From Minisyncoccota bacterium (GTDB taxonomy: Bacteria > Patescibacteriota > Minisyncoccia > Phycocordibacterales > Phycocordibacteraceae): a stretch of DNA of 64,000 bases. The DNA is taken from the NCBI GenBank assembly GCA_035627655.1, contig DASPLI010000001.1:195355-259354 (forward strand), in the 5' to 3' direction. The position numbers and the translations under genes are program-made. This document shows, piece by piece, positions 1-64,000 of the stretch. The number at the start of each line of letters is the position of its first letter. Within the stretch, counting starts at the first letter, position 1. The notes below the pieces were generated by a model. The model saw only the letters and a program-made list of their open reading frames with translations. It ran no database searches and was not told where the DNA came from.

Positions 1-654
1 AACGATCTCGGGCTTGCGGTGATTGCGGTAACCCTACTCGTAAAGATAGTTCTCATGCCGCTCTCCCTCTCCGCGGTAAAGACACAGAAAGCGATGAAAG
101 GGCTTGAACCTGAACTCAAGGCAATCCGGGAGAAATATAAAGAGCAGCCAGAAGTACAGGCGCGAGAGACCTTTGCGCTCTATAAGAAGTACAATGTAAA
201 ACCGTTTGCGAGCATTTTGATGCTCTTTGTGCAGATTCCGATCATTTTCGGGCTCTACTTCGTCTGTCAGGGTGCAGCACTTACCGCGCTTGACCCCTCC
301 CTCCTCTACTCGTTTATTCCAGTGCCGGAATCTATCTCTCCGCTGTTTCTCGGCATCTTTGCGGTGACCACCCCATCAATCGTGCTTGCGCTTGCGGCCG
401 CAGTAACACAGCTGGCACAGGCGTTCTACGCTATTCCTGTGCCGCCGAAGCCGGAGGGAACCCCAACCATGCAGGAAGAGTTCGGGCGCGCACTCGCGGT
501 CCAGGCACGCTTTATCCTCCCAGTCGTTATTGGCATCTTTGCCTATGTTGCTGGCGGCGCTATCGCGCTCTACTTCGTTGCCTCAAACGTCATGATGCTC
601 GCGCAGGAGTTTATCGTGCGCGGTACGCACAAGCCCCAGACGACTAGCGTCTAG
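1..654 (+). CDS. yidC: YidC/Oxa1-family membrane protein insertase, C-terminal part (5' end outside window)
   Basis: Frame is open from nt 1. Conserved YidC segment ...LSAVKTQKAMKGLEPELKAIREKYKEQPEVQARETFALYKKYNVKPF... followed by hydrophobic helices. Confidence 0.7.
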   Translation, partial: NDLGLAVIAVTLLVKIVLMPLSLSAVKTQKAMKGLEPELKAIREKYKEQPEVQARETFALYKKYNVKPFASILMLFVQIPIIFGLYFVCQGAALTALDPSLLYSFIPVPESISPLFLGIFAVTTPSIVLALAAAVTQLAQAFYAIPVPPKPEGTPTMQEEFGRALAVQARFILPVVIGIFAYVAGGAIALYFVASNVMMLAQEFIVRGTHKPQTTSV

Positions 655-1862
655 AGTTCGTACACCCAGAGAGAACCGTCCTTGCGGTTCGTGAACGTAA
701 GCGCAGTAGCATTCGGATCGATCGTGAGGCCGACTGCATCGATATCTACCTGCCCTACCGTCGAAGGATCGACAACCAATAGTGCAAGACGGCTCTCGAG
801 GTCTATCTTCCAAATACGATCAGAATACGAGATAACGCCCTGGTACCAATCATCTGGGGTCGTTCCAGAGAAGGATCGGGGTGCTGCACAGTAGACACTT
901 TGCTCGTTCGGCGCCCAGACGCATTTTTCAGGGAGGGTACCAAGCGGAATGACGGTTGAGATGCGGGTTGAGACATCAAGCATTTCTGTGCGCACGACGC
1001 TTCCAGAAAGGTAGCTGTAAAGAATGTATGAGCCTGACGGGCTTGGGAGCATGGTGAGGCCGCGCAGTGGTCCGAGCACGCGTTCAAAGACGCCGCTCGT
1101 ACCCCCGATAAGGAACCCGTAGCCATTTGCCTGTGCGGAAGCCTTCGTATAGGCAACATATCCTGGTCCTGCTGGCAAAATACGAAGCGACGAAAGGAGT
1201 GAGGTAAAGAGAGTACGTGGAGAGGAGCCATCAGGACGAGTAACGGTAGCGACAGATCCGTTTGCGTTTGGCAGAAGGGTGAGAAGTGTCGAGGTGCCGG
1301 TCACTGCCACATCGGAAAGGTCAGACTCAAGGAAGTAACCATCATCCCCCACGACCGGAAGCGCGAACGTTTCTACGTGAAGCTCTCCAGCATCTCCCTC
1401 GGCAAGAAAGCGTGCGTATGTGCGTGAGCCGTCAGAAAGCCACCGTGCTTCCATAACGCCGGGGAGTGTGCGGTTGGTGAGGCGGGTAAGCGTACGCGCA
1501 CCAAGTCGATACGAGTAAATGTGGCCACTCTGTCGCTCGATGTAGCGAATTTCCGTATCAATTGTGGGCGTGGTACTCCCCACTTCCCGTACCAGGAATA
1601 CTGCGACACCAACGGCTACCGGACCATCGGTAATTTTCGTGAGGTTTGGCGCAATTTGCTCTCCCGCGTTTCCGGAAGCTTCACCAAGCGGCGGAAGCTC
1701 GGCTTCGTTGATGGTCCCTGCTTCGTTAGAAGATCCAAAGAGATTCCCTGGCGTCTCTGTGGTAACCGCTGGTCCCTTGCCTGCAAAGAAGAGGAAATAT
1801 ATCGCAGCTCCGATGAGGAGAAGAGCGACTACGACACCGCCGATGATAAGAATTTTACGCAT
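651..1862 (-). CDS. hypothetical membrane-anchored secreted protein
   Basis: 403-aa ORF with an N-terminal TM anchor (ILIIGGVVVALLLIGAAIYFLFF) and a Ser/Thr/Gly-rich mature part. No recognisable catalytic motif. Confidence 0.45.
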   Translation of the reverse strand: MRKILIIGGVVVALLLIGAAIYFLFFAGKGPAVTTETPGNLFGSSNEAGTINEAELPPLGEASGNAGEQIAPNLTKITDGPVAVGVAVFLVREVGSTTPTIDTEIRYIERQSGHIYSYRLGARTLTRLTNRTLPGVMEARWLSDGSRTYARFLAEGDAGELHVETFALPVVGDDGYFLESDLSDVAVTGTSTLLTLLPNANGSVATVTRPDGSSPRTLFTSLLSSLRILPAGPGYVAYTKASAQANGYGFLIGGTSGVFERVLGPLRGLTMLPSPSGSYILYSYLSGSVVRTEMLDVSTRISTVIPLGTLPEKCVWAPNEQSVYCAAPRSFSGTTPDDWYQGVISYSDRIWKIDLESRLALLVVDPSTVGQVDIDAVGLTIDPNATALTFTNRKDGSLWVYEL

Positions 1863-1864
1863 AC

Positions 1865-2695
1865 CTATGGTGAGTCTATATCAGAGCAATATGGGACACT
1901 AGCAGTAAACGTTGTTATACGGGTACCCTCATTGACGCGACACTGATGTGCGAACTGGTATGAAGGTCGTTCAGTCGTCGTTTCTGTGAAAGCTGCGGAA
2001 CAGGACTCCTGATCATCATACGAGCCAAGCACCAGCTGTATACACTCATCACCTTCGCTAAAGTAATAGAGCAAGAAGCTGTACTCCCCCTGCGTCACTG
2101 GCACATTTCTATAGTGTTGCCCGTTTCCTATAGTTGCCGAATCATCATCATCCATTTGAGCGGCATTCGTACAAACATAGTAGCCATGACGCCCTGGATC
2201 TGCGCGGAATCCGTTATCCGTACAGCAGTAGCGAAGGTCCTCTGGAACCTGTCTTCCCTCCTCTATAACCCCACAACGGTCACGCGCTTCTTCGACCGTG
2301 GTGTCAAAGGACGCTTCCTGGATTTTCAATCCTTCAAGGTTGAGTGAGAGATTCAAGATTCTCGGATCAATGATGCCGAACACGATTGCTGGCGAGAGAA
2401 CCAGCACCAAGCCGAAGATCGCAGAGGTGATCATGTCTCGCACTTCTCCCTGCTGAAGCACTGACCCCTCCTGCATGATCGATTTGAAGCCGGCGCGAAT
2501 GATCTGGAAAATGGCGATGGTCGTTGCTGCGCCGATACATAGGCGGTACAGCATGTTGAAGAAATCTGGCAGCGAGCTGCTTGCTGCTGATTGAATTTCA
2601 TTGAGACCTGGGAGGCCAGTGAGCGGAATAAACTCCTGCGCGCTTACGATAAGCGGGCTTGCGGCAAGGAGCAGAATGGCGAGGTATTTATACAT
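1865..2695 (-). CDS. VirB2/TrbC-like pilin-like protein with C-terminal Cys-rich domain
   Basis: Signal peptide (LLLAASPLIVSA), then two hydrophobic helices separated by a short polar loop, which is the VirB2 pilin architecture. A C-terminal region of about 150 aa carries 12 Cys. Confidence 0.4.
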   Translation of the reverse strand: MYKYLAILLLAASPLIVSAQEFIPLTGLPGLNEIQSAASSSLPDFFNMLYRLCIGAATTIAIFQIIRAGFKSIMQEGSVLQQGEVRDMITSAIFGLVLVLSPAIVFGIIDPRILNLSLNLEGLKIQEASFDTTVEEARDRCGVIEEGRQVPEDLRYCCTDNGFRADPGRHGYYVCTNAAQMDDDDSATIGNGQHYRNVPVTQGEYSFLLYYFSEGDECIQLVLGSYDDQESCSAAFTETTTERPSYQFAHQCRVNEGTRITTFTASVPYCSDIDSP

Positions 2696-2697
2696 AC

Positions 2698-3654
2698 TTA
2701 GCGTCCGAAGATTCCGGTTGATCCGCTGCTAAAGCGGAGCGTCAGGCTGGTTTCCGCTCTCGCTTCCGGTCCAGTTGCCGTTATGCCAAGAAGCGCGGTA
2801 CCGCTTCCGCCAGTTGATCGTACGGTGACGTCAGGGCCCGTACCGCTTCGGTTTCCATTGAGCGTCCACTGCAGCGTCGGCGTGTTCTTGAAGAAGAACG
2901 GAAGTGCGCGGAAGGTTTCCTCTGCTCCCGCCAGGGTAAAGGTACCGGAAAGCGCATGGTCAAAATCAATACCTTCAAGCGGATCGGTTCGGTAGATGCG
3001 CACGATCGGGTCGACCGGAGAAATGTTCACGGTCGTCTGTGCAGAAATACTTTTCGATTGTGTAGTGGCCGTTACGGTAATGGTTGCGTCTCGGTATTGT
3101 GGGGGCGCGGAGGCGCGTAAGACATTTTTTCCAAGTCCGGACTCAGCTTCAAGAATCTGGGTACCAAGCTTCCAGGTGTAGACAATCTGCTCGTTCGGCA
3201 CGCGCGTTCCAGGCGCAGTACGAATATCCGCAAGCGCCACGATGCGCACCGATCCCTCGGACGGGACGAGGCTCGCGCCTTTATAAAGCGGATGATTGGT
3301 CGCTATAGGTTCGACAATGACCGATACGTCTGCAGGAGCGATCGTTGCCTGCTTGGTGAAGGTGCCTTCTGCCCCTTGAGCATTGACAGAAATGGTTGTT
3401 CTCGTGCCAGGCCCACCCATCTTTATTTGGGTGCTGCGAAGCCCCTCCTCTACAACGGAGCCGTTTGCAGAAATGGTAATCGTGCTTGCTGCAAGATCAA
3501 TGGCGTTACTGGAAACGGTGACCGTAACCATCTCATATGGGCGAGGATAGTTTGGGGAAATATTGATCGTTAGCGGGTCAGTGCTTACTTGAGCAGACGC
3601 AAATGATGGCGTCATGACGCCAATGAAGAGGATTCCGACTATGAGACGGAGCAT
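2698..3654 (-). CDS. hypothetical secreted protein (signal peptide; start trimmed to MLRLIVG)
   Basis: The six-frame ORF runs to 4011 but overlaps the upstream gene. The internal Met followed by a hydrophobic signal (ILFIGVMTPSFASAQ) gives a start that does not overlap. Mature part is Thr/Ser-rich and beta-rich. Confidence 0.45.
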   Translation of the reverse strand: MLRLIVGILFIGVMTPSFASAQVSTDPLTINISPNYPRPYEMVTVTVSSNAIDLAASTITISANGSVVEEGLRSTQIKMGGPGTRTTISVNAQGAEGTFTKQATIAPADVSVIVEPIATNHPLYKGASLVPSEGSVRIVALADIRTAPGTRVPNEQIVYTWKLGTQILEAESGLGKNVLRASAPPQYRDATITVTATTQSKSISAQTTVNISPVDPIVRIYRTDPLEGIDFDHALSGTFTLAGAEETFRALPFFFKNTPTLQWTLNGNRSGTGPDVTVRSTGGSGTALLGITATGPEARAETSLTLRFSSGSTGIFGR

Positions 3655-3682
3655 TACTACACAGTATAGCCTGGAGCGAGGC

Positions 3683-4513
3683 TTATTCGTATTCGTCGGG
3701 GATATCTCCACGACCCTGACGCCGCTCAAGCTCCTGTTCGCGCCTGCGCCTGCGAAGCTCAGCCAAATTCTGTCTGGCAGTTGCGTAGCGTCGGTGGAGA
3801 TCTTCCACATGGCTATCAAAGGTACCGCGGGTTGCCGGAGAATCGATGGTTGCACGCGGCGCCTCGGCAGCAATCGCCTGCATTTGGCCGCGAAGAGACC
3901 CAACACCTCCCTTCGCCTCCTCTTTGCTGACCTTCTTACGGCCATAGGCCACCTGTGCCGCCATACGGTTACTCCCTCGCTCGTACGCCCGGCCAAGCAT
4001 GCGGCCGGCAAGTCCGCCGGTTAGGCCACCAACCAGCCGACTATTGGCGACATTTGACCAGAATTTTCGTGCTCGGAGACGTTTTTCGAGCAGTTTGCGC
4101 TTCCCTACCGTGTCCTCGATACGGGTAGCGACAATCATAAGGACGACGCCTGCGGTAATGGCTGGGAGCGAGTTGAGAAACGGCACAAGGTCGATAACCA
4201 GGGCCGCAAAGATTGCCAAGAGCTTCATCGCCGCCTGTTTGCCGGTGAAGTAGTTGACCCGCTTTGTGGCAAACCATACGCCAAAGGTACAGAACGAGAT
4301 GATGCTCATCAAAAGCGGAAAGATAATGCTCGGAATGAGCCCGATGATGGGAATAAACACGAGGAGGCCAAACACGAGCTGGAAGGCGTCAAAGAGAAAC
4401 GCCACCCCTATCATCGTTCCACCCTCGATATTGGAGATGCGGAGCTGCGAGTCGGCATCATCACGGCCAGGATCTTCAAGTCTGGCGCCGGGTGCAAGGA
4501 CGGGTGCTGCCAT
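3683..4513 (-). CDS. hypothetical integral membrane protein (T4SS-associated by position)
   Basis: Three to four TM helices near the N-terminus and a basic C-terminal tail. Lies immediately upstream of VirB4. Confidence 0.45.
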   Translation of the reverse strand: MAAPVLAPGARLEDPGRDDADSQLRISNIEGGTMIGVAFLFDAFQLVFGLLVFIPIIGLIPSIIFPLLMSIISFCTFGVWFATKRVNYFTGKQAAMKLLAIFAALVIDLVPFLNSLPAITAGVVLMIVATRIEDTVGKRKLLEKRLRARKFWSNVANSRLVGGLTGGLAGRMLGRAYERGSNRMAAQVAYGRKKVSKEEAKGGVGSLRGQMQAIAAEAPRATIDSPATRGTFDSHVEDLHRRYATARQNLAELRRRRREQELERRQGRGDIPDEYE

Positions 4514-4516
4514 ACA

Positions 4517-6346
4517 CTACGCCTCCTTCTCCATCTCAAGACGCTGTCGTTCGCGTTTTATGGAAAGTAGCTGAGACGGATCTGAAGTGATGATTTGGTC
4601 CTCCGTGTAGGAAGCAACAATCTTAATCGCCACGTGCTTGAGGCCGGCAAAGAAGAGTCCCTCCCCTACCCCTGACTCAAGCAGAAGGAACTTCTCCTCA
4701 TCCGTGAGGTTGAAGATATCCATCAGGAGGTCGATGGTTGTCGGTGACTGTTTCAGAAGAAGCTGAATGGAGGAGTTCGTGAGAATTGGCTTTCCGTACG
4801 GACTGCGCAAGAAGTCTTCCACGTCCTGGGTAATCGTCGAGACGCCGAGATAGTACTTACGACCACGCTTTGCAAGGCTGTAGAGGAAGGAAGCGGTGTC
4901 TTCCGATTTCATCATCCACCACGCCTCGTCGATCACGAGTAGGCGCTTCTTGAGCTCATGTCGTACCGCGTTCCAAATGAAGTGCGTGACGATGTACATG
5001 GCGACTGGCTTCAACTCGTCTTCCATGTCGCGAACGGAGAACACGACGAACTGCTTCGTAATATCGACGTTCGTTGGCTGGTTGAGGAAGCCAGACCACG
5101 TACCCTTCGTATACTTGGACAAACGCTGAATGAGTGAAGCCGATCCTTCCATGCCGGAAAGCACGTTTTCAAAGTCTGAAAGCAGCGGAGCTTCGATGCC
5201 GGTGAAGTCCGCGTCCCCGGTAATGTCTTTGAGCGCATACGTCTCCGTAATGGCGCGGTCGACAATGGCATCTTCTTCAGGCGTCAGTCCGCCAAGCATG
5301 ATGCGGAAGAGGCCAACGAGGTTGATGATGTTTGAGCGGAGCACGTCGGACGGGTTTTCGTCCTCTTTTACCGGCGGCAAGTCAAACGGATTGATATGGT
5401 GCTCGCTTGAAAGCGAGATGTTGAACATACGGCCGCCTGTTGCTTCAGCAAGATATTCGTATTCACGCTCCGGGTCGATCACGATGACATCCGTCTCAAA
5501 CATCAAGGAGCGGAGAATCTCCAGCTTCACCGCATACGATTTACCGGAACCGGACTTTGCGAAGACGACGGAGTTGTAGTTTTCAAGCGAGAAGCGGTCA
5601 AACAGAATCAGAGATGCGTTGTGGCGGTTGATGCCGTAGAGAATGCCGCGGTCAGACGTGAGGTCGAACGAGACAAACGGGAAGATAGACGACAGCGGCG
5701 ACGAGTTGAGCTTGTTGTGGACTGCAAGCTCATCAAGTGCAAGCGGGAGTGTCGAGCGGAAGCCCTGCTCCTGCTGGAAGATTGCTGGTTTTGTAGAAAT
5801 GAGACGGGAGTCGAGAATGCCGCGCACATCCGCCTCAATCTTATCGAGCTCCTCCTTGGACGAGCCGTACATGGTGAGATAGAGGCCAACTTCAAAGAGC
5901 CGTTCTTGAGCCTGCTGCAGCTGGTCGCGAAGTGCTTCAAGGTCCTGATACGCGGTATCAAGCATGGGGTCGCGCACCAAACCTTTCTCTGTTCGTTCGC
6001 TGATCTGGCTCTGCACCTCGGCGACCTTCTTCTGAAAGTTGCGCAATGCCTCCCCTGTCTCAAGCGGATGAATGAAAATGCCGATATCGAAGACGCGCGC
6101 AAGGTTGATGATTGGCGTAAACCAGCTGTCCGTCAGATAGCGTGGATAGGAGATGGTGTAGAACGTGCGGGAAAGCTTTTCTCCAAGCTCGAGCTCGCGG
6201 GCAGATACCTTGAGAGCTGCTGGCGCGATGGTGTCGGCAAGCGTAAGGGTACCCTGGTTATAAATGTCCTGCGGTAATGCCGGAGCAATGACGGTTGAGG
6301 CCGTCGCCGGAGCTTCTTTCTTCTTGAAAAAGTCGAGTAGAGCCAT
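4517..6346 (-). CDS. virB4: VirB4/TrbE/CagE-family type IV secretion ATPase
   Basis: 609 aa. Walker A VFAKSGSGKSYAVK, Walker B LLVIDEAWWMM. N-terminus (FYTISYPRYLTDSWFTPI...DIGIFIHP) resembles Gram-positive PrgJ/TraE-type VirB4. Confidence 0.85.
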   Translation of the reverse strand: MALLDFFKKKEAPATASTVIAPALPQDIYNQGTLTLADTIAPAALKVSARELELGEKLSRTFYTISYPRYLTDSWFTPIINLARVFDIGIFIHPLETGEALRNFQKKVAEVQSQISERTEKGLVRDPMLDTAYQDLEALRDQLQQAQERLFEVGLYLTMYGSSKEELDKIEADVRGILDSRLISTKPAIFQQEQGFRSTLPLALDELAVHNKLNSSPLSSIFPFVSFDLTSDRGILYGINRHNASLILFDRFSLENYNSVVFAKSGSGKSYAVKLEILRSLMFETDVIVIDPEREYEYLAEATGGRMFNISLSSEHHINPFDLPPVKEDENPSDVLRSNIINLVGLFRIMLGGLTPEEDAIVDRAITETYALKDITGDADFTGIEAPLLSDFENVLSGMEGSASLIQRLSKYTKGTWSGFLNQPTNVDITKQFVVFSVRDMEDELKPVAMYIVTHFIWNAVRHELKKRLLVIDEAWWMMKSEDTASFLYSLAKRGRKYYLGVSTITQDVEDFLRSPYGKPILTNSSIQLLLKQSPTTIDLLMDIFNLTDEEKFLLLESGVGEGLFFAGLKHVAIKIVASYTEDQIITSDPSQLLSIKRERQRLEMEKEA

Positions 6347-6348
6347 AG

Positions 6349-6984
6349 TTAGTTGTTGTTGAGTCGGATTGGCGTCTCAAGCTCGCCGAGGTTAAACGAG
6401 CGATAGAGGAGCTCAATCACTTCTTCAGTGCCTAGTGCCACTGCGCGAACACCAGTCGCTGCGATACTTGCAGCAACAAGCGCCATGCGCTGCTCGAGTT
6501 GCACACGATGCTCGTCAAAGCTCCCTGAAAGTCCCTGCGTTGTTTGTGACTTCTTCCCTCCTCCGATAAATGGCACTGCCTTGGTGACGGCAACTGGTGC
6601 GGGATTGTACGGTACGACGAGATAAAAGATCTTCGTCATAATGTCCGATCCTTCAATAAAGTTTTTAACGAACTGAATGTACTCGCGTACCTGAATGTTC
6701 ATGAGCTCGGTCTTCTGCTTCCCTTCGCGCTCGGCAAGCAGTGCCAGGTAAGGCCGAATATCCATCTTCCGTGAGTGGACGACGATCTCAACCGTGAAAT
6801 CAAGTGTATTCAAAAAGGTCTGAAAGCCGCCGATGATCGCGCGCTGCTCATCTTCCGACTTGAGGGCGAAGTTGATGGACGAGCACATGAGGATGCCACG
6901 ATAACCGCCATCCTTAAGGATCACGATGCCATTTCTGACTTCTTGGACGGGAACAAAGGACTGTGTTGGTTTTGCGTCAGGCAT
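6349..6984 (-). CDS. VirB4 N-terminal-domain-like protein (separate ORF directly upstream of virB4)
   Basis: 211 aa, no TM. The segment VILKDGGYRGILMCSSINFALKSEDEQRAIIGGFQTFLNTL resembles the N-terminal domain of long VirB4/TrbE proteins. Its stop lies 2 nt before the virB4 ATG, in another frame. Confidence 0.45.
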   Translation of the reverse strand: MPDAKPTQSFVPVQEVRNGIVILKDGGYRGILMCSSINFALKSEDEQRAIIGGFQTFLNTLDFTVEIVVHSRKMDIRPYLALLAEREGKQKTELMNIQVREYIQFVKNFIEGSDIMTKIFYLVVPYNPAPVAVTKAVPFIGGGKKSQTTQGLSGSFDEHRVQLEQRMALVAASIAATGVRAVALGTEEVIELLYRSFNLGELETPIRLNNN

Positions 6985-6988
6985 AGGG

Positions 6989-7417
6989 TTATGGCTGCGG
7001 TGGCGCGGTATCTTTCACATCAAGCGACCAGGCAAGCTCCGACAGTTTCCGGCGGGACAGGCCCTCGTGCGGGAGCACTGATTCGGCGGGTGTTGGCGTC
7101 CTTTGAAGCGCTGGTGATGGGTTTGGTGTTACTGGCTTCTCTTCGCGCCTCCAGAGATACAGACGTCGACCGAGATAGTAGCTAAATGCGTATTCAAGGA
7201 TGTTCGGAAACGGTTTTCCGTTTACCTTGTAGAAAGCAAAGGCAGCAGCAAGTCCAGCAACCGGGATTGAAACAATGAGGCCGATCATAAAGGGTAGATT
7301 GAGCATGATCACGACCACCAGTCCCGCTCCGCCAGCGATATAAATGAATTGCTTGAGCGTCAAAGGACCAAAAATCTTGTCCTCTACTTCAATGAACTGT
7401 GGTACCTGATACTCCAT
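6989..7417 (-). CDS. PrgI/VirB3-like small T4SS membrane protein
   Basis: N-terminus MEYQVPQFIEVEDKIFGPLTLKQFIYIAGGAGLVVVIM followed by two TM helices, which is the PrgI-family signature. Confidence 0.6.
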   Translation of the reverse strand: MEYQVPQFIEVEDKIFGPLTLKQFIYIAGGAGLVVVIMLNLPFMIGLIVSIPVAGLAAAFAFYKVNGKPFPNILEYAFSYYLGRRLYLWRREEKPVTPNPSPALQRTPTPAESVLPHEGLSRRKLSELAWSLDVKDTAPPQP

Positions 7418-7447
7418 TAGTATCTAGTATACCAAGCATCTGCCTCC

Positions 7448-8281
7448 CTATTCGATAGGTTCGCGATATGGATCGCTTGCGTATGGCTTTGGAGTGGGCG
7501 GTGTCGGTTTTGGTGGCTGCGGAGTAGGAGGTTTTGGAGCAGAAACAGGCGGTGTTGGCGTTGGGGCCGAAGGAGGAACAGGTTTTGGCACCTCTGGCTT
7601 TTGCGGTGGCGGTACTGGTGGCGTTGGTGGAGTGTCTATGACTGGTTTTGGAGCTGGAGCGGCTTGTGGCTGCTGTTTGGGCGGTATAGGAGCGGTCGGC
7701 TTAGGTGTCTGAGTACTAACAGTAGAAGATGTTTGGGGTTTGGGCACGGGAGAAGCTGGAGGCTTTGCAGAAGAGGTTGCTGACGCAGGTTTTGGAGCCG
7801 CTAGCTTCTGAGGTGTTACCTCATGTTTGGGAAGCAGGTGATCTGGAGGAATAGGTCTAGGAGTCGTAGAAGCAGGCTTCGGTTGTGATTTAGGAGGTTG
7901 CGGAACTGGCGGAGCAGTTTTCGCCGGCGCAGTCTCTACTTCCCGCACCTCTTCTTTGGGAAGGGGAACTTCATACCCGTACACTACGGGTTTTTTGTAC
8001 GCTTCCAAGACATCTTTGGTTATGCGGTCTGCAATAGAAGCGGCCGTTGATTCCGGGAGAAAGGTTTTTAGCTCAGAAAGAACCGTGTTGGGCTGGATAA
8101 GACCAAGCAGGGCTGCGTACGCAACAGCGTTGAGCTGACTTCCGACTTGTGGGGTCAGGGTGTGGTCGAGCTCGATCGCAAGCACCGCATCTGTAAACAG
8201 GCCATCATCTAGAAACCGCTTTACTTCTACGGAAGCATGATCACGAGCTTTCTGGAGCTGTTCATTGGGAATCTGCATCAT
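7448..8281 (-). CDS. hypothetical protein with Pro-rich low-complexity C-terminus
   Basis: Globular N-terminal region of about 110 aa, then about 160 aa of P/T/A/K-rich sequence (PKPxxPxPP repeats). Confidence 0.5.
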   Translation of the reverse strand: MMQIPNEQLQKARDHASVEVKRFLDDGLFTDAVLAIELDHTLTPQVGSQLNAVAYAALLGLIQPNTVLSELKTFLPESTAASIADRITKDVLEAYKKPVVYGYEVPLPKEEVREVETAPAKTAPPVPQPPKSQPKPASTTPRPIPPDHLLPKHEVTPQKLAAPKPASATSSAKPPASPVPKPQTSSTVSTQTPKPTAPIPPKQQPQAAPAPKPVIDTPPTPPVPPPQKPEVPKPVPPSAPTPTPPVSAPKPPTPQPPKPTPPTPKPYASDPYREPIE

Positions 8282-10539
8282 ATGCCGTAGAAGTTACGGA
8301 ACTTTGCCCGCTCACCATTACCAAGGTTACTCAAATGAGTCTCAAGTGCGCGGCGCCGTGGATCGCCCGGAGGCCTATTTGCAATTGATCGAACATGGTT
8401 AACCACTGTCTGTTTCGGTGGTCCCGTAATCTGATCTTGAACCGCAACTTGTACAAAGTCTGCTGGCTTAAGGCTCGGCAAGACATTCTGATGCGCAAGC
8501 GTTGACGCTGGAAGCTTAGCGCGTGAAGTGGGTGACATTTGTGCCAAGGTTGCAGCAGCTGCTTGTGGCGAGCCAAAGCGCCCACCCTGCTCAGTACCAG
8601 TTCGCAGATTCTTAAGTTTTTGTACGGTACCGCCGCCAAAGTCTGGGTGCTTGATGATTTCTGCAAATTGATCATCGCTGACCATATGCATGAGCTGGTT
8701 ACGTGTATCTGGCTTATCGAGCAGGCCAGCGCTGACAAGGTCTTCGACATCTTTCTCACGGATCGCTTTAGCATTACCGTCTCTGACCAGTCTCCTAATG
8801 CCGCCGTAGCGTTCCTTCTTCATGACTTCCTTCGCCGCCCCGTTCAGCTCCTTGTCTTCCATAAGACTCTTGAACTTCGACGACTTCATGAGAGTTGCGG
8901 CCTGCTTGAGATCGGACTCACTTGCCTTGCCGAGCGTTGCGCGCAGTTCGTCAGGCTTCATCTTGCGTAGTGCAACCTCAAGTTTGTCAGAATCACCGTC
9001 TCGAGCATCGCTAAAGGCCTTGCGAAGTTCAAGTCGGTTCTCAACTGACTCCATGCGCTCTCCGTGTTCGGCGCGACTTTCAGCACCCACGTTATCGCGG
9101 ATGTTCTGCCACAGGGTCTTCCCTTCCTGGGCCTTATCAAGGCGACGCATTTCTTCTCGGCGCGACTTGCTTTCCGCTGCACGCTTCGAGTAGCTGTCCA
9201 TGCCCGTACCTGGAACCGTAATATTCTGCGCACCCTGGAGCGTGCCGCGTATCGCGCTATCAACTGCGCTGCCGCCTGCCGCGCCAACCAAGAAGCGAAG
9301 CGGTGCCGGCGTAACTCGACGCCAGAAGCGGGACTGTTGGTTGTACACCTTGCCCATCGCATTTGCGCCAGCACCAAGCGGATAGAGCACCGGACTTGCT
9401 GAAGCGGTGCCGATAAACTTCATCGCGCGGCTTACAACGGCCTGTGAGCCAAAGAGACTTAGATAGTTTGCTGCCTGGAGCGCGGCAAGCATGAAACCGA
9501 CGGTGACGGCGAACATGACGAAGATAGAACCAACATTCGCATTGGTGTTGGTGAGCACCTGGAGAATGTTCTGGTCGCCGACGAAGCTGGCGCGAAGACC
9601 ATCGGAAATCTTGAGACCGATCAATATAAGAAGCACGAATACCGGCGCGAAAGCCGCGTTCTGTATCAGTTTCTTCCACCAGGTTTCAGAAAAGCCCTGA
9701 AGGCCTGGAATCGCCGCTCCGGCAAGGCCAATCGGTGACGTGATCATGAGCAGCATGAGCGCGATAGCGCGCGAGATGAGCATGATGGCGCCTGCGACCA
9801 GTACGCCGATCATGACGATCACGAACACGAGAAGCGCGAACGCAAGCACAATTCCCTTCATTTCTCGTCCTTGCAGCGCTCCGAAGAACTCAGCAACGCT
9901 CTGATCCCCGTTGAGCATTCCTGAAAGGCCGCTCGTTTGGAAAACTGCCGCCGCAATTCCCTGGTCCTGACAGGTCTCGGTGTTCGTTGAGTTTGAACAG
10001 TCGACATTCGTTGCCTGTTCGTAGACGGTTGAGCCGAGTGCGTTTGCAACATCGATAACCGCCTCTGCAGCAAAGAGGCTGAAGTTCAACAGCACCGCAA
10101 AGATGATGAGTGTTGGGAGTGTCCTGCCGGCATCATGCTTGTCGACGCGAAGAATGGTCTGAATGCCGATGTAGATGAAGCCAAAGAGGAGCGCCATGTT
10201 CGCAAGGTCGCGAAGAATGCCCCAGGCAAGCAAGAGGCCGCTTGAGTTGCCGAAGTAATCGGAAAAGCGGAAGACGGTGACATTCACCACCCAGTTGAAG
10301 AACATGCCGATCCAGCCCAAGAGGAAGTTGAATGCTTCGACAAACAACAGCAAAAGTCCCGCAACCAACCCGGCAAGTCCGGCCCCCAGAGCGTTCATGA
10401 TTTCCTGCCCTACGTCGATTGCGTGCGCAGCAGGAGAGAACGCCGTCATGCCGACGATAACAAAAAGAAGCAGCACTCCGCTCTTAAGGAGCGTGCCGCG
10501 CGCAAGGGAACGTTTCGCTATATGCCAAAGGGACTGCAT
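8278..10539 (-). CDS. VirB6/TrbL-like polytopic membrane protein with large hydrophilic C-terminal domain
   Basis: 753 aa. Signal/TM, then at least six TM helices in the first 370 aa, then a charged soluble domain. Size and topology are typical of VirB6-like proteins of Gram-positive and candidate-phyla T4SS. Confidence 0.5.
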   Translation of the reverse strand: MQSLWHIAKRSLARGTLLKSGVLLLFVIVGMTAFSPAAHAIDVGQEIMNALGAGLAGLVAGLLLLFVEAFNFLLGWIGMFFNWVVNVTVFRFSDYFGNSSGLLLAWGILRDLANMALLFGFIYIGIQTILRVDKHDAGRTLPTLIIFAVLLNFSLFAAEAVIDVANALGSTVYEQATNVDCSNSTNTETCQDQGIAAAVFQTSGLSGMLNGDQSVAEFFGALQGREMKGIVLAFALLVFVIVMIGVLVAGAIMLISRAIALMLLMITSPIGLAGAAIPGLQGFSETWWKKLIQNAAFAPVFVLLILIGLKISDGLRASFVGDQNILQVLTNTNANVGSIFVMFAVTVGFMLAALQAANYLSLFGSQAVVSRAMKFIGTASASPVLYPLGAGANAMGKVYNQQSRFWRRVTPAPLRFLVGAAGGSAVDSAIRGTLQGAQNITVPGTGMDSYSKRAAESKSRREEMRRLDKAQEGKTLWQNIRDNVGAESRAEHGERMESVENRLELRKAFSDARDGDSDKLEVALRKMKPDELRATLGKASESDLKQAATLMKSSKFKSLMEDKELNGAAKEVMKKERYGGIRRLVRDGNAKAIREKDVEDLVSAGLLDKPDTRNQLMHMVSDDQFAEIIKHPDFGGGTVQKLKNLRTGTEQGGRFGSPQAAAATLAQMSPTSRAKLPASTLAHQNVLPSLKPADFVQVAVQDQITGPPKQTVVNHVRSIANRPPGDPRRRALETHLSNLGNGERAKFRNFYGI

Positions 10540-11981
10540 TGTCGTTGTAGCTGGTTCATCTCCATGACCAGGCTTGGCGAAGCGCCATCGGTATCAAAGT
10601 CTCGGCTCTCGTTTGCCGCCTCCGCTATCTCCTGTCCTGTTGGGAGGGAGTTCGAAGCGACAAACTGTTCGTATTCCTGGAATCCGATTCGTATCTGTTC
10701 AGTTGCGTTTGGACCGGTCGTGCTCAACTTTGCTTTTATTTCATTCAACCGAGTGATCGCTGCCTGACCCTTTGCAATTCCCGCGTCCGCCCGCGCGATC
10801 GCGTCTGCAATCTTTGCGTCGCGTGCGGCGTCTGCGCTCCTGCGGTCGCACATTTCCTTTGCGGCAAGCGCTGCGGAACGGATGGTCTGCCAGTCGCTCA
10901 CAAACTCTTCCAGGCGATTGATCTGTCCATTGATAATGTTGATGGTATTGCTTGCGACACTGGTACCCTGTCCGGCATTTCCTCCCGTCGCGTCATCAAG
11001 TGGCGAGGTGCCGCTATTACCGGGGCGTGAGGTGCCGGCAAGACCACCGTCTTCAAACATCTGATTCATCAACTGAGTCAGAAGACCGACGAGCACTTCA
11101 TCAAGCTCGTCCGCGCTGATCAAGGATTCAATATCGGCTCCTGTCACCTCGGTAAGTCGGTCAATTGCGATCGAACCGAGCGTCGTTGTCTCACAATCGG
11201 CAGAGCCGCCAGGAGGAGACTGAGTCAACTCCGTCTCCCCTTCTCCTTCTGCAGCGCCGCCAGTAGCCGGCTCTTCTGGTTCCGAGCATGGCGAGAACAA
11301 GCCGCGCGACCAATCAAGCTGTGTGCGGCGCGAGTCCTCTGCCGATCCAACGCGCCTGCCAAGCTCGCTTTCCGTGGTTCGAAATGCACCGAAGAAGTTG
11401 TTTTGACTATCACCCCATGCCGCTACCCAAGCACGCAGTCCGCCGCGATCCTGTCCGAACCCCTGGGTCAGGAACGCTTCAGCATCAATTGCTGTCTCAT
11501 CAAGCGTAAAGCGGTTATTTATGAAGAATGAGTTTTGTGCCGTGCGGCGGCGGTAGCTATCGCGAATACTATCGATCAAACGGTCGCGAAACGGCGAGGT
11601 GATAGCGCCCTCCGCACCAAGTTCCCCGAGAAAGTCGTCAGCAACTTGATCTGCCAGTAGCTGGAGATCGCGTCGGAGGTTGGTCACGAATGCTGGAGAG
11701 CCGTCAAAGCCCGAATTCATCCAGTTGATGGTGGTCTTTGCGACTGATTCGATAGCCCGCTGCGCGGCCATGCGCGCAAGTGGGTCGAGCACGAACTCCT
11801 TTACCGTAATCTGCTCGTCAAAGATCGCAGAAAGCGTGTTTTGAATAGTGTTTGCAAAGTCGGCAACGGCCCACTGCGCCTTCGCTTCGCGCGGAGCAAG
11901 TGCGCTTCCTGAAAGAACGAGCACAGCAAGAACGAGCGTCGCGGCGATTTTTCGCACGATGCTGTTTGGGTTGTTGTGCAT
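10518..11981 (-). CDS. hypothetical secreted protein
   Basis: Signal peptide (LAVLVLSGSALAPREAKA). 487 aa with an acidic, coiled-coil-like C-terminal region. Confidence 0.45.
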   Translation of the reverse strand: MHNNPNSIVRKIAATLVLAVLVLSGSALAPREAKAQWAVADFANTIQNTLSAIFDEQITVKEFVLDPLARMAAQRAIESVAKTTINWMNSGFDGSPAFVTNLRRDLQLLADQVADDFLGELGAEGAITSPFRDRLIDSIRDSYRRRTAQNSFFINNRFTLDETAIDAEAFLTQGFGQDRGGLRAWVAAWGDSQNNFFGAFRTTESELGRRVGSAEDSRRTQLDWSRGLFSPCSEPEEPATGGAAEGEGETELTQSPPGGSADCETTTLGSIAIDRLTEVTGADIESLISADELDEVLVGLLTQLMNQMFEDGGLAGTSRPGNSGTSPLDDATGGNAGQGTSVASNTINIINGQINRLEEFVSDWQTIRSAALAAKEMCDRRSADAARDAKIADAIARADAGIAKGQAAITRLNEIKAKLSTTGPNATEQIRIGFQEYEQFVASNSLPTGQEIAEAANESRDFDTDGASPSLVMEMNQLQRQCSPFGI

Positions 11982-11983
11982 GG

Positions 11984-12979
11984 CTACTCAGGTAGAGCGG
12001 CTGTTCGCTCGATGATCACGTAGAACTGGTAGCCCGGTTCCCCTTCCTGTAGCTGAATGCCCGCAGCCTGCAAGCTCGGGTACAAGCCAGCAAATGCTGC
12101 TGCCATATCGCGGGTAGCTTCCGTATAGGCGTCAAAGCCCACGAAGCCGCGCAGCGGGTCGGTATCAAACGTACCCATGTCACCGATGGTTGCGCCAACC
12201 GTTGCAACGGCGTTTACCATTGCGAGATGTTCTGATGAGATGCTTTGCGGTACTGCAACGCGCGACAATGCAAGCGCAATACGCTCGTATGCCTTCGCGG
12301 ATGCACGCACAGCAGCAAGCGCCGCCGCATCGTCTTTCTGGACCGCATCGGCAAAACTGTAGAGTTCGCTTCGCGCGCCCATCAGCGAGTTGGCGTTGAT
12401 CGCCGCTTCTCCAGCAATCAGGTAAGTCGTGAGCGCCTCAGTGCTATCGGGCACAATCGTCAGTTCCTCGTCGGCATACAAAGCGGCACGGGTCGCCTCA
12501 AGATCGTCGATCGCTTCCTGAATAAAGGCGAGCATAGCCTCTTCGGTCGGCGCCTCCGGACCGCGAGACGTGAGATAGGAACCGAAGAAGTCGCGAGCGA
12601 ATCGACCGGTCATCGTTTCCGGCTTTGCGTCGACTCCCGGAAGATCAAAATCCGTAGAGGGTTCGGGTTTTTCAGATTCAAACCGCGGTTTTATCAACCC
12701 TGCCTCGACCGCTGCCTTGTCGGTCATGCTCGGATCAATAGAGTGCGGATTGCGAGGATCGGAACCGTAGAGGTCTTCCTGCCAGTCAGGGAGCAGGTCG
12801 GCATCGGTGTCTTTGGTTGCGTAGGCGCGAAGCAGCTCTTCCGTTGAGGTTGCACTTGCTGTTGGGAAGCGTGCCGTGCCGGAGAGAAAGAAGGCAGTGA
12901 TGATGCAGAAAGCCGCTATAGCGAGCGAAATAAGGATGCTGACTCTCCGGGTAGAAAACTGCATACTAGTCAAGGACAT
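11984..12979 (-). CDS. hypothetical membrane-anchored surface protein
   Basis: N-terminal TM (ILISLAIAAFCIITAFFL). Contains a motif DTDADLLPDWQEDLYGSDPRNPHSIDP resembling a calcium-binding TSP3/dockerin-like repeat. Confidence 0.45.
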   Translation of the reverse strand: MSLTSMQFSTRRVSILISLAIAAFCIITAFFLSGTARFPTASATSTEELLRAYATKDTDADLLPDWQEDLYGSDPRNPHSIDPSMTDKAAVEAGLIKPRFESEKPEPSTDFDLPGVDAKPETMTGRFARDFFGSYLTSRGPEAPTEEAMLAFIQEAIDDLEATRAALYADEELTIVPDSTEALTTYLIAGEAAINANSLMGARSELYSFADAVQKDDAAALAAVRASAKAYERIALALSRVAVPQSISSEHLAMVNAVATVGATIGDMGTFDTDPLRGFVGFDAYTEATRDMAAAFAGLYPSLQAAGIQLQEGEPGYQFYVIIERTAALPE

Positions 12980-13018
12980 ACTAGCATGTGCTTCACACTC
13001 CTCTCACCTATCTGTGCA

Positions 13019-13798
13019 TTAGTTTTTGAGCATTTGCGCGAGTAATCGCCACGTTTCTATAGAAAGGTCTTCAGCTCGAGCTTTTTCCTTTATTTGTGCG
13101 CGGGCAAACGCAGCAAGGAGCGCGGTTCGGGACGCCACCTCTTCCAAATTCTTCATGAGGAGTTTCCGCTTATGAGCAAATCCAGCTCGTAAAACCTTGA
13201 AAAACCATTCTTCTGCTTCATGATCGGGAAAGGCGTCATCATGAACATCCTGCACCGAAAGTACAGCTGAATCGACCTTTGGTGCCGGTCGAAACGCGCC
13301 CCGGGGAACGGTGAACTGATAGCGGGGCGTTCCATATGCCTTGATGGCAAGTGACAACAGGCTCTCTTTCTTACTTCGTGCGATACGTATCGCCACCTCC
13401 TTTTGGATAAGAAAGGTCAACGAACGGGGTTTGTGCGTTGCCGTGAGGAACTGGCGAAAGAGCTCTCCGGTTATGTAGTACGGAATATTTGCGACGAGAT
13501 GGTACGGCTCCCCGATAGAGGCGGGGTCAAAGGTGCGGACGTCTCCCGCGATCAGTTCGAGACGTCCAGACGTTAGTTCGGGGGCAAAGGCCGCCTGAAG
13601 TACCGGTATAAGATCCTGATCCGCCTCAACGGCAATTACCCGGCGCGCCTTCTGCAACAGCGCGCGTGTCAAAAGCCCGGTACCCGGGCCAATTTCAAGT
13701 ACAGTATCGCGCTCCCCTACGCCGGACGCCGCAACAATCCGTTCGGCGGTAGCGGCATGCATAAGGAAGTTCTGTCCGAGCGATTGCTTTGCACGCAT
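13019..13798 (-). CDS. rsmA: 16S rRNA (adenine1518/1519-N6)-dimethyltransferase RsmA/KsgA
   Basis: MRAKQSLGQNFL...LEIGPGTGLLT SAM-binding motif...NIPY. Start trimmed from the longer six-frame ORF to the Met preceding KQSLGQNF. Confidence 0.8.
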   Translation of the reverse strand: MRAKQSLGQNFLMHAATAERIVAASGVGERDTVLEIGPGTGLLTRALLQKARRVIAVEADQDLIPVLQAAFAPELTSGRLELIAGDVRTFDPASIGEPYHLVANIPYYITGELFRQFLTATHKPRSLTFLIQKEVAIRIARSKKESLLSLAIKAYGTPRYQFTVPRGAFRPAPKVDSAVLSVQDVHDDAFPDHEAEEWFFKVLRAGFAHKRKLLMKNLEEVASRTALLAAFARAQIKEKARAEDLSIETWRLLAQMLKN

Positions 13799-13844
13799 AG
13801 CACAGGTGTAGCATGTTTGTGCCACTCGGTATACTACAAGGATC

Positions 13845-15470
13845 ATGCTTGAAGCCGTACTTGCTGCCATGGAGCGCACGAAGCTCACGGTCGCCAGTAT
13901 TCTCGTCGGCGTCGGTCTCGTCTCCTTCATACGCTCCATGCTTGAAGCGCTCGAAGCGCCGACGACGACCGGCTATTTTCCGCTCGACCCGTTTACGCTC
14001 GTACATTATTTCCTGTTCTATCTAGCAGCGTACCTGCTGCTTGCGCTGGTGCTTACCTCCTTCGTCGAGAAACGTAACGCAGCTGCCGCTGCACTTCTCG
14101 CAGGGTTGCCGCTTCTTTGGCTGCCGCCCATCATTGATTTTGTCGTTTCTGGCGGCTCGGGATTCCGCATGACGTATCTGTTCGTCGAGCCGGCACAGCT
14201 TTTGCTGGCGTTCCTTACCTTTGGCGGACCGCTTTCTGATACCGGAGTAACCATCGGCATACGTGTTGAGTTTGTACTTGCTCTACTTTTTGTCGGCTAC
14301 TACGTGTACCGCGCAACGCGGAGCATTGCCCGAGGCCTCGTGGCAGCGGTAAGCGCATATATCGTTATGTTCGCGCTCGTCGCGCTCCCGAGCATTCTGT
14401 ATGGCGTATATCTGCTTCTGCCTGGCGCAGCAAGCATCGGACCCGTCGCGTTTCTTGCCGAAGCCTTACGGTCATCTGCCGTTGATACAAACGCGCTTCC
14501 AGCCGTGTTTGCGACAACAACAGCGCTTGTGGCCTTTGAACTTGGCTTTAATAAGGTGCTTTCTCTTCTGTGCGCAGTGTTGATTGCTGTTGCCGCTCCC
14601 CTGCTCGCGCTTCGTCTTGCGCCTGGAGCTGTTGGAGCGCATTTCGCGAACTCTCGTCCTACGCGCGTCCTTAACTACGTGGCGCTGCTTGCCATCGGGG
14701 CGCTCGCTGCGCTTAAGGCGGGAGTCCTTCCTGGTTGGCTCGACGTGTTTGCTGGGCTCGTGCTGGTCCTTTCTTGGTATGCAGCATGGATGTTTGCGGT
14801 GTGCGTCAACGACATTGCGGACGAAGACATTGATCGCATCTCAAGTCCGGAACGTCCACTTATTTCAAATACGCTTTCGCGAGCGTCTCTGAACGAGAGC
14901 GGCTATGCGTTTCTTACTTTCTCGCTCCTTGGCGCGTGGAGTGTCGGTTACTACCCCTTTATCTTCTTACTCGCTTTTACCGCTGCGTATTACGTGTACT
15001 CCGCTCCGCCGTTGCGATTGAAGCGCGTTCCCGGGCTCGCTTCTGCATTGATCGCGCTCGCTTCCCTCTTCACTGTGCTTGCTGGCTGGTTCTTGCTTGC
15101 GACCGGACCGCATGACGTACTTTCCCCGCTTGTATTTGCCGGCTTCGTCATTTGCTTTGCGCTTGGAGTAAACGTGCGCGACCTAAAGGATATCGACGGG
15201 GACGCAGCCGCAGGAATCGCGACCTTACCTACCATTATTAGTAAGCGCTTCGGCCGTCAGGCGGCGTTCCATATAACGGGAGCGGTGCTAGCCCTCGCAT
15301 TCTTGCTGACACCGCTCTTCTTTCCGGTACGAAACCTGCTCTTAGCAGCGGTTCCTGTTGCGGTCTTTGCGTATCTCGCCTGTATACGAAAACCCTACCA
15401 AGAACACCTGGTAGCGTTGGTCTGCTTCATTTTCTTCATTAGCTCCCTCTTCTTGTATATCGACGGCTAG
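13845..15470 (+). CDS. UbiA-family prenyltransferase with additional N-terminal polytopic membrane domain
   Basis: First Asp-rich motif NDIADEDIDR and second Asp-rich motif DLKDIDGD lie in the C-terminal half. About 240 extra N-terminal residues contain at least six TM helices. Confidence 0.65.
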   Translation: MLEAVLAAMERTKLTVASILVGVGLVSFIRSMLEALEAPTTTGYFPLDPFTLVHYFLFYLAAYLLLALVLTSFVEKRNAAAAALLAGLPLLWLPPIIDFVVSGGSGFRMTYLFVEPAQLLLAFLTFGGPLSDTGVTIGIRVEFVLALLFVGYYVYRATRSIARGLVAAVSAYIVMFALVALPSILYGVYLLLPGAASIGPVAFLAEALRSSAVDTNALPAVFATTTALVAFELGFNKVLSLLCAVLIAVAAPLLALRLAPGAVGAHFANSRPTRVLNYVALLAIGALAALKAGVLPGWLDVFAGLVLVLSWYAAWMFAVCVNDIADEDIDRISSPERPLISNTLSRASLNESGYAFLTFSLLGAWSVGYYPFIFLLAFTAAYYVYSAPPLRLKRVPGLASALIALASLFTVLAGWFLLATGPHDVLSPLVFAGFVICFALGVNVRDLKDIDGDAAAGIATLPTIISKRFGRQAAFHITGAVLALAFLLTPLFFPVRNLLLAAVPVAVFAYLACIRKPYQEHLVALVCFIFFISSLFLYIDG

Positions 15471-17473
15471 GCCTCAATCACATCCTCTTCCTCGACGGGG
15501 TGTGCGTACGCAATGAGGGAGGCGTCTATATCGCGAAGGAATTGCGATGGTTCCTGCAGGTAGTCAGTGCCGTAGATGCGTCGTATGCGTGCGAAGGTGA
15601 GGTAAAGGCGATCCTTTGCGCGCGTCATGGCGACATAGAAGAGACGGCGCTCTTCTTCCTCGTCGCGCTCCTCTTCGTTCATTCCTTCGTGCGGGAAGAG
15701 TCCTTCTTCAAGGCCGGTAACGAAGACGGCATCAAACTCAAGTCCCTTGGCCGCATGCACGGTCATCAGGGTTACCCCTTTCGTGTCTTTCTTGCGATCA
15801 AGTTCGTCTTGGTCTCCGGCAAGCGCGGCGTCTGCAAGAAATGCCGCGATACCCTCTTGTCCCGGTGTTTCGTCATGTCGGCTTGCAAGCGTGGCAAGTT
15901 CTTTCGCGTTCTCCAGGCGTTCAAGATCGTCGTCGGCACCCTTTTCGTACGCGGCGCGCATGCCACTTGATTCAATGACAAGACGTACAAATTCAGATGG
16001 CGACAACGTCAGGGATGCTTGGTTGAGCGAAGCAACTACGGACTCAAATGCCTCAACCTTAGTGCGTTCGGCAGGCTTCAGCTCGTCGCGCTTCCCTGCC
16101 GTAAGTTTCCCGAGGGTTACTTTTCCAATGCCGCGAGCGGGCGCCTGGACTGCCCGGATGCGGTCTGCTTCGCGTGAGGGGTCCAGAGCAAGCCGCACCC
16201 AGGCGATGACGTCCTTTACTTCTTTGCGGTCGTAGAACTGTGTGCCCAACAGCCGATACGGCACGCGTTCCTGGAGAAACGCCTCTTCAAGCACGCGTGA
16301 CTGGAAGTTCGTTCGGTAGAGGACGGCGATGGATTCTGGCGCAAGGCCGGTGCGGATGAGGCGCGCCGCTTCGGTTGCTACAAAGCGCGCTTCCATTTCG
16401 GCGCTGTCTGCCATGTGGATGCGGATTGGCTCGCCATCATCATTATCCGTAACCGAACGCTTCTCTTTGCGGTTGCGGTTGAGTTCAATTATCTGGTTGG
16501 CCGCACTCACGATATTTTTCGTAGAACGGTAGTTGTGCTCGAGCACGATCGTCTTTGCAGTCGGGTAGGTGCGGTCAAACTCAAGAAGGTTGTCGATCGT
16601 TGCCCCACGCCACGTGTAAATAGTCTGATCGATGTCGCCCACCACGAACAAGTTCTTCCGCGTGCCGGCGAGAAGGTTTGCAAGCCGTCCTTGGAGTTCG
16701 TTGGTGTCTTGGTATTCGTCGATATGGATGTAATGGAATCGGTCCTCAACGTGCTTGCGTACCTCCTCGTTTGTTTCAAGTAGTCGGACGGGCAGTAAGA
16801 TGAGATCGTCAAAGTCGAGCGCCTTCTCTGCTTTGAGCACGGCGTCGTATTTGTCCCATACATCTGCGGCGACGCGCAGGCGGAAGCTTTCTCGAGCATG
16901 CCGTTCGCGAAACTCAACTAGCGTCTGCCCTTCCGATTTTGCTTTTGAAATGCGTGAAAGGATGGCGCGCGGCGGAACTTCTTTCGGATCGATACCGAGT
17001 TCCTTGAGTGCGTTTTTGACCGCCCGTTCCGAATCATCGCGATCGAAGATGGAAAAATGCCGCGGAACACCTATCGCGGTCCCGTAAGACTCGAGCAGTT
17101 CGCGTCCAAGTCCATGGAAGGTCGCCACAAAAGGCGTCGACCCCTTTTTCCAGACGGCGACGGTCTCACCAAGGCGCTTGGAGAGCCGTTCGCGCATCTC
17201 GCGGGCTGCCTTATTTGTAAACGTAACGGCTAAAATCTTCTCCGGCGCTACTCCTTCGCGGATGAGGTGGTAGATCCGGGTCGTGAGGACCCGGGTTTTA
17301 CCAGAACCGGCTCCCGCAAGTACCGAAATCGGGCCCTCTATCGCGAGAACTGCCTCTTTTTGCCGTTCGTTTAGACCTTCAAGGTGAATCACCCCGAAAC
17401 TATAGCGCGAAACCAGGCATATCGCATAAAACGGCTTACCTAAGCCATATTTTAGCGCTATCAACATCTTCAT
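15467..17473 (-). CDS. uvrD: UvrD/PcrA-family ATP-dependent DNA helicase
   Basis: LNERQKEAV...VLAGAGSGKTRVLTTRI (motif I/Walker A), TFTNKAAREM, DEYQDTN. The exact start is uncertain; the six-frame ORF extends to 17542. Confidence 0.85.
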   Translation of the reverse strand: MKMLIALKYGLGKPFYAICLVSRYSFGVIHLEGLNERQKEAVLAIEGPISVLAGAGSGKTRVLTTRIYHLIREGVAPEKILAVTFTNKAAREMRERLSKRLGETVAVWKKGSTPFVATFHGLGRELLESYGTAIGVPRHFSIFDRDDSERAVKNALKELGIDPKEVPPRAILSRISKAKSEGQTLVEFRERHARESFRLRVAADVWDKYDAVLKAEKALDFDDLILLPVRLLETNEEVRKHVEDRFHYIHIDEYQDTNELQGRLANLLAGTRKNLFVVGDIDQTIYTWRGATIDNLLEFDRTYPTAKTIVLEHNYRSTKNIVSAANQIIELNRNRKEKRSVTDNDDGEPIRIHMADSAEMEARFVATEAARLIRTGLAPESIAVLYRTNFQSRVLEEAFLQERVPYRLLGTQFYDRKEVKDVIAWVRLALDPSREADRIRAVQAPARGIGKVTLGKLTAGKRDELKPAERTKVEAFESVVASLNQASLTLSPSEFVRLVIESSGMRAAYEKGADDDLERLENAKELATLASRHDETPGQEGIAAFLADAALAGDQDELDRKKDTKGVTLMTVHAAKGLEFDAVFVTGLEEGLFPHEGMNEEERDEEEERRLFYVAMTRAKDRLYLTFARIRRIYGTDYLQEPSQFLRDIDASLIAYAHPVEEEDVIEA

Positions 17474-17544
17474 AGAACTCCCATTGACCCCACCCGACCC
17501 CACGGTATACTCCCTGGGTCGGAAGAAATGCCAGAAACGCACGG

Positions 17545-18684
17545 GTGGCTCACAGGAGCCACTTTGTACTCGGAAGAAACGCCAGAAACACCCTTCACCT
17601 TCTTATCTTCGATTCCAAACAGACCCCGAAGTCCCGCGCCCATGGCGGATTCCGGGATACATACTGGGCGATTCTCGCGGTAACCATCGCGGGCATTGCT
17701 GTTACGGTCGTCTTCAGCGCCTTCCCCATTCCAGTCGGGGCGTTTTGGCCGTTTACGACGACGCGTGCCGCTGAAGAGGTTGAACCCGTCCTCCACGACA
17801 GCTCCCTCGCCCTCCTTGATCCTGCAACTAACCCTGATCCGAATCCGGCCAAGGGCGGCCTTCGCCTTGCTACGACGGAGAACTCCGCCCTCATTGCAGG
17901 CGCAAGTATCGAGGGCACTCTCCCCTCTTCTGCCTCGGTGGTTGGTGGTGGCGGGGGTGCGATTTCCCTCTACGAGGTTCGCGAAGGCGATTCCCTTTCA
18001 GATATTGCTGAAATGTTCGGCGTATCCGTAAACACCATTCTTTGGGCAAACGACCTTAAGAGTGCTTCCGATATTCACCCGGGCGATAACCTCCTCATCC
18101 TCCCGGTCTCAGGCGTGCAGCATAAGGTTGCGAAGGGTGATACGCTCGCGAAGATCGCAAAGAAGTACGATGCTGATCTTGAGGAAGTCGCGATCTATAA
18201 CGGTCTTGATACCGATGTAGCGCTTGCTGTTGGCGAGACGATTATCGTGCCGGGCGGAGACCACGTTGTTACCACCAAGTCTTCTACCTCTACCAAGAAG
18301 AGCAGTACCACTGCAAAGGCACTTCCGGCAGTCTCTGGCTACTTCGGCAACCCGGTTCCAGGCGGCCGCCTCACGCAGGGCGTGCACGGCAATAACGGTG
18401 TCGATATTGGCGCACCGTCTGGCACTCCTATTTATGCTTCAGCAAGCGGTACGATTATCGTTGCGAAGTCTGGCGGCGGATATAACGGCGGTTACGGAAA
18501 CTACATTGTTATTTCCCACGACAACGGTACGCAGACGCTCTACGCTCACATGTCCGGCCTTGCGGTGTCTGGTGGCGCAGTCGCAAAGGGTGATCTTATC
18601 GGCTACGTCGGCAACACCGGACGCTCGACGGGTAATCACCTCCACTTTGAGGTACGCGGTGCGCGAAACCCATTCGCAAACTAA
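17545..18684 (+). CDS. LysM-domain M23 family peptidase (cell-wall hydrolase)
   Basis: TM anchor, then two LysM repeats (YEVREGDSLSDIAEMFGVS..., HKVAKGDTLAKIAKKYDAD...). C-terminal M23 domain with GVDIGAPSGTPIYA...HLHFE. Confidence 0.75.
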   Translation: MAHRSHFVLGRNARNTLHLLIFDSKQTPKSRAHGGFRDTYWAILAVTIAGIAVTVVFSAFPIPVGAFWPFTTTRAAEEVEPVLHDSSLALLDPATNPDPNPAKGGLRLATTENSALIAGASIEGTLPSSASVVGGGGGAISLYEVREGDSLSDIAEMFGVSVNTILWANDLKSASDIHPGDNLLILPVSGVQHKVAKGDTLAKIAKKYDADLEEVAIYNGLDTDVALAVGETIIVPGGDHVVTTKSSTSTKKSSTTAKALPAVSGYFGNPVPGGRLTQGVHGNNGVDIGAPSGTPIYASASGTIIVAKSGGGYNGGYGNYIVISHDNGTQTLYAHMSGLAVSGGAVAKGDLIGYVGNTGRSTGNHLHFEVRGARNPFAN

Positions 18685-18685
18685 C

Positions 18686-18714
18686 AAAAAGCCCCGCACA
18701 CGCGGGGCTTTTTG
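18686..18714. terminator. bidirectional rho-independent terminator
   Basis: aaaaaGCCCCGCacacGCGGGGCttttt lies between the convergent M23 peptidase gene and the 18715-19629 gene. Confidence 0.7.
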
Positions 18715-19629
18715 TTAGGCTGCCTGCTTTTGCGGACCGCTCTCGCTTCGCCATACCTTCGTCTTTTCAACGATAGCCTGATGAATAGGGTCTTGGCGAT
18801 AGTCGGTGTCGTCTTTTGGATTCTTCCAGCTTTTCTCCGTCATACCAGCAAGCGCCGTCTGATAAATCGGATTGAGGCGTTTGAAGGCAGTTGCATACGC
18901 ATCAGCAAGCACTTCGTTTCCTTGCGATCGGGCAAGTGCTGCAAGCGCCCCGGTCTGCGTAACCAGCTGCTGCAGAATCAGAACGCGGAGTGGATGTTTA
19001 TCCGGCGTTATCGCAAGCTGTTCGCCGCTTTCGGCACGGCGCCAGAGTTGTGCGAGTTCTCGCGCATGATCTACTGACAGGCCGATAATGACGCGCGGTA
19101 CGCCCGTCAGCGCACGCTCTTCTCCGTCTGAGGAAAGGTAGTACTTCACTTTCGCACCCTCTCCGTGGGCAACCTTATCGCCAAGATCGGCAAGCTTTAC
19201 ATGTACCTTGTCGTAGCCGAAGGTTGCATCAATACCCACGCCTACCTGTGAAACCGGTTCATTCTCTTTGAGAATCTCAAGGATAAGGTCGACGCCGTTT
19301 ACAATATCGTCAAAGCGCGATGGCAGGACGGCGCTCGTCTGTTCACCAAGAAGCTTCTTCGTTCGCGTAAGCCACCACAGTCCGACTTCAAACACGCCAG
19401 CGATCGTAGACTCTTCGTTATTGTTCTGCATGGCAAATCGCTGGTCCATGCGCTTTGCGTAATCCGCATCCCGCTTCGCCTCTTCCGGCGGAACGCTTTT
19501 AAACTTTTCCGGATTGACCGCTCGGTGCTGTCGCCAGTAGAGCGCCCGCTGGTGTGCTTCACGGATAAAGCCGGTTGCGGCCCGGTCTGCCTTGTTTTCA
19601 AACTGTCGGAAACCTGGATCGTGTGCCAT
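18715..19629 (-). CDS. hypothetical protein
   Basis: 304-aa ORF with compositional periodicity consistent with coding and no recognised motifs. Flanked by a terminator and a divergent promoter region. Confidence 0.4.
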   Translation of the reverse strand: MAHDPGFRQFENKADRAATGFIREAHQRALYWRQHRAVNPEKFKSVPPEEAKRDADYAKRMDQRFAMQNNNEESTIAGVFEVGLWWLTRTKKLLGEQTSAVLPSRFDDIVNGVDLILEILKENEPVSQVGVGIDATFGYDKVHVKLADLGDKVAHGEGAKVKYYLSSDGEERALTGVPRVIIGLSVDHARELAQLWRRAESGEQLAITPDKHPLRVLILQQLVTQTGALAALARSQGNEVLADAYATAFKRLNPIYQTALAGMTEKSWKNPKDDTDYRQDPIHQAIVEKTKVWRSESGPQKQAA

Positions 19630-19712
19630 GGCACCCAGTATATACCCCGCTGCATCACCTCCCTTTCATAAGAAAAGGAGCTATACTGCCCCTATTCCTA
19701 AAACCGCAAATC

Positions 19713-20306
19713 ATGACCTACACCGCTAAAACCTTTGCACTTCCTGAGCTTAAGGGTCTCTCAAAGAAGCAGATTGACGTGCATCTTGCGCTCTACGAGG
19801 GCTACGTAAAGCACGTAAACCTTATCGTCGATACCATCCAGCGCTTGCGCGAAGAGGACGCTGAAAAGAACGCCTTTACCATCAATGAACTGCGCCGCCG
19901 CATGGGCTTTGAGTTTGATGGCATGCGCATGCATGAGTATTACTTCGAGCAGTTTGAGGGCGGACCATCTATCGCTGACCCGGAAGGATCACTCCGCAAA
20001 GCGGTTACGGAGAAATACGGCGGCTGGGATCAGTTCATCGCGCATATAAAGGAAGTAGCTGGTACGCGCGGCATTGGCTGGGTAGTCGTGTACTTCGACG
20101 TGCGTGGCGCAACGGTACACACGGCGTTCGTAAACGACCATGAGCTTGGACAGCTGTCCGGCCTCCCTATTCTGCTTGCAGTTGATCTGTGGGAGCACGC
20201 CTTTATGGTCGACTACGTTCCTGCCGAAAAGAAAAACTACGTCGAAGCGTTTCTTGAAAACGTGAATTGGACCGTCGTAGACCGCCGCCTCTCGGAAGCC
20301 CTGTAG
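19713..20306 (+). CDS. sodA: Fe/Mn superoxide dismutase
   Basis: N-terminal LPELKGLSKKQIDVHL...YEGYVKH and C-terminal DLWEHAF(Y)xxDY metal-ligand motif. Start trimmed to MTYTAKTF (ATG at 19713). Confidence 0.85.
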   Translation: MTYTAKTFALPELKGLSKKQIDVHLALYEGYVKHVNLIVDTIQRLREEDAEKNAFTINELRRRMGFEFDGMRMHEYYFEQFEGGPSIADPEGSLRKAVTEKYGGWDQFIAHIKEVAGTRGIGWVVVYFDVRGATVHTAFVNDHELGQLSGLPILLAVDLWEHAFMVDYVPAEKKNYVEAFLENVNWTVVDRRLSEAL

Positions 20307-21739
20307 CACCATACGCCAAGCGCTGCATATAGCGCCCCTACCACCCACAGCGGAAACGCCGGTAGTGCAAATACAGCAAGGGGAAGGTTTGCAGCGGTCG
20401 TTGTGACCATAATGATGTAAGAGAGGAGTGCGTAGGCAGGTAAACCAAACACTGGCGCAAGAAGCGGTACGAGCGCTCCTGCGATAAGTGCAAACAGCGA
20501 AAACAGCATCGCAACCGGCACGACTGGCAAGACGAGTATGTTTGCCGGTAGCGCAACGACTGAAAACAGGCCGTTTTGATAGAGCAGCAACGGCAGCACG
20601 GCGATTTGCGCTGCAATCGTTGAGGAAACGATTTCTCGCAAGAACGCACTCTTGATCCTCTGCAGCCGCTCCTCTACAAGTGGCGCGCCGAATATAAGAC
20701 CTAGCGTCGCAATAAAGGAGAGTTGGAATCCGGGATCAAAAGAAAGCGAGAGCGGGTTCCATACAACCATCAAGAAGCCCGCAAACAACAGCGCGCGAAA
20801 CGCGTTATATGTGCGTCCAGTTGCCCGTGCGTAGAGAGCTATGGCTGCCATGATGCCGGCGCGAACGCTTGCAGCTCCGGCGCCCGCGACCAGTACGAAG
20901 CCGACAATGGTGACCGCGGCAAATCGCACGGCCCATCGCTTTGATACGGACTGAAAGAAACGCAGTACGAATTCCGCCACGATCATGACGTTGTAGCCGG
21001 AGAGTACGACGATATGGACCAGGCCCGAACGAATGAAATCATCCAGGAGCTCGTTCCCGAGCCCCTGCTTCCCACCAAGAATGAGTCCTCCCGCAAGAGC
21101 GGCGGTTGGCTCTGGGAGCGCAGCGCTGAGCGAGGAAAGTCCGTAGCGCTTTACGTCTGAAAAGAAACCAAACACGTGTGCCGCTATACCCGAGCGCCCG
21201 CCTGTCACTTCTACATGGCCCTCTTCTATGAGGGCGAATACTCCCTCTTTTGCGAGAAATTGATCGTATCGAAAAGTCCGTCCCGTCTCTGTAGCAAACG
21301 GTTCGGGGCGCATAAGCATGCCGGCAGCCCGTACCTGTTCCCCGTATCGGACTTCGGGAAACAGTGGCGCAACTACCAGTACCCGCACCCCTTCTGTCTC
21401 CAGTATGAGTCGCTGGGATGATTCCCGTAGGTCAGGATCAGTCACAATCTTCCCTTCAAGCACGACATTTGTTCCGATCCGTTCTGTAAGCACATACGGG
21501 AGTTCGTGTGGCGCGAACGACATACGCACACATCCTATGGCAGCGCCAAGAAGACACACGCCAAGAATAAGGGCGGGCACATTGCGTCTAAACGCATACA
21601 GCGCACTCAATACTGCACCAACAATAATCAGGAACAAGACACCGCTCCACCCGAAGGAGTACACAGAATACAGCGCTACACCAAGCGCAAATCCAAGTAG
21701 GCCGGCGCCTACATATACGTCCATGAAACGATTGTACAA
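20237..21739 (-). CDS. comEC: ComEC/Rec2-family DNA internalisation channel (competence domain only, no MBL domain)
   Basis: Polytopic membrane protein with the competence-domain motif GLVHIVVLSGYNVMIVAEFV, compared with the canonical GLSHLLAISGLHVG. Its 3' end overlaps the sodA 3' end by 70 bp. Confidence 0.75.
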   Translation of the reverse strand: MYNRFMDVYVGAGLLGFALGVALYSVYSFGWSGVLFLIIVGAVLSALYAFRRNVPALILGVCLLGAAIGCVRMSFAPHELPYVLTERIGTNVVLEGKIVTDPDLRESSQRLILETEGVRVLVVAPLFPEVRYGEQVRAAGMLMRPEPFATETGRTFRYDQFLAKEGVFALIEEGHVEVTGGRSGIAAHVFGFFSDVKRYGLSSLSAALPEPTAALAGGLILGGKQGLGNELLDDFIRSGLVHIVVLSGYNVMIVAEFVLRFFQSVSKRWAVRFAAVTIVGFVLVAGAGAASVRAGIMAAIALYARATGRTYNAFRALLFAGFLMVVWNPLSLSFDPGFQLSFIATLGLIFGAPLVEERLQRIKSAFLREIVSSTIAAQIAVLPLLLYQNGLFSVVALPANILVLPVVPVAMLFSLFALIAGALVPLLAPVFGLPAYALLSYIIMVTTTAANLPLAVFALPAFPLWVVGALYAALGVWCYRASERRRSTTVQFTFSRNAST

Positions 21740-21751
21740 AGAAGAAGCCGC

Positions 21752-22174
21752 TTAGCGGCCTTTATCCATTGCTCGGTTGGCAAGCTCGTCCGCGTCCGCG
21801 TTTCGTTCGCGCGGTACGTGTTCAAACACAACCTGCGAAAATCCGCGCGCAAGGACATTGCGCACCTCAAGATAGCGAGGAATGAGGTTTGGGTGCTTTA
21901 CCTTGTATGCGCCGCGCAGCTGTTCGATTACGAGTTTTGAATCCATGCGCACCGTTACTTTGGCGTGCTTAAAGTATCCGTCCGGGTATGCAGCAAGAAG
22001 CGCCTTGAGTCCGCGAATCACCGCTTCGTATTCCGCGACGTTATTCGTCGTCTCTCCGAGGTAATCTGCCACCTCGACAACGCGCTTGCCGATGGCATCA
22101 AACACCACTGCTCCGGCGCCCGCTGGGCCGGGGTTCCCGCGGGCTCCCCCGTCGGCATAGAGCGTGAAATCCAT
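21752..22174 (-). CDS. rnhA: ribonuclease HI
   Basis: MDFTLYADGGARGNPGPAGAGAVVF...AEYEAVIRGL...D(134). Start trimmed to MDFTLY. Confidence 0.8.
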   Translation of the reverse strand: MDFTLYADGGARGNPGPAGAGAVVFDAIGKRVVEVADYLGETTNNVAEYEAVIRGLKALLAAYPDGYFKHAKVTVRMDSKLVIEQLRGAYKVKHPNLIPRYLEVRNVLARGFSQVVFEHVPRERNADADELANRAMDKGR

Positions 22175-22241
22175 AGGTCGAGTATAGCAATAAAGAAACA
22201 GCGCCGCGGTACGAACCGCGACGCTGTCATGAAAGAGCGTA

Positions 22242-22694
22242 TTACGCCGACCGACGCGCCTCGTCAATGCGCATCAGAGCTTCGCGCACGTTGCTGACGC
22301 CGATGATTTTGTGTTCGCGCGTCACGAGAAGCTGGCTGTACTTCGAAGGGTCGCCGCCATTCGCGCGAACGTCAATCGCCAGCTGCAGCGTTGAACGCGC
22401 AACCAGGATCTCCGTTAGCGGAAGGATGTTGTCGGCGACGTCCTGCTGGAACGCTTCGTACTGCGACCGCGAATCGGTCGCTTTGACGCGTTCGTGCGCG
22501 TTCAGCACGCATTGGTCCATGGCGGCGATCTGCAGAAGAATTCTGCGGCTCGCCTTGGACAGCGGTGCCAGAACGGCGTCGTCAGGCTTGGTGATCACCA
22601 ATCGATCGTTCGAGATCTCGGTAATCCCTTCTCGTTCCGGTCCTTGTTCGACGAAATCGTCGATGTTGAGACCAACTAACGATGTATAGGACAT
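22242..22694 (-). CDS. CBS-domain pair protein
   Basis: Two CBS-like repeats (…DNILPLTEILVARSTLQLAIDVRANGGD and …LLVTREHKIIGVSNVREALMRI). Confidence 0.4.
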   Translation of the reverse strand: MSYTSLVGLNIDDFVEQGPEREGITEISNDRLVITKPDDAVLAPLSKASRRILLQIAAMDQCVLNAHERVKATDSRSQYEAFQQDVADNILPLTEILVARSTLQLAIDVRANGGDPSKYSQLLVTREHKIIGVSNVREALMRIDEARRSA

Positions 22695-22756
22695 TTCCTA
22701 CTCCCTTGGGAACCTCACAGCGAGGTTACGCGAATATAGCACGAAATGTGGGATGA

Positions 22757-24487
22757 TCAATGAATCGCGACCAGTCGAAGCCGGACCGGGCGGCCGCGGG
22801 TAAATTGGTCTCGTTCAAGATACGCAAGTATGTTCACCAGCTTCCCCGCTGCCAGAGATTTCACTGACGGACCGAGCTCCCGTTTAGCGTAAAACGAAAT
22901 TGCGTCCAAGGAATCAAATCCGTCAGTAGTGAGGGTGAGTTTGATATGCTCCTCCGCTTTCCCAAACCAAGCGACATTAGAAAGTCGCACACCGCGAAGC
23001 GCAAAGACAGGCTTCTCATTTCCCATCCCGAATGGCGCTAGTCGCGAAAGTCGCTTCAAGAGCTCGTTCGTTGCTTCTGTCGTCGAGAGCTCAGCGTCCG
23101 CGCGGGTTTCTTCGATCGGGCTCCTTTCGGGAAGTGATGCATACGCTGCGCAGAGCCGTTCTTCGAGCGTAAATACTGCTTCGTCTATAAGAGTAAATCC
23201 ACCAGACGCTCGATGGCCGCCAAATTGCACGAACGTTTCATTAGCGCGCTCCATAAGCTCGATCACCGACACGTGAGGTACGCCCGCCCGGCAGGATCCT
23301 TTCAACGTCATGCCGCCTTCTCTTCCCCAAAGAAACACCGGACGTTCGAACTCTTCGGCGAGCGTGTTTGCCACGAGTCCCAAGAGTCCAGGACGCCAAT
23401 CAGGATCTCCAAGCGCAATAACGGCAGGCAGTTCACCTCGCTCGGCGATACGTTCGTGTGCTGCTCTCGTGATGGCTGCTGCCGTTGCTCGTCGCGACCG
23501 GTTGGCTTTTTCGAGTTCCTTTGCGAGCGTTTCTGCGCGCGTCTCGCTGTCAGTCGTAAACAGCTCGAATGCGTCTCGCGGATTCCCCATCCTGCTTGCT
23601 GCGTTCACGCGCGGCGCAAGCATAAAGCCAACATCTTCTTCGGTAATGAACCGTTGATTTACGCGCGCAACTTTTGCAAGCATCTGCAGGCCTAGGCGGG
23701 GCGATTTTCGCATGACCAGGAGACCGTATTTTGCGATGACGCGATTCTCTCCGATGAGAGGCACCATGTCGGCGATCGTCGCGAACCCTGCCATATCAAG
23801 CAGCCACTTCTCCCAACCAAGCGGGATATCGTCACGTCCAGCAAAACCGTGGGCGAGTACGCCGCACACCAGCTTCCACGCCAGTCCGGCACCGCAAAAC
23901 TCCTTAAAGGGATAGGTTTCTTCAGTGCGCGCCTTGGGGTCGATGATTGCGTAGGCATTTGGAAGCATCTCCCCTGGCAAGTGATGATCCGTTACGATGA
24001 CATCGATGCCGAGCTCGGTCGCGCGAGCAATTGCCTCATTATCGGTAATGCCGCAGTCGACGGTGATGAGAAGCGTCGTCCCTTCATAGGCAAGTTTCTC
24101 GACACCAGATACGTTCACACCAAACCCCTCCTCATGCCGGTGCGGAATGTAGTTGGTGAAGTTTGCTCCTGTCTTTTGTAGAAAATCGTGAAGAATCACG
24201 CCGCCAGGGATACCGTCACAGTCATAATCGCTCCACACGGTGATTCGCTCGTTTGATTCAATCGCTCGTGCGATACGCGCTGCCGCTTTCGGCATATCAA
24301 GTATCTGCAGTGGGTCACCCACATGGTCGTCGTACGAAGGATCAAGAAATGCCGCAGCCTGTTCCCGCGAGGTAATGCCTCTGCGGGCAAGCAGCGCTGC
24401 CGTCAGGTCGTCAAATTCACGCAACGCTTCGCGCACGTTAGGATCGATCGGTTCATGGAGGAGAAACATGTCTGGCGATTGTAACAA
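22757..24487 (-). CDS. recJ: single-stranded-DNA-specific exonuclease RecJ
   Basis: DHH motifs ITVWSDYDCDGIPGG and DVIVTDHHLPGE, followed by a DHHA1-type C-terminal region. Confidence 0.8.
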   Translation of the reverse strand: MLQSPDMFLLHEPIDPNVREALREFDDLTAALLARRGITSREQAAAFLDPSYDDHVGDPLQILDMPKAAARIARAIESNERITVWSDYDCDGIPGGVILHDFLQKTGANFTNYIPHRHEEGFGVNVSGVEKLAYEGTTLLITVDCGITDNEAIARATELGIDVIVTDHHLPGEMLPNAYAIIDPKARTEETYPFKEFCGAGLAWKLVCGVLAHGFAGRDDIPLGWEKWLLDMAGFATIADMVPLIGENRVIAKYGLLVMRKSPRLGLQMLAKVARVNQRFITEEDVGFMLAPRVNAASRMGNPRDAFELFTTDSETRAETLAKELEKANRSRRATAAAITRAAHERIAERGELPAVIALGDPDWRPGLLGLVANTLAEEFERPVFLWGREGGMTLKGSCRAGVPHVSVIELMERANETFVQFGGHRASGGFTLIDEAVFTLEERLCAAYASLPERSPIEETRADAELSTTEATNELLKRLSRLAPFGMGNEKPVFALRGVRLSNVAWFGKAEEHIKLTLTTDGFDSLDAISFYAKRELGPSVKSLAAGKLVNILAYLERDQFTRGRPVRLRLVAIH

Positions 24488-24507
24488 AAATCGGTATCCT
24501 TGCCTGT

Positions 24508-24897
24508 ATGGTAGACACTATTTTCACGAAAATTATCAAACGTGAGCTTCCCGCGGAGATTCTGTATGAAGATGAAGAGATCATCGCGATACTGAACCGC
24601 TTCCCTAACATGGAGGGAGAAACACTCGTCATAACAAAAGAACAAATCGACTACCTATTTGATTTAGACGACGAGCTGTATGCCAAGCTCATGCTCGTGA
24701 CGAAGAAGGTTGCAAAGGCGCTTGATGCCACGTTCAAGCCGATTCGCACCTGTATTGTGATTGAAGGTCTTGAGGTCCCCCACGTACACGTGCGTCTCTA
24801 TCCGCTGGTCCAGGGTCCGCTCACCATTCACTCAGGCCCTATGAAGACCGACGACGAACTGAAAGCGGTTGCTGACCGCATTCGCCCGAATCTCTAG
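24508..24897 (+). CDS. HIT-family hydrolase
   Basis: FTKIIKRELPAEILYEDEEIIAILNRFPNMEGETLVITK and histidine triad VPHVHVRLYP. Confidence 0.75.
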   Translation: MVDTIFTKIIKRELPAEILYEDEEIIAILNRFPNMEGETLVITKEQIDYLFDLDDELYAKLMLVTKKVAKALDATFKPIRTCIVIEGLEVPHVHVRLYPLVQGPLTIHSGPMKTDDELKAVADRIRPNL

Positions 24898-26027
24898 GAG
24901 AGCACCTCAAGCCCGGGCAGTGTGCCGTAGGAGAGGTAGTCAAGCATGGCACCGCCGCCAGTCGACAAGAACGCGCGTTCACCGGCAAACCCGAAGTCAG
25001 AGAGCGCGGCAACCGTATCTCCTCCGCCAATGACGGAGCGAGCGTTCGATGCAGTAAGCGCGCGTGAAAGGGTGCGTGTTGCGTCAGTAAAACCGTCTTC
25101 GTATTTCCCAAGCGGACCATTCCACAGCACCGTCTTGGCTTTCATAATGAGATCTACCAGTGCCTCGGTTGTGTGCGGTCCAACATCGAGCACCATTTCA
25201 TCCGTCTGAATACCATCCGGCTTTGCTTCGCGGGCCTGGTCACGCTTCTCTCCCCGTTTTGCAACGACTACGTCAACGGGCGTCAGCAGTTTTGGACTTC
25301 TGAGCAGTTCCTTGATTGCCGGGTTTTGATCGTGCGAGGTAAGCGAAGCGCCGACGGCATAGCCTCGTGCTTTGAGAAAATCGTTTGCAAGCGCACCACC
25401 AACAAATACGTGATCGTACAACTCCAATAGACGGCGCAGCACCGGCTCTTTCGTTGAAAACTTCGCGCCGCCGATGATTGCCAGCGAAGGATCTTTCGGG
25501 GAAAGCGCTTGTGAGAGGTGTGCAATCTCTGCCTCGAGCGTTAGGCCGGCATACGATGGCAGCAGTGCCGGCACGCCAACGACGGAGGCATGTTCTCGGT
25601 GGCAGACATCAAACGAGTCCTGAACAAATACATCGGCAAGCATAGCGAGTTCTTTTGCAAATTCGGGATCGTTTGCTTCCTCGCCGCGGTTTCGGCGTAG
25701 GTTTTCAAGCATAAGCACGCCGCCGGGCGGTAGTTCTCGTATTGCGGCACGCGCCTGTGCTCCAACGGAAACAGGACACCAGACAAGGTTTGGGATCCAC
25801 TCGCGCATCGCCTCGTACATGGGCGCAAGCGTTTCCGTACCGGTACCCGTGATGTGGCTTATGAGAATGACGCGCGCGTATCGTTCTTTCAGAAACTGAA
25901 TCGTTGGAAGTGCGCTTTGCAACCGGAAGGTGTCGGACACCTTCCCTGCCTGCACAGGAACATTGAGCGAGGTGCGTACGAGCACCGGAATATTCTCAAG
26001 AATTTCAATGTCGTGAATTCCACGCAT
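24894..26027 (-). CDS. pgk: phosphoglycerate kinase
   Basis: Conserved PGK segments (VILISHITG...ENLRRNRGEEANDPEFAKELAMLADVFVQDSFDVCHREHASVVG...GGGDT). Confidence 0.85.
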   Translation of the reverse strand: MRGIHDIEILENIPVLVRTSLNVPVQAGKVSDTFRLQSALPTIQFLKERYARVILISHITGTGTETLAPMYEAMREWIPNLVWCPVSVGAQARAAIRELPPGGVLMLENLRRNRGEEANDPEFAKELAMLADVFVQDSFDVCHREHASVVGVPALLPSYAGLTLEAEIAHLSQALSPKDPSLAIIGGAKFSTKEPVLRRLLELYDHVFVGGALANDFLKARGYAVGASLTSHDQNPAIKELLRSPKLLTPVDVVVAKRGEKRDQAREAKPDGIQTDEMVLDVGPHTTEALVDLIMKAKTVLWNGPLGKYEDGFTDATRTLSRALTASNARSVIGGGDTVAALSDFGFAGERAFLSTGGGAMLDYLSYGTLPGLEVLS

Positions 26028-26030
26028 GCG

Positions 26031-26783
26031 TTAGGCAAGCGCTTTGACGAGTGCGGGAAACATTCCCGGATCGACGCTTGCATGTCCTACCAAAAACCCG
26101 TCAACACCGCTGCCGCCAGCAAGGCCGCGGATATTTGCTGGCTCTACCGCCGCGCCATAGAGGATCGTTGCCTTGGTTGCAGACTTTCCTGGCAAGTACT
26201 CGCTCAATACTTTTCGTATATAGAGCACCATTTCTGCAAGGTCCTGCGAGCTGATCGCGCTTTCCGCATGCTTGCCGATTGCCCAAACCGGTTCATACGC
26301 GATTACAACACCAAGGCGTTCCTTCGGAGAGAGTGTTGAGAACACGCTCGTGAGCTGCTGCTTGAGTTCCCCAAGATACTGCGCGTCTTCATCCCGCTGT
26401 TTTTCACCAATACACAGAATAGGAATGAGGCCGTTTACGAGTGCACGTTTTATTTTTTCCGCGACAACAGTGTCCGTCTCCCCTTTCGCGCGGCGTTCTG
26501 AGTGACCGACAAGCACATACGTAGCTCCAATATTACGAAGCGCTGCTCCGGTTACTTCGCCGGTTGCGTTTCCAACCGTCGTGTCAGAAATGTCTTGTGC
26601 GGCAAACAGTACGCGGGAGCGGTTTCCTGGCGCAAGCATGCCGAGGTACGGAGCTGGCGGTGCAAGCACGATACGGACGCGTCGTGTAGAGGAGAGGCGT
26701 TTGGCGGTTGCAAGTAACTTCTTCGCTTCTTCTCGACTCTCTACGTACGCTTTCCAGTTAGCAACAATGAGCATAGGCTCCAT
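26031..26783 (-). CDS. tpiA: triosephosphate isomerase
   Basis: IVANWKAY...VGHSERR...AYEPVWAIG...GGSV motifs. Confidence 0.85.
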   Translation of the reverse strand: MEPMLIVANWKAYVESREEAKKLLATAKRLSSTRRVRIVLAPPAPYLGMLAPGNRSRVLFAAQDISDTTVGNATGEVTGAALRNIGATYVLVGHSERRAKGETDTVVAEKIKRALVNGLIPILCIGEKQRDEDAQYLGELKQQLTSVFSTLSPKERLGVVIAYEPVWAIGKHAESAISSQDLAEMVLYIRKVLSEYLPGKSATKATILYGAAVEPANIRGLAGGSGVDGFLVGHASVDPGMFPALVKALA

Positions 26784-26808
26784 GATACCAGGTGCGTGAG
26801 AGTCGCAA

Positions 26809-26837
26809 TTGACATATATATGTAAATATGTTTATAT
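26809..26837 (+). promoter_or_regulatory. sigma70-like promoter (TTGACA, 17 bp spacer, TTATAT) in AT-rich (TA)n palindromic divergent region
   Basis: ttgacaTATATATGTAAATATGTttatat sits upstream of RBS TAAGGAGG (26858-26865) and the ATG at 26870. The same region may carry the divergent tpiA promoter. Confidence 0.4.
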
Positions 26838-26869
26838 ATATGCAGGACCGGCAACAGTAAGGAGGCCCT

Positions 26870-27199
26870 ATGTCGGCTGATACTCGTATCGTGATCATCA
26901 AACAGGTGGCCGGGGGCGCCTTCGCGGGTGTCCTGCAGGCGACGGAATGCCTCGTCGACGACGAGCAGACCGCACGTGCGCACTACGCGCGCCACCACAT
27001 CGATCACGCGTTTGAAACGCTTCCCGATGGACCCGTCATCGGTCTCGTGCGCTACGCCTCGTTTGAGGCGGCGCTCGAAGCCATTCCTCAGATTGAGGAG
27101 TGGTACAACCGTAGCGGGTACATCGAGTACGAGAATCCGCTCGTCGTCGAGTGGAACGGAGAGGATGTGCGCAAGCTATCCCCTACCTCGTACAGCTAA
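26870..27199 (+). CDS. hypothetical protein
   Basis: 109 aa. Strong RBS and a promoter-like element upstream, terminator downstream. Confidence 0.45.
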   Translation: MSADTRIVIIKQVAGGAFAGVLQATECLVDDEQTARAHYARHHIDHAFETLPDGPVIGLVRYASFEAALEAIPQIEEWYNRSGYIEYENPLVVEWNGEDVRKLSPTSYS

Positions 27200-27206
27200 G
27201 TTCTAC

Positions 27207-27238
27207 TGCTGCCGGCGCCTCTTGCGCCGGCAGTTTTA
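27207..27238. terminator. bidirectional rho-independent terminator
   Basis: CTGCCGGCGCctcttGCGCCGGCAGtttta. Confidence 0.6.
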
Positions 27239-27240
27239 CG

Positions 27241-28686
27241 TTACTCCTCCCGCCAATCGACGAATTGGTATTCAGTCGAGACGAGCGGTGTGAACGGCGG
27301 CGGGTCCGTTGCCATTTTTCGATCGTACGAGTCGACGCGGGTTTGGAATCCGGCGTCCTGTCCTCCCCCGCAACCGTTGACCCACTTGGTACCTGTTCGC
27401 TTATTTGAAACAGTGGTGCCGAGAATCGTCAAAGATGTTTTCGGCTCATATGTTGCGTGGCAGTCACTTCGAGAGTTATTGAGATACAGGTTTCGACCAA
27501 AGGCGCCGCCCTGTGCGATGAAGATGCCGTTGACGGTCATGTTGGTTGGCGCATCCGGTACGACAAGGACATTGTTTTCTGCGATCAGCGTCAGGCCGTC
27601 TGTGCCGTCATAAGCGCCGTAGGTAATGTTGTCAGCGAGGTACGCGTTTGGCGCAATGTTGGCGTTTACTACGTTTGCGGCGACTACCGTTACTTTTTGT
27701 GGGATGGTTCCCTCGATCCAAACATTGTCTTCGACGAAGATGAGTCCGCAGGAAGCGGGAATGGTTCGGGTTTCGTAGGTTGATTCGTTGCTAATAAGGG
27801 TGCGGTCGGTAGTTGCATCTGCTGAGTTGATGGGCACTACCTGCAGCTGGGTTGTTGCAGAGACGCGACGTACGGTAACAGTTCCATTTGCGTTGAAAAT
27901 GAGGTGGTAGCCGCGCCAGTATGCCGGGTCTCCCTGTCCGTTTGTTGTGCTGTAGCGAGGGTAGTAGACGCCGTGTGTTTGCGCGGTCGACTTGAGCGTT
28001 CCGAAGTCGGCGGATATCGCAGAGAAGTCCACCTGCGGTACCGGATATGACCAGAGATCTTGGTTTGGTCCGTTCCCCAGCACGCCTGGTGCGTTGTTCT
28101 GTGTCGGGCTGCAGCCGTAACTGCTGGTGCAGCTCCAGGTTGCAAGCGAGCTGGTTACCGGCGAGTTTGCCGTTCCATCCATGCGCACGCCGCCGTTTGA
28201 GTGATACGGGCCGAGGATCACGCGGTCTGCGCCTGCCCATACCGAGTCATTCAAAATATACGAGAAGCTTCCGACGGATGGACGGGCGTACCTTGCGGTC
28301 AGTGTACGCGAGACGGAGGGCGCATCTGCCGGAGAACCCGTTGACTCAATATCAATCGAACTGAACTGACCGCAGGCCATGTTCCCTTCGATGTTGAGTG
28401 TGATGGTTCCTGCAGTGCCCGTTTCTGGGTCGTCATAGGAGATGGTGTACGGACCAGGAGCACCCGTTCCGTGCTGCAAGTCGTTTGGGTAGTGTGCGAG
28501 GAACCAGTGATAGTACTCAAGACCTGCCTCTGCAAGCGAGAATGCCTGCGCAAGCGAGGCATTTCGGGACTGGAGCTTGTTTTCTGAAAGTACAAAAAAC
28601 GAAAGTCCGCCGAGAATGGTCAGAAAGGCCGCTCCGAATACGAGCGCAAGAAGCATGAGGTAGCCGCGGTGTGGATGAGGGTTCAT
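27241..28686 (-). CDS. PilX-like type IV pilus minor pilin-like protein
   Basis: N-terminal hydrophobic helix plus LSENKLQSRNASLAQAFSLAEAGLEYY resembles the PilX N-terminal domain. Large Thr/Ser/Gly-rich beta-rich remainder. Confidence 0.5.
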   Translation of the reverse strand: MNPHPHRGYLMLLALVFGAAFLTILGGLSFFVLSENKLQSRNASLAQAFSLAEAGLEYYHWFLAHYPNDLQHGTGAPGPYTISYDDPETGTAGTITLNIEGNMACGQFSSIDIESTGSPADAPSVSRTLTARYARPSVGSFSYILNDSVWAGADRVILGPYHSNGGVRMDGTANSPVTSSLATWSCTSSYGCSPTQNNAPGVLGNGPNQDLWSYPVPQVDFSAISADFGTLKSTAQTHGVYYPRYSTTNGQGDPAYWRGYHLIFNANGTVTVRRVSATTQLQVVPINSADATTDRTLISNESTYETRTIPASCGLIFVEDNVWIEGTIPQKVTVVAANVVNANIAPNAYLADNITYGAYDGTDGLTLIAENNVLVVPDAPTNMTVNGIFIAQGGAFGRNLYLNNSRSDCHATYEPKTSLTILGTTVSNKRTGTKWVNGCGGGQDAGFQTRVDSYDRKMATDPPPFTPLVSTEYQFVDWREE

Positions 28687-29273
28687 TGGTCGAGAAGGTT
28701 GCGAAGCGTTGCGCTACCGATCATGGTCACGACGTTTGGCGCTCGATTTGGGTTGAGGTCCACCATGAGCGTGACCGCGACGGATGCAATCTCAGAGATG
28801 TCCGGCGAGGTTGTGGCAAGCTGCGTTCCTGTACCGTCATAGTACTTGAAGAGCGGCGTCGTCGACGCGTTACGCACATACGTTGCAATCGTGGTCGTTG
28901 CTGAGGTTTGTCCGCTATACGACGGCGGATTCCCGCCCGCGTTCGTAACCACCTTATAGAAGGTGCCGTTGTAGATCCACAATTTTATCCGCTCGATACC
29001 GCCGTCTTTGTCGGTATCTGAATAGAGTGTAATGCTTGATGTTGCTGCGGTTGCGATCGGATAATTGCCGTCGTCCGCGTATGAGGCTTCGCGTATGTCT
29101 CGCAGTGCAGTTTGCAAACCCCGCTGCGCGCTGTCGACGGATGTCGTGGCTTCAAATACGTAGGCATTTGAACGATAAAAGTCGCGGATGATGAATAGCA
29201 GTGTTCCTGAGACCGCGCCCAAGATGGCGATCACCACCACCATTTCCATCATCGTAAAGCCGCGCATCTTCAT
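28683..29273 (-). CDS. type IV pilin/pseudopilin-like protein (class III prepilin signal)
   Basis: MKMRG|FTMMEMVVVIAILGAV, that is a G-F-T-x-x-E prepilin cleavage/methylation motif. Confidence 0.65.
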   Translation of the reverse strand: MKMRGFTMMEMVVVIAILGAVSGTLLFIIRDFYRSNAYVFEATTSVDSAQRGLQTALRDIREASYADDGNYPIATAATSSITLYSDTDKDGGIERIKLWIYNGTFYKVVTNAGGNPPSYSGQTSATTTIATYVRNASTTPLFKYYDGTGTQLATTSPDISEIASVAVTLMVDLNPNRAPNVVTMIGSATLRNLLDQ

Positions 29274-29277
29274 ATCG

Positions 29278-30738
29278 TTATGGAAGGAGAATCAGTGAGG
29301 CATCAACGGTTGTGCCAGGAAGCAGCTCGTATGGCATGAGTGGATCCGGTGCAACGATAGTGTATCCCGGAGCTGTGAGCGTATAGGAATCCCATTCAAG
29401 CGATAGCGTTGTTGAGGCGGTTGAGCCGCTTGAGGTTGCGACAATCGTTTTATAGATCGGCGCGCCCGCGCCAGTTGAACCGATGGTCTTGCCGCCCGTT
29501 AGCGTAAAGGAAACGTTTGGTAGCGGAACAGGGCCGCGGTCGTAGCCAACTTCCCAAGCAGAAAGCGAGGGTGAAACAAGCGGATTGCCAGTCGTGAGCT
29601 GCGCGTATAGGCGAAGCGAAGGATACGTTGTCGTTGAAACACTCGAAAGATCAATCGTATCGGTAAAGCCAGCGCTGTTGCCAGGAAGAACAGTGTCCGG
29701 GAGCGGCATGCCGCTGCTATCGAGAACCGAGAGCGAAAGAGACGTACTTTCTGGAACCGCTGCAGTACTGCTTGCGCTCGTCCACGACGCAAGATAGGTC
29801 GGCGCCACCAGTATGCTGGTTGCACTTCCCGATCCGACATACCCGCTCTCGTTTGTAGCAAGCCGCAGTTCCCCACCCGAGACCTGGGCGTTGGTACTGC
29901 TGTCTATACTCGACGAATCATCAAGCGGGTCGCTCCAGAGCGCCGAAGCGATAGGCGAAAAAGTGCGGAGAATAAGCGTCGAGAGAGCATCAATCGCAAA
30001 CGTGCTGGAAGTTGTGAGGCCGCCGACGACCGTGAGATAGCCTGGAGTCGGATTTTGGTTGGTTGCGTCTCGAACATACGTCTGTGCAGAGGAATACCCT
30101 TCCTTAGTTACTTCAATACGATAATCGGTGGAGGTAGGCGCACCAGGAAGTGATACGTAACCAAGCGCGTCAGTAAAGGTGGTGAAGTCAATCGTTGGGC
30201 TTGTCGCGGTGTTTTGTATGCGTACGTCAGCGCCTGCAACCGGAGCACCAACCGCGTTTACGGCGCGTATCTGAAGCGTACCGCCACCGGTGGTCGACTC
30301 GATGCCGGGCGGGGCGACGGTCGTTGCGAGCGTGACGTCCCGCGATACCCCGTCCATCACGTAGGTCACCACCACCTTGACCCGCTTATAGTCAGTAGGA
30401 ATCCCGTTCGTATCGGAGACACCGGAACCGTCGTGCGGGTCATCGGCGTAAGCAATATAGGTACGAACCGCGTAAGAAACTCCCGCACTCGTCGTGGTTG
30501 CCTGTTGCGGTATAAGGCCTGCGGGAATACCGCCCACGGTTCCGACCTCGGCATACTCAAGCGAGCGAATGTATTCCATCTGGGAGCTTGCGACATCAGT
30601 CGCAGTCGCTTTCAGTTTCGCGAGCCCTGATACTTCGATCGAAGCCCGAAGGAGAGAAAATAAGCCAGTGAAAATAATAAGTACAAGCGCGGATCCGACG
30701 ACCACGTCTACCATCGACACTCCACGCAAAGGACGCAT
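29278..30738 (-). CDS. large minor-pilin-like protein (PilV-like N-terminus)
   Basis: MRPLRG|VSMVDVVVGSALVLIIFTGLF is prepilin-like, with D at +5 instead of E. 480-aa Thr/Ser-rich extracellular part. Confidence 0.5.
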   Translation of the reverse strand: MRPLRGVSMVDVVVGSALVLIIFTGLFSLLRASIEVSGLAKLKATATDVASSQMEYIRSLEYAEVGTVGGIPAGLIPQQATTTSAGVSYAVRTYIAYADDPHDGSGVSDTNGIPTDYKRVKVVVTYVMDGVSRDVTLATTVAPPGIESTTGGGTLQIRAVNAVGAPVAGADVRIQNTATSPTIDFTTFTDALGYVSLPGAPTSTDYRIEVTKEGYSSAQTYVRDATNQNPTPGYLTVVGGLTTSSTFAIDALSTLILRTFSPIASALWSDPLDDSSSIDSSTNAQVSGGELRLATNESGYVGSGSATSILVAPTYLASWTSASSTAAVPESTSLSLSVLDSSGMPLPDTVLPGNSAGFTDTIDLSSVSTTTYPSLRLYAQLTTGNPLVSPSLSAWEVGYDRGPVPLPNVSFTLTGGKTIGSTGAGAPIYKTIVATSSGSTASTTLSLEWDSYTLTAPGYTIVAPDPLMPYELLPGTTVDASLILLP

Positions 30739-30764
30739 GTGTCTATGATAACGCACGCCGTTGG

Positions 30765-31979
30765 CTAAATGCTTGAAGAGAGGGAGTAGATTGGCGAGAT
30801 CATGGAGATAGCGAACACGCCGACGAATGCGCCGATGATAAGCATGAGCATTGGCTCAATGACTGTTGAAAGATCCTTGGTTCCTTCCTCTACGTCTGTT
30901 TCGTAGTACTCGGCCACCTGTCCGAGCATGCCGGCCACCTGCCCCGTCTCTTCTCCCACGGCGATCATGTCGCCGACGAATACCGGATACAGCTTCGGGT
31001 GTTCGATGAATGCCGTTGATAGCGGCTCGCCTTTTTTCACGCGCACGCCTGCCTCCTGGACTACCTTGCCGAAGCGATTGTCTCCGACCACTTCTTCCGC
31101 AATAGCGATAGCGCTCAGCATTTCAACACCGGAAGACAGGAGCGAAGAAAGTGCGCGTGCAGCGCGTGCGCTGTACGTTTCTCGTACCAGGGTGCCGATG
31201 ACTGGGATGCGAAGCGCAACCGCAAGCACAATATTGCTCCCTACCTTAGAGCGCATAAATGCGATGATTGCGGCGACGGCAAGTATGAGAATCACGAACA
31301 CCAAAATCACATGGGAGGCCATAAAGTCCGAAATGTTTATGATCGTCTGCGTTGCTGTTGGAAGCGGCACCTGCAGATCCTTAAAGGTGGCGGCAAGCGT
31401 CGGAACGACGTAGATCATCATGAGAATGCCGATTACTACGACGGCAAACAGAATGATCGATGGGTAGATCATGGCGCCACGAATCTTCTTCTGCAGCGTA
31501 AAGGAGCGGTCCATCTGACGCGCAACCACGCGAAGCGCTTCGGCGAGCGTGCCGGACTCCTCGCCCGCTTTGGTCATAGCAATAAAGAGGCGCGAAAAGA
31601 CATTCTTATGAGCAGCAAGCGCTTCGCTAAATGCGTCCCCCTTCTTTACACGTGCTTCAAGGTCGGCGGTGACTTTCTTGAGTGCTTTATTAGTCGACTG
31701 TCGCTCGATCACAGAAAGCGCACGCGAGAGCGTGAGGCCTGCAGTGAGCATAGCCGCCAGGTTTTTGGTAAAGGTAATGCGTTCTTCCGTCTTGATGCCT
31801 GACGTAATGCTGATGTTGAGCAGGTTTGCAAACGGCAGTCCTCCCCCACCCTCTTCGATCGCGACCACAGTCGCGCTCTCCTTCTCAATCTCACTGTAGA
31901 TGGCAAAGCGTGAAGGAGCTTCCATCACGCGCTTTTCAACAGAACCGTCCTCTTTCTTGAGGGTGACGCGGAACTTCAT
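30765..31979 (-). CDS. pilC: type IV pilus assembly platform protein PilC (GspF family)
   Basis: Two GspF repeats (…LAAMLTAGLTLSRALSV… and …LSSLLSSGVEMLSAIAI…) and three TM segments. Confidence 0.85.
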   Translation of the reverse strand: MKFRVTLKKEDGSVEKRVMEAPSRFAIYSEIEKESATVVAIEEGGGGLPFANLLNISITSGIKTEERITFTKNLAAMLTAGLTLSRALSVIERQSTNKALKKVTADLEARVKKGDAFSEALAAHKNVFSRLFIAMTKAGEESGTLAEALRVVARQMDRSFTLQKKIRGAMIYPSIILFAVVVIGILMMIYVVPTLAATFKDLQVPLPTATQTIINISDFMASHVILVFVILILAVAAIIAFMRSKVGSNIVLAVALRIPVIGTLVRETYSARAARALSSLLSSGVEMLSAIAIAEEVVGDNRFGKVVQEAGVRVKKGEPLSTAFIEHPKLYPVFVGDMIAVGEETGQVAGMLGQVAEYYETDVEEGTKDLSTVIEPMLMLIIGAFVGVFAISMISPIYSLSSSI

Positions 31980-32036
31980 TTAATAGAAATACTAGCACGT
32001 GCGTGCTAGAGTCCGACGTAGAGAAAGGAGTGATTC

Positions 32037-32324
32037 ATGCTCACTAAGGATCGGTTACGGATTGATGATCCGGCAGCCTATAATCCGCGAAGGACTTGGT
32101 ACCGGTATCTGGTGACGTTTGACTTCACTGGTGATCGGCGCCCCTCGAAGTGGCTCGTTCGACTTCATAGCGGCTCGATTACGCTTGAGCGGTCGGCGAA
32201 AATCTCGCGGCCGGAAGACCTCGAACAGATCGCGCATGCGATAACCGAGCACTTTAAGAAGAAGGGCTTTCGATGGAATAATGCTCATCTCTTCATAAGC
32301 GCCTTCAGCCGCTTCGAAGACTGA
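32037..32324 (+). CDS. hypothetical small protein
   Basis: RBS AAAGGAG 8 nt upstream of the ATG. 95 aa, basic. Confidence 0.4.
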   Translation: MLTKDRLRIDDPAAYNPRRTWYRYLVTFDFTGDRRPSKWLVRLHSGSITLERSAKISRPEDLEQIAHAITEHFKKKGFRWNNAHLFISAFSRFED

Positions 32325-32462
32325 CTACATGCGCGCATCCAACGGGTGCGCGCATTCGTATTGACAAAAATAGCATTATGTGGCAGTCTATCCGATGGAT
32401 TATTGGGGACTCTATATCCCTTATAAGTCCATTTGTACCTCAACAACTGAGAGGAAATAGTA

Positions 32463-33341
32463 ATGGATAGCTCATCGCTTGGTGGCTTGGGCGGAAACCT
32501 TGCGTCGCTGGGAAGTCTCCTGGTGGCACTCGGCCCGTTCCTGCTCATCGCCATCGCCGCGCTTTTGGTTTCCGACGGCCTGCTCTCCCTCCGGGAGCGC
32601 GCGAGCCTGAAGAACGAAGTGCTGAAGGGCAACAACGCGATCGGTCTGCGCCGCCTCGGCCTCTTCTTGGGCCTCATGATCGGCTTCTCCGGTGTCATCA
32701 CCGGCGAAGGCACCGGTCAACTTTCGATCGACCTCGTGAACACGGCCATCTACGCCGCAGTGCTTGTCGCGCTGCTGCAGGTCGCGTTCTGGGTCAACGA
32801 CGTGCTCATCCTGCCCAAGGTGGCCAACTCAGCGGCGGTGCTTCAAGGCAACGCCGCGGTGGCAACCACCGAACTCGGCAGCATGGTCGCGACGGGTCTC
32901 ATCGCCAAGGCGGCGATCGAAGGCGGGAACGGCGGGGTCCTCCCCGTGCTCGTGTTCTTCGCTCTCGGCCAGATCGCGCTCGTCGTCATGACGAAGCTCT
33001 TCTCGGCAATCCATGCGAAAACGCGCTTGGTGTCCGAAATTGAATCGGGCAACCAGGCGGCGGCGATCGTCGTCGGCGCGAAACTGTGGGCCTACGGGCT
33101 CATCATGGCGACCGCGGCGGGCGGTGCGTTCAGCGGCTGGGGGGGCGACCTCCTTGCGTTCGGTCTGACCGCGCTTCTCGGCGTGATCTTCCTGTTCATC
33201 TCAAGCTGGGTGGTGGATTTCCTCCTCATCCGGTGGCACACGTTGCATGAGATCGTGACAGCGAAGAGCACCCCCTCGGCGCTCGTGTTCGCCGGCGGCC
33301 AGATCGGCTTGGCGTACGCCATCGCGACCTTGATCGTCTAA
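32463..33341 (+). CDS. DUF350 (YjfL-like) repeat membrane protein
   Basis: Repeated N-x-A-x-A/G...G-L/M-I-x-x motifs within TM hairpins (GNNAIGLRRLGLFLGLMIG, GNAAVATTELGSMVATGLIA, GNQAAAIVVGAKLWAYGLIM). Confidence 0.5.
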   Translation: MDSSSLGGLGGNLASLGSLLVALGPFLLIAIAALLVSDGLLSLRERASLKNEVLKGNNAIGLRRLGLFLGLMIGFSGVITGEGTGQLSIDLVNTAIYAAVLVALLQVAFWVNDVLILPKVANSAAVLQGNAAVATTELGSMVATGLIAKAAIEGGNGGVLPVLVFFALGQIALVVMTKLFSAIHAKTRLVSEIESGNQAAAIVVGAKLWAYGLIMATAAGGAFSGWGGDLLAFGLTALLGVIFLFISSWVVDFLLIRWHTLHEIVTAKSTPSALVFAGGQIGLAYAIATLIV

Positions 33342-33359
33342 CGGCACTCACCTGCCATC

Positions 33360-33393
33360 AACGCCCCGGGACTTCGGTTCCGGGGCGTTTTGC
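33360..33393 (+). terminator. rho-independent terminator
   Basis: AACGCCCCGGgacttcggttCCGGGGCGTTttgcat. Confidence 0.55.
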
Positions 33394-33493
33394 ATAGTTG
33401 ACTTTTCGACCGATACATGCTATACTGTCCAAAGCCCAGTCTACCGGGCGTTGTGGCAGTTTGTGCTGCTACGCAACAGAAGGAGAAAGCACC

Positions 33494-33898
33494 TTGAAAA
33501 GGGATTTTAGGTTGCAGCTCATGGGAGCTGTCGCTGTCGCGATTCTCGCATCTGCGTGTTCTGAACCGCAGCCTCGCGGCTTCGCAACTGATCAGCCGAC
33601 GCGTATGTGCGTTGATGATCGGGGCATGCGGCAGGATGAAAGTCGGTGCGCGACGCGTGCCGGCTACGTCAATCCCTACTACTGGTACTACGTCGGCCGC
33701 GGCGGCTACGTGCCGCCCGTCGGTTATGCGGTGCGCGGCGGCACACGTCAGCCGCTCGCCGCAACGAACTACCAATCCGCAGCTACGGCTGAACGCGCCG
33801 CGATCGCTCGCGGTGGCTTCGGCGCCAGTGCGTCGCGGAATACCACGGTGAGCCGCGGTGGCTTCGGCGGCTCGTCTCGCGCTTCGGCGGGAGGCTAA
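33494..33898 (+). CDS. lipoprotein, YjfM/DUF1190-like (TTG start)
   Basis: RBS AAGGAG 8 nt upstream of TTG. Lipobox ILASAC. Cys pair (MCVDD…RCATRAG) and Gly-rich C-terminus NTTVSRGGFGGSSRASAGG, which I recall as resembling the E. coli YjfM C-terminus. Confidence 0.45.
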   Translation: MKRDFRLQLMGAVAVAILASACSEPQPRGFATDQPTRMCVDDRGMRQDESRCATRAGYVNPYYWYYVGRGGYVPPVGYAVRGGTRQPLAATNYQSAATAERAAIARGGFGASASRNTTVSRGGFGGSSRASAGG

Positions 33899-33901
33899 CC
33901 A

Positions 33902-35053
33902 ATGGAGCGCCTCTTGATCACACCGCGCGCCAACTGGCAGGAAAAGGTCGAACGACTCGGCCTGATCTGGCACACGGCGCAAGGACAACCCTACTGGAAC
34001 GAATCGGCCTACTATCGCTTCTCAGCGGAGCAGGTCGATGAAATCGAACGGGCGACGGAGGCGCTTTACCAGCTCTTCGTTGCTGCCGGTGATCGGATCG
34101 TCAATGACGACGATCTGCTCACTCGGCGCTTCGGGATCCCGAAGTTCGCTATTCCCCTGATCAAGCGTGCCTGGGATGAGGAGCCTCCGGCTCTGAATTT
34201 CGGCCGCTTCGATCTTGGGTACAACGGACGGAACCCGCCGAAACTGTTCGAATTCAACTGCGACACACCGACGTCTCTGTTTGAGGCGGCGGTGGTCCAG
34301 TGGGATTTCAAAGAGGACCGCTTCCCCGGCGATGACCAATTCACGAGCTTGCACGACAAGCTCGTGGACAAGTGGCGGGACGTCAAACCCCACTTGAAGT
34401 CGAACCTCGTGCACTTTGTGCACGTGGACGACGCCGCCGGCGAAGACACGCTCACGACGACCTACCATCGCGACTTGGCCCAACAAGCCGGGCTCGAGAC
34501 GGAAGGGCTCTTCATTGAGCAAGTCGGGTGGGACAAAAACCGGCGCCGGTTTGTCGACCTCTATGGTCGGCCGATCGATGTCCTGTTCCACCTCTATCCG
34601 TGGGAATGGTTGATTCACGACGACTTCGGCGAACACATCGTCGAATGCTACGACCAGATGCAGTGGATCGAACCGATCTGGAAGATGATGTGGTCGAACA
34701 AGGCCATATTGCCTATCCTGTGGGAAATGAACCCCGGGCATCCGAACCTGCTGCCGTCCTATTTCGACCGACCCGCGTCTGGCGATTACGTTGAAAAACC
34801 CATTCTCGCAAGAGAAGGGGCCAACGTGACTATCGTCAGCAACGGCGTCGAAGTCGCAAAGACCGACGGTGACTACGGCGAGGAAGGCTTCATCTATCAA
34901 CAGCTCTACAACCTGCCGGACTTCGATGGAAACTATCCCATCATCGGCAGCTGGGTGGTTGAAGGATGGGCTGCCGGTATGGGTATCCGCGAAGGCGGAC
35001 TCATCACCGGCAACACCGGACGCTTCGTCCCGCACGTGTTCACCCCTGCATAA
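33902..35053 (+). CDS. glutathionylspermidine-synthase-like ATP-grasp amidoligase (YjfC/YgiC family)
   Basis: Length about 383 aa. KPILAREGANV matches the K-P-x-x-x-R-E-G-x-G-V motif of the GSP-synthetase family. Conserved acidic and aromatic stretches throughout. Confidence 0.65.
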   Translation: MERLLITPRANWQEKVERLGLIWHTAQGQPYWNESAYYRFSAEQVDEIERATEALYQLFVAAGDRIVNDDDLLTRRFGIPKFAIPLIKRAWDEEPPALNFGRFDLGYNGRNPPKLFEFNCDTPTSLFEAAVVQWDFKEDRFPGDDQFTSLHDKLVDKWRDVKPHLKSNLVHFVHVDDAAGEDTLTTTYHRDLAQQAGLETEGLFIEQVGWDKNRRRFVDLYGRPIDVLFHLYPWEWLIHDDFGEHIVECYDQMQWIEPIWKMMWSNKAILPILWEMNPGHPNLLPSYFDRPASGDYVEKPILAREGANVTIVSNGVEVAKTDGDYGEEGFIYQQLYNLPDFDGNYPIIGSWVVEGWAAGMGIREGGLITGNTGRFVPHVFTPA

Positions 35054-35068
35054 CCTAAACGACCTCAA

Positions 35069-35105
35069 CGGCCTGGAGCGCAAGCTCCGGGCCGTTTTGT
35101 ATTTA
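35069..35105 (+). terminator. rho-independent terminator
   Basis: ACGGCCTGGAGCgcaaGCTCCGGGCCGTtttgtattt. Confidence 0.6.
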
Positions 35106-35146
35106 CTCAGGTATTAAAAAGAAAGACCGCGCCCGAAAGCGCGGTC
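35105..35146 (-). terminator. rho-independent terminator for the K+ channel gene
   Basis: On the minus strand GACCGCGCtttcggGCGCGGTC is followed by tttctttttaa. Confidence 0.55.
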
Positions 35147-35167
35147 AGTCATTTGGTTTGAAGTGCG

Positions 35168-36283
35168 TTACGCCGCAACCGCGGCGTGGAGCTCTTGCTC
35201 CTCCTGGGGCGACAGATCATGCTCAGCGATATAGAGCAGACCGTCACCCGCAGATACCAGAGTCGTCGGCGGCGGGTTCAGTTTGGTAACGTCGCCGCGG
35301 CCGTTCTTCTGCGAGATGCCAAGCAAGATTGCCGTCCCGCCGAATCGACGATCGAAACATTGTTTGATGTCTTCGAACGACTTGGCTGGGGCGTTTTCCG
35401 GACGACGAAGCGAGAAGAATGAGTTCCCGCCCGGTTCCAGAAGTTCAACAATCGCCGACGCCGTTCCTGGGTCCGCCATTTCCCGCGTGGCCACCAGGGC
35501 CTGCATGGGAGTGATGATGCTCAGTTCGAGCGCGCAGTCCGGAACGAGCTCCGCACTTTCCTGCTCGCGCAGGAGAAGCACGACGCGCGCTGTTGGCCGG
35601 AACTGGCTCAGCAAGCAGATGATCCCGATTGCTCGGGCGTCTTCTACAGCCGAAACGTAGATTTGGCTGGCGCGGGTCGCGCCGGCGTCCTCGATCGTCT
35701 TGCGGTTGATGCCGCCTTCGGCTGCTTGGACGTACTCCGGGAGCACTCCGTGGTAATCGCTCGCCCGCGTGAACGGGTTGCGATCGCCAGTATTGGAGAA
35801 GCAACCGACAACCGTCGGCAGCGTATCCCAGTGGTCGTCTTGCCGTTCCTTGACCGCGTTTGCAATCAGCGCACGCGTTTGGAACGGATGATAGTCGCCG
35901 AGCACGAGGATGTGCCCGGTTGCATCAGTTGGCATGAGGCCCTTCCTCCGTTTTTCAATGAAATCAGTGACTGCTGCGATGACCTTGCCGAGTATGAGCG
36001 TAATGAGCCCGACACCGGTGGCCATGATGATGGGTGCGATCAGTCGCGCGGCGTCTGACTGCGGGGAGAGATCCCCATAGCCAATCGTCAGCGACGTCGT
36101 CCACCAGTAATACCAGTAGTTAGCTGGTTTGATCAGATTCGAGTCCGGCGCTTCCGTCAGTGCATAGACCCACCACGACAAGGCGTAGTGGAGCACCACC
36201 GCAAGCAGCAAGAATCGCCAATCGATAAGCAGCAGCTTCCTGACTTTTGCCAAACCAAGGAAAAGCCGGGACAAGATAGGCAC
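35168..36283 (-). CDS. Kch-like potassium channel with RCK/TrkA-N domain
   Basis: Selectivity filter TTSLTIGYGD after a pore helix. Rossmann GHILVLGDYHP (RCK), and a second RCK-like half. Confidence 0.8.
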   Translation of the reverse strand: MPILSRLFLGLAKVRKLLLIDWRFLLLAVVLHYALSWWVYALTEAPDSNLIKPANYWYYWWTTSLTIGYGDLSPQSDAARLIAPIIMATGVGLITLILGKVIAAVTDFIEKRRKGLMPTDATGHILVLGDYHPFQTRALIANAVKERQDDHWDTLPTVVGCFSNTGDRNPFTRASDYHGVLPEYVQAAEGGINRKTIEDAGATRASQIYVSAVEDARAIGIICLLSQFRPTARVVLLLREQESAELVPDCALELSIITPMQALVATREMADPGTASAIVELLEPGGNSFFSLRRPENAPAKSFEDIKQCFDRRFGGTAILLGISQKNGRGDVTKLNPPPTTLVSAGDGLLYIAEHDLSPQEEQELHAAVAA

Positions 36284-36352
36284 GCAAACCTCCTTTCAGT
36301 TGGTACGTGAGTCCGGTACTATTATACTATATATGAAGGTATAAGTCAATGC

Positions 36353-38095
36353 TTATTCGCTCACCGCGCGTAGCACTTCTTCAAGCGAGGTCATACCCTT
36401 TGCCGCCTTATAAATACCGTCCTCAAGCATGGTGAGCATGCCCTCGTTTCGTGCCTGCTCTTCGATCTGTTCGGAGGTTGCGTTTTTCATAATGAGATCG
36501 CGCGTTGCTGAAGAGACAGACAAAATTTCGTGGATGCCGATACGGCTCTTGTATCCAGCGTCATTGTCACCGCCCTTGGGGCGATAAAACGGAATGTCAT
36601 CCAACTTTCCTTTGACCACCTTTTCGTCCGTGAGTGCCTTGAATGCAGCTTCAAAGTTTCTTGTCGGAGCAATCTTCTCTCGCTCCGTCTTTGAGAGTGT
36701 GTACGCCTCCTTTCCGTCAGTGAGTCGACGCACCAGGCGTTGTCCGACCACGATGCGAAGCGTAGACACAAGCAGGAATGGTTCGACGCCCATATCAATA
36801 AGACGCGGAATTGCGCCGGCGGCGGAGTTGGTATGGATGGTCGAGAGCACCAAGTGGCCGGTCAGTGCCGCATTGATTGCAAGTGATGCTGTTTCTCCGT
36901 CGCGAATTTCTCCCACCATGATGATGTCCGGGTCCTGACGCACAAGGGAGCGTAGTCCTGACGCGAAGGTAAAGCCGATGGTCGGATTTACCTGCGTCTG
37001 GTTGATGCGCTTCATCTGGTATTCGATCGGATCTTCAACAGTCGAGATGTTGACGTCCGGCGTATTCAAAATATCGAGAATGGTGTAGAGCGTGGTGGTC
37101 TTACCGGAGCCGGTCGGACCAGAGACAAGAATAAGACCAGTGGTTGCCTTCGTTGCTTTGTGGATGCGTTCCAGCCCCTCGCCGTGGAAGCCAAGCGCCT
37201 CGAGGGTGAAGCCTTCTCCGGTCTCGCGAAGCAGGCGCATGACGATCTTCTCGCCGAAATAGGTCGGCAGAAGCGATACGCGGAAAGACACCTTCTCCCC
37301 TTCCGTTTCCATCTTGAAGCGTCCGTCTTGCGGCAGACGCTTCTCGTCGAGCTTAAGGTTTGCGAGCACCTTGAGGCGCGCAGTAATACCCGGAGCTGCA
37401 ACCTTCGGCAAGGTCATTGCGTCATGGAGGATGCCGTCGATGCGGTAGCGCACAAGTACTTCTGCTTCTGCCGGCTCGATGTGAATGTCGGATGCGCCCT
37501 GCGTGATGGCGTGGCGAAGCAGAGTATCGACGATCTTTACGATCGGAAGATCTTCCGCCATCTTCTTGAGGTCTTCGCCGGACGTCTCGTCTCCCGTGTT
37601 TTCTTTTACCAACGACAGCTTCCCCGCTTCGGTACCGATAATGTCGCCGAATTCTTCTTTGAGGGATTTCTGATACTGCAAAAGCGCGTTCTTGATGGAC
37701 TCTTCGTCCGTCAGGCGCGGCATGATCTTGAGCCCGGTCTTCTTTCTGACCGAGTCGATGGATGGTAGGTCCTCCGTATCAAGCATGGCTACCTCAAGGC
37801 AGTCGCTACCGCGTCTGAAGGCAATGATGCTGTGCGTGCGTGCGATTGGTTCGGGAATAAGGGAGAGCACCTCAAGCGGGATCTTCTCGTCTTTGAGGTT
37901 CACAAATGGAATACCAAGCACGTATGCCTTGATGCGGCGGAGCGCATCTGGAGAAATAAGGCCCTGCGCAAGCAGCACGTCTCCGATGGACTGCTTCTTT
38001 TCCTGCGCTTCAACCTCTGCCGCTTCCACATCTTTGCGGGAGACGACGCCCGAGTCGAGGATGAATGCCTTCAAATCTTTCTCTGAGACTTTCAT
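36353..38095 (-). CDS. pilB: type IV pilus assembly ATPase PilB (GspE family)
   Basis: N-terminal GspE_N-like domain. Walker A LVSGPTGSGKTTTLY, Asp box, Walker B and His box. Zn tetracysteine absent. Confidence 0.85.
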   Translation of the reverse strand: MKVSEKDLKAFILDSGVVSRKDVEAAEVEAQEKKQSIGDVLLAQGLISPDALRRIKAYVLGIPFVNLKDEKIPLEVLSLIPEPIARTHSIIAFRRGSDCLEVAMLDTEDLPSIDSVRKKTGLKIMPRLTDEESIKNALLQYQKSLKEEFGDIIGTEAGKLSLVKENTGDETSGEDLKKMAEDLPIVKIVDTLLRHAITQGASDIHIEPAEAEVLVRYRIDGILHDAMTLPKVAAPGITARLKVLANLKLDEKRLPQDGRFKMETEGEKVSFRVSLLPTYFGEKIVMRLLRETGEGFTLEALGFHGEGLERIHKATKATTGLILVSGPTGSGKTTTLYTILDILNTPDVNISTVEDPIEYQMKRINQTQVNPTIGFTFASGLRSLVRQDPDIIMVGEIRDGETASLAINAALTGHLVLSTIHTNSAAGAIPRLIDMGVEPFLLVSTLRIVVGQRLVRRLTDGKEAYTLSKTEREKIAPTRNFEAAFKALTDEKVVKGKLDDIPFYRPKGGDNDAGYKSRIGIHEILSVSSATRDLIMKNATSEQIEEQARNEGMLTMLEDGIYKAAKGMTSLEEVLRAVSE

Positions 38096-38146
38096 GACTT
38101 ACATAAGTATAACGCGCCGACACGAGTGTGTCGGCGCGTTTGGTGG

Positions 38147-38668
38147 CTAGCCAAGACCTATCTTTGCTTTGAGTGCGTCTCGAATAGCAAAGAGCAGTTC
38201 TTCTGGCGGCTCGTACTTCTCGTACGGCGCGTAGTTTTTCCCGAACCGGTAATCCGGGAATGCGCGACCGCCAAATTCAGGCGCGGCTTCGTAGCGCGGG
38301 ATCAGGTGCATATGTCCATGGCCGCGATGAAGGTGAAATTCATTTCCGAGCCAGGCATAGTTCACGAAGTCCGAGCCCCAGAGCGTCTTCACGGCAGCCG
38401 AGTAGCGAGCCATGAGATCTTGCAGTTTCTCTGACTCCTCGGTGTAGAGGTCTTCGAGTCGGTGAAAGTCTTCGTGCCGAGCCGCCAGCCACGCATAGGC
38501 TCGGCCGAGGTACCGTTGGTCAGCGGCAAGATACAGGCGCCAGGGCCCATACTCACAGATGACCAGGTGGCGAAACTTCGATGAGTCGAGCAGTTCTCGA
38601 TGCTCTTCCGGGGTCAGAGGTGCCAGTTTGACCATGTCGGTCCTTTCCTTATATAGCTTCCGCAGCAA
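38147..38668 (-). CDS. HIT-like superfamily protein
   Basis: Histidine-triad-like FHLHRGHGHMHLIPRY near the C-terminus, not otherwise assignable. Confidence 0.4.
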   Translation of the reverse strand: MLRKLYKERTDMVKLAPLTPEEHRELLDSSKFRHLVICEYGPWRLYLAADQRYLGRAYAWLAARHEDFHRLEDLYTEESEKLQDLMARYSAAVKTLWGSDFVNYAWLGNEFHLHRGHGHMHLIPRYEAAPEFGGRAFPDYRFGKNYAPYEKYEPPEELLFAIRDALKAKIGLG

Positions 38669-38777
38669 CCTTACCCTCAGGGCTTCATTGACGCAACAGC
38701 CCTCCTATGGTACATTTTTGGTACCTGAAATGTCCGCACCCGCGGACCTTTCTTTTAGACAGACATACACAATCCAT

Positions 38778-40100
38778 ATGCTAGACCTTAAAACCATTCA
38801 GTCCGTGCTCGGTGAATTCGAGGATCGGGGTATCTCTAAGGAGACCATGATCGACGCTATCGAAAGCGCGATGGCGACTGCGTATAAGAAGGAATACGGC
38901 AAGCGCGGCCAGGTCGTGCGTGCCAAGCTCGACATGAACACGGGCTCTGTCACCTTCGAACAGGTGAAGACCGTCGTCGACGACACCATGGTCCGCTTCC
39001 CGGAAGAAGGAGAAGAGGAGGAAGTCGATACACATCCGTTCCGCGAGCACGAGGAAGTGCCGGAAGGTGAACTTCCTCGCTACGACGCTGAGAAGCACAT
39101 CCTCCTTGAGGATGCTCGCCGCATTTCCCGCTCTGCAGAACTCGGTAGCGAGATTGTCTTCCCGCTCGAGCCGCAGGACGATTTCGGACGCATTGCTGCA
39201 CAGACCGCAAAGCAGGTCGTCATTCAGAAGATCCGCGAAGCGGAGAAGCTCTCCATTCTCGATGAGTTCGCTCACAAGAAGGGCGAGATCGTGTCCGGTA
39301 TTGTGCAGCGCGTTGAGCGCGGTTCCCTCTTCATCGATTTGGGACGCGCAACCGGCATGATTCCGTACGAGGAGCAGATTCCGGGTGAGCGTTTCCGTCC
39401 GGGCGAGCGCATTCGCGCGTACCTCGGCGCAGTCGATGAAGGATTCCGCGGCGTGTATCTCCGTCTCTCCCGCGCCAACCCGAAGTTCGTCGTCAAACTC
39501 TTCGAGCTTGAAGCTCCCGAGCTTGCTTCTGGCGCAATCGAAGTGAAGAACATTGCGCGTGAACCGGGTGCGCGCACCAAGATCGCAATTGCGTCTCTCG
39601 ATCCGCATGTCGATCCAGTCGGCTCGCTTGTTGGTCAGCGCGGCGTGCGCGTCTCAACCGTGATGGGCGAGCTTGGCGGTGAGCGCATCGACATTATTGA
39701 ATGGTCGGAAGATGCGAAGGCATTCATTAAAGAAGCGCTCTCACCAGCAAGCGTGCTTGAAGTAGAGCTTGATGAAGCCGAGCATCGCGCGATGGTAACG
39801 GTCTCTGAAGATCAGCAGTCGCTTGCCATTGGTCGCGGCGGCCAGAATGTTCGCCTCGCGGCAAAGCTCACGGGCTGGAACATCGACATCAAGTCGACCG
39901 GCGGTCCTGCAGTTGAAGCAACTCCAGACGATGCCGAGACTCCGTCTCAGGAAGCACACATCACACCGGAAGAACTTCCCGCTGAAATCGTGGAAGAAGT
40001 GAAGCCGGAAGAAACAACGCTTCCTGCAGAAGAAGAGCTTGCACTTACTGACGATAATGAATCCGTTGCAGACGCAAAAGAAGCGCGCGACGAAGCCTAA
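38778..40100 (+). CDS. nusA: transcription termination/antitermination factor NusA
   Basis: N-terminal MLDLKTIQSVLGEFEDRGISKETMIDAIESA, S1 and tandem KH regions (…IGRGGQNVRLAAKLTGW…), acidic tail. Start trimmed to the ATG at 38778. Confidence 0.85.
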   Translation: MLDLKTIQSVLGEFEDRGISKETMIDAIESAMATAYKKEYGKRGQVVRAKLDMNTGSVTFEQVKTVVDDTMVRFPEEGEEEEVDTHPFREHEEVPEGELPRYDAEKHILLEDARRISRSAELGSEIVFPLEPQDDFGRIAAQTAKQVVIQKIREAEKLSILDEFAHKKGEIVSGIVQRVERGSLFIDLGRATGMIPYEEQIPGERFRPGERIRAYLGAVDEGFRGVYLRLSRANPKFVVKLFELEAPELASGAIEVKNIAREPGARTKIAIASLDPHVDPVGSLVGQRGVRVSTVMGELGGERIDIIEWSEDAKAFIKEALSPASVLEVELDEAEHRAMVTVSEDQQSLAIGRGGQNVRLAAKLTGWNIDIKSTGGPAVEATPDDAETPSQEAHITPEELPAEIVEEVKPEETTLPAEEELALTDDNESVADAKEARDEA

Positions 40101-40112
40101 CGCTCACCAACC

Positions 40113-40640
40113 ATGCATCTCTACGATATCGATCCGGGTACCAAGGAAGAAATGAACGTCATTATCGAAGTGCCGAAAGGTTCTTCGAACAAGTACGAGC
40201 TTGATAAGGATACGGGCCTGATCGCGCTTGATCGCGCAAACTATTCGTCTGCGCCGTATCCCTGCGAGTACGGCTTCGTGCCGCGCACGCTTGCGGATGA
40301 TGGTGACGCGCTTGATGTGCTTGTGCTCGCCACCTATCCCCTGCTCCCGGGTGTCTTGGTAAAAGCTCGTCCGGTTGCATTCATGGATATGGTTGATACG
40401 GGTGAAGCAGATCCGAAAGTGATTGTCGTGCCGGTGCACGATAAGCGCTGGGACGACGTGCAGGACCTTAAGGACATCAACCAACACACGCTTCGCGAAC
40501 TCAAGCACTTCTTCGAAACGTATAAACATCTCAAGGGTGAAGACGCATCGAAGTACAAAGTAGAAATCCCTGGCTTTAAGGGAAAGGCCGAAGCGGAAGC
40601 TGCGTTTGAAAAAGCAGTCGCCGCCTACCAGGCAAAGTAA
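40113..40640 (+). CDS. ppa: inorganic pyrophosphatase (family I)
   Basis: NVIIEVPKGSSNKYE…DGDALDVLVL…VDTGEADPKVIVV signature. Confidence 0.85.
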   Translation: MHLYDIDPGTKEEMNVIIEVPKGSSNKYELDKDTGLIALDRANYSSAPYPCEYGFVPRTLADDGDALDVLVLATYPLLPGVLVKARPVAFMDMVDTGEADPKVIVVPVHDKRWDDVQDLKDINQHTLRELKHFFETYKHLKGEDASKYKVEIPGFKGKAEAEAAFEKAVAAYQAK

Positions 40641-40659
40641 GAACGTGCGTGAAACAACC

Positions 40660-40688
40660 AAGCCCCGGAATGGGGCTTTGTTGTTATA
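40660..40688 (+). terminator. rho-independent terminator
   Basis: AGCCCCggaatGGGGCTttgttgtt. Confidence 0.55.
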
Positions 40689-40701
40689 CTCTCAAGCACG
40701 T

Positions 40702-40974
40702 ATGGATACTGGAACCACAACACCGCCGACGCTTCCGACGGTCGACACTGCTCCTGTAGCGCCGCCGGTATTTGTCCCAAGCATTTCCCAGCCGCCTCCG
40801 GCGCAACCACCGGTTTCCTCAGTACCGCCCGCAAAACAGCATCGATCGTTTGGACCAACCTTCGGTGCGATCGTCATACTCCTTATTATTGTCGTCGGCG
40901 CACTCTATATGTGGGGTGCACACATTGCACAAGAGCAAGGCACTTCCGTGCCTGTGGAACACGAGAGCGAATAA
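40702..40974 (+). CDS. small Pro-rich protein with C-terminal TM anchor
   Basis: MDTGTTTPPTLPT…PPAQPP… then AIVILLIIVVGALYMW. 90 aa from the ATG at 40702. Confidence 0.35.
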   Translation: MDTGTTTPPTLPTVDTAPVAPPVFVPSISQPPPAQPPVSSVPPAKQHRSFGPTFGAIVILLIIVVGALYMWGAHIAQEQGTSVPVEHESE

Positions 40975-41053
40975 GGCAGAAACATAGACACGTTCAAGCA
41001 GAAACATGCATGAGACGAGCGGGAACTTTGTTCAAGCTTCGTTTTCTGATAGG

Positions 41054-41662
41054 ATGCGCCGTATGAAACCTTCTACCAAGTCCATGCTTGTTCCGATGGT
41101 CGTTGAGAAGACGCCGTTTGGCGAGCGCGGGTACGACATTTATTCCCGGCTCCTCAAAGACCGCATTATCTTCCTCGGCGGTCCGATCGAAGACGACATG
41201 GCGAATACCATCATCGCGCAGCTCCTCTTTCTTGAATCGGAGGATCCAAAAAAAGACATTTCGCTCTATGTGAACTCGCCCGGCGGCTCAGTTACCGCAG
41301 GCCTCGCCATCGTTGACGCGATGAATCACATCAAGCCAGCGGTCTCAACCGTTTGTGTCGGTATTGCCGCATCTGCTGCAGCAGTGATTCTTGCGTCTGG
41401 GGAAAAGGGCAAACGCTATGCGCTCCCGAATGCGGAAGTGATGATCCATCAGCCATGGGGTGGCGCGCAGGGACAGGCAACCGATATTGAAATTACCGCC
41501 AAGCACATCCTTGCAACGCGCGATCGTCTGAATAAGATTCTTGCAAAGGCAACCGGACAGCCGCTTGAAAAAATTGAGAAGGACGTCGATCGTGATTACT
41601 TCATGATGGCTGACGAAGCAAAGAAATACGGCCTCGTCGATACGGTATTCAAGAACAAGTAA
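41054..41662 (+). CDS. clpP: ATP-dependent Clp protease proteolytic subunit
   Basis: [24 protein letters not shown]…[18 protein letters not shown]…catalytic Ser in [11 protein letters not shown], His in MIHQP. Confidence 0.85.
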
Positions 41663-41676
41663 GAAAAAAGAGAAGA

Positions 41677-41706
41677 CGGCGCGGATCATGAATCCGCGCC
41701 GTTTCG
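41677..41706. terminator. bidirectional rho-independent terminator
   Basis: GGCGCGGATcatgaATCCGCGCCgtttcg. Confidence 0.55.
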
Positions 41707-41708
41707 CG

Positions 41709-42320
41709 TTAGCGTACAAACGACTTGCGTCGCAGCAGCTGTCGCAGTTTATCCGGCTCGCCCGTCCCCCGCTTCCGCTTGGTCGGCTGGTAGCAGAGAC
41801 GTGCGTGATCCGCGCAGTAAGGACCATGCGTCTGGCCGCGTCCACAAAACGCGAAGTCCTTCTGGTCAGGATCACCGATTGGAAACTTGCACATCGATTC
41901 GTTGATCGTCAGCACGCTTGCCGGCGCCCCGTCTTCAAACCGCACTGGTTCGAGTTCTGGAATCACGGCTGGTGTTGGCGGTCGTTCGATGTAGGTTCGT
42001 GGCTGCACGCGACGCGCGGCGACAGCTGAACGGTTTGCGCGCGGACGCGCTGGCCGTACGATGTTGTTCGCCTTGAACTTCGCGAGCACTTCGGCACCGT
42101 CTGCGTATCGATCTTTGATTACTTTCGATAGGCGCGGACGATGCAGGGCTCCAAGGACCACGCTTCGCGTGATTTCCTTGAAGCGGTCGCTTGAGGGACG
42201 AAACTTTCGGTCGAGCTGTCGTGCGACAGCGCTCGCGGATGAACATGCTTTCGCCGCTTGATAGAAAGCTTCGATGCAGTCATCTCGTTTGGCGTCCCAG
42301 CGAGGTAGCACTGTTTCCAT
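41709..42320 (-). CDS. GcrA-like cell-cycle-regulator-family protein
   Basis: N-terminal W-x-x-x-R…-S-A-S-x-V/I-A segment (WDAKRDDCIEAFYQAAKACSSASAVARQL…GALHR) and C-terminal CKFPIGDPDQKDFAFCGRGQTHGPYCADHARLCYQP, matching the conserved GcrA C-terminal Cys motif. Confidence 0.55.
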   Translation of the reverse strand: METVLPRWDAKRDDCIEAFYQAAKACSSASAVARQLDRKFRPSSDRFKEITRSVVLGALHRPRLSKVIKDRYADGAEVLAKFKANNIVRPARPRANRSAVAARRVQPRTYIERPPTPAVIPELEPVRFEDGAPASVLTINESMCKFPIGDPDQKDFAFCGRGQTHGPYCADHARLCYQPTKRKRGTGEPDKLRQLLRRKSFVR

Positions 42321-42534
42321 ATCTACTCCCCTATGTAATGTGCTCCTACCCATAGATATACTCCTACACCACGCTCTCGTCTATCGGGATAATACTTCGC
42401 TACGCATACAAAATAAGTCAATGTGCTATACTCCGCCCATCGGCAACGACTGCACGTCCTGTAACGACTGAACTGCCGCCGATATTCCTTCGTCATACGT
42501 GCGCTTAATAACCGGTGCGTTGTAGTGAACAAGT

Positions 42535-44064
42535 ATGTCTATAAAGCTTGTACTCACCCTTCTAGCCTTCTCCGGTCTTGCCGGGATCGCGCTTGGCTAC
42601 GTCCTTCGTATGCTGATCGCGCTCTCGCAGCGAGGCTCCCTGGAAATTGAGGTGAAGCAAAAGATGCTTGAGGCCCGCGAGAAGGCGGCGCACATCGAGC
42701 GAGAAGCGGAGGCCCGCGCTGACGCCATTGAGGCGGAGCGCCTCGGCCCCCTGCTTGAACGTGAAGAACGTCTTGAAAAGAACGAAGATCGCCTCGCGAA
42801 ACGAGAAGAATTTCTCGATGAGCGCGAGCGCAATCTTGCCGACGAATCCGAGCGCGTAAAGACGCGTGAAAACGAAGCCGCAAACCTGAAGAAGGAGGCG
42901 GAGAACGTCCTTAAGGAGCGTCGGGCGGAGTTGGTGCGCATCTCAGGGCTTTCAGAGGTAGAAGCGGAGAAGCGTCTTATTAAAGAGGTGGAGCACGCAA
43001 CCGAAGAAGCGGTTCTTGCCCGCATGCAGAAACTGGAGGCGCATGGTACTGCGCAGCTTGAGGAAAAAGCACGCTCCATTCTCCTCTCTATTATTCATCG
43101 CATGGGCAATGCGGTGAACGCAGAGGTGATGACCCTCTCGATCCAGATTCCGTCTGAAGAGATCAAAGGCAAGATCATCGGCAAGGAGGGTCGCAACATC
43201 AAAGCGTTTGAGCGAGCGACCGGCGTCGACGTCATCATCGATGACGCGCCGGACAAGATTACACTTTCGTCGTTTGATCCCTTGCGTCGTCATGTTGCCA
43301 AACTCGCGCTTGAGCGCCTGATCACTGACGGGCGCATCCAGCCTGCAAAGATCGAGGAAGTTGTCGAGAAGGCGCGCGAAGAGATCAATGATCTCGTGAA
43401 GCAAAAGGGCGAGGCAGCCTGTTACGAGGTTGGGCTCGTCGGTCTTGATCCGAAGTTGATCGCACTCCTTGGCCGACTCTACTTCCGCACGAGCTACGGC
43501 CAGAATGTTCTGCAGCACTCCATCGAGATGGCGCATCTTGCCGGCATGCTTGCGGCAGAGCTTGGTGCTGACGTGCAGATAGCAAAAGCAGGCGCCCTCC
43601 TCCATGACATCGGCAAGGCCGTTGATCATGAGGTGACGGGTACGCACGTGGATATTGGCCGACGACTCCTTGAGAAGTTCGGCATCGACAAGCGCGTTAT
43701 CCAAGCTATGCAGTCGCATCATGAGGAGTATCCGTACGAAACACCGGAATCGGTCATCGTGCAGGTGGCAGACGCCATCTCCGGCGGACGACCCGGTGCG
43801 CGTCGCGATACGGTAGAGCGCTACCTCGAACGACTGGGAGATCTTGAGCGTGTCGCCAAGAGCTTTGATGGCGTTGAGAAGGTCTATGCCATTCAAGCCG
43901 GCCGCGAGATTCGCATCTTCGTGAATCCGGGCAAGGTATCGGATCTTGCCATGCATAAACTTGCGCGCGATATAGCTAAGCGCGTGCAGGAAGAGCTGAA
44001 GTATCCAGGAGAAATTAAAGTGAACGTCATACGCGAGAACCGCGTCGTGGAGTTTGCCAGGTAG
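42535..44064 (+). CDS. rny: ribonuclease Y
   Basis: N-terminal TM, long coiled coil, KH domain (IIGKEGRNIKAFE), HD domain (HSIEMAHLAG…LLHDIGK). Confidence 0.85.
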   Translation: MSIKLVLTLLAFSGLAGIALGYVLRMLIALSQRGSLEIEVKQKMLEAREKAAHIEREAEARADAIEAERLGPLLEREERLEKNEDRLAKREEFLDERERNLADESERVKTRENEAANLKKEAENVLKERRAELVRISGLSEVEAEKRLIKEVEHATEEAVLARMQKLEAHGTAQLEEKARSILLSIIHRMGNAVNAEVMTLSIQIPSEEIKGKIIGKEGRNIKAFERATGVDVIIDDAPDKITLSSFDPLRRHVAKLALERLITDGRIQPAKIEEVVEKAREEINDLVKQKGEAACYEVGLVGLDPKLIALLGRLYFRTSYGQNVLQHSIEMAHLAGMLAAELGADVQIAKAGALLHDIGKAVDHEVTGTHVDIGRRLLEKFGIDKRVIQAMQSHHEEYPYETPESVIVQVADAISGGRPGARRDTVERYLERLGDLERVAKSFDGVEKVYAIQAGREIRIFVNPGKVSDLAMHKLARDIAKRVQEELKYPGEIKVNVIRENRVVEFAR

Positions 44065-44066
44065 CG

Positions 44067-44097
44067 AAAAGGCCCGGAACGAATCCCGGGCCTTTTA
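44067..44097 (+). terminator. rho-independent terminator
   Basis: aaaaGGCCCGGaacgaatCCCGGGCCtttt. Confidence 0.7.
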
Positions 44098-44099
44098 CG

Positions 44100-44429
44100 T
44101 CAGCGAATGACGTCAGCGCGCAACCCAATAAAGAAATCCTGCACAAACGTTTGTCCGGTAGAGATGTAAAACGCGATCCACATCGGCACGAGAATGCCGA
44201 CGCTGATCACGAGCGGGAAAATCCCTACCAGTGCAGCAAGTTCAAGGTTTCTGTTACTGAGTATGGCAAGACCCACAACCATGGCGATGCCGCACAGGGC
44301 GGATACGACCAGAATGGCGGGCAGTGTGAGGAACGTTCCTGCGAGGATGCCGAAGAGTGCCGGCACACCCCACATCAGAAGTGGGTACATGTAGTCCTGA
44401 TCTCCTTCTTGAAGCCGTAGCGCATACAA
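44100..44429 (-). CDS. hypothetical small membrane protein
   Basis: Three TM helices in 109 aa. Confidence 0.35.
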   Translation of the reverse strand: MYALRLQEGDQDYMYPLLMWGVPALFGILAGTFLTLPAILVVSALCGIAMVVGLAILSNRNLELAALVGIFPLVISVGILVPMWIAFYISTGQTFVQDFFIGLRADVIR

Positions 44430-44837
44430 ACACAGAAGATGTGTACTAGCAAGTATTCATTGACCCTCATCAATTTTCGTGGTACAGAAAGTCACTTTGC
44501 CAATGGTGGCAGGGTTGTTCTTTGAAAGAGGAACACAGCAATGAGCAGTAAGAGAGCTCAGGCCCCGCGGAATCTCAAGGTCACCGCGTCGGTCGTGGCT
44601 ATCGTGGGTGGGGAGCGTCCTTTCGCTGTCACCTACCCCTCGAAGCGGTCCGTCGGCGGAAAGCTTCGTGAGCATACAAGCATTACCTTCTCGCTCTCCA
44701 GCTGGCGCGGCAAAGACCGTCCCCAGTGCGGACAGATGGTGGTGCTTGAGGACATACTCTTGTTTAAGAGAGGATGGCGCGCCCGCGTGGCGTACCCCAT
44801 CTCCCTCTCGAACACTCAGCAGTAGCAGGAGGACGGT

Positions 44838-45578
44838 ATGAAACCGTTTCAAGGCTCTACGCAAGAATGCTTCGCGCATTTTGCCGAGCAGCTTGCAAGT
44901 GACTACGAATACCATCGGAAACGAAAGGTGTTCGCCGCTACCGTGCACGTTACCGACGGCACCGTCCAGCGTTGGTTTTCCCAAAACGGGTTACCCATGG
45001 GCGAGGCACTCGTGCGTGTCCGGTACTACCTCGACTTCCTCGGCTACGCTGTTGCTGAGGTACAAGAACTGCCAGAGGCGATCCGCACCGTGGGTCACCT
45101 GATTACGTTCGACGTCCTTTCGGTTGCTGATGTGGCCGGTTCTACCGGTTACGAAGGCGTGCCGAAAAACAATGTCGACCAGGTGATCGCCGTTTTGTGC
45201 GGTCGTCGCGGCGTCTCGGAAGAAAAGTTCGCGCTTTACAGCGAGCTTGCTCGCGTCAACCGGAAACGGCTGACGCAACGGCAGCAGGCAGTTGAAAAAG
45301 TCGTGAGCTTCGAACAGGGACACTGCCCTACGGAACCGGAGTCATTTCCGACCGCGAGGCCTGAGAGCGATTCGCACCGCAAGGTGATCATCGAATCGTT
45401 CGTTCACTCGGTGGAAGCAATTCTGCCGCTCGCCGAAGACGTGTTGTCTGATGGCTTCACCGCCGCGGACCGCGCGAAGGTGCGAGATTTGGTTGGGAGC
45501 GGCATTTCCCGTCTCTCCAACCTGCTCACCCAATTGACGAGCGAGGGTGCGAGAAACACCCTCAAGAAACAGCAGTAG
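44838..45578 (+). CDS. hypothetical protein with two XRE-like HTH-like segments
   Basis: Segments ATVHVTDGTVQRWFSQNGLPMGEALVRVRYYL and DVLSVADVAGSTGYEGVPKNNVDQVIAVL fit an HTH_3-like pattern. The next gene starts 11 nt after its stop. Confidence 0.45.
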   Translation: MKPFQGSTQECFAHFAEQLASDYEYHRKRKVFAATVHVTDGTVQRWFSQNGLPMGEALVRVRYYLDFLGYAVAEVQELPEAIRTVGHLITFDVLSVADVAGSTGYEGVPKNNVDQVIAVLCGRRGVSEEKFALYSELARVNRKRLTQRQQAVEKVVSFEQGHCPTEPESFPTARPESDSHRKVIIESFVHSVEAILPLAEDVLSDGFTAADRAKVRDLVGSGISRLSNLLTQLTSEGARNTLKKQQ

Positions 45579-45591
45579 AAAGGTGTCCGCT

Positions 45592-47304
45592 ATGCCTAGC
45601 GCACAATCCGCGGTTCGTACGAGCCGCAGCGAGGTGGGCTTCCATCACGGAAAGACCCTCCTCAAAGTCGCCAACACGTACCCGTCCCTCTTTGAGGCGG
45701 TGCTCGAAGCCGTGCAAAACGCGATCGATTCTGAAGCCACGAAAATTGGCATCATTATCAATCGCAAGACGCGGTCGATCAGCATCATCGACAACGGGAA
45801 CGGTGTGACGCGCGAGCAACTCGACGAAGCGCTCGCCAGCGTCGGCAGTACACTCAAGCAGCGCGACAAGCTTGGCCAATTTGGCTATGGCCTCATTTCC
45901 TCCTTAGGGAAGTGTGAGTCCATGTCGTTCACCTCGTGCCCCGCAGGGGGCGACGAGTACCTTGAGTGGACGTTTGACACCGCGAAGATCGCCAACCAAG
46001 TTCGTGCGATCAAAATTCCGGTTGCGAAACGTAATTTCGTCTACCGCCCGAACCGTGACGGCCCACCCCTTCCACGGGGTTGGCATGCCACGGAATGGCG
46101 GACGCGGGTCTCGATCAACAATTACGTGACGGACCGCAAGATCTCCGAAATCCGGAGCGCCGATGCCCTCAAGGAGGCCATCGTCGAGAAGTTCGGCATC
46201 CCAATGCGGCGGAACGATGTGTCCGTCAGCGTCGACATCACGAACGAGAACGGCTCGCGGGAGACAGCGGTCGGGAAGGCAAAGCTCTTCTCCGGCAAGA
46301 AGCTCCCTGAAGTCGTCATCTCGGATAAGGATGCTGGTAACACCATCTTCCGGCTCTATCTCGCCAAGCCCGGCCGTCAAGGCAAGGTCTTGGTCGGGGT
46401 GGTCGGCGACGACTACCGCTTCGCGTTCGGCGTCTTCGCTAAGGAGGCGTCGGAACTTCTCTCGACGAACATCATCGAACTGTTCGTTAAGGAAGGCATC
46501 TTCGAGGGCGAGATTCTCACGACCAATGGGAAGCTCCACGACTCGAGGAAGAAGCTTGAGCAGAACGACGCCTATGTGGGCTTCTGCGCCACGATTGAGG
46601 AATGGTTCCTCAAGCATGGCAAGAAGCACCTCAAGGAGGTCAAGGACGAACGGCAGGGCCAGCGCATTCAGGACCTGTCGCTCAAGAGCCTTGAGAACGT
46701 GCAGAGCGTGCTCTCGGACGACGCGTTCGACCATCTTCGTAAGGGGACGATCGACACCTTCCGGTACGGCACTGTCGGCGCTGGGCATACCAATCCCGAA
46801 GATCGCAAGATCGTCGGGACACAGGAAAACCCGTCACTGTCGACCGTCGCTAGCGCGCGCAAGCGCGGTGAAGGCGGCGAAAGCCACGGGAACGAGCCTC
46901 CGGAGCGTGAACACGCCGGCCATATTCCCTTCACTGCTGCTGGCCCTCGCGGTCAGCAGCGGCGGGTGGTAAAGGGCGGCTCGCGCGGGCTTCAGTTCGA
47001 TCACACGGCAATGCGGTCCGATGGACCGCTCGCCGTGCTCGATGCTGGTAACGGCATTATCTTCTTCAACGTTGAGCACCCGGCCTGGGTAGCGGCGTCT
47101 GAAGCGGGTGACCGTGAGCTCATGCAGCTGCAGGAAGTCGGCGCCCTCGTTTCCCTCGTGCGTCACACGATGCCCGAGGAATACCATGGGTATCTCGACC
47201 TCTACCTGACCGACCTTCTTGGTCCGCTGTCGTTCCTCTTGCGCAACTCCCCCTCCTTCAGCTCCTCGGCTCGCACGAAGGCGAGCAAGGAAAAGAAGGA
47301 GTAG
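45592..47304 (+). CDS. Hsp90/MORC-like GHKL (HATPase_c_3-type) ATPase
   Basis: Bergerat-fold motifs: N-box LEAVQNAIDS, G1 box IIDNGNGV, G2 box LGQFGYGLISSLG. The roughly 400-aa C-terminal region has no recognisable domain. Confidence 0.6.
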   Translation: MPSAQSAVRTSRSEVGFHHGKTLLKVANTYPSLFEAVLEAVQNAIDSEATKIGIIINRKTRSISIIDNGNGVTREQLDEALASVGSTLKQRDKLGQFGYGLISSLGKCESMSFTSCPAGGDEYLEWTFDTAKIANQVRAIKIPVAKRNFVYRPNRDGPPLPRGWHATEWRTRVSINNYVTDRKISEIRSADALKEAIVEKFGIPMRRNDVSVSVDITNENGSRETAVGKAKLFSGKKLPEVVISDKDAGNTIFRLYLAKPGRQGKVLVGVVGDDYRFAFGVFAKEASELLSTNIIELFVKEGIFEGEILTTNGKLHDSRKKLEQNDAYVGFCATIEEWFLKHGKKHLKEVKDERQGQRIQDLSLKSLENVQSVLSDDAFDHLRKGTIDTFRYGTVGAGHTNPEDRKIVGTQENPSLSTVASARKRGEGGESHGNEPPEREHAGHIPFTAAGPRGQQRRVVKGGSRGLQFDHTAMRSDGPLAVLDAGNGIIFFNVEHPAWVAASEAGDRELMQLQEVGALVSLVRHTMPEEYHGYLDLYLTDLLGPLSFLLRNSPSFSSSARTKASKEKKE

Positions 47305-47313
47305 GTAAACAAA

Positions 47314-47357
47314 GGCCCCCTGCTTCGCCATTTGGCGGAGCAGGGGGTTTGCTTTTA
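47314..47357. terminator. bidirectional rho-independent terminator
   Basis: CCCCCTGCTTCGCCatttGGCGGAGCAGGGGGtttgctttt. Confidence 0.65.
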
Positions 47358-47657
47358 CGTGGAGCGGGCCTCTTGTTGCGCCTCTCCCCGCATGATCGCG
47401 CGGGTTCCGATGAGCGGAATCTTTGGATCGATGTTCTCGAAGAACCGCTCGATCGGCACTTCAAGCGCATGGGCGATCAGGTAGAGGTACGACGCGCTGA
47501 CCGTGCGGCCGCCGCTTTCAAAGGAACGAATGTCCTTAGGCGGAACTTTGATGCGGTCGCCGAGTTCAAACTCGGAGACGCCTTTTTCATGGCGAATGCG
47601 ACGGATCGCTTTCGCAAAGTGCGAGTTGAGCGGATGATTTCCAAGACGTTCTGGCAT
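47355..47657 (-). CDS. XRE-family HTH transcriptional regulator
   Basis: IRRIRHEKGVSEFELGDRIKVPPKDIRSFESGGRTVSASYLYLIAHALEVPIERFF is a typical HTH_3. Confidence 0.7.
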   Translation of the reverse strand: MPERLGNHPLNSHFAKAIRRIRHEKGVSEFELGDRIKVPPKDIRSFESGGRTVSASYLYLIAHALEVPIERFFENIDPKIPLIGTRAIMRGEAQQEARST

Positions 47658-47843
47658 TCTTGTAGGTCCTTTCTCCTACTCCCTGGCGTTGACCCTACCC
47701 CCGTTTGTGTTCAAAAGCAAGGTTTTGACACTATCCACCTTGATTGGCAAGCCCTCTTGCGGCCCAGGGCCCATTTTCTATACTTTTTCTATACCCCGGC
47801 CCCATTGCTGCCGCGGGACATATAAGCCAATTCACCAGAATTC

Positions 47844-48116
47844 ATGAACAAAGCAGATATCGTAGGAAAGGTGCAGGGCGTCCTCGGCGGCACGAAGGCA
47901 GATGCTGAGCGCGCTGTTGAATGCATCATTGACTCCATTACCGCAGCCCTTAAGTCTGGCGACGAGGTTTCGATCGCCGGTCTTGGCATCTTCGTTGCGA
48001 AGGCTCGCCCGGCTCGCACCGGCCGCAACCCGCGCACTGGTGAGACCATTCGCATTGCTGCGACTCGCACCCCGAAATTCCGTCCCGCAAAGGCACTCAA
48101 AGACGCGGTTAAGTAG
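47844..48116 (+). CDS. hup: HU-family nucleoid-associated DNA-binding protein
   Basis: MNKADIVGKV…AGLGIFVAKARPARTGRNPRTGETIRIAATRTPKFRPAKALKDAV. Confidence 0.85.
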   Translation: MNKADIVGKVQGVLGGTKADAERAVECIIDSITAALKSGDEVSIAGLGIFVAKARPARTGRNPRTGETIRIAATRTPKFRPAKALKDAVK

Positions 48117-48136
48117 TTTTTCTCCGCTCTGTCGCG

Positions 48137-48170
48137 AAATGGCCGCCCCTCTGGCGGCCATTTGCGTTTC
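48137..48170 (+). terminator. rho-independent terminator
   Basis: AAATGGCCGCCcctctGGCGGCCATTTgcgtttc. Confidence 0.6.
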
Positions 48171-48250
48171 ATGTATGCTTCAGACGGAGCGGTGTACTGT
48201 CCGCCTCACGCCCTGTGGAGGGCGTGTTCTATTCCCAACGGAGGACGCCC

Positions 48251-48751
48251 ATGACGCGTATCTTCGTCGCGATTTTCCTCTTTCTGTGCTGTATCGCCCT
48301 GCCGGATCAGGTATCTGCCCGCCAGTACGCTGGCTATACGGCAGACGGAACGGTTCGCGTCACAGTACGGGAGGTTGAACCTCGAGGACGAATCCAAGTA
48401 CAGGATGATGCGCCGTTCTTTACGCTGCTCTTCCTGTTTATGTGTCTCGGTCTACTGATTGCACTCATCCTTTCGTTTGACGACGAGGGTGAGAGCGGAG
48501 AAGAAGCAACGGCACAGCCGGCTTCCCCGCCACCACCTCCAGCACCCGCACCGCCGCCGATACCGCCCGCCGATCCTTTGCCACCACTGCCAGTCGTGGT
48601 TGAGGATACGGAAGCGCGTCGTCGCTTGCGTGTTAGTCGGGATGCGCTTCGGCGCGCCGACGAGCGCGCGGAAGAAATACAGCAGGAGGCATATCGAGCC
48701 CTACGAGACCTCGACGAATCACCACCAGTACCTTCAAGACGGCGCACCTAG
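48251..48751 (+). CDS. hypothetical bitopic membrane protein with Pro-rich cytoplasmic tail
   Basis: RBS ACGGAGGA. Signal (IFVAIFLFLCCIALPDQVSA), one TM (LLFLFMCLGLLIALIL), PPPPPAPAPPPIPP stretch, charged helical end. Confidence 0.45.
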   Translation: MTRIFVAIFLFLCCIALPDQVSARQYAGYTADGTVRVTVREVEPRGRIQVQDDAPFFTLLFLFMCLGLLIALILSFDDEGESGEEATAQPASPPPPPAPAPPPIPPADPLPPLPVVVEDTEARRRLRVSRDALRRADERAEEIQQEAYRALRDLDESPPVPSRRRT

Positions 48752-48996
48752 CGCCGTCTCTTTTTTGTGCTAGGATCCCTGACAGGCCGCTTCATCCAGG
48801 CTTCAGGGTCTGGATCGTAGCGTAGGGCTTCCACCGGTCTCCCCCAAGGATCGACCGGTTGATCTTTCGCGAGTTTCGCATTGTCTCCCTCCTGTATACG
48901 TGTGTGCGGCGTCGGATATCGCGCCTGCGCAGAACTGTTATGTGCAGGCGTCATAGCCGCTGTCATGAAGACACGGTTGATTGTAGGAGAAGGACA

Positions 48997-49452
48997 ATGA
49001 ACCTTACCCCGGATCGACGCCCTGAACGGGGCGACGGCCAAGGTGGCTCGCGTTCACCGCAGCCGCCCAACACCAGGCAACCCCAGCGCGCCGACGACGA
49101 CGGCATGTCGTTTGAAGACGCCTGGAACGCCATGAACGAAGCCTGGAAAGGCATGCTGCGCGAAGCTGGCCAGCTTCGCACCGAGGCTCAAGAAGCCAAG
49201 GCGGCGGCCAATCAAGAAAAAGCTCGCGCCGACCGGCTGCAAGAAGAGTTGCGCGTTTCCGACAGCGAAAAGAAGCGGCTCTTTGATGACAACACTCGCC
49301 TGCAAGGTCTCCTTGACCAGGCGCGCAACGTCATCAAGAAGTTTGCTGAAAAGCAAGACGAAGCGCGTGCTCAGATCCGTGATGACTATCGCGCTATCAC
49401 GGAGCCGCCGCCGCCTGAACGGACCGGCCGCGGTGCTGAACGGCACCAGTAA
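48997..49452 (+). CDS. hypothetical coiled-coil protein
   Basis: RBS AGGAGAAGGA. 151 aa with a heptad-like charged central region. Confidence 0.45.
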   Translation: MNLTPDRRPERGDGQGGSRSPQPPNTRQPQRADDDGMSFEDAWNAMNEAWKGMLREAGQLRTEAQEAKAAANQEKARADRLQEELRVSDSEKKRLFDDNTRLQGLLDQARNVIKKFAEKQDEARAQIRDDYRAITEPPPPERTGRGAERHQ

Positions 49453-49468
49453 GATCAGAAGCCCTTTC

Positions 49469-49504
49469 AGAGGCGACGCCCCAGCGTCGCCTCTTTCTTT
49501 TTCC
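49469..49504 (+). terminator. rho-independent terminator
   Basis: AGAGGCGACGCcccaGCGTCGCCTCTttctttttcc. Confidence 0.7.
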
Positions 49505-49525
49505 TGACGGGTGTATCATGGGAGC

Positions 49526-50221
49526 ATGACTTTTGCTGAAATGCCGCCGATTCCGGGCAAGAAGTTTGCCCCAGGAAAGACTGGTCAGCTCGAACGCCTG
49601 GATGCCAAGCGTCGTCTGACAAAGGCAAAGCGATGGGTAAAGTCTGGTTGGGAGAACGTGGTAACGCGCATTCCCAACAAAGCTGATATTTACGCCTACT
49701 CGTTTCGAACGCCCGATGAGGGGTTTCGTGCTCGAGAGATTTACTACATTCATCGCATCTTGAAAGTGCTCTTCCCGTCGCACTTCCCGAGAATTCGCGC
49801 AGCGATGGAGCATCGTAACAATTCAGAGACGCCCGGCGGCACGGTGCGACAGGAAGTAAAAATAAAGGAGGACCCACTTGCGGACAGTCGCAAAGCAAGT
49901 TTCGTGTACTGGTTTATGCAGAACTTTGTTACTAAAACCACAGAGGGAGATTTCCAAGAGGTGCGCCAGGCGCTCCAGGACATGGGCATCAAGAGCGGTA
50001 TTGATTTCAACCCGGCTAATTTTGCGGCTGATGAAGAGGGGCATGAACAATATCTCGATACGGCGCCTGGGCTCGCAGAGCCGTTTATCAATCAGCATCC
50101 GCGGATTATTGAATACATGTGGGCGCGCGGCTATGCAGGGGATGATGTTCGCAAGGTAGAGAAAGCGCTCAAACGCCTTGATACGCTTGTTGCCCGCCGT
50201 AAGAAGCGGCTCACTCGCTAG
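49526..50221 (+). CDS. hypothetical protein
   Basis: 232-aa globular-looking ORF. Start ambiguous between 49511 and 49526. No SD. Confidence 0.4.
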   Translation: MTFAEMPPIPGKKFAPGKTGQLERLDAKRRLTKAKRWVKSGWENVVTRIPNKADIYAYSFRTPDEGFRAREIYYIHRILKVLFPSHFPRIRAAMEHRNNSETPGGTVRQEVKIKEDPLADSRKASFVYWFMQNFVTKTTEGDFQEVRQALQDMGIKSGIDFNPANFAADEEGHEQYLDTAPGLAEPFINQHPRIIEYMWARGYAGDDVRKVEKALKRLDTLVARRKKRLTR

Positions 50222-50248
50222 TTCAAAGTTTGCTCCACAGGCCGTTAG

Positions 50249-50276
50249 TTGACTATATAGACTACTGTTGTATTAT
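50249..50276 (+). promoter_or_regulatory. sigma70-like promoter (TTGACT, 16 bp spacer, TATTAT)
   Basis: ttgactATATAGACTACTGTTGtattat lies 35 nt upstream of RBS GGAGGAGG and the ATG at 50312. Confidence 0.45.
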
Positions 50277-50311
50277 CATAGGCAGACTTGATCTTAGACA
50301 GGAGGAGGATC

Positions 50312-51457
50312 ATGCCTGAGGCGACGCGGGTGGAAACATCTGCAGCGACATGCGAAATTCGGTGTTCTCGTGATCGATTTTCTGGTGCCCGTGGGGAGTT
50401 CGCACGAATAGCTAGTTTCGTGGAAGAACTTCTGACGGAAGCCGGGCTATCCGGGAATTTCCAATGCGTGCCGCATAAGCCAGTTCGCGGCGGACATGCG
50501 AACAAGGGCCAAGGATTCCGTATCACGCGAGTGGACGGGTCTGATGGGCTGATGTGTATCATCCAGCTCGGCTCCAATGATTCTGCATGGGAATGCAAAC
50601 TCTTGCTTCCGGCGACGTTCTTGCCTGAAAAGGTGAAGACGCAGCTGGAAGAGGCGCTTCGGCGCCGAAATGCTCGGCCTGTGAAGGCGGTCCCGCCTCC
50701 TCCCCCGGAGGAGCCCGACCCGCCACCACCAGCGCCGGCCGTATGCGATGTTATTGCGGATCTCGAGCGCGTCGCGCTCCTGATTGCAGGACAGTTCCCC
50801 GAACGGAAGAGTTGCTCTCCGTACGAGGTGATCGCCGATCTGTTCATTGATGAATATCAATGGGCATCGGCGGAAGCGCACCAAGCGATACTGGCTTTGG
50901 TCAACCGGCGGCACTTTAAGCTTGCAGGCAGCACTGCGGATCAGCGTTACATCAGCATTCTGGACGGCGCGCTGTGCGACCACTTGAAGGTCCTCAGCGT
51001 GCTCAAGGAAGCTGAAACGAAGACTCCCGCTCCCGTCGTCACTGCTCCCGTCGTCTCCGACAAGCAGCGATTGCGGACAGAAGCCTCGCAGATGTACGTC
51101 GGCCAGCCTCTGGACGACGAACCTCGCCCCCGACCACGGCTTGTTCGCTCGGAGGCGCCTGCCCCGACGCAACCAGCACCGCCTGCGGCTCCCACCGGAA
51201 TCGCGGCCCAGCTTGCCGATCTTGAGCAGAAGTCACTGGTATTCGAGGAAGCGCAGCACCAGCTGCGCCAAGCCGAACCCGCGACCGCTGCGCTTGAGGA
51301 GCGCTGGGAACGTGCTCAGGAAGAGATCGCTGCGATTACGCGCGAGCGCGAACGTTTGAGCGCGGAGTGTGCCGATGCGAACCGCATCGTTGCAGATCCG
51401 AACTACGCTCAGGCGGCCGAAAAGCTTGCTCGCATTCGCGAGATCATTTCATCCTGA
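50312..51457 (+). CDS. hypothetical multidomain protein (Cys-containing N-domain, poly-Pro linkers, C-terminal coiled coil)
   Basis: Strong RBS GGAGGAGG. 381 aa. PPPPPEEPDPPPPAP and PAPTQPAPPAAP linkers. Confidence 0.5.
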   Translation: MPEATRVETSAATCEIRCSRDRFSGARGEFARIASFVEELLTEAGLSGNFQCVPHKPVRGGHANKGQGFRITRVDGSDGLMCIIQLGSNDSAWECKLLLPATFLPEKVKTQLEEALRRRNARPVKAVPPPPPEEPDPPPPAPAVCDVIADLERVALLIAGQFPERKSCSPYEVIADLFIDEYQWASAEAHQAILALVNRRHFKLAGSTADQRYISILDGALCDHLKVLSVLKEAETKTPAPVVTAPVVSDKQRLRTEASQMYVGQPLDDEPRPRPRLVRSEAPAPTQPAPPAAPTGIAAQLADLEQKSLVFEEAQHQLRQAEPATAALEERWERAQEEIAAITRERERLSAECADANRIVADPNYAQAAEKLARIREIISS

Positions 51458-51463
51458 ACGCGA

Positions 51464-51494
51464 GCGGCCCCCGGTACGGGGGCCGCTTTGTTTT
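51464..51494 (+). terminator. rho-independent terminator
   Basis: GCGGCCCCCggtacGGGGGCCGCtttgtttt. Confidence 0.7.
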
Positions 51495-52647
51495 AAGTCT
51501 TCTTTCTAAAGTAGGTTTTTTTCTTGAGCTTTTCCGGCATATAGCTCTCGGTGTCGTAGCGCTTGTATCCCTTTCCGTAGCCGAGTTCTTTCATGAGCTT
51601 GGTCGGTGCGTTTCGAATATTTTTCGGGATCGGCAGATTTCCCAAGCGAGCAACGTCTGCCTGCGCTTCTCGGAGCGCTTCGTATGCTGACTTATCTTTC
51701 TTGCAATTGGCGAGATACGCGGTGCCGTGCGCGAGGTTGATGGCGCATTCCGGATAGCCGATCGTTTCGCACGCACGGAATACCTCGTTTGCAACGACAA
51801 GCGCGGTTGGCTGGGCAAGGCCAATGTCTTCGGACGCGAAGATCACCATGCGCCGCGCAATAAAGAGCGGATCCTCCCCTGCTTCTACCATGCGAGCAAG
51901 ATAGTAGATGGCAGCGTCCGGCTGATTTGCACGCATGCTTTTTATATAGGCGGAAATAGTATCGTAGTGTTCTTCACCTTTCTTGTCGTAGCGAAGATGC
52001 GGAGACTCAAGTGCTTTGGTAAGCGTTTCCGTCGTAACCGCTCCGTACAAACGTTCTGCGCCTTCAAGCATGGTGAGCGCTCGTCGCGCGTCCCCGTTTG
52101 CGTAACCCATGAGCCATTCAAACGCGTCCTTCCCGACTTTAAGTTTTGACCGCTTCACAATCTTCTTGAGCGCTTCTTCCGATAGCGGCTCGAGTACGAA
52201 TACCCTGCAGCGAGATAGGAGCGCCGGGATGACCTCAAATGATGGGTTTTCAGTCGTTGCACCGATCAGCGTGAGGTCTCCGCTTTCAACGTATGGCAGG
52301 AGAAAATCCTGCTGGCTTTTGTTGAAACGATGGATTTCATCGAGAAACAGTACCTTGGGCTTCCCAATCGCGAGCTTCCCGTTGCGGCTTGTGTCGTCGA
52401 CGATCCGACGAATGTCGTCCTTGCCCGCAGAGACGGCAGACAGCTCATACAGTTCTGCATCAAGCGCCTTGGCATAAATGCGTGCGATGGTGGTCTTTCC
52501 TGTGCCTGGCGGCCCCCAGAGAATAAACGAGAATCGATGTTTTTTCTCTATAGCAACACGGATTGGCTTGCCTTCTCCAACCAGATGCTCTTGCCCCACC
52601 ACCTCTTCAAGGCGTTCAGGACGAAGGCGGGAGGCTAGGGGTTCCAT
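51493..52647 (-). CDS. rarA: replication-associated recombination protein RarA/MgsA (AAA+ ATPase)
   Basis: LWGPPGTGKTTIARI Walker A, LFLDEIHRFNK Walker B, C-terminal MgsA helical region. Confidence 0.85.
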   Translation of the reverse strand: MEPLASRLRPERLEEVVGQEHLVGEGKPIRVAIEKKHRFSFILWGPPGTGKTTIARIYAKALDAELYELSAVSAGKDDIRRIVDDTSRNGKLAIGKPKVLFLDEIHRFNKSQQDFLLPYVESGDLTLIGATTENPSFEVIPALLSRCRVFVLEPLSEEALKKIVKRSKLKVGKDAFEWLMGYANGDARRALTMLEGAERLYGAVTTETLTKALESPHLRYDKKGEEHYDTISAYIKSMRANQPDAAIYYLARMVEAGEDPLFIARRMVIFASEDIGLAQPTALVVANEVFRACETIGYPECAINLAHGTAYLANCKKDKSAYEALREAQADVARLGNLPIPKNIRNAPTKLMKELGYGKGYKRYDTESYMPEKLKKKTYFRKKT

Positions 52648-52685
52648 GCTCCTATCCTACTCCTTTCGGAAAATATGGCATGAAG

Positions 52686-52713
52686 AAACGGCCGCCTCGT
52701 GTGGCGGCCGTTT
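52686..52713 (-). terminator. hairpin terminator downstream of acidic-repeat gene
   Basis: AAACGGCCGCCtcgtgtGGCGGCCGTTT. Confidence 0.45.
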
Positions 52714-52733
52714 CTTTGCTGGCGAGCTACGGA

Positions 52734-53858
52734 CTAGTCAACTTCGTTGAGCGCATCTTCTGCGAGCTCTTCCGCTTCTTCAGCGTACTCGATTGCTTCG
52801 TCGTAGTCTTCGTCATCGAAGGCATCTTCTGCATCATTGAGTGCGTCGAGCGCGTCATTCAAGAGGTCTTCCGCGTCTTCCGTGTCGTCATTAGAGTCGC
52901 TGATCGCTTCCTGCGCTTCATCGATGGCGTCTTCAGCGTCTTCAATTGCTGCTGCCGCTTCGCTCTCGTCCTCGTCGAAGTCAATCTCATCCAACGCTTC
53001 GCTGATAAGGTCGCGCGCCTCGTCAATCAGATCCATTGCGTCCTCGTAATCTTCGTCGTCGATGTCGTCCTCTGCCTCGTTGAGGAGTTCTTCTGCCTCA
53101 TCAAGCGCTTCCTGTGCATCTTCAACGTCCTCACCGTCGTCTTCTGCTTCCTCGACGTTCTCGCGCGCCTCATCAAGCTCATCTTGAGCTTCCTCGAGCG
53201 CCTCTTCCGCGCTGTCTTCGTCGGCGTCTTCGTTGTCATCATCCTCGTCGTCGCTTGAATCGTCGATGGCGTTGTCTGCCTGGGACTCGGCAGTGCGCGC
53301 AAGCGAGGTGGCGCTTGCAATGTTTGCGTTGAGGAATGCGCGGAACGCTGCAAAGAGGTTTGAAAGCGAGTCTTCAAGGTCGCTATCATCTGCCTCATCC
53401 CGTGCGTCTTCGTAGGCGCTAATGGCGTTGAGGAGCGCCGTGCGCGCCTCAGCTGCTCCACCAATATTCGGGTTGCTTGGGGTTGTTGGGCTGCCCGGAG
53501 TAGTTGGGATGGTTGGCGTGCCGCCAATGAGCGTCTTGTATTTTGCACGCGAGAGCGGGCCGAAGGTTCCAGTTGCGGAAATGCCGTTTGCCGTCTGCCA
53601 GCGAGAGACTGCGTCAGCGGTCTTCTCGCGGAAGAGGGTGGTTTCCTGGCCCGGAGCGCCTACGCCGCTCGTTGCGACAATGTAGCCAGCTCCGTTGAGG
53701 TACTGCTGCAAGCAGCGGACATCTTCGCCGGTTACGCCCAGGGTAAGGTCACGAGTAAAATTACAGTCAGTGGCTGCAAAGACACCTGCCGGAAGTGCGA
53801 GCGTTCCGACAAGCGCAAGCGAGAGAACTGACGATATGAAAATCTTTCGCATAGGCAT
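52734..53858 (-). CDS. secreted peptidoglycan-binding-domain protein with hyper-acidic repetitive C-terminal region
   Basis: Signal peptide (ALVGTLALPAGVFAA). PG_binding_1-like segment (LTLGVTGEDVRCLQQYLNGAGYIVATSGVGAPGQETTLFREKTADAVSRWQTANGISATG). Roughly 230 aa of E/D/A/L repeats (EAxDxLDEAxE…). Confidence 0.6.
   Translation of the reverse strand: MPMRKIFISSVLSLALVGTLALPAGVFAATDCNFTRDLTLGVTGEDVRCLQQYLNGAGYIVATSGVGAPGQETTLFREKTADAVSRWQTANGISATGTFGPLSRAKYKTLIGGTPTIPTTPGSPTTPSNPNIGGAAEARTALLNAISAYEDARDEADDSDLEDSLSNLFAAFRAFLNANIASATSLARTAESQADNAIDDSSDDEDDDNEDADEDSAEEALEEAQDELDEARENVEEAEDDGEDVEDAQEALDEAEELLNEAEDDIDDEDYEDAMDLIDEARDLISEALDEIDFDEDESEAAAAIEDAEDAIDEAQEAISDSNDDTEDAEDLLNDALDALNDAEDAFDDEDYDEAIEYAEEAEELAEDALNEVD
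52740..53400. repeat. imperfect tandem coding repeats encoding the D/E-rich helical units
   Basis: Recurrent gcgtcttc/gcctcttc…gag units are visible by eye across the region. Confidence 0.5.
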
Positions 53859-53961
53859 AGCGCGTTTAATGTGTATGTCTGTACGATAGCACGGCTGCAT
53901 GAAGCGATCGTGTGAAAAAAAGACCGCCGAGCCCCCTTGCGGGAACTCGACGGCCACTCGC

Positions 53962-54336
53962 CTACTTCTTACCGAGGCTTTGCAGGAGCTCCAGCAGTCT
54001 CTTCACGCTTACGCGTGACAACTTGCGCGAGAGCACCAGGAGTTCGATCTCTTCGGCAGTTTCAGGCACGACTTCATCAGTCGCACCCGTCTTTCCTTGG
54101 TTACCCAGTCCTTCGTAGAACGAGGCAACGGACTTATCAAGCGCATTGGCTATGTCGAGGAGTCGACTGGCCGCGATGCGATTGATGCCCTTCTCGTACT
54201 TCTGTACCTGCTGAAACGTCACGCCGAGTAGCTCGGCGAGCCGTTCCTGAGACATACCGATTTCAAGCCGCCGAGTTCGGACACGCTGCCCGATCTTGCG
54301 GTCTACTATGGTTGCCCCACGTTCGTCTTTTGACAA
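53962..54336 (-). CDS. XRE-family HTH transcriptional regulator
   Basis: IGQRVRTRRLEIGMSQERLAELLGVTFQQVQKYEKGINRIAASRLLDIANAL. Confidence 0.7.
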   Translation of the reverse strand: MSKDERGATIVDRKIGQRVRTRRLEIGMSQERLAELLGVTFQQVQKYEKGINRIAASRLLDIANALDKSVASFYEGLGNQGKTGATDEVVPETAEEIELLVLSRKLSRVSVKRLLELLQSLGKK

Positions 54337-54412
54337 ACAACACCTCCTTTCGTTGTAGTGAGCATTGAGAGTATACTATAAATATATAGAATAGTCAATA
54401 GTTGGTGCGGGA

Positions 54413-54486
54413 TAGGAGAATCGAACTCCTGCCAGCAGTTTGGAAAACTGCGGTTCTACCATTAAACTAATCCCGCTTCGAAGCCG
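54413..54486 (-). tRNA. tRNA-Gly (anticodon UCC), CCA encoded
   Basis: Cloverleaf folded by hand: acceptor GCGGGAU/AUCCCGC, D-stem GUUU/GAAC, anticodon stem GCAGU/ACUGC with loop UUUCCAA, T-stem AGGAG/CUCCU with loop UUCGAUU, 3' ACCA. Confidence 0.8.
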
Positions 54487-54541
54487 AGGATACCATGTTT
54501 TGCTCTGTATTTCAGCGCCGTTGTGCCGTAGCATACAGGTA

Positions 54542-55756
54542 ATGCTCCAGCACTTCCTTTCCATAGCCGGTGCCCTCCTTGTTACCTTTATCGCTACGGT
54601 CTCAAACCATGCAGGAGATTTCCGCACCCCACCTAATCTCTCGGACATGGACGCCGTTGAGGAGGTGGTTCTAGCTCAGCCAACAGTCCCTACTCCCTTT
54701 GAACAAGTAATAGAGGATATCGTCAAAAACGCTTCCAGTACGCCGGCTGTTCCCGGTACCACTACCCCACCCCTTTCTCCGGCAAAGCCCGCTGGCCCTA
54801 TTACGCCTACGACCCCCACCCCGCTGCCGCCGCTCACGCTCCCAGTTACCCCACCGCCACCGCCAACAACGCCGGTTGTTCCGCAGGTGGACGCCACCCT
54901 CTCGGACGAGGCGCTGCTGCGGGCAGCGATCGTCAATATCATCTGTTTCAGCACCGACGGTACCTCCGGCGTCTCAGGCTCTGGCGTAATCGTAGACCCG
55001 CGCGGCATTGTCGTTACGGTATCCCATATCGCCCAGCACTTCCTGCTCCGTGATTACCCATCGGAAGATGCAGGTGTCTGCTATATCCGCACGGGAAGTC
55101 CGGCCAAGAATGCCTATACGGCAGAACCGATCTTTATTTCCCCGACCTGGATTGAGGAAAACAGCACCGCCTTCCTCACGAGTCGCCCACGGGGCACAGG
55201 CGAGCACGACTTCGCCTTCCTTGCGATTACCGGTTCTCTCACCAAGACTCCGCTTCCAGCTCGCTTTGACCATATTCCGCTTGCGCCAGCCAATACCGAG
55301 GTAGAGGAAGGTGAACGGGTCGGCACTGGCTCATACGCAGCTGAATTCCTTACCAGCTCCCAAGTACGCTCTTCCCTCTACCCCACGATCAAGTTTGCAG
55401 ACGTCAAAGACGTGCTTACCTTCGATCACCAGACCCCAGGCCTTATCTCTGTTGCTGCCGGATCAGCAGCGCAGGAGGGCTCTTCTGGTGGTGCCGTTAT
55501 GAATAGCGACGACCGTCTGGTCGGTGTCATCACCACAAGGACCGTAAAGCCAGATCTGTCCTTGAGGACGCTCCAGGCGCTCACGATGGACCACATCCGT
55601 TCAAGCTTCCGAGCAGATATGGGCGAGAATCTTGATGCTTACCTCAAGAGCGATCTCTCAACGCTCATCGTAAAGTTCCGCGGCAAGGCAGTCGGGCTCT
55701 TCGATATCCTCATGGAGGCAGTGGAAGAGTGCGAGGAAGACCGTGCGGGTTGTTAG
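54542..55756 (+). CDS. secreted trypsin-like (S1 family) serine protease
   Basis: TM/signal (IAGALLVTFIATV), Pro/Thr-rich linker, His region GIVVTVSHIAQH, catalytic Ser GSSGGAV. Start trimmed to the ATG at 54542 so as not to overlap the tRNA. Confidence 0.6.
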   Translation: MLQHFLSIAGALLVTFIATVSNHAGDFRTPPNLSDMDAVEEVVLAQPTVPTPFEQVIEDIVKNASSTPAVPGTTTPPLSPAKPAGPITPTTPTPLPPLTLPVTPPPPPTTPVVPQVDATLSDEALLRAAIVNIICFSTDGTSGVSGSGVIVDPRGIVVTVSHIAQHFLLRDYPSEDAGVCYIRTGSPAKNAYTAEPIFISPTWIEENSTAFLTSRPRGTGEHDFAFLAITGSLTKTPLPARFDHIPLAPANTEVEEGERVGTGSYAAEFLTSSQVRSSLYPTIKFADVKDVLTFDHQTPGLISVAAGSAAQEGSSGGAVMNSDDRLVGVITTRTVKPDLSLRTLQALTMDHIRSSFRADMGENLDAYLKSDLSTLIVKFRGKAVGLFDILMEAVEECEEDRAGC

Positions 55757-55827
55757 TCGGGCCGCTGGGAATCGAACCCAGTCTGTCTGCTCCCAAAGCA
55801 GATGTACTACCGGTATACTACGGCCCG
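55757..55827 (-). tRNA. tRNA-Pro (anticodon UGG), CCA not encoded
   Basis: Acceptor CGGGCCG/CGGCCCG, anticodon stem UCUGC/GCAGA with loop UUUGGGA, T-arm CUGGG-UUCGAUU-CCCAG. Followed by CTA rather than CCA. Confidence 0.7.
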
Positions 55828-55990
55828 TCTCGGGCATCCTAGCACGACTTTGAGAAAAACCGTTAGTTTCCAGGCTCTTTTCCCTGTCTGACCGCGGTCA
55901 CAAGGACTGTCCTTTGTCCTTTATCCCCAGTATGCACAGGGTTTTACACAGGTAAGAGAAAACGGCCTATACAGGCCGTTTTCTCTCTTT

Positions 55991-56064
55991 TGGTGCGGTC
56001 AGGGAGAATCGAACTCCCGACTAGTCCTTGGCAAGGACTCGTTTTACCACTAAACCATGACCGC
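55991..56064 (-). tRNA. tRNA-Gly (anticodon GCC), CCA encoded
   Basis: Acceptor GCGGUCA/UGACCGC, D-stem GUUU/AAAC, anticodon stem AGUCC/GGACU with loop UUGCCAA, T-arm GGGAG-UUCGAUU-CUCCC, ACCA. Confidence 0.8.
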
Positions 56065-56071
56065 GTGCGAC

Positions 56072-56755
56072 TCACGAGATATTCTCATAATATTGCCCAT
56101 TCATCAATTCCTTGGGGAGTAAATTGAGCCATTCCCCGAGCTTTTGGCGCAAATATCCGCTTGAAACGATGACTGTGCACACCCCGCCAGCAAATCGTTT
56201 CACCTTGGGAACCTTCTGCACGATAACGGTCGTTTGAAACTGGGAAAGTGGGATTCCAGAAGCGAAGGACCAGAAGCGCCGTATCGATGGATCATCCGCA
56301 TCTGGATAGGATAGAAGCGCCACTTTGACCTGGTTCTGGGGCACGTTGCAGACCCGGGTAAGAAAGGTGATGAAGATCTTTATTGTTTCCGGGTTTGCTC
56401 CCGAAAACCGAACCTGGTTCCTGGCCGCCTTCGTTCCGGCACTCCAATATAGTGTCATCCCGGCAATAAATAGCGGATGGTACTTGAGCGTCTCGAACTC
56501 TGTTCGCGCCTCCACCCGCGCCTGCTCGTATGCTTCCCGAAGCCGCCGGCCGCGAACCTTGGCAAGTCCGGCAACCCGGACCCTGCTCTTCTCCCTGGCA
56601 GCAGCCTGGAGTTTTTCCCGCAAATCGGCAGACCAGGCTTCGCCGGAGAACCAGGCGGAGAGGGTCGCCCGCGGTATACCAAGCTCTTTCTCAATCTCCT
56701 TATAGCTTTTTCCAGACTTTCTGAGTTCCTCAGCCTTATTGCGATCAGTACGCAT
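56072..56755 (-). CDS. hypothetical HTH-domain protein embedded in tRNA cluster
   Basis: N-terminal HTH (KSGKSYKEIEKELGIPRATLSAWF). 227 aa, no further recognisable motifs. Confidence 0.4.
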   Translation of the reverse strand: MRTDRNKAEELRKSGKSYKEIEKELGIPRATLSAWFSGEAWSADLREKLQAAAREKSRVRVAGLAKVRGRRLREAYEQARVEARTEFETLKYHPLFIAGMTLYWSAGTKAARNQVRFSGANPETIKIFITFLTRVCNVPQNQVKVALLSYPDADDPSIRRFWSFASGIPLSQFQTTVIVQKVPKVKRFAGGVCTVIVSSGYLRQKLGEWLNLLPKELMNGQYYENIS

Positions 56756-56818
56756 ACTTACAGCATATAGTACACAGGTTCAGTTCCCTGTCATATAGGT
56801 GAATAGCCTCACTCGTTG

Positions 56819-56890
56819 TGCTCCCGCCAGGACTCGAACCTGGAACAACAGTTCCGAAGACTGTTGTGATATCCATTTCACCACAGGAGC
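56819..56890 (-). tRNA. tRNA-Arg (anticodon UCG), CCA not encoded
   Basis: Acceptor GCUCCUG/CGGGAGC, D-stem GUGA/UCAC, anticodon stem ACAGU/ACUGU with loop CUUCGGA, T-arm CCAGG-UUCGAGU-CCUGG. Confidence 0.7.
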
Positions 56891-56947
56891 GTTATAGAAA
56901 TACTACGCGAGAGCTAGGAGAATAGCCACCGAGGTACTAGTATTTTT

Positions 56948-58414
56948 GTGATGCGCTTCCCTGTTCCGTCTGCAGTTTCGGATATCGCCGAAGGCCTCCG
57001 GAAGGCTGGATTCGAGGCCTACCTCGTTGGCGGCTGCGTACGGGATCTCCTCCTCAACCGAAAGCCGAAAGACTGGGATATCACCACCAATGCCAAGCCT
57101 GAGGATATCCAGCGGATCTTCCCGGACTCTTTCTATGAAAACGACTTCGGCACGGTCGGGGTCAAGACAGGTTCTGCAGACCCTTCCCTCGCGATCATTG
57201 AAGTAACGCCATATCGCACCGAATCGGAGTATTCGGATAAGCGTCGGCCGGATTCGGTTCAGTTTGGGGATAGTCTTGAAGAGGATCTTGCCCGTCGTGA
57301 CTTTACGATAAACGCTATAGCCTACGATGAGTCTAAAGGACATATCGTAGACCCTTATAAAGGACAAAAGGACATTGAGAATAGGGTCTTACGGACAGTA
57401 CGAGACCCAGAAGACCGCTTTGAGGAGGATGGACTGCGTCTTATGCGGGCGGTACGGCTTGTTGCGGAGCTGGAATTTGCCCTTGATGCCGATACTGCAG
57501 CGGGAATACAGAAAAAAGCCAAGAATCTAAGCCATATTTCGAAGGAACGTATACGGGATGAATTCGTACGAATTCTTGCGTCAAAGCAGCCAATGCTTGG
57601 CCTTGTGCTTGCCCAGCAGCTCGGACTTCTCGAGCTTATTGCTCCGGATTTGGTTCGCGGTATTGGTGTAGAACAGAATCAGGCCCATAGTTACGACGTA
57701 TTCGGCCATTTGATGCGTTCCCTGCAGCACGCGGCTGATAAAGACTGGAATATGGATATACGGCTTGCTGCCGTGTTCCATGACGTCTCAAAGCCGGAGA
57801 CCCGTCGCTGGTCTAAGGAGAAACGGGACTGGACCTTCCATGGACACGAGGTAGTAGGGGCCAGGGTTACAGAAAAGGCACTCCATGACCTACGGTTTCC
57901 ACGTGAAACCATCGAGAAAGTCGTGAAATTGGTCCGTTGGCACATGTTCTTCTCTGATCCGGATCAAATTACCCTCTCGGCAGTTCGCCGGATTATCCGG
58001 AACGTGGGCCCCGATCATATATGGGACCTCCTCAACCTCCGCATCTGCGACCGTATCGGCACCGGTCGCCCGAAGGAGCAGCCCTTCCGTTTCCGTAAGT
58101 ACAAGGCCATGGTGGAGGAGGCGCTCCGCGACCCGATCTCTGTCGGGATGCTCAAGATAGACGGCAACATCATCATGACTCGGTTCCATGTGAAACCAGG
58201 CCCGGCCATAGGACATATCCTCAATGCACTCCTCGAAGAGGTGCTGGAAGATCCGAAGCGCAATACAGAAGACTACCTGTACCAAAGGACGGCCCAGTTG
58301 CTAGATCTCTCGGAAGAGGAGCTCAAAAAACTGGGGGAGTCTGGCAGGGAGAAGCGTGAAAAGGCAGAGGAAGCAGAACTTCAGAAGATTCTCGATAAAC
58401 ATCACGTTTGCTAA
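56948..58414 (+). CDS. cca: CCA-adding tRNA nucleotidyltransferase (PolyA_pol head plus HD domain)
   Basis: GGCVRDLLLNRKPKDWDITT nucleotidyltransferase motif, RDFTINA, HD domain (HSYDVFGHL…FHDVSKP). Confidence 0.8.
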   Translation: MMRFPVPSAVSDIAEGLRKAGFEAYLVGGCVRDLLLNRKPKDWDITTNAKPEDIQRIFPDSFYENDFGTVGVKTGSADPSLAIIEVTPYRTESEYSDKRRPDSVQFGDSLEEDLARRDFTINAIAYDESKGHIVDPYKGQKDIENRVLRTVRDPEDRFEEDGLRLMRAVRLVAELEFALDADTAAGIQKKAKNLSHISKERIRDEFVRILASKQPMLGLVLAQQLGLLELIAPDLVRGIGVEQNQAHSYDVFGHLMRSLQHAADKDWNMDIRLAAVFHDVSKPETRRWSKEKRDWTFHGHEVVGARVTEKALHDLRFPRETIEKVVKLVRWHMFFSDPDQITLSAVRRIIRNVGPDHIWDLLNLRICDRIGTGRPKEQPFRFRKYKAMVEEALRDPISVGMLKIDGNIIMTRFHVKPGPAIGHILNALLEEVLEDPKRNTEDYLYQRTAQLLDLSEEELKKLGESGREKREKAEEAELQKILDKHHVC

Positions 58415-58801
58415 GGGTTCCATGTGAAACCCCGAATAAAGCAAAAGCCACCCGGTATGTGGCCTGCTCTGGTACCTGAATTAGGAGGCGGGCAAAATGA
58501 TGGTGGTACCAGATAGGGATTAGGCCCTAAGGGGGTGGCTTTGCAATAAGTGGCTTTTCACGTGGAACGACTTCCCAATGGTAGGTGAGGGGATACGCCC
58601 CGAATCGTTGGAGGGTCTTCCGGTGTGAAAGCGCTGATAGAAAGAACGCGCAAAGAACAGTCCGCAATCCAAGGCGGACTCTTCGCTTACGCGTCCGCCC
58701 GCCCTGGCCTGTAATGTATTCTATGTCCTATAGGACATTCGTAAAGGACATTTGTGTGGATAAATGTCCTTTATCTTCTAGACGGAATAAAGGGGTGAAG
58801 A

Positions 58802-59596
58802 TCAGCCGAGCGTAATGGAAACGGGGCAGTGGTCTGAGCCGAAGACCTCAGGATGTATTTCTGCTTTCTTTACTTTGGACGCAAGTTTCTTTGAGACGAA
58901 AACGTAGTCAATTCTCCATCCTACATTACGCTCTCGAGCGTGATTGAAGTGGCTCCACCAGGAGTAATGGCCGTTGCCCTTGGTAAAGAGGCGGAAGGTA
59001 TCCATAAATCCTGCATCAACAAGGCGCTGAATTCCTTCGCGTTCCTCGTCGGTAAAGCCTTTCACGCCTCGGTTTTCCTTTGGGCGCGCAAGATCGTCTT
59101 CTGTGTGGGCAACATTGAGGTCGCCGCAAAAGATAACCGGCTTTTCCTCCTCGAGACGCTTCATGTACTCAAGAAACGCCGGATCCCATTGGTTATGGCG
59201 GAGGGAGAGGCGAGAGAGGTCGTCTTTTGCGTTCGGGGTGTAGACGGATACGACGAAAAAGGTGTGCATGTCTGCGGCGATAATGCGCCCTTCTTTATTG
59301 GGGTCTCCGTAGCCGTCAGTATGGAGGCCATACTTCTCAGCGATATCGTCGGGAAGTCCAAAGCGGACATCCGACGGAGTTTCTTTCGTGAAAATAGCAA
59401 CGCCGCTGTAGCCCTTCTTCTCTGCGGAGCACCAGTACTCCTCGTACTCGGGCAGGTCGATTTCTGCCTGGCCCTCCATAGCCTTGGTTTCCTGGAGGCA
59501 GAGAATATCGGGTTTGTATTTCTTTACGAAGGGAACAAAGACCCCTTTTTTATGGACGGCCCGTAACCCGTTGACGTTCCAGGAGATGATGCGCAT
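58802..59596 (-). CDS. xth: exodeoxyribonuclease III
   Basis: MRIISWNVNGLRA…CLQETK…SDHCPV, the EEP-family AP endonuclease signature. Confidence 0.85.
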   Translation of the reverse strand: MRIISWNVNGLRAVHKKGVFVPFVKKYKPDILCLQETKAMEGQAEIDLPEYEEYWCSAEKKGYSGVAIFTKETPSDVRFGLPDDIAEKYGLHTDGYGDPNKEGRIIAADMHTFFVVSVYTPNAKDDLSRLSLRHNQWDPAFLEYMKRLEEEKPVIFCGDLNVAHTEDDLARPKENRGVKGFTDEEREGIQRLVDAGFMDTFRLFTKGNGHYSWWSHFNHARERNVGWRIDYVFVSKKLASKVKKAEIHPEVFGSDHCPVSITLG

Positions 59597-59640
59597 GCAG
59601 GAATTCTAGCAGGCGCATGAATGGGTAATGGAGAACATAG

Positions 59641-60003
59641 TTGTTCGTCCGTGCGAGAGGGGGTAGGGTAGGGACCAGAAAGGGAACTCTCGTGACACAA
59701 ACACCAGACGATCAGCGTTTTTCTGAACTCTTTGGCTTCTCTCTGATTCGACCTTCGCCAGAGATCATTGCACGGGCAAATGAGGTGAATTCCCTCTTTG
59801 ATGCCCTTGCAGACGAAGTCGAAATACAGAGTCTTGCGGTCTTCCGCAAGGCAGGGAAGGAGGAGGAACACCGGTTCTTTCTCTCCAATGTCGCCAATTG
59901 CCCTTCCGAAGTTCTTGAAACTGCCCGAAAAATCCTCGCTCCGGATTCGGCGGAGCGATGCGAAAAACAAAAGCGAGATCAAGAGAAGGACCGCCGGCAC
60001 TAG
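59641..60003 (+). CDS. hypothetical protein (weak)
   Basis: 120-aa ORF without RBS. Coding status uncertain. Confidence 0.25.
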   Translation: MFVRARGGRVGTRKGTLVTQTPDDQRFSELFGFSLIRPSPEIIARANEVNSLFDALADEVEIQSLAVFRKAGKEEEHRFFLSNVANCPSEVLETARKILAPDSAERCEKQKRDQEKDRRH

Positions 60004-60012
60004 CCGGCGGCC

Positions 60013-60918
60013 TTATTTTCCTCGGCTATGAAACTTCCGATGCACTTCTCGCAGATGTGCATCCGTCACATGCGTGTAAATTTGCGTCGTGTTGATGGAT
60101 GCATGACCAAGAAGTGCCTGCACGCTTCTAATATCAGCGCCGTTTGAGAGAAGATCGGTTGCAAAGGAGTGGCGAAGTACATGCGGCGTGACTTTCTTGG
60201 TAATTCCCGCTTTCGCCGCATACTTTTTCATAATGTTCTGCACCGAGCGGGGCGTGAGACGGGCTGCGTTCTTGCGGGACATCTTTTCGTCCGCCACCAC
60301 GTTTACAAACAGTGCCTCCTCCATGTCTTTGCGCTCCTTCAGGTACGTGCGCACCGCTTCCTTTGCGGAAGGGGAGAGGAAGACGACGCGCACCTTGTCT
60401 CCCTTACCGCGCACTGACAATTCGTCTCGCGAGAGGTCGATATCCGAGTTGAGGGAGCAGAGTTCCGAAACACGAAGACCAGTTGAGAAGAGAAGTTCGA
60501 GAATTGCACGGTCACGCAGTGCCCGTTGACTGGTGCCTTTTGTTGCGTCGAGAAGACGCTCGAGCTCAGTTGAAGAAATAAGGTCGAGGGAGCGTTCAGG
60601 GAGCTTCGCAAGTTCGATGCGCTCCGGGGAAACGCACGGAATCTCGCGCTTGCGGAGAAACTTGAGAAACGCACGAAGCGCGATGAGGTAATAATTCTGT
60701 GTTCGGCGCTTCATGGCGCCTGAGGTGCCTGGCTGGCGGTTCAGCCAGAGGCGGAATTCGCGAATTTTGTCTTCCGTGATATCGCTCACATTCTTGATCT
60801 GTCCCCAAGCAAAGAATCGATCAAGATAGTGGTCGTAGTTTTCAACTGTCTTTACCGCGCGACCGCGCTCAATCTCGATGTATTCAAGAAATTGGCGTTT
60901 CATTGCGGCAGCATCCAT
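60013..60918 (-). CDS. xerC: tyrosine recombinase XerC/XerD family
   Basis: N-terminal core-binding domain. C-terminal R…HVLRHSFATDLLSNGADIRSVQALLGHASINTTQIYTHV with catalytic Y. Confidence 0.8.
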   Translation of the reverse strand: MDAAAMKRQFLEYIEIERGRAVKTVENYDHYLDRFFAWGQIKNVSDITEDKIREFRLWLNRQPGTSGAMKRRTQNYYLIALRAFLKFLRKREIPCVSPERIELAKLPERSLDLISSTELERLLDATKGTSQRALRDRAILELLFSTGLRVSELCSLNSDIDLSRDELSVRGKGDKVRVVFLSPSAKEAVRTYLKERKDMEEALFVNVVADEKMSRKNAARLTPRSVQNIMKKYAAKAGITKKVTPHVLRHSFATDLLSNGADIRSVQALLGHASINTTQIYTHVTDAHLREVHRKFHSRGK

Positions 60919-60949
60919 AAAAAAAGTATACCGTACGACTTCGCACAAT

Positions 60950-60996
60950 ATTTTGTCGGGAAAAACAAAAAGGCCGCGCACGTGAGCGCGGCCTTT
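60950..60996 (-). terminator. rho-independent terminator (serves the 61018-62841 gene)
   Basis: On the minus strand AAAGGCCGCGCtcacgtGCGCGGCCTTT is followed by ttgtttttcc. Confidence 0.65.
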
Positions 60997-61017
60997 CCAG
61001 TTAGCGCAATGAAGCGA

Positions 61018-62841
61018 CTACTGTTGCTGCTGGCGTACCAGATCCAGGTCGAGGTTATCGAATGCCAGGATCGGCGCGGACAGCGCTTGGCCCGATTGGG
61101 CCGTGAACACGACGCGGTTGCCCGCTTCCGTCCACTTCAGTTCCGGAGAAAGTGCCGAGGCGGCGAAGAATTCACGACCGGCCTGCCCGTCGATGAGCAG
61201 GAAGATCGTGTCGCCGTTGCTATCGCGCACAGTGAGTGCACGACGCACGACGCCTTCGATCCGTTCGTTTTGGACCGTTGCGTCCGCGCCAAGTCGCGCT
61301 CCACGTTGCGTGAGAGCGGACTGGTAGGCGCGGTGCGCTTGGTCCAGAGACGAGCCGACGCCGACGATTTGGTAGTCCTGCACGTTCACGAACGCGTACA
61401 TCTTCACCAGCCCGTCCGTGCCTTTGAGCGGCACGAAGTAGGTGGGGATGCCATCCACGTTGTAGAGGATGGGAGTAGAAGCGACATAGCCGCTGTTCTC
61501 CACGCCTTGTGTCGAGAGGGTGCCAAGTGCCGTCGATGCCGCAGACGCCTGGTCGGCGCCCGGGATCATGTAGCGCCGGACGAGGCGCGTCCTCGTATCA
61601 ACGAGGGCGAAGCCGTTCATGCCTTGGCTCGAGCCTGCAGCTTGCAGGCTGACGAACCAGTACGAGCGGCCGTCTTCTCCATGAACCATCGTGGTGTAGT
61701 CGCCGGGACGGATGATGTTCCGCCGAGCGCCCCACGTGTTCCAGTAGCCTTCGACCCATTTCCCCCAGTGGAAGAGGAGGTCATGGACCATAGTTGCCGG
61801 TTGGATCTGGTCGACCCAGGCCGGCGCTTCCGTGGGCGCATAGCGCTCGATCTCGCCGGTTTGAGCGTCGATCACGAGCACGTCACTTGGAACGTCGCCA
61901 GAGAACCCGATGGTCCGCTGGAACGTCGACACAACCCAGTAGGGTCGGCCGCGGTCGTCGATCTCGAATTTGTAGTCAGCGAGACCTTCCGACAGGTAGC
62001 CGTGTTCGCGCAGATACCGCGGGAGATAGTCCCCGAGGTGCCCGCCGTCGTTGAGGAGTCGGATCGCAAAGTCAGTGCTTTCCGTCTGATCGATCGTCCA
62101 CAAGCCGGTCACGAGGAATACCCGCGACTGGTCTTCAGCCGACACGATGACGTATCCGGGCGTGGAGTGGTAGCTCCAATACCGGAAGATGCTGTCGTGG
62201 GTGAGCGGACCCACCCAGACCAGTTCGTTGTCGAAGCAGATGCGATTCTGCTCGCCGCTATGCTGCGCGATGTTCAGACAGCCGTTGAGGAGCTGAATGT
62301 CCATCGCACCGAGGTGCGTGCGGGAGCCGAGACTCGGCACCTGTTCGACGACGCGGTTGCCAAGCCGATAGGCGAGGTCCGCATCCACTTGGCGCATGTG
62401 CCGGATATCAACCGGCGAAACGTCTTCTGTGAACGTACTGGTCACGGGGTCGTTGCCGAGCAGGGCTCGGTAGCGGCCGCTGTTGAACAGCGGGTCGCTT
62501 GCAAAGAAACCGACCACGATGAGCATGAAGAGACTGAAGCCGACGGCGCCGATCGGGACGATCGCGCCAAAGGATGGCTTTGCTTCGTCGTCGCTGTAGC
62601 TGTAGCTGTCGTGCATGAGCCAAAGCGCAAAGGCACAGTAAATGCCAAACGCCAGGAGCATGAGCCAGTTCGTGTGGAAGTTCCACGCAAACGTCGGCAG
62701 AGCGATCCAGCCCCAGAAGCCGAAGAGGACGAACGCAAGGATGGTGTAGGACACGGTCCGCACCAAACCTCGGCCCGAGAGGCTGAGCGAAAGTGCGGTG
62801 AGCACAGCCGCGATGCCTCCGTAGACCAGGAAAAACGTCAT
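61018..62841 (-). CDS. hypothetical membrane protein with large extracytoplasmic domain
   Basis: Four N-terminal TM helices, then about 450 aa of soluble W/Y-rich domain. Noticeably GC-rich. Confidence 0.5.
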   Translation of the reverse strand: MTFFLVYGGIAAVLTALSLSLSGRGLVRTVSYTILAFVLFGFWGWIALPTFAWNFHTNWLMLLAFGIYCAFALWLMHDSYSYSDDEAKPSFGAIVPIGAVGFSLFMLIVVGFFASDPLFNSGRYRALLGNDPVTSTFTEDVSPVDIRHMRQVDADLAYRLGNRVVEQVPSLGSRTHLGAMDIQLLNGCLNIAQHSGEQNRICFDNELVWVGPLTHDSIFRYWSYHSTPGYVIVSAEDQSRVFLVTGLWTIDQTESTDFAIRLLNDGGHLGDYLPRYLREHGYLSEGLADYKFEIDDRGRPYWVVSTFQRTIGFSGDVPSDVLVIDAQTGEIERYAPTEAPAWVDQIQPATMVHDLLFHWGKWVEGYWNTWGARRNIIRPGDYTTMVHGEDGRSYWFVSLQAAGSSQGMNGFALVDTRTRLVRRYMIPGADQASAASTALGTLSTQGVENSGYVASTPILYNVDGIPTYFVPLKGTDGLVKMYAFVNVQDYQIVGVGSSLDQAHRAYQSALTQRGARLGADATVQNERIEGVVRRALTVRDSNGDTIFLLIDGQAGREFFAASALSPELKWTEAGNRVVFTAQSGQALSAPILAFDNLDLDLVRQQQQ

Positions 62842-62984
62842 TCCTGTTGCCTTTCTCTGTTGTAGGGAACAATTCCCGTCTATAATTATAGTCTAAATTA
62901 CACCTTTTGTCAATTTATAGCCTGGAGGATCCGCATACCACACAACGCTTGCGCTTTTTAGCAAGGTGTGGTACTATCCACGCC

Positions 62985-63251
62985 ATGCTTACCAAGCGCG
63001 TAAAGACGGCCGTTATCAAAGACACGGCTCGCCATGACACAGACACTGGCTCTCCGGAGGTCCAGGTTGCTGTGCTTACACGCCGCATTTCTGAACTGAC
63101 GAAGCACCTTAAGAAGAACGCGAAGGATAACCACTCCCGCCGCGGCCTTCTTCAGATGGTTGCCGATCGTCGTGCTCACCTGCGGTACCTCGAGAAGAAC
63201 GACAAGCGCCGCTACAACGCGCTTGTAAAGAAGCTCGGACTTAAGAAGTAA
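62985..63251 (+). CDS. rpsO: 30S ribosomal protein S15
   Basis: [69 protein letters not shown]. Confidence 0.9.
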
Positions 63252-63256
63252 GGAAA

Positions 63257-63285
63257 ACGCCGGGGATACCCGGCCTTTCCGTTTC
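63257..63285 (+). terminator. rho-independent terminator after rpsO
   Basis: GCCGGGgatacCCGGCctttccgtttc. Confidence 0.55.
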
Positions 63286-63346
63286 TGGCGGTGGTAAGCT
63301 AGCAGTGTGCGCATTTAATAAGCTTTTTCATACTTTTTTCTAACGT

Positions 63347-63862
63347 ATGCCAGTTATCAAACATTCGGCGCAACGAGTCGGCGTCTTTATCGATACCCAG
63401 AACCTCTACCATAGCGCTAAACACCTGTATAAGAGCCGTGTAAACTTCGCCAACGTGCTTGCAGAGGCAGTGGGCGGCCGTACCCTGGTGCGCGCCATCG
63501 CCTACGTGATCTCAACAGAGAGCGGTGACGAGACCAACTTCTTCGAAGCCCTCACGAAGATCGGCATTGAAACGAAGGTCAAAGACCTACAGATCTTCTC
63601 CGATGGAGCAAAGAAAGCCGACTGGGACGTCGGGCTTGCCATTGATGCGGTAAAGCTCGCGCCAAAACTCGACACCGTTATTCTTGCGACCGGCGACGGC
63701 GACTTCGTGCCGCTCATCGAATACCTTGATATGAACGAGGGCTGCCAGGTGGAAGTTATTTCATTCGGAAAGTCTTCTTCTGCAAAACTCAAGGAAGCGG
63801 CGCATGCCTTCACTGACATGTGCGAAGATCCGAAGCGTTTCTTGATCGGCGGCCGCGGATAA
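63347..63862 (+). CDS. NYN/LabA-like (PIN-like) domain protein
   Basis: GVFIDTQNLYHSAK…AIAY…DVGLAIDA…ILATGDGDF, the NYN-domain acidic residues. Confidence 0.65.
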   Translation: MPVIKHSAQRVGVFIDTQNLYHSAKHLYKSRVNFANVLAEAVGGRTLVRAIAYVISTESGDETNFFEALTKIGIETKVKDLQIFSDGAKKADWDVGLAIDAVKLAPKLDTVILATGDGDFVPLIEYLDMNEGCQVEVISFGKSSSAKLKEAAHAFTDMCEDPKRFLIGGRG

Positions 63863-64000
63863 ATAAGAACGCCCGCTTGGTATACTTGATACCAAGTTAT
63901 GGCGGACCAGCAGCCTTCACAACAGTCTTCGCATGTTCGAACCTACGCGCGCGACGTTGCGACGCTGACGGGTAAACCGCTGCCAAAAAATGTACAGAAC

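Follow-up and report, generated by a model that had tools for sequence, protein, structure and literature searches.

Gene content and inheritance of the locus

The analysed DNA, in the following termed the window, is a stretch of 64,000 nucleotides from a 742,731-bp contig of an ultrasmall Paceibacteria genome (candidate phyla radiation), and the gene block described here lies beside the replication origin. ORF calling on the window delivered eight co-directional ORFs within 1865-10539, from g02 to the VirB6-like gene in the list below, all on the minus strand and with junctions of -4 to +30 nt. Genes called independently on the source contig form the same set. While a first-pass annotation had thus recognized these eight genes correctly, the limits it gave to the unit were too narrow: the full unit is an operon that spans 651-12979 and comprises 11 genes, whose junctions range from -22 to +30 nt.

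651-1862, minus strand: g01, 403 aa; N-terminal membrane anchor, probable TolB-like beta-propeller ectodomain; last gene of the block
1865-2695, minus strand: g02, putative VirB2-like pilin, 276 aa; orthologue hits to PF18895 and PF04956
2698-3654, minus strand: g03, exported protein with predicted Ig-like repeats, 318 aa; profile match to phage T4 Hoc
3683-4513, minus strand: g04, polytopic membrane protein of no known family, 276 aa; hydrophobic segments, basic C-terminal tail
4517-6346, minus strand: VirB4 ATPase, 609 aa; conju_CD1110, P-loop_TraG, PDB 4AG5
6349-6984, minus strand: TrsD-like protein, 211 aa; VirB4 N-terminal models, TrsD, PF26593
6989-7417, minus strand: PrgI/VirB3-like protein, 142 aa; PF12666
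7448-8281, minus strand: g08, 277 aa; helical N-domain, Pro-rich linker, DPYREP motif
8278-10539, minus strand: putative extended VirB6-like protein, 753 aa; TrbL, homologue P0065, TrwI fold match
10518-11981, minus strand: g10, exported all-alpha protein, 487 aa; signal peptide, TrbJ-like N-terminal motif
11984-12979, minus strand: g11, membrane-anchored helical protein, 331 aa; DxDxDGLxDW motif; first gene of the block
13019-13798, minus strand: ksgA/rsmA (16S rRNA dimethyltransferase), upstream boundary gene; PF00398 RrnaAD
17545-18684, plus strand: LysM and Peptidase_M23 cell-wall hydrolase, outside the operon; Peptidase_M23 1e-28, LysM 2e-23

All 11 ORFs are intact. The GC content of the block (0.53-0.56) is the same as that of the remaining window, and terminator-like sites within the block show no excess over shuffled sequence. 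On the source contig the block is flanked by ksgA on one side, separated from g11 by 39 nt, and by yidC-rnpA-dnaA-dnaN on the other; ksgA is possibly co-transcribed with it.

For comparison we used 80 species genomes, the best 80 of at least 575 Patescibacteria genome matches to VirB4 (74-89% VirB4 identity), which together with the source-contig locus form the 81 loci referred to below. Synteny was found to hold among these relatives, the commonest order being uvrD-ksgA-g11-g10-VirB6-g08-PrgI-TrsD-VirB4-g04-g03-g02-g01-yidC. The order from uvrD to yidC also occurs in two further near-complete contigs, and ksgA adjoins the block in relatives, L095 and L096 included. Some relatives have the operon divided into two modules. 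In most related genomes, the five neighbours proposed in the first-pass annotation as extra components (g01, g03, g04, g10 and g11) are arranged co-linearly with the core.

Across the same 36 genomes, mean identity is 79% for VirB4, compared with 52% for KsgA and 44% for YidC. We therefore regard the block as a core chromosomal machine and not as a mobile element; it is passed on vertically and is strongly constrained. Hallmarks of a conjugative MPF_FATA/ICE element were not found: GC is uniform, the position of the locus is fixed across the 80 species, and the 64 kb and about 10 kb at each end gave neither a relaxase match nor a coupling protein (VirD4/TcpA family).

The secretion core

The VirB4 gene exceeds the cut-off of the NCBIfam model conju_CD1110 (376 bits versus 325, E 3.3e-112, model positions 183-733 of 752), and further matches were obtained to Pfam P-loop_TraG (E 8e-25) and to the PDB profiles of 4AG5, the VirB4 C-terminal domain (E 2e-44), and TrwK (7e-9). 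Both the Walker A (KSGSGKSY) and Walker B (LLVIDEAWW) motifs are intact. With 609 aa, the protein corresponds to the C-terminal two thirds of a full-length VirB4. A CedB-type ATPase of the archaeal Ced system for DNA import was considered as well and rejected, as the match stays at 37.3 bits, where the cut-off is 700, and covers the P-loop region only.

The missing third is supplied by the TrsD-like gene, which sits 2 nt upstream of VirB4. Its product aligns with the N-terminal part of VirB4 models (CD1110 positions 2-118, 2.5e-5; VirB4_plasma positions 103-233, 2e-7) and with the TrsD model (1e-3), and a precomputed Pfam match to PF26593 (TraC-like) exists. Judged from these matches, it is a TrsD-like, separately encoded N-terminal VirB4 domain, and the VirB4 is predicted to be of the Gram-positive type (MPF_FATA, CD1110-like), split into TrsD and a C-terminal part. 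This split is kept in 78 of the 81 loci. The TrsD-like identity had escaped the first-pass annotation.

The PrgI-like protein is assigned by PF12666 (E 3e-10, 40.9 bits versus a gathering score of 27); it bears an N-terminal hydrophobic hairpin with a transmembrane region at residues 21-51, and the gene is present in 76 of the 81 loci.

For the VirB6-like protein, the window copy stays about 2 bits under the TrbL threshold (23.8 versus 25.9 bits, E 4e-5, model positions 27-213 of 215). TrbL is matched by 5 of 30 orthologues, while the family member P0065 passes the threshold with 32.4 bits. The AlphaFold model (pLDDT 83) finds chains of R388 TrwI/VirB6 as best PDB matches in Foldseek. They represent five of the top six hits, which have probabilities of 0.87-1.0, target-normalised TM scores of 0.39-0.52 and E values of 0.1-0.9; the best TrwI/VirB6 match combines a probability of 1.0 and a TM score of about 0.5 with an E value of only 0.1. 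A polytopic membrane domain (residues ~40-360) is followed by a helical-repeat C-terminal domain (~450-753). Orthologues and fold match thus point to an extended VirB6-like protein.

The predicted pilin g02 comprises a signal peptide (..VSA/QE), two hydrophobic helices and a variable, cysteine-rich C-terminal domain of 158 aa. The window copy itself gave no Pfam match at E<=0.1. However, in an alignment of this copy with 30 positional orthologues, 27 of the 31 sequences match PF18895 (T4SS_pilin, best 3e-11) and 17 match PF04956 (TrbC/VirB2). Aligned to these orthologues, the window copy is 23-38% identical and has the same conserved core, so that the VirB2-like assignment of this sub-threshold copy rests on its orthologues. 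Pairwise identity over all 31 sequences averages 51% for the core and 16% for the C-terminal extension, the latter having an even number of cysteines in 30 of them.

The four components named in the first-pass annotation, VirB4, PrgI, VirB6 and VirB2, therefore survive profile, orthologue or fold tests, and its counter-scenario of an orphan VirB4 does not apply.

Accessory proteins and neighbouring genes

Beside VirB4, TrsD, PrgI, VirB6 and the pilin, the operon encodes six conserved envelope or uncharacterised proteins. The product of g01 has one transmembrane segment (residues 4-22). Pfam and NCBIfam scans of g01 gave no match, while the top 12 PDB matches of its orthologue profile are all TolB, if weak (E 0.011-0.06), making a TolB-like beta-propeller ectodomain probable; 67 of the 81 loci contain the gene, and in each of these it lies between the pilin region and yidC. 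An even wider distribution was found for g03 (79 of 81 loci), which carries a signal peptide (..ASA/QV) and whose profile of 69 orthologues matches the Ig-like domains of phage T4 Hoc (E 6.5e-6). An iterative HMM search detected g04 in 63 of the loci, with no Pfam match for the window copy or the scanned orthologues. The gene g08 is located between VirB6 and PrgI in all 50 loci that have it; a consensus of 51 sequences reveals a helical N-domain of about 100 aa, a long Pro-rich linker and the conserved C-terminal DPYREP motif, while signal peptide, transmembrane segment and Pfam matches were not found. Finally, g11 has a transmembrane segment at residues 13-31, is present in 42 loci with 54 copies, being duplicated in some relatives, and remained without match in PDB and Pfam searches.

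The upstream neighbour of the VirB6-like gene, g10, overlaps its start by 22 nt. It encodes a protein with a signal peptide (..AKA/QW) and a TrbJ-like motif at the mature N-terminus (IPVxDxxNLxQN..A). The protein family, which has no annotation, is very large, with 5490 representative clusters at E<=1e-3. NCBIfam TrbJ (best E 1.3e-6) and Pfam DUF4141 are each matched by 9 of 78 family members, and an hhalign comparison with TrbJ yielded a probability of 73% and E 3e-5 over 34 columns only. A full-length TrbJ/VirB5 was rejected: with NCBIfam TrbJ the protein reaches 15.9 bits, where 225 are required, and the match is limited to residues 14-53. The predicted model is all-alpha (pLDDT 74.7); VirB5/TrwJ chains are absent from its top 50 Foldseek PDB matches, none of which reaches E<=0.001, and the PDB-profile search was negative for VirB5. 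The 34-column motif makes g10 a candidate for a VirB5-like partner of VirB6; in IncP-type plasmids, trbJ, trbK and trbL are adjacent.

As the first-pass annotation had stated for the window, T4CP, VirB11 and relaxase are absent: none of their families matched a called gene of the window or of about 10 kb on either side of it, and a phmmer search with a clostridial VirD4 was negative. A coupling protein may lie elsewhere on the 742,731-bp contig; most genomes of Patescibacteria are reported to have VirD4 homologues, as a rule at a large distance from virB4 (PMC12102498). VirB8-like (NTF2) proteins and VirB1-like hydrolases were not found among the 11 products by Pfam, NCBIfam and PDB profiles (the last for products other than g04 and g08). 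However, the LysM-M23 hydrolase, 4.6 kb outside the operon and divergent from uvrD, holds the same position in L095 and L096. It is a candidate stand-in for VirB1, although we infer its link to the system; VirB1-type matches with M23 and LysM domains near virB4 have been described in Paceibacteria (PMC12102498). The only integrase-family gene (60013-60981) is 47 kb away, and neither an integrase nor an element boundary was seen near the block.

Possible function and related systems

A Patescibacteria-clade T4SS has already been published (Wang 2023, Cell, PMC10633639; Quinonero-Coronel 2025, Microb Genom, PMC12102498). It is a phylum-wide system without relaxases, located near dnaA, rnpA and ksgA (PMC12102498), and epibiotic growth of Southlakia epibionticum, which belongs to the class Saccharimonadia and not to Paceibacteria, requires the T4SS and pilin genes but not comEC (PMC10633639, PMC12857230). 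The locus is a further example of this pilin-bearing, relaxase-less T4SS known in the phylum since 2023-2025, and thus less new than the first-pass annotation implied.

The 11-gene operon probably builds a pilus and host-contact apparatus that moves some cargo and does not serve conjugation. In such an apparatus, a TrsD/VirB4 hexamer would dock on PrgI and VirB6 in the membrane, extract the Sec-inserted pilin and polymerise it on the VirB6 platform, with exported g10 perhaps forming a VirB5-like cap. The resulting filament would cross the wall, perhaps with help of the nearby LysM-M23 hydrolase, and show the variable, disulfide-rich domain of its pilin to the host cell. The Ig-like g03 and the beta-propeller g01 might support wall spanning or adhesion. 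The machine would then serve host contact and cargo transfer across the cell interface instead of plasmid conjugation. A preference for host contact or uptake over plasmid transfer was already expressed in the first-pass annotation and agrees with the published view (PMC12102498, PMC10633639).

One might alternatively envision a DNA-uptake machine like Helicobacter ComB or archaeal Ced, in which T4SS and pilin capture or import host or environmental DNA and ComEC then brings it to the cytoplasm as a source of nucleotides. As in ComB, T4CP and relaxase were not found in the window and its flanks; ComEC (20237-21739) and RecJ (22757-24487) lie 8-12 kb from the block, and in the L018 subgroup ComEC is found upstream of PrgI at a distance of about 2 kb, separated from it by two unassigned ORFs and one peptidase M50 gene. 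A published proposal also has DNA or macromolecules imported (PMC12102498). However, S. epibionticum deleted for comEC can no longer be transformed but stays viable, whereas its T4SS is essential (PMC10633639, PMC12857230). Competence of this species needs type IV pili, and such genes (PilB, PilC) are present in the window as well. Together with the CedB likeness confined to the P-loop and a monoderm envelope without outer membrane for a ComB-like step, this makes DNA uptake an unlikely function. More improbable still is a working conjugation apparatus, for which a coupling protein encoded far away and a relaxase that escaped recognition would transfer chromosomal or episomal DNA. The VirB4 does belong to a conjugative family (CD1110), the order VirB6-PrgI-x-VirB4 recurs in the clostridial plasmid pCDC3875, and VirD4 homologues away from virB4 are reported for the majority of Patescibacteria genomes (PMC12102498). 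Against this stand the lack of relaxase, T4CP, integrase and element boundary near the block, its fixed position at the origin in the 80 relatives, the scarcity of relaxases in Patescibacteria, where 103 of 3,035 genomes were found to have one (PMC12102498), a T4CP that is non-essential in S. epibionticum, and the presence of a pilin, which is atypical for Gram-positive conjugation. The split VirB4 and the missing coupling protein, relaxase, VirB8-like and in-operon VirB1-like genes could finally suggest a decaying, non-functional remnant of an ancient integrated conjugative element. This is close to excluded by intact ORFs and Walker motifs, the wide retention of the split, a VirB4 more conserved than the adjacent housekeeping genes, the essentiality of the homologous system in S. 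epibionticum and retention in a genome of ~0.74 Mb, which argues for function.

The preferred reading of a host-contact apparatus can be set beside other T4SSs. ComB (Helicobacter DNA uptake), Bordetella Ptl and Brucella VirB work without VirD4, ComB also without relaxase (PMC12857230). The absence of the coupling protein is shared with the present locus, but these are diderm MPF_T systems with outer-membrane cores, and a specific sequence relationship to this locus was not found. With Gram-negative VirB/Trb systems (R388 Trw, IncP Trb) it shares a VirB2/TrbC-type pilin and the VirB6 fold, TrwI being the best PDB match, and with IncP Trb the exported all-alpha protein with TrbJ-like motif just upstream of VirB6. 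It differs by lacking the VirB7, VirB9 and VirB10 outer-membrane complex, VirB11 and VirB8, while TrbJ is half as large as g10, which does not match VirB5 structures. The conjugative MPF_FATA systems (CD1110/CTn2 type, e.g., C. botulinum pCDC3875; pCF10 Prg/Pcf) resemble it in the CD1110 equivalog cut-off passed, the gene order shared with pCDC3875 and the absence of outer-membrane core proteins. In contrast to them, it has no VirD4-like CD1115, in-cluster SLT/CHAP hydrolase or relaxase; its VirB4 is split and at most 36% identical to the closest plasmid VirB4, a pilin is present, and the locus is chromosomal and vertically inherited.

The closest correspondence is to the Patescibacteria-clade T4SS (PMC12102498; S. 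epibionticum SEML1_0005-0019, PMC10633639), with which it shares VirB4, TrsD, PrgI/VirB3, a VirB2-like pilin, an extended VirB6 with helical C-terminal domain, a cluster without relaxase and T4CP, and the chromosomal position near dnaA, rnpA and ksgA. An exported Ig-like protein is likewise common to both (SEML1_0005 PEGA/Ig in S. epibionticum, g03 here). However, S. epibionticum has six short arrayed pilins and two VirB6-like genes, whereas one pilin gene with a long variable, cysteine-rich C-terminal domain and one VirB6-like gene are found here, and lysozyme-like and NTF2 (VirB8-like) genes are absent from the operon. The conserved genes g01, g04, g08, g10 and g11 are extra and unnamed in PMC12102498 and PMC10633639. 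What the present locus adds is a putative pilin with hypervariable, cysteine-rich C-terminal domain, an exported protein with TrbJ-like N-terminal motif upstream of VirB6, and the division of the operon into two modules in some relatives.

Layout and chromosomal setting of the block

Eleven minus-strand open reading frames follow one another from 651 to 12979, separated by -22 to +30 nt. Those eight that fall within 1865-10539 are exactly as the first-pass annotation described them, and the same set was recovered when genes were called independently on the source record. Recognisable components of a type IV secretion system (T4SS) are listed below.

Core T4SS components encoded in the block and their profile matches
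1865-2695, minus strand: VirB2-like pilin (g02); PF18895 T4SS_pilin in 27 of 31 aligned orthologues (best 3e-11), TrbC/VirB2 in 17 of 31
4517-6346, minus strand: VirB4; NCBIfam conju_CD1110, E 3.3e-112, 376 bits against a cut-off of 325
6349-6984, minus strand: TrsD-like protein, 211 aa; CD1110 positions 2-118, VirB4_plasma positions 103-233, TrsD, PF26593 TraC-like
6989-7417, minus strand: PrgI; Pfam, 40.9 bits against a gathering score of 27
8278-10539, minus strand: VirB6; TrbL, E 4.4e-5, 2 bits below threshold, nearly the whole model covered

Upstream of the block, ksgA follows at a distance of 39 nt, while at the far end yidC converges from the opposite strand. The source record is a contig of 742,731 bp (ENA ERZ27252484), assigned to Candidatus Paceibacterota in the NCBI annotation. 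Since rnpA, dnaA and dnaN lie directly past the left end of the window, the block is located in the replication origin region. Its GC content (0.53-0.56) is the same as that of the remaining window, in which no paralogues of its components were found. Terminator-like and promoter-like sites were no more frequent than in shuffled sequence; thus the simplest reading is that 651-12979 would be transcribed as one long operon.

Between ksgA and uvrD sits a plus-strand gene (13845-15470) for a 541-aa prenyltransferase of the UbiA family. A homologue was detected in none of the 80 related loci, and the gene is a lineage-specific insertion into an otherwise conserved neighbourhood. Divergent from uvrD and 4.6 kb from the operon, a LysM and Peptidase_M23 cell-wall hydrolase is encoded (17545-18684, plus strand), which takes the identical position upstream of uvrD in two Paceibacteria contigs (L095 and L096). 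It may act as a stand-in for the missing VirB1.

Components of the secretion core

The VirB4 assignment of 4517-6346 is secure, with further matches to Pfam P-loop_TraG (8e-25), to the VirB4 C-terminal domain structure 4AG5 (2e-44) and to TrwK of R388 (7e-9). However, the gene aligns to positions 183-733 of the 752-position conju_CD1110 model only. Judged from its profile matches, the TrsD-like gene directly upstream is the missing N-terminus, and VirB4 is split in this way in 78 loci.

While the window VirB6 stays just below the TrbL threshold, 5 of 30 orthologues match this model, and one homologue (P0065), 34% identical to the window protein, passes it at 32.4 bits. When an AlphaFold2 model built from 118 sequences (pLDDT 83.4) was compared with the PDB, five of the six top matches were TrwI/VirB6 chains of R388 (prob 0.87-1.0, target-normalised TM 0.39-0.52, E 0.1-0.9). 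Because residues 450-753 were confidently modelled as a helical-repeat domain, we refer to the protein as an 'extended VirB6'; the VirB6 proteins of Southlakia epibionticum possess a similar domain. Single sequences of clostridial CD1112 VirB6 and of R751 TrbJ, TrbL and TrbC, compared with the family profiles by hhalign, gave signal-peptide matches only and were uninformative.

The window pilin itself has no Pfam match at E<=0.1, while it has a signal peptide, two hydrophobic helices and conserved motifs in common with its orthologues. Its C-terminal extension (window residues ~119-276) ranges from 83 to 293 aa among orthologues, which are 51% identical in the core and 16% in the extension. 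The number of cysteines in the extension is even (2-16) in 30 of 31 sequences, a pattern that suggests a domain exposed at the surface and held together by disulfide bonds. The termini of the pilin point outward in those conjugative pili whose structures are solved, and if they do so here as well, the extension would decorate the filament surface.

Taken together, the VirB4, PrgI, VirB6 and VirB2 calls of the first-pass annotation all hold, so that the block is more than an orphan VirB4, while the split-off N-terminal part of VirB4 at 6349-6984 had gone unnoticed there. VirD4, VirB11 and a relaxase had been reported as absent from the window. The precomputed Pfam annotation agrees, as no called gene in the window or in ~10 kb at each end matched a family of VirD4-type coupling proteins (T4CP), relaxases or VirB11. 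The T2SSE (36353-38095) and T2SSF (30765-31979) genes are members of a type IV pilus set. In addition, a clostridial VirD4-like query (phmmer) found no match in the window or in the 81 related loci.

Six conserved partner proteins

The remaining products of the block are six conserved proteins without a name. Near the end of the transcription order, exported g03 consists of Ig-like repeats and has a profile match to Hoc of phage T4 (E 6.5e-6), and g01 is membrane-anchored, its top 12 PDB profile matches all being TolB beta-propellers, if weak ones (E 0.011-0.06). The first protein of the block, g11, is membrane-anchored and helical, whereas g04 is polytopic. Soluble g08 (7448-8281) lacks a signal peptide or transmembrane segment, contains a proline-rich linker and carries a C-terminal DPYREP motif that is invariant across 50 loci; it could serve as an adaptor or as a secretion substrate. 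The window copies of g04, g08 and g11 matched no family in Pfam or NCBIfam; searches of g04 and g08 orthologues against Pfam and of g11 against PDB profiles were likewise negative.

The sixth partner, g10 (10518-11981), is an exported, all-alpha protein (model pLDDT 74.7). Its family comprises 5490 representative clusters at E<=1e-3 in an exhaustive representative search, yet no Pfam model describes it. The mature N-terminus, (V/I)xDxxNLxQNxxxA, resembles TrbJ, a likeness limited to this motif: NCBIfam TrbJ (best 1.3e-6) and Pfam DUF4141 (best 5.6e-7) are each matched by 9 of 78 family members, and an hhalign comparison with eight aligned TrbJ proteins gave 73% probability (E 3e-5) over 34 columns. 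The gene is positioned directly upstream of VirB6, similar to the trbJ-(trbK)-trbL arrangement of IncP-type plasmids. However, neither Foldseek nor the PDB profile search recovered a VirB5 structure, and we consequently treat 'VirB5-like' as a lead rather than as a finding. As a true VirB5, g10 was rejected on these searches and kept at the level of the motif. The stretch of highest conservation in g10 (W87, G91, F92, G94, P96) was modelled with pLDDT below 50. Neither a TrbJ/VirB5-like partner nor the C-terminal extension of the pilin is mentioned for the Patescibacteria clade in the main text of PMC10633639 or PMC12102498.

Inheritance, function and rival readings

When a genome collection was scanned, relatives of VirB4 turned up in at least 575 species genomes; the 80 top-ranking ones are 74-89% identical, and all of these genomes are Patescibacteria MAGs. 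Based on tblastn and iterative HMM searches of the related loci, the dominant order is uvrD-ksgA-g11-g10-VirB6-g08-PrgI-TrsD-VirB4-g04-g03-g02-g01, with yidC next on the opposite strand; it is identical in two further near-complete contigs (L095 and L096). Among 36 genomes with all compared genes, mean identity is 79% for VirB4, 59% for TrsD and 50% for PrgI, compared with 52% for KsgA, 44% for YidC and 36% for exported g03 and g01. The loci were picked by VirB4 similarity, which somewhat inflates the VirB4 value; the gap is nonetheless large. Thus the ATPase is under stronger constraint than the housekeeping genes next to it, and by the same identities the surface parts evolve fast.

The closest plasmid VirB4s, in contrast, are at most 36% identical and are CD1110-family proteins of Bacillota and Actinomycetota. 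The arrangement VirD4-x-VirB6-PrgI-x-VirB4-x-SLT hydrolase on Clostridium botulinum pCDC3875 has the core order in common with the block but adds conjugation-specific genes. Conservation, synteny and the distance of plasmid VirB4s point to a core machine that is inherited vertically and probably derived from a monoderm conjugation apparatus. A mobile element was rejected on synteny, composition and conservation. In a subgroup of ~25 related genomes (L018-L042) only the PrgI-to-g01 half adjoins yidC, while the other half, g11-g10-VirB6-g08, lies over 10 kb off or is missing; in the one such locus examined (L018), PrgI-to-g01 is preceded by TIM, PGK, RecJ, RNase H, ComEC and an M50 peptidase. 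The operon is thus made up of two modules that can be separated, g11-g10-VirB6-g08 and PrgI-TrsD-VirB4-g04-g03-g02-g01.

A considerable part of bacterial diversity belongs to Patescibacteria, which mostly live attached to other microbes. Apart from theirs, no T4SS is known to be indispensable to the organism encoding it. That of S. epibionticum, required for epibiotic growth, is unusual and Gram-positive-like; its pilins are essential, and neither a coupling protein nor a relaxase was recognisable (Wang et al., 2023, PMC10633639). A survey of 3,035 Patescibacteria genomes detected VirB4 in 2,417, mostly as one clade nested in the Gram-positive-type class MPF_FATA, with TrsD, PrgI/VirB3, VirB6 and VirB2-like pilins near virB4 and, in Paceibacteria, a location near dnaA, dnaN, rnpA and ksgA (Quinonero-Coronel et al., 2025, PMC12102498). 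The window locus fits this description in its components and its location, with its VirB4 a candidate member of the clade, and represents a further case of a system that is already published. The initial interpretation as a conjugation-like cluster devoid of coupling protein and relaxase is supported, since its component calls hold, conjugation genes are missing nearby and it fits the published system.

The locus itself provides the parts list, the operon organisation, an inheritance that is chromosomal, vertical and strongly constrained, and a vicinity free of conjugation-specific genes. For the mechanism, we draw on the R388 structure and the pilus-biogenesis model reportedly proposed by Mace and co-workers in 2022. 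By this analogy, TrsD/VirB4, docked on PrgI and VirB6, would pull pilin from the membrane and polymerise it on the VirB6 platform; g10 may cap the filament, which would span the wall and touch the host cell.

Other functions can be envisioned as well. We consider a DNA import machine improbable; a 2025 review restates the published points on the Patescibacteria T4SS and reports comEC as dispensable and the T4SS as essential (PMC12857230). True conjugation by means of distant genes appears less probable still: T4CP homologues of Patescibacteria are indeed mostly distant from virB4, and relaxases occur in 103 of 3,035 genomes only (PMC12102498). That the block is a dead remnant is hardly credible; both the Walker A and the Walker B motif are intact in the VirB4 translation.

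Within the preferred reading of a filament that contacts the host, one might tentatively speculate that the machine is a chimera. A Gram-positive-type base of TrsD/VirB4 and PrgI would act as the energy centre and drive a Gram-negative-style stalk and pilus of VirB6, g10 (VirB5/TrbJ-related) and pilin, and the variable, disulfide-rich domain of the pilin would be a fast-evolving adhesin for host recognition. If so, host range could be read from a single gene. The window locus represents no new kind of system. It is a Paceibacteria example, clean and complete, in which the limits of the operon are defined, and it yields six conserved partners without a name and two leads that can be tested, namely the variable domain of the pilin and the TrbJ-like VirB6 partner. 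Both could inform structural or genetic studies as soon as a Paceibacterium becomes amenable to them.

Competence genes, namely ComEC (20237-21739), RNase H and RecJ (22757-24487), were found near the block, as were type IV pilus genes (27241-38095). The latter include PilC/T2SSF and PilB/T2SSE with MshEN, a prepilin-like protein with an N-methylation motif (28683-29273) and a CarboxypepD_reg protein (29278-30756). Toward the other end of the window, a XerC/D-type tyrosine recombinase gene (60013-60981) adjoins that of a 607-aa protein (61018-62841) with a weak TgpA_N match only; no link of this region (60013-62841) to the T4SS is evident. Four tRNA genes are located at 54403-56890.

Follow-up and report, generated by a model that had tools for sequence, protein, structure and literature searches.

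Described Systems Related to the Locus

The E. coli tolC-ygiB-ygiC genes include a small Cys lipoprotein gene (YgiB, a DUF1190 lipoprotein of 223 aa) tightly coupled upstream of a stand-alone ATP-grasp ligase of the GSP_synth family, and YgiC and YjfC of E. coli, which RefSeq names peptide-spermidine ligases, have reported peptide-spermidine ligase activity in vitro (Pederick et al., 2023, as cited in PMC11762307; PMC12568646). A second arrangement, the yjfIJKLMC-type PspA-polyamine operon with a K+ channel (the third CesT/Tir-PspA group of Ravi et al., 2024), brings together a 4-TM DUF350 protein of the YjfL type, a lipoprotein, a GspS-like ATP-grasp ligase, and a K+ channel that has a ligand-sensing domain in the cytoplasm, accompanied by DUF2170/CesT-like, PspA, and DUF2491 genes. 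The operon class that includes the K+ channel also has PspA-less and spermine-synthase variants (Ravi et al., 2024); in the DUF4178-DUF2617-DUF350(8TM)-spermine-synthase operons (the second group and PspA-less variants, here L006 and L009), the enzyme is a 7-TM-fused spermine/spermidine-synthase-like protein.

The same partner families occur in the locus described here, which lies within a window of 64,000 nucleotides (the whole stretch of DNA analyzed) from the MAG of a tiny-genome bacterium of Candidatus Paceibacterota (Candidate Phyla Radiation, CPR). We consider that the block is probably a horizontally acquired, PspA-less mosaic of the known envelope-stress and polyamine module of DUF350 protein, lipoprotein, GspS-like ligase, and ligand-gated K+ channel (yjf/ygiBC-type; Ravi et al., 2024), which landed in the pilB-pilC junction. 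Its parts and the channel link are already known, and the PspA-less arrangement in CPR is new.

The Insertion Between pilC and pilB

The minus-strand genes pilC and pilB, both intact, are separated in the window by ∼4.35 kb (Table 1), as in the first-pass annotation, made from the sequence alone, which had described an insert of about 4.3 kb, and all of the ORFs it named are present where it had placed them. The insert contains orf95, an 8-TM double-DUF350 protein, a TTG-started lipoprotein, a YgiC/YjfC-type ATP-grasp ligase, and a K+ channel. The first of these, orf95, had gone unmentioned in that annotation, and its start coincides with the coordinate (32037) from which the insert had been counted; it is a gene call in the source assembly and has a host-like GC3 of 0.615, it found no match in Pfam, NCBIfam, or PADLOC, and no homologue of it lies between pilB and pilC in relatives. 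On the minus strand, the palindrome at the left edge also scored as a terminator-like hairpin. The closest relative (L040) is homologous at the DNA level across pilC to about 32003, and on the right, homology to relatives stops at the pilB stop codon. A search of the insertion edges found no integrase, tRNA, or flanking direct repeats.

Table 1. Features of the pilC-pilB interval, in window positions.
Feature	Position	Strand	Evidence and remarks
pilC, T2SSF-type pilus platform protein	30765..31979	-	Pfam T2SSF E 2e-54; NCBIfam PilC/GspF; intact; left flank of the insertion
Perfect palindrome CTAGCACGTGCGTGCTAG	31992..32009	.	Read from the sequence; between pilC start and orf95, left edge of the inserted DNA
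orf95, 95 aa	32037..32324	+	Strong AAGGAG ribosome-binding site
Hairpin 3' of orf95	32329-32355
8-TM protein with two DUF350 domains	32463..33341	+	PF03994 E 7e-31, two stretches
Terminator-like hairpin after the DUF350 gene	33360-33389		Predicted to set off the DUF350 gene as a separate transcription unit
Promoter-like site ahead of the lipoprotein-ligase pair	33398..33426	+	TTGACT, 17 nt, TG-TATACT; 10/12 positions, extended -10 TG; consensus match only
TTG-started lipoprotein, 134 aa	33494..33898	+	Signal peptide, lipobox ILASAC; 179 representative homologues at E ≤ 1e-3
ATP-grasp acid-amine ligase, GSP_synth family, YgiC/YjfC type	33902..35053	+	PF03738 E 1.4e-142, full length
Intrinsic-terminator-like hairpin, ligase end	35067-35096	+	Stem of 13 bp or 9 bp (the pair has stems of 13 bp and 9 bp); T-rich tail
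Intrinsic-terminator-like hairpin, channel end	35146-35125	-	Back-to-back with 35067-35096, between convergent genes; T-rich tail
2-TM/P-loop K+ channel	35168..36283	-	TIGYGD filter, C-terminal RCK-fold domain; rare family
Promoter-like site of the channel gene	36321..36349	-	TTGACT, 17 nt, TATAAT; 11/12 positions; consensus match only
pilB, type IV pilus assembly ATPase	36353..38095	-	T2SSE E 7e-123 and MshEN; TIGR02538 E 2e-160; intact; right flank of the insertion

The expectation that pilB and pilC are normally adjacent was confirmed in ∼30 Patescibacteria species representatives (pilB 59–80% identical to that of the window), where the two genes abut in most genomes (gaps of about 3–190 bp) and the abutting relatives keep the gene order PPase-NusA-pilB-pilC-p492-p196-p481-TIM. 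Wider gaps occur in five relatives (L012, L017, L020, L028, and L040), and in L030 pilC lies ∼8 kb off, past additional pilB-like genes. None of the four insert genes (DUF350, lipoprotein, ligase, and channel) has a tblastn match at the pilB loci of these ∼30 relatives. The junction is variable, with unrelated cargo present there in related genomes; for example, it is occupied by a different 8.2-kb cargo in L040 (pilB 80% identical), by an IS200-like transposase in L020, and by a SocA/Panacea antitoxin-like gene in L028.

The block is also richer in G/C-ending codons than its flanks, as had been judged by eye. GC3 is 0.85 in the DUF350 gene, the highest in the window, 0.635 in the lipoprotein gene (as a 166-aa ORF), 0.747 in the ligase gene, and 0.707 in the channel gene, against a mean of 0.605 (sd 0.058) in the remaining 48 window genes. 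The block mean of 0.745 ranks first of 50 runs of four adjacent genes in the window (the best non-overlapping run reaches 0.665) and is reached by 41 of 100,000 random four-gene sets, and its synonymous-codon heterogeneity is 161 per 1000 codons, whereas that of other runs has a median of 45 and does not exceed 114. The composition of the block and the abutting pilB and pilC of relatives together support a compositionally foreign insertion and the horizontal acquisition that had been suggested.

The Ligase, the Lipoprotein, and the DUF350 Protein

Profile searches assigned both the GSP_synth and the DUF350 families, and the ATP-grasp enzyme is like glutathionylspermidine synthase, as first read, with no GspS amidase domain. 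By sequence it is nearer to YgiC (PDB 7uk8, E 4e-98, 44% identity) than to YjfC (7uk6, E 8e-78, 40% identity). The earlier view that the substrate of such ligases is unknown is outdated, physiological substrate aside, by the in vitro activity reported for YgiC and YjfC. In a neighbour-joining tree calculated without support values, the ligases of the window, Parcubacteria C7867-001, and P0007 form a small clade nested among sequences of ∼60% identity from high-GC Gram-negative bacteria (L005, GC 72%) and from Alphaproteobacteria.

The lipoprotein stop lies 3 nt upstream of the ligase ATG. The reading of the gene as TTG-initiated stands, but translation most likely begins at the TTG at 33494 rather than at that at 33398: an AAGGAG Shine-Dalgarno sequence lies upstream of it, and the homologues and the metagenome gene call have the same start. 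Two Cys residues are invariant in the family, and at the C-terminus an RGGFG motif precedes a Gly/Ser tail whose last residues are GG; the protein is 41% identical to the equivalent ligase-adjoining gene product of Parcubacteria C7867-001. Of the proposed likeness to the C-terminus of YjfM and DUF1190, the RGGFG motif held up and family membership did not: the DUF1190 profile gave no significant match (E 0.07–0.14, 13–14 bits against a gathering score of 22, in the C-terminal tail only), 0 of 73 family members matched PF06693 at E ≤ 0.01, and hhalign of the family against DUF1190 aligned 19 columns (the tVsRGGFG tail) at a probability of 46%. Membership in DUF1190 is therefore not demonstrable, and the protein is best described as a putative YgiB/YjfM-like partner of the ligase.

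The third gene product is a DUF350-repeat membrane protein, as proposed, but not a YjfL-like one. Identity with YjfL was rejected, since the protein matches a gammaproteobacterial YjfL-type protein at E 0.018 and is 47% identical (E 5e-81) to the 8-TM DUF350 protein encoded in the spermine-synthase operon of L006, a CPR genome.

The four genes are predicted to form at least three transcription units, each with promoter-like and terminator-like sites, and no single operon. The promoter-like site of the channel gene falls within the 69-nt gap after the pilB stop and is followed by a ribosome-binding site (GAAAGGAGG) and a GTG start. The gene order parallels yjfL-yjfM-yjfC, as the first-pass annotation had observed; however, the divergence of the DUF350 protein from YjfL, the closeness of the ligase to YgiC, and the separate units make the block a mosaic and not a transplanted yjfLMC operon.

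Compared with tolC-ygiB-ygiC, the block shares the coupled lipoprotein-ligase pair, and the window lipoprotein and YgiB share the C-terminal tVsRGGFG and a Gly-rich tail ending in GG, but the window lipoprotein, at 134 aa, can be aligned to DUF1190 in this tail only. The homologous pair in L005 adjoins a TolC-like OEP gene, whereas the window block has no outer-membrane channel partner and has an extra 8-TM DUF350 protein and K+ channel. An outer membrane is considered to be absent from CPR bacteria. The order DUF350-lipoprotein-ligase is common to the window and the yjfIJKLMC-type operons, but in the window, which comes from a CPR bacterium, no PspA, DUF2170/CesT-like, or DUF2491 partners were found in the immediate neighbourhood of the block, the DUF350 protein is of the 8-TM double-domain form, the ligase is YgiC-like and not YjfC-like, and the channel gene is on the opposite strand, convergent, and has its own promoter-like site instead of lying within the operon. 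The spermine-synthase operons have the orthologue-like DUF350 protein and a channel of the same CPR clade, convergent with the operon end; the window differs in carrying a lipoprotein and an ATP-grasp ligase in place of the spermine-synthase-like enzyme and in the absence of DUF4178, DUF2617, and the ∼540-aa protein.

The Potassium Channel and Its Genomic Contexts

The minus-strand gene encodes a K+ channel with a TIGYGD filter and an RCK-fold domain, as had been recognized. It differs from MthK/Kch-type RCK-gated channels in having two TM helices (E. coli Kch has six), in an RCK domain whose similarity is below Pfam detection (no TrkA_N match in Pfam), in lacking the GxGxxG dinucleotide motif (it reads HILVLGDYHP), and in motifs of its own family, VVGCFxNTGDRNPF and an invariant DPG. 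The family is small, with 11 close clusters and one distant cluster.

Polyamine or DUF350 genes lie beside the channel in every informative context examined, including the window. In Parcubacteria C7867-001 (L002), the channel gene is divergent from the lipoprotein and ligase genes, between dus and serS; the layout is the same in L096, and a lipoprotein gene remnant adjoins the channel in L097. In L006 and L009, the channel, 45–46% identical to that of the window, is convergent with a DUF4178-DUF2617-p540-DUF350-spermine-synthase operon. A distant homologue lies inside a gammaproteobacterial DUF2170-PspA-channel-DUF2491-DUF350-DUF1190-GSP_synth operon in L092 and L093, which in L092 sits at the rlmB/aidB position, as does E. 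coli yjfIJKLMC; the L092 channel aligns with that of the window over its full length at 23% identity (pairwise E 2e-23). The linkage of the channel to polyamine genes, including yjfC-type ligase genes, is recurrent, and the statement that a link to an ion channel was undescribed was mistaken, given these operons and Ravi et al. (2024).

Origin of the Block

A possible but more doubtful history is that the block was assembled in place, with a CPR-native pair of channel and 8-TM DUF350 genes first, followed by a lipoprotein-ligase pair of high-GC Gram-negative origin that replaced the spermine synthase and the genes upstream of it. The resemblance of the DUF350 protein to those of L006 and L009 and not to YjfL favors this, as do the nearest non-CPR relatives of the ligase, which are high-GC Gram-negative bacteria, the position of the pair, which relative to the channel is that of the DUF350-spermine synthase end in L006 and L009, and its own promoter-like site; the pair also occurs as a bare two-gene unit in L005, L091, and L095. 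However, the flanks are wholly different (pilus genes here, M23 peptidase, HhH-GPD, and DUF3467 in L006 and L009), so the channel-DUF350 pair must have moved too, all four genes have higher GC3 than the host, and no intermediate arrangement was found in any genome examined. An 8-TM DUF350 gene beside a GSP_synth-type ligase gene is also found in unrelated peat-metagenome contigs (L099-L118), which makes a pre-assembled donor cassette possible.

It is very unlikely that the block is an old resident lost in relatives, its GC3 raised by gene-specific constraints such as membrane-protein amino acids, high expression, or biased gene conversion. In favor of this, two of the genes encode membrane proteins, the GC3 of the lipoprotein gene is unremarkable, with Gly, Ala, and Arg codons (GC2 0.63) accounting for its high GC, and a few other window genes have high GC3 (45547-47304 and 61018-62841); yet the ligase gene, whose product is soluble, is also GC3-rich, pilC, which likewise encodes a polytopic membrane protein, has a GC3 of only 0.637, the codon heterogeneity of the block exceeds that of every other four-gene run, and in two other CPR genomes (L002 and L006), where the contexts differ, GC3 is likewise raised in the channel gene and the genes around it. 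Old residency would further need many independent precise losses, since 0 of the ∼30 relatives (pilB at least 59% identical) have any of the four genes at this position. Least probable of all is a role in the type IV pilus, in which the module would tune K+ or membrane potential to serve DNA uptake or pilus assembly, or would use polyamine to modify pilins, and its place in the pil operon would be adaptive. The block does lie between pilB and pilC, and the channel gene follows pilB immediately on the same strand, which makes read-through co-transcription possible, but the channel has its own promoter-like site, terminator-like hairpins isolate the block, and none of the other channel-family and ligase-clade members examined lies beside pilus genes. 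This analysis found nothing that ties the block functionally to the pilus, and the link to the pilus locus that had been raised looks incidental; in relatives, this junction is occupied by unrelated cargo or mobile genes.

Proposed Function

By homology to YgiC and YjfC, the cytoplasmic ligase would join a polyamine (e.g., spermidine) to a peptide carboxylate at the expense of ATP, which would alter the free polyamine pool or make a peptidyl-polyamine. A membrane and surface arm, for sensing or transport, may be formed by the 8-TM DUF350 protein together with the Cys-bearing lipoprotein outside the cytoplasm. The conserved neighbourhood of the channel, which may in part be due to the genes having moved together between CPR genomes as a mobile unit and not to function, suggests a functional coupling to the polyamine genes, in which a cytoplasmic ligand linked to the ligase chemistry would act on the RCK-gated channel to adjust K+ flux, and hence cation balance and membrane potential.

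Gene content and insertion of the block between pilC and pilB

In the Minisyncoccota contig, the pilus genes pilC and pilB are separated by about 4.35 kb of DNA that holds five genes (see table). Among about 30 Patescibacteria loci found by scanning GTDB species representatives with pilB (pilB identity 59-80%), tblastn recovers the conserved gene order PPase-NusA-pilB-pilC-p492-p196-p481-TIM, with pilB and pilC about 3-190 bp apart in most loci, which bears out the expectation of the first-pass annotation that the two genes are normally contiguous. None of the four insert genes encoding the DUF350 protein, the lipoprotein, the ligase and the channel was detected by tblastn in any of these loci. 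The closest relative by pilB (L040; pilB 80% and pilC 72% identical) carries a different 8.2-kb cargo at the same junction (L040:11750-19929), with two TrmB regulators, two methyltransferases, a transketolase-like protein and an NMT1-type ABC transporter, and further relatives hold an IS200-like Y1 transposase (L020:3858-4553), a SocA/Panacea antitoxin-like gene (L028:4003-4539) or an unassigned 132-aa ORF (L012:3869-4267) there. DNA homology to the relatives breaks off at the stop codon of pilB on one side and some 24 nt upstream of pilC on the other. Abutting pilB and pilC genes in relatives, other cargo at the same site and these homology limits together argue that the block (roughly 32004-36352) was inserted at a junction which has repeatedly taken up accessory DNA and is variable in this Paceibacteria lineage. 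Flanking direct repeats, a nearby tRNA gene, and an integrase, transposase or recombinase within the block were sought and not found, the short repeats present being at chance level. Where the insert begins on the left, a perfect 18-nt palindrome (31992-32009, CTAGCACGTGCGTGCTAG) lies between orf95 and the start codon of pilC; it could be an operator or a terminator.

Base composition sets the four genes apart in a window of about 55% GC. Their GC3 values (DUF350 0.85, lipoprotein 0.635, ligase 0.747, channel 0.707) compare with a mean of 0.605 (sd 0.058) for the other 48 genes, and the four-gene mean of 0.745 ranks first among 50 runs of four neighbouring genes (next best 0.665) and is reached by 41 of 100,000 random four-gene sets. 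Synonymous-codon heterogeneity reaches 161 per 1000 codons in the block, whereas the other runs have a median of 45 and do not exceed 114, so that the excess of G/C-ending codons first seen by eye is upheld by computation. Further GC3 outliers in the window, which may be other foreign genes, are a 585-aa HATPase_c_3 protein (45547-47304, +; 0.758) and a 607-aa protein with no Pfam match (61018-62841, -; 0.781). The window also encodes a GcrA-family protein (PF07750, E 8e-24; 41709-42353, -) with a host-like GC3 of 0.586; GcrA is an alphaproteobacterial cell-cycle regulator.

All ORFs named in the first-pass annotation are present, and its observation of a foreign-looking cassette is confirmed, while its interpretation as a horizontally acquired yjfL-yjfM-yjfC-like cassette with a Kch/RCK channel is supported in part. 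The position at which it had the block begin (32037) is a real gene start, but that of orf95, a fifth gene missing from its account. The orf95 product has no Pfam, NCBIfam or PADLOC family match, and a search of the sequence between pilB and pilC in relatives yielded no homologue, even with E<=10 allowed. The remaining genes bring together, inside 3.8 kb, a ligase, a DUF350 protein, a lipoprotein and a K+ channel with an intracellular sensing domain. Consensus matches in pattern scans suggest separate transcription units within the block, one of which would join the lipoprotein and ligase genes, where 3 nt lie between the lipoprotein stop and the ligase ATG.

Genes and putative transcription signals of the block and its flanks (window positions)
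Feature	Position or signal	Strand	Evidence
pilC	30765-31979	-	T2SSF, E 2e-54
orf95	starts 32037	+	95 aa, strong ribosome-binding site, host-like GC3
Double-DUF350 protein	32463-33341	+	DUF350, E 7e-31
Lipoprotein	33494-33898	+	
Ligase	33902-35053	+	GSP_synth full length, E 1.4e-142
K+ channel	35168-36283	-	Ion_trans_2 pore, E 3e-12
pilB	36353-38095	-	T2SSE, E 7e-123; TIGR02538, E 2e-160
orf95 unit	hairpin 3' of gene	+	pattern scan
DUF350 unit	terminator-like hairpin 33360-33389	+	pattern scan
Lipoprotein-ligase unit	TTGACT-17-TATACT promoter-like site 5', 13-bp-stem putative terminator 3'	+	pattern scan
Channel unit	TTGACT-17-TATAAT promoter-like site (11/12 matches) 5', putative terminator 3'	-	pattern scan

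The ligase and the DUF350 protein

The ligase matches GSP_synth (PF03738) over profile positions 1-371 of 371 with 475.7 bits (gathering cut-off 29.3), and its earlier description as a glutathionylspermidine-synthase-like ATP-grasp enzyme is therefore sound. Stand-alone enzymes of the YgiC/YjfC type were recognized by a length of about 380-390 aa, the lack of a CHAP amidase domain and nearest similarity to YgiC/YjfC; the ligase is a stand-alone synthetase of 383 aa that lacks the CHAP amidase domain found at the N-terminus of bifunctional GspS, and its match to NF007801, the model for bifunctional GspS, is confined to residues 224-448 of that model (163 bits; cut-off 882). The nearest solved structures are E. 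coli YgiC (7uk8, E 4e-98; 44% identity) and YjfC (7uk6, E 8e-78; 40% identity), with GspS (E 5e-34) and trypanothione synthetase (about 1e-34) far behind. Both E. coli enzymes currently bear the RefSeq name 'peptide--spermidine ligase', and ATP-dependent peptide-spermidine ligation in vitro has been reported for them (Pederick et al., 2023, as quoted in PMC11762307 and PMC12568646). Given this reported activity and naming, the earlier remark that the substrate of such ligases is unknown is half outdated: it stands for the physiological substrate but not for the biochemical one.

The DUF350 protein (292 aa) contains two DUF350 domains and 8 TM segments, and matches PF03994 with 107.5 bits (cut-off 26) in two stretches, the best spanning profile positions 5-131 of 133. 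The family assignment made at first reading is thus correct, but not the likeness to YjfL, since YjfL-type proteins of the yjfLMC operon have a single DUF350 domain, 4 TM segments and about 130 aa, and BLASTP against the YjfL-type protein of a gammaproteobacterial yjf operon (L092) gives E 0.018. The protein shares 47% full-length identity (E 5e-81) with the 285-309-aa double-DUF350 proteins of CPR spermine-synthase operons and is of the '8TM YjfL family' type, which is kept apart from the 4TM type by Ravi et al. (2024; PMC11237479). In JGI metagenomes, no DUF350 relatives above 38% identity and no donor cassette were found; the relatives there occur in GSP_synth-DUF350 and spermine-synthase-DUF350 pairings.

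The lipoprotein and its C-terminal tail

Translation of the lipoprotein likely starts at the TTG at 33494, which is preceded by AAGGAG, gives a product beginning MKRDFRLQLMGAVAVAILASAC, and agrees with the gene call of the source assembly and with the N-termini of homologues. An exhaustive HMMER search returned 179 representatives of the family at E<=1e-3, which are characterized by a lipobox Cys, two invariant cysteines, a WYY segment and a C-terminal (V/I)(S/A)RGGFG motif; the lipobox Cys22 is near-invariant, whereas C39 and C52 are invariant. Among 143 representatives of the family (P0133-P0282), a lipobox-like motif occurs in 124, RGG[FVYL][GS] followed by a Gly/Ser tail of about 11 aa in 130, and a C-terminal G-[G/E/S/A] in 113. 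The protein in the window ends in …VSRGGFGGSSRASAGG, and all four DUF1190 proteins examined, including L090:12388-13026 and L094:3745-4416, end in GG. The lipoprotein gene adjoins the ligase gene in the window and in four other loci (L002 from Parcubacteria C7867-001, L005, L095 and L096).

The proposed likeness to the C-terminus of E. coli YjfM is real but narrow, the match being to the tail only. The protein scores 12.9-13.8 bits against DUF1190 (PF06693; cut-off 22), with E 0.07-0.14 and over profile positions 114-155 only, and none of 73 family members matches PF06693 at E<=0.01. Alignment of the 73-sequence family with four DUF1190 sequences (YjfM, YgiB and two others) by hhalign gives a probability of 46% and E 2e-4 over 19 columns, which are those of the C-terminal tVsRGGFG motif only. 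As this motif alone matches in all three comparisons (Pfam on the protein, Pfam on the 73 members and hhalign), DUF1190 membership is not demonstrated and the lipoprotein is not filed as DUF1190. On the grounds of its gene position, its lipoprotein character, its cysteines and the tail motif, it is treated here as a YgiB/YjfM-like partner.

The K+ channel and its neighbourhoods

The pore of the channel matches Ion_trans_2 with 46.7 bits (cut-off 22.5), and the TIGYGD filter occupies residues 66-71, with G68, G70 and D71 invariant throughout the family. The AlphaFold model, for which 12 family members were used (mean pLDDT 81.6), has the order TM1, pore helix, TIGYGD filter, TM2 and a Rossmann-like beta/alpha domain, and so predicts a cytoplasmic RCK/KTN domain after the inner helix. 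This domain is too divergent to match Pfam TrkA_N and lacks a GxGxxG motif; the conserved motifs VVGCFxNTGDRNPF and DPG (the latter invariant) are the family's own. Because of the modelled arrangement, the call of a K+ channel with an RCK domain is right, but the comparison with Kch does not hold, as the architecture is MthK-like (2 TM), unlike that of E. coli Kch (6 TM).

A word-indexed search of 5.8 billion protein clusters, which can miss relatives sharing no exact words, returned 11 close channel relatives (40-51% identity) and a distant one (23%). In L002, the channel (49%) is divergent from the lipoprotein (41%) and ligase (67%) genes, between dus and serS, and the layout of L096 is the same. 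In the CPR loci L006 and L009, the channel gene faces, in convergent orientation, a DUF4178-DUF2617-~540 aa-DUF350(8TM)-spermine-synthase operon; L007 and L008 have the upstream synteny of these two loci, with the contigs ending just past the channel. The distant relative (P0132) lies within the gammaproteobacterial operon DUF2170-PspA-channel-DUF2491-DUF350-DUF1190-GSP_synth (L092, L093); its L092 copy aligns with the window channel over the whole length (E 2e-23), and the L092 operon occupies the interval from rlmB to aidB that in E. coli holds yjfIJKLMC, an operon with no channel. The channel family is thus found beside a polyamine or DUF350 module in every informative context; channel and GSP_synth ligase occur together in the window, L002, L096, L092 and L093. 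The converse is not true, as the channel is absent from many other ligase loci (L005, L091, L095 and the peat contigs L099-L118).

Several of these loci show further arrangements. In L097:4532-6128, the channel protein is identical to that of L096:230-3097, where lipoprotein and ligase lie upstream; in L097 only a remnant of the lipoprotein gene is left, followed by phage baseplate genes (Baseplate_J, Mu Gp48-like), which suggests replacement by a prophage or tailocin. In L005:9632-12514, a 72%-GC Gram-negative contig, the lipoprotein-ligase pair adjoins a TolC-like outer-membrane factor (OEP) gene, an arrangement that echoes E. coli tolC-ygiB-ygiC. In the peat contigs L099-L104, L106, L108-L110, L112 and L118, the ligase (~47%) is directly upstream of an 8-TM DUF350 gene (~35%), and no channel or lipoprotein was detected there by tblastn. 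In L115:526-5563, from a very low-GC organism (26% GC), a weak K+-channel-like match also lies beside a DUF4178-DUF2617-~540 aa-DUF350 operon, so that the association may extend beyond the family recovered by the word search.

Relation to known systems and possible origin

Three groups of CesT/Tir-PspA operons have been described (Ravi et al., 2024; mSystems, PMC11237479), one of which contains a 7TM-fused spermine-synthase-like gene, an 8TM DUF350 protein, a lipoprotein and DUF4178, and another an ATP-grasp peptide ligase related to GspS; PspA-less variants with DUF2617 also occur. The authors proposed that such systems couple polyamine levels or modification to membrane dynamics. The same paper describes a K+ channel in such operons, and the earlier statement that the channel link was undescribed is therefore incorrect; no second paper on this link was found in the literature searched, and Ravi et al. 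(2024) make no mention of Patescibacteria/CPR. The CesT/Tir-like (DUF2170) and PspA dyad is absent between pilC and pilB and from the flanking genes examined.

A simple neighbour-joining tree, which is based on identity and has no support values, places the ligase with those of Parcubacteria C7867-001 and P0007, inside a larger set of sequences that come from high-GC Gram-negative contigs (L005, 72% GC) and from Alphaproteobacteria (about 60% identity; Sphingomonas, Brevundimonas and Caulobacteraceae), with E. coli YgiC as the next outgroup and YjfC further out. The nearest relatives of the channel and the DUF350 protein are in CPR-like contigs, and the block thus looks like a mosaic. Taken together, the block is a CPR variant, mosaic and without PspA, of a known module, and lies at a variable junction.

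Other readings of the block were weighed against this one. Its place in a variable hot spot would suit a defence system, yet PADLOC matches none of its five proteins. Its place between pilC and pilB could point to a functional link with the pilus, which was rejected because no other locus examined shows it; nothing was found that ties the module to pilus function. The linkage of the channel to its neighbours may owe something to co-mobility, since channel and neighbours form GC3-rich islands in L002 and L006 too. The occurrence of either a spermine-synthase-like gene or a lipoprotein and YgiC-like ligase beside the same channel and 8-TM DUF350 pair points to polyamine chemistry, not one particular enzyme, as the element to which the channel is coupled, and this interchangeability suggests polyamine status as the common currency of the module.

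Proposed working and significance

In such a module, the cytoplasmic ATP-grasp ligase would join a polyamine to a peptide carboxylate, the surface lipoprotein and the 8-TM protein would work with it at the membrane, and the RCK-gated channel would tune K+ flux upon a cytoplasmic ligand tied to polyamine chemistry. The Gly end of the lipoprotein tail resembles the Gly carboxylate acted on by GspS-type enzymes, but the exported location of the lipoprotein argues against its being the substrate. A more far-reaching proposal, which we regard as improbable, is a mobile 'cation-homeostasis' unit of CPR bacteria that combines an RCK channel and an 8-TM DUF350 protein with polyamine enzymes that may be interchangeable (spermine-synthase-like, or lipoprotein plus YgiC-like ligase), in which the channel would be gated by the polyamine or peptidyl-polyamine of the neighbouring enzyme and the strongly conserved RGGFG-Gly/Ser tail of the lipoprotein would be the natural peptide substrate of the ligase or its mimic, which would amount to C-terminal polyamination of a protein. 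If true, YgiC/YjfC-type ligases would have their first physiological substrate, and a prokaryotic RCK channel would for the first time have a polyamine-linked ligand.

The block is no new kind of system, for its gene families, their co-occurrence and the K+ channel partner have all been described before. Independent support for the channel link, until now based on a single sentence of a comparative-genomics paper, comes from the RCK-channel family, which is rare (12 clusters in 5.8 billion, as far as a word-indexed search can show) and whose informative neighbourhoods span three CPR genome contexts and one gammaproteobacterial yjf operon; the link is strengthened thereby. Of most interest among what is left are the close linkage of the channel to polyamine genes and the conserved tail of the lipoprotein, and this tail and the conserved cytoplasmic motifs of the channel are concrete things to test. 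For the organism itself, a reduced-genome bacterium (contig about 0.74 Mb) has gained and kept a modular polyamine-associated system at a recombination-prone junction inside its pilus operon.

Follow-up and report, generated by a model that had tools for sequence, protein, structure and literature searches.

Within the window (the whole 64,000-nucleotide stretch of DNA that was analysed) a small operon lies between rny and hup which we infer, with a probability of roughly 0.5, to be mobile and of the conflict or defence type, with an ATP-driven clamp that would work together with an HTH adaptor. It behaves like the cargo of conflict systems, since it occupies an insertion hotspot, varies in presence among close relatives, diverges quickly and has a phage-borne copy. 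As such it is a plausible candidate for a new system of phage defence or of some other genetic conflict.

The chances are about even that the interval from 44098 to approximately 47750, 3.65 kb long, is a horizontally acquired accessory insert in the rny-hup gap of this Candidatus Paceibacterota genome, that of an ultra-small (CPR) bacterium. Its left edge is a bidirectional terminator hairpin 3' of rny (44064-44100), recognised by its folding, -23.5 kcal/mol (z -5.4) on the plus strand and -23.2 kcal/mol on the minus strand, and by its flanking A/U runs; in relatives this position has a hairpin followed by the hup promoter. The right edge, identified by comparison with relatives, is the hup promoter itself (47757-47784, plus strand; TTGCGG, 16 nt, TATACT), and those relatives whose site is empty likewise have a TTGCGT...TATACT block 5' of hup. 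Just inside the left edge is an ORF on the minus strand (44100-44429) for a 109-aa protein, predicted from its hydrophobic sequence to be a membrane protein, which has no homologue across the related loci examined and no match in Pfam, NCBIfam or PADLOC; this is cargo specific to the lineage, inside the insert but outside the conserved module. Towards the other edge a second bidirectional terminator (47305-47358), again with flanking A/U runs and folding at -38.9 kcal/mol (z -6.9) on the plus strand and -31.8 kcal/mol (z -6.2) on the minus strand, is common to the ATPase gene of the operon and to a convergent gene for a 100-aa XRE/HTH_3 regulator (47355-47657, minus strand). The preliminary description had terminators bracketing the module. 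Both hairpins are indeed there, but the left one does not abut the module, as the membrane-protein ORF, a promoter-like site and a leader intervene. The convergent XRE gene which it reported is also real (26.6 bits against Pfam HTH_3, cut-off 23), but not its membership of the module: the only homologue among module loci is in L002 (5963-6304, minus strand), where it is on the upstream side of the module, neither L001 nor L023 has one, and the regulator is a lineage-specific associate only.

Is the operon perhaps an ordinary conserved part of the chromosome, a syntenic housekeeping module, as the preliminary description had allowed for? It is not housekeeping. Among the 68 informative close relatives, with RNase Y 57-86% identical, none carries the module, and in 57 of them rny directly precedes hup, the latter being within 400 nt. 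In nine of the 68 the slot is filled by other cargo of 0.7-2.8 kb, a HicA/HicB-type pair (L052) included, while in at least three related genomes it is the module that is found there; such same-slot occupancy would also fit a module inherited vertically from long ago and lost many times since. Elsewhere the module has unrelated flanks, e.g., GroEL, Lon, MnmA, YchF or ribosomal genes. An all-against-all comparison of the genes within 5 kb at 31 loci found as recurring neighbours only the module's own genes and, in five loci, a gene for a wHTH 'pre' protein, with no other gene family recurrent in more than five of the 31; neither the module proteins nor the conserved neighbours have a recognisable helicase, methylase, nuclease, TIR or similar domain. 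The pace of change is also telling. Between the window and L002 or L023 the products of neighbouring genes, NusA, ClpP, RNase Y and HU, share 72-88% identity, whereas the ATPase is 56% and 34% identical, respectively, and its partner 37% and 27%. Nothing in the composition points to recent transfer, the GC content of the island (57.8%) being close to that of the window (55.5%). The defence-island setting that had been envisaged is not borne out, as PADLOC identifies no known defence genes beside the module in the window; what speaks for such a setting is the variable hotspot.

The operon has three genes here, rather than the two first described. A candidate promoter for it, read from the sequence, is TTGACC, 17 nt, TACAGA (44460-44488, plus strand). 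Related loci have TTGAC(A/G/T), 17 nt and then a TATAAT-like sequence at the same relative position, and a stricter promoter scan did not pick up the site in the window. It is followed on the plus strand by a conserved 5' leader (44494-44535) which, from folding and comparison, is predicted to form two adjacent hairpins, the first at 44494-44515 and the second at 44516-44535. In the predicted fold the second (GUUCUUU-GAAA-GAGGAAC) pairs the Shine-Dalgarno sequence, and a leader sequestering its ribosome binding site in this manner probably keeps expression low. A 35-nt stretch of the leader is identical between the window and L002, though the encoded proteins are 48% identical, and the stem of the first hairpin is retained with differing sequences in L001, L002, L003, L005 and L023. 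The z-scores for the leader fold run from -0.95 to -2.9. RNAalifold gave a weak consensus and no covariation, the weakness being due to MAFFT having misaligned hairpin 1. A search of 44090-44560 for operators revealed no convincing palindrome besides the leader hairpins. The conserved gene which heads the operon (44541-44825, plus strand; RBS AGAGGA) encodes a protein of 94 aa, in which a GWRA motif is invariant, and ends 12 nt upstream of the gene for the 246-aa partner. In 17 loci a homologue of it directly precedes the partner gene and in about 13 there is none, which makes it an optional operon head, and its product has no match in Pfam, PHROG, NCBIfam, PADLOC or the PDB sequences.

The other two genes, both on the plus strand and 13 nt apart, are as originally delimited: 44838-45578 for the 246-aa partner and 45592-47304 for the 570-aa ATPase. 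The partner has a probable N-terminal HTH of XRE type and then another helical unit, which a variable linker separates from a conserved helical domain at the C-terminus; in that domain R212, R216 and E236 are invariant. The protein had been read as having two degenerate XRE-type HTH units. The first is supported, its profile matching PDB 3op9 with an E value of 4.6e-6, but the second is only suggestive (hhalign P 0.009). No Pfam family and no PADLOC or NCBIfam model is matched by the protein, and its predicted structure is of low confidence (pLDDT 64.6).

The Bergerat-fold head attributed to the ATPase is secure. The three motifs, EAVQNAIDS, IIDNGNGV and GQFGYGLISSLG, are present, and residues 32-138 match Pfam HATPase_c_3, of the GHKL superfamily, with 57.9 bits (cut-off 25). 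Nor are the motifs lost in a proper alignment: over 167 family representatives conservation is 100% for E39, N43, G69, G71 and G100 and 95-99% for D46, D67, G95 and G98 (D67 98%). The GHKL domain (about 1-180) is succeeded by an S5-type transducer (about 190-310), a long helix (326-385), a disordered linker (about 395-445) and a family-specific C-terminal domain (about 446-570), with H444, R457, D484, N493 and H496 conserved. R319, a basic residue tied to the S5-type domain, is likewise 100% conserved in the 167 representatives, and an S5-fold transducer after the GHKL domain together with such a residue is the mark of the GHL subgroup, which the ATPase bears. Of the approximately 400 aa for which no domain could at first be named, residues from about 190 to 310 have thus acquired a name; the sequence profile of the C-terminal domain matches no PDB chain or Pfam family. 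The earlier observation that no nuclease motif is visible is upheld, there being no detectable nuclease motif or domain. A reading of the conserved D484...N493..H496 as HNH/beta-beta-alpha-Me was set aside, as the general-base histidine that should close the first strand is missing and position 471 is H, Y or F.

That the partner and the ATPase belong together is evident from their distribution, for which the preliminary description had proposed a co-occurrence survey. The partner gene is immediately upstream of the ATPase gene in all 31 chromosomal loci, the two overlap by 4 nt in L002, L003 and L117, and the pairwise identities of the two proteins are correlated (r = 0.77, 435 pairs). As judged from sequence comparison, they are a genuine conserved functional unit and are co-evolving. 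Could that unit be an addiction module, with an autorepressing HTH antitoxin neutralising a growth-arresting GHKL ATPase and persistence ensured because loss is harmful? The order, with the HTH protein first, the larger partner second and overlap or tight spacing between them, is typical of type II pairs; the distribution is sporadic; and the HicA/HicB-type pair in the same rny-hup slot of L052 is a bona fide one. However, to our knowledge no toxin resembles a MutL/MORC-like clamp ATPase of 570 aa, neither core protein is matched by any toxin-antitoxin family model, the optional extra genes (for the small protein and the wHTH 'pre' protein) are a misfit for a simple two-part module and, on contigs classed as viral, the gene order is reversed. 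We consider a toxin-antitoxin function unlikely.

How widespread is the pair? An exhaustive search (E <= 1e-30) puts the ATPase family at about 430 clusters at 50% identity, of uniform length, some 530-630 aa, among the top 150 clusters. Word-indexed homology searching under-reported both families, with 25 matches for the ATPase and one for the partner, and a profile version of the partner search still gave only 10; local HMM searches of the fetched loci found the partner everywhere. Those ATPase family members that have names are from Patescibacteria (Parcubacteria/Paceibacterota). Three contigs (L034, L118 and L119) carry a divergent full-length pair in the reversed order, ATPase and then partner. 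L034 is an IMG/VR contig, and L118 also has a metallophosphoesterase, a faint I-HmuI/NUMOD-like match and a weak match to a major head protein. These contigs raise the issue of whether the pair serves the phage or mobile element itself, for example through rIIA-like protection from host exclusion, through a part in the replication or segregation of its DNA, or through exclusion of superinfecting phages, with the chromosomal copies being domesticated or remnant. Phage rIIA-like GHKL proteins are also large and adjacent to a smaller partner gene, with an order recalling that of the virus-contig copy; they account for many of the BFVD fold matches (E 1e-12 to 1e-8), and the N-terminus of the ATPase weakly matches phrog_6203. 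However, the BFVD matches (TM about 0.3) are limited to the generic GHKL/transducer part, those to topoisomerase or Hsp90 are at least as good, and no relationship to rIIA-like proteins was detected at the sequence level. Moreover, a full-length homologue is present in one of 2.9 million viral contigs as against 27 species genomes, and the chromosomal inserts are without an integrase, att-like repeats or other phage genes. Service to an element has in our estimation a similarly low probability to that of addiction.

The closest structural kin of the ATPase are to be sought among the GHKL-plus-S5 proteins, the N-terminal part of MutL, MORC and SMCHD1. Of the Hsp90/MORC-type kinship initially proposed, the MORC side is favoured over the Hsp90 side. 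In sequence the identity to the N-terminal ATPase module of MutL/PMS/MLH is only 16-18%, the MutL model TIGR00585 gives 32.9 bits, where its cut-off is 180, and other MutL models give 20-28 bits. There is no MutL_C or DNA_mis_repair Pfam domain, the C-terminal domain matching nothing, and no MutS/MutH context; furthermore MutL is universal whereas the present gene is accessory. The operons described for MORC and paraMORC (Iyer, Abhiman and Aravind 2008, PMC2292703) are associated with SFII helicases, DNA methylases and nucleases, the last being HNH or of the restriction fold, and none of the helicase, nuclease or methylase genes of such restriction-modification neighbourhoods is found in the 31 loci. 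Pattern inspection of alignment columns 296-325 did not show, around R319, the spacing of the GhXhhpXXRhl motif of MORC sensu stricto (PMC2292703): eight residues before R319 there is E, S or T rather than G, and the conserved G306 is 13 before. The obligate partner here is instead a probable XRE-HTH protein, and the range is apparently restricted to Patescibacteria. The fold, the location beside hup, the gene for HU, in four genomes and the purifying selection on all catalytic residues could nevertheless be taken to signify a cellular role without conflict, the pair being an accessory factor for chromosome organisation, DNA repair or silencing, a MutL/MORC analogue recruited by its HTH partner. 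That is quite improbable given the lack of the module in all 68 of the informative close relatives that keep rny-hup synteny, the unrelated genomic contexts elsewhere, a divergence far faster than that of neighbouring housekeeping genes and scores far under the MutL and HtpG family cut-offs. Even though a GHKL protein does adjoin a DNA-binding regulator and a published kinase-repressor pair controls immune operons (PMC13373217), it is highly improbable that the GHKL protein is a kinase acting on the HTH protein to switch nearby transcription in the manner of CapK/CapS, since the ATPase has an S5 transducer and a MutL-like architecture, the partner is without a Pfam match, no conserved downstream operon is there to be regulated, and the analogy fails in that CapK/CapS involves a different class of kinase whose substrate has a STAS domain (PMC13373217).

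N-terminal GHKL ATPases are likewise a feature of known anti-phage systems, namely VcSduA of Shedu type I-D, TmtA, and MzaB of the MZA system. In the published model VcSduA forms an entwined dimer, and its middle domain resembles a clamp (PMC12137116). The protein ends in a DUF4263 PD-(D/E)xK nuclease (PMC12137116), however, and the present ATPase has no such motif or domain. With the PADLOC model for TmtA the N-terminus of the ATPase scores 23.7 bits, over 73 residues of a 1486-position model, and with the NCBIfam model for MzaB 25.4 bits against a cut-off of 850 bits; these matches span only some 70-100 residues of ATP-binding motifs. Beyond the first 100 or so residues no defence model of NCBIfam or PADLOC is matched, the partner genes of these systems differ from those of the module, and a literature search on MzaB, Tiamat and TmtA yielded nothing relevant. 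Beyond the generic GHKL domain, then, the ATPase family appears, at the level of sequence models, to be without a match among the curated families and defence models searched.

How might a mobile conflict operon of this composition work? The ATPase would be held as a dimer via its C-terminal domain and, on binding ATP, its N-terminal gate would close to form a clamp, as in MutL and MORC. The HTH partner, presumably synthesised in stoichiometric amounts because of the gene overlap or tight spacing, would bind the ATPase and either direct and load the clamp onto particular DNA or restrain it until there is a trigger. The outcome would be interference with foreign or replicating DNA, i.e., a conflict function of anti-phage, anti-mobile-element or addiction type. 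Doubtful, though with a little more going for it than a passing thought, is a bolder version in which this is a nuclease-free immune or silencing system specific to Patescibacteria. There the HTH adaptor would load the MutL/MORC-like ATP-gated clamp onto invading DNA and so block its replication or expression, the module being a prokaryotic counterpart of eukaryotic MORC/SMCHD1 silencing; or else the orphan C-terminal domain, with its H444, R457, D484, N493 and H496, may be a new kind of effector. The diverged copy that phages have for themselves could then be a counter-measure or an exclusion device.

For CPR bacteria/Patescibacteria, with their tiny genomes, CRISPR-Cas is rare and phage resistance an open question (PMC6509639). 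If the module is defensive, it would extend the known repertoire by a MutL/MORC-like clamp that has an HTH adaptor but lacks a recognisable nuclease, and it would provide a simple bacterial model for the action of MORC-type ATPases on DNA. If addiction or service to phages turns out to be its purpose instead, it would still be a well-delimited three-protein system in which one domain and two protein families are orphans, all of them amenable to structural work.

Firmly supported is the view that the GHKL ATPase of the window belongs to an operon that is accessory, laterally mobile and quick to diverge, and in which an XRE-HTH-type protein and a MutL/MORC-like GHKL-S5 ATPase make up the obligate core. 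The preliminary description had a module of two genes, and the two plus strand ORFs named in it, 44838-45578 (246 aa, the partner) and 45592-47304 (570 aa, the ATPase), are both present with their 13-nt spacing. What was overlooked is a 94-aa plus strand ORF at 44541-44825 with a good ribosome-binding site, its stop 12 nt 5′ of the partner gene; since homologues of it occur at the same position in related loci, the operon is one of three genes in the window. The ATPase start, ATG 45592, is consistent with the N-termini of homologues. Is the module bracketed by terminators, as had been proposed? The hairpins are real, strong and bidirectional, one being the terminator of rny, the RNase Y gene (44064-44100; -23.5 kcal/mol, z -5.4, on the plus strand), and the other lying to the right (47305-47358; -38.9 kcal/mol, z -6.9, on the plus strand). 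Direct bracketing does not hold, as the rny terminator is separated from the operon by a predicted 109-aa membrane protein ORF (44100-44429, minus strand), by a promoter-like site and by a leader with secondary structure.

The leader region is at 44460-44540 in the window and has counterparts in related loci fetched for comparison (L001 131-210 and L002 6939-7018; also L003, L005 and L023). Here, 5′ of the small gene, two adjacent hairpins come after the promoter-like site. In the predicted fold the Shine-Dalgarno sequence is paired within the second, GUUCUUU-GAAA-GAGGAAC, and the 35 nt across this hairpin and the start codon are identical between the window and L002, even though the encoded proteins share 48% identity. 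In five other loci the stem of the first hairpin is retained though its sequence differs; the fold z-scores of the leader range from -0.95 to -2.9 and the RNAalifold consensus is weak. To judge from sequence, the leader is probably a translational or attenuation element, attenuation being possible because the first hairpin also scored as terminator-like.

That partner and ATPase form a unit, as first suggested, is borne out by 31 chromosomal loci, comprising the window, the metagenome places found via the ATPase (four, three of them distinct, L003 and L004 being near-duplicates) and 27 GTDB species genomes. In all 31 a partner homologue is immediately upstream of the ATPase gene, and the pairwise identities of the two proteins are correlated (r = 0.77, 435 pairs). 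The same arrangement was met in a separately looked-up locus, L117, where, as in L002 and L003, the two genes share a 4-nt overlap. Around the module in the 31 loci no gene family recurs beyond the module genes themselves and an optional fourth gene. The latter adjoins the module on either side (L002 6371-6865; L003 9708-10337, and its near-duplicate L004; L009 7784-8287; L010 4437-5087; L023 7875-8447) and is absent from the window; its product of about 165–215 aa has a weak HTH_Crp_2 match and is read, provisionally, as winged-helix-like in its N-terminal part, with a basic linker leading to a conserved helix at the C-terminus. The small protein, with a GWRA motif that is invariant among its homologues, is encoded at 17 of the 31 loci, dispersed across the ATPase tree, and relatives of it outside the present system were not detected; L023 has two copies, one before the partner gene (5008-5268) and one after the ATPase gene (7688-7984). 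The convergent minus strand gene at 47355-47657 does have the XRE/HTH_3 match expected of it. As a component of the module it has to be given up, its only homologue among module loci being in L002, there on the opposite side, upstream; it is a lineage-specific associate outside the module core. A second, related XRE-family gene (53962-54336, minus strand, 124 aa) encodes an HTH with weak matches to the PADLOC regulator models RmrA, C-protein and CapH.

The ATPase is 100% identical to an NCBI ‘ATP-binding protein’ [Candidatus Paceibacterota bacterium]. The GHKL motifs quoted for it are present, and its Pfam HATPase_c_3 match scores 57.9 bits, the cut-off being 25. An AlphaFold2 model made from 25 homologues (mean pLDDT 80.8) has five parts: after the GHKL domain come a second alpha/beta domain (~190-310) and a long helix (326-385), and a disordered linker (~395-445) leads on to a compact C-terminal domain (~446-570). 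Comparison gave values of 16.2 for the E. coli MutL NTD, 15.7 for B. subtilis MutL, 15.5 for MORC2, 15.0 for MORC3, 14.9 for SMCHD1 and 14.4 for PMS1. All 167 family representatives have E39, N43, G69, G71, G100 and R319, the last in the S5 domain, and conservation is 95–99% at D67, G95 and G98, which points to an ATPase that is active and subject to purifying selection. Scores with curated MutL, HtpG, topoisomerase VI-B, MzaB and BbrUII models are far under their cut-offs, and the MORC-specific S5 motif spacing was not found. For the C-terminal 255 residues there was no match among PDB sequences or Pfam families; conserved polar residues in this part are H444, R457, D484, N493 and H496. As a single sequence the partner has no match in Pfam, PHROG, NCBIfam or PADLOC. 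Of the two HTH units proposed for it, the first is supported, a profile of 31 family members matching the XRE-type HTH structure 3op9 (E 4.6e-6, residues 7-79) and, weakly, P22 C2, and the second (~80-150; hhalign P 0.009) is no more than suggestive. In its C-terminal helical domain R212, R216 and E236 are invariant.

Could the module be a housekeeping operon in a syntenic position? Its distribution speaks against this. Among 80 metagenome loci with RNase Y 57–86% identical to that of the window, 68 are informative for the gap between rny and hup, the HU gene: hup is within 400 nt of rny in 57, unrelated cargo of 0.7–2.8 kb is present in nine, hup is not nearby in two, and the module is in none. 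Where the site is empty, the conserved hup promoter TTGCGT...TATACT comes directly after the rny terminator. In the window this junction is split, the promoter being at 47757-47784, so the insert there is ~3.65 kb (44098 to ~47750). Insertions recur in this slot, a hotspot whose other cargo includes a HicA toxin and a UPF0150 (HicB-type) protein, each with an above-threshold Pfam match (L052 3474-3885, minus strand), a sub-threshold Phd/YefM-like protein beside a 78-aa ORF (L091 10539-11026, minus strand), a DUF1538 membrane protein fused with a cytidylate-kinase-like domain (L084 7439-9631) and an HD-domain protein (L043 2118-2828). Three other genomes, L002, L023 and L001, the last reaching its contig end, carry the module in the same slot. 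In these the NusA, ClpP, RNase Y and HU encoded alongside are 72–88% identical to those of the window, quite a contrast to the ATPase (56–63% in L002 and L001, 34% in L023) and the partner (27–42%), so that either the module is diverging far more rapidly than the genes around it, or distant variants have taken its place. At other sites its neighbours are GroEL, Lon, MnmA, YchF, alanyl-tRNA synthetase and ribosomal genes.

The same conserved gene row has further irregularities. Between clpP and rny a GcrA-like gene (41709-42353, minus strand; Pfam GcrA, E 8e-24) has no homologue in the 80 relatives’ loci, where the clpP-rny distance is about 130–700 nt, and looks like a further small insertion. 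Between hup and rarA, at 48215-51457, are ORFs of 178 (proline-rich), 197, 236 and 389 aa (coiled-coil), for which related loci have no homologues and family searches gave nothing significant; as rarA is within about 50 nt after hup in several relatives, this is a second variable slot adjoining the first.

A word-indexed search recovered just 25 ATPase homologues; when 1.84 billion cluster representatives were searched exhaustively with HMMER, 430 were found at E ≤ 1e-30, the best 150 of which are all full-length (445–632 aa, mostly 530–630). Named members are from Parcubacteria, Paceibacterota, Minisyncoccia, Sungiibacteriota and generic ‘Saccharibacteria’ MAGs, with a few records assigned by title alone to Gammaproteobacteria or Acidobacteriaceae. 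One divergent full-length copy, of about 30% identity, is on the IMG/VR contig L034, and L118 and L119 are the same element. On this virus-classified element the order is reversed, ATPase (608–623 aa) and then a partner-like gene (228 aa), at L034 7905-10455, L118 6981-9486 and L119 3119-5624. The surrounding genes are almost all orphans; L118 additionally encodes a metallophosphoesterase and shows two lesser matches, one faint and I-HmuI/NUMOD-like, the other weak and to a major head protein.

What might such an operon do? By analogy with MutL, MORC and SMCHD1, on which knowledge is established, and given the fold match, the ATPase would be an ATP-gated dimeric clamp on DNA, which the HTH partner may load, direct to its target or inhibit. 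In its evolution the module behaves as conflict systems do, whether these serve defence, addiction or a phage. The single most likely reading, at a probability of about one half, is a role against phages or mobile elements. A confident ‘defence’ label is countered by the lack of any recognisable effector domain in the module proteins, of helicase, nuclease or methylase partners, of a match to PADLOC models past the N-terminal ATP-binding motifs and of adjoining known defence genes; the initial remark that no nuclease is visible was sound. A TA-like addiction module and a phage-service function, both within the range of conflict systems, are rivals to the anti-phage reading, as are an accessory chromosome function and a kinase-repressor switch. 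MORC/paraMORC operons, as described by Iyer et al. 2008 (PMC2292703), carry helicase, nuclease and methylase partners, unlike the present module. Prokaryotic accessory operons with a GHKL-S5 ATPase of the MutL/MORC radiation are already known; new, as far as could be found, is the combination, in which the C-terminal domain is an orphan, the XRE-HTH partner is obligate and the orphan small protein optional, a nuclease, helicase or methylase context is lacking and the range seems confined to Patescibacteria. The module may be relevant both to prokaryotic immunity and to research on GHKL mechanism.
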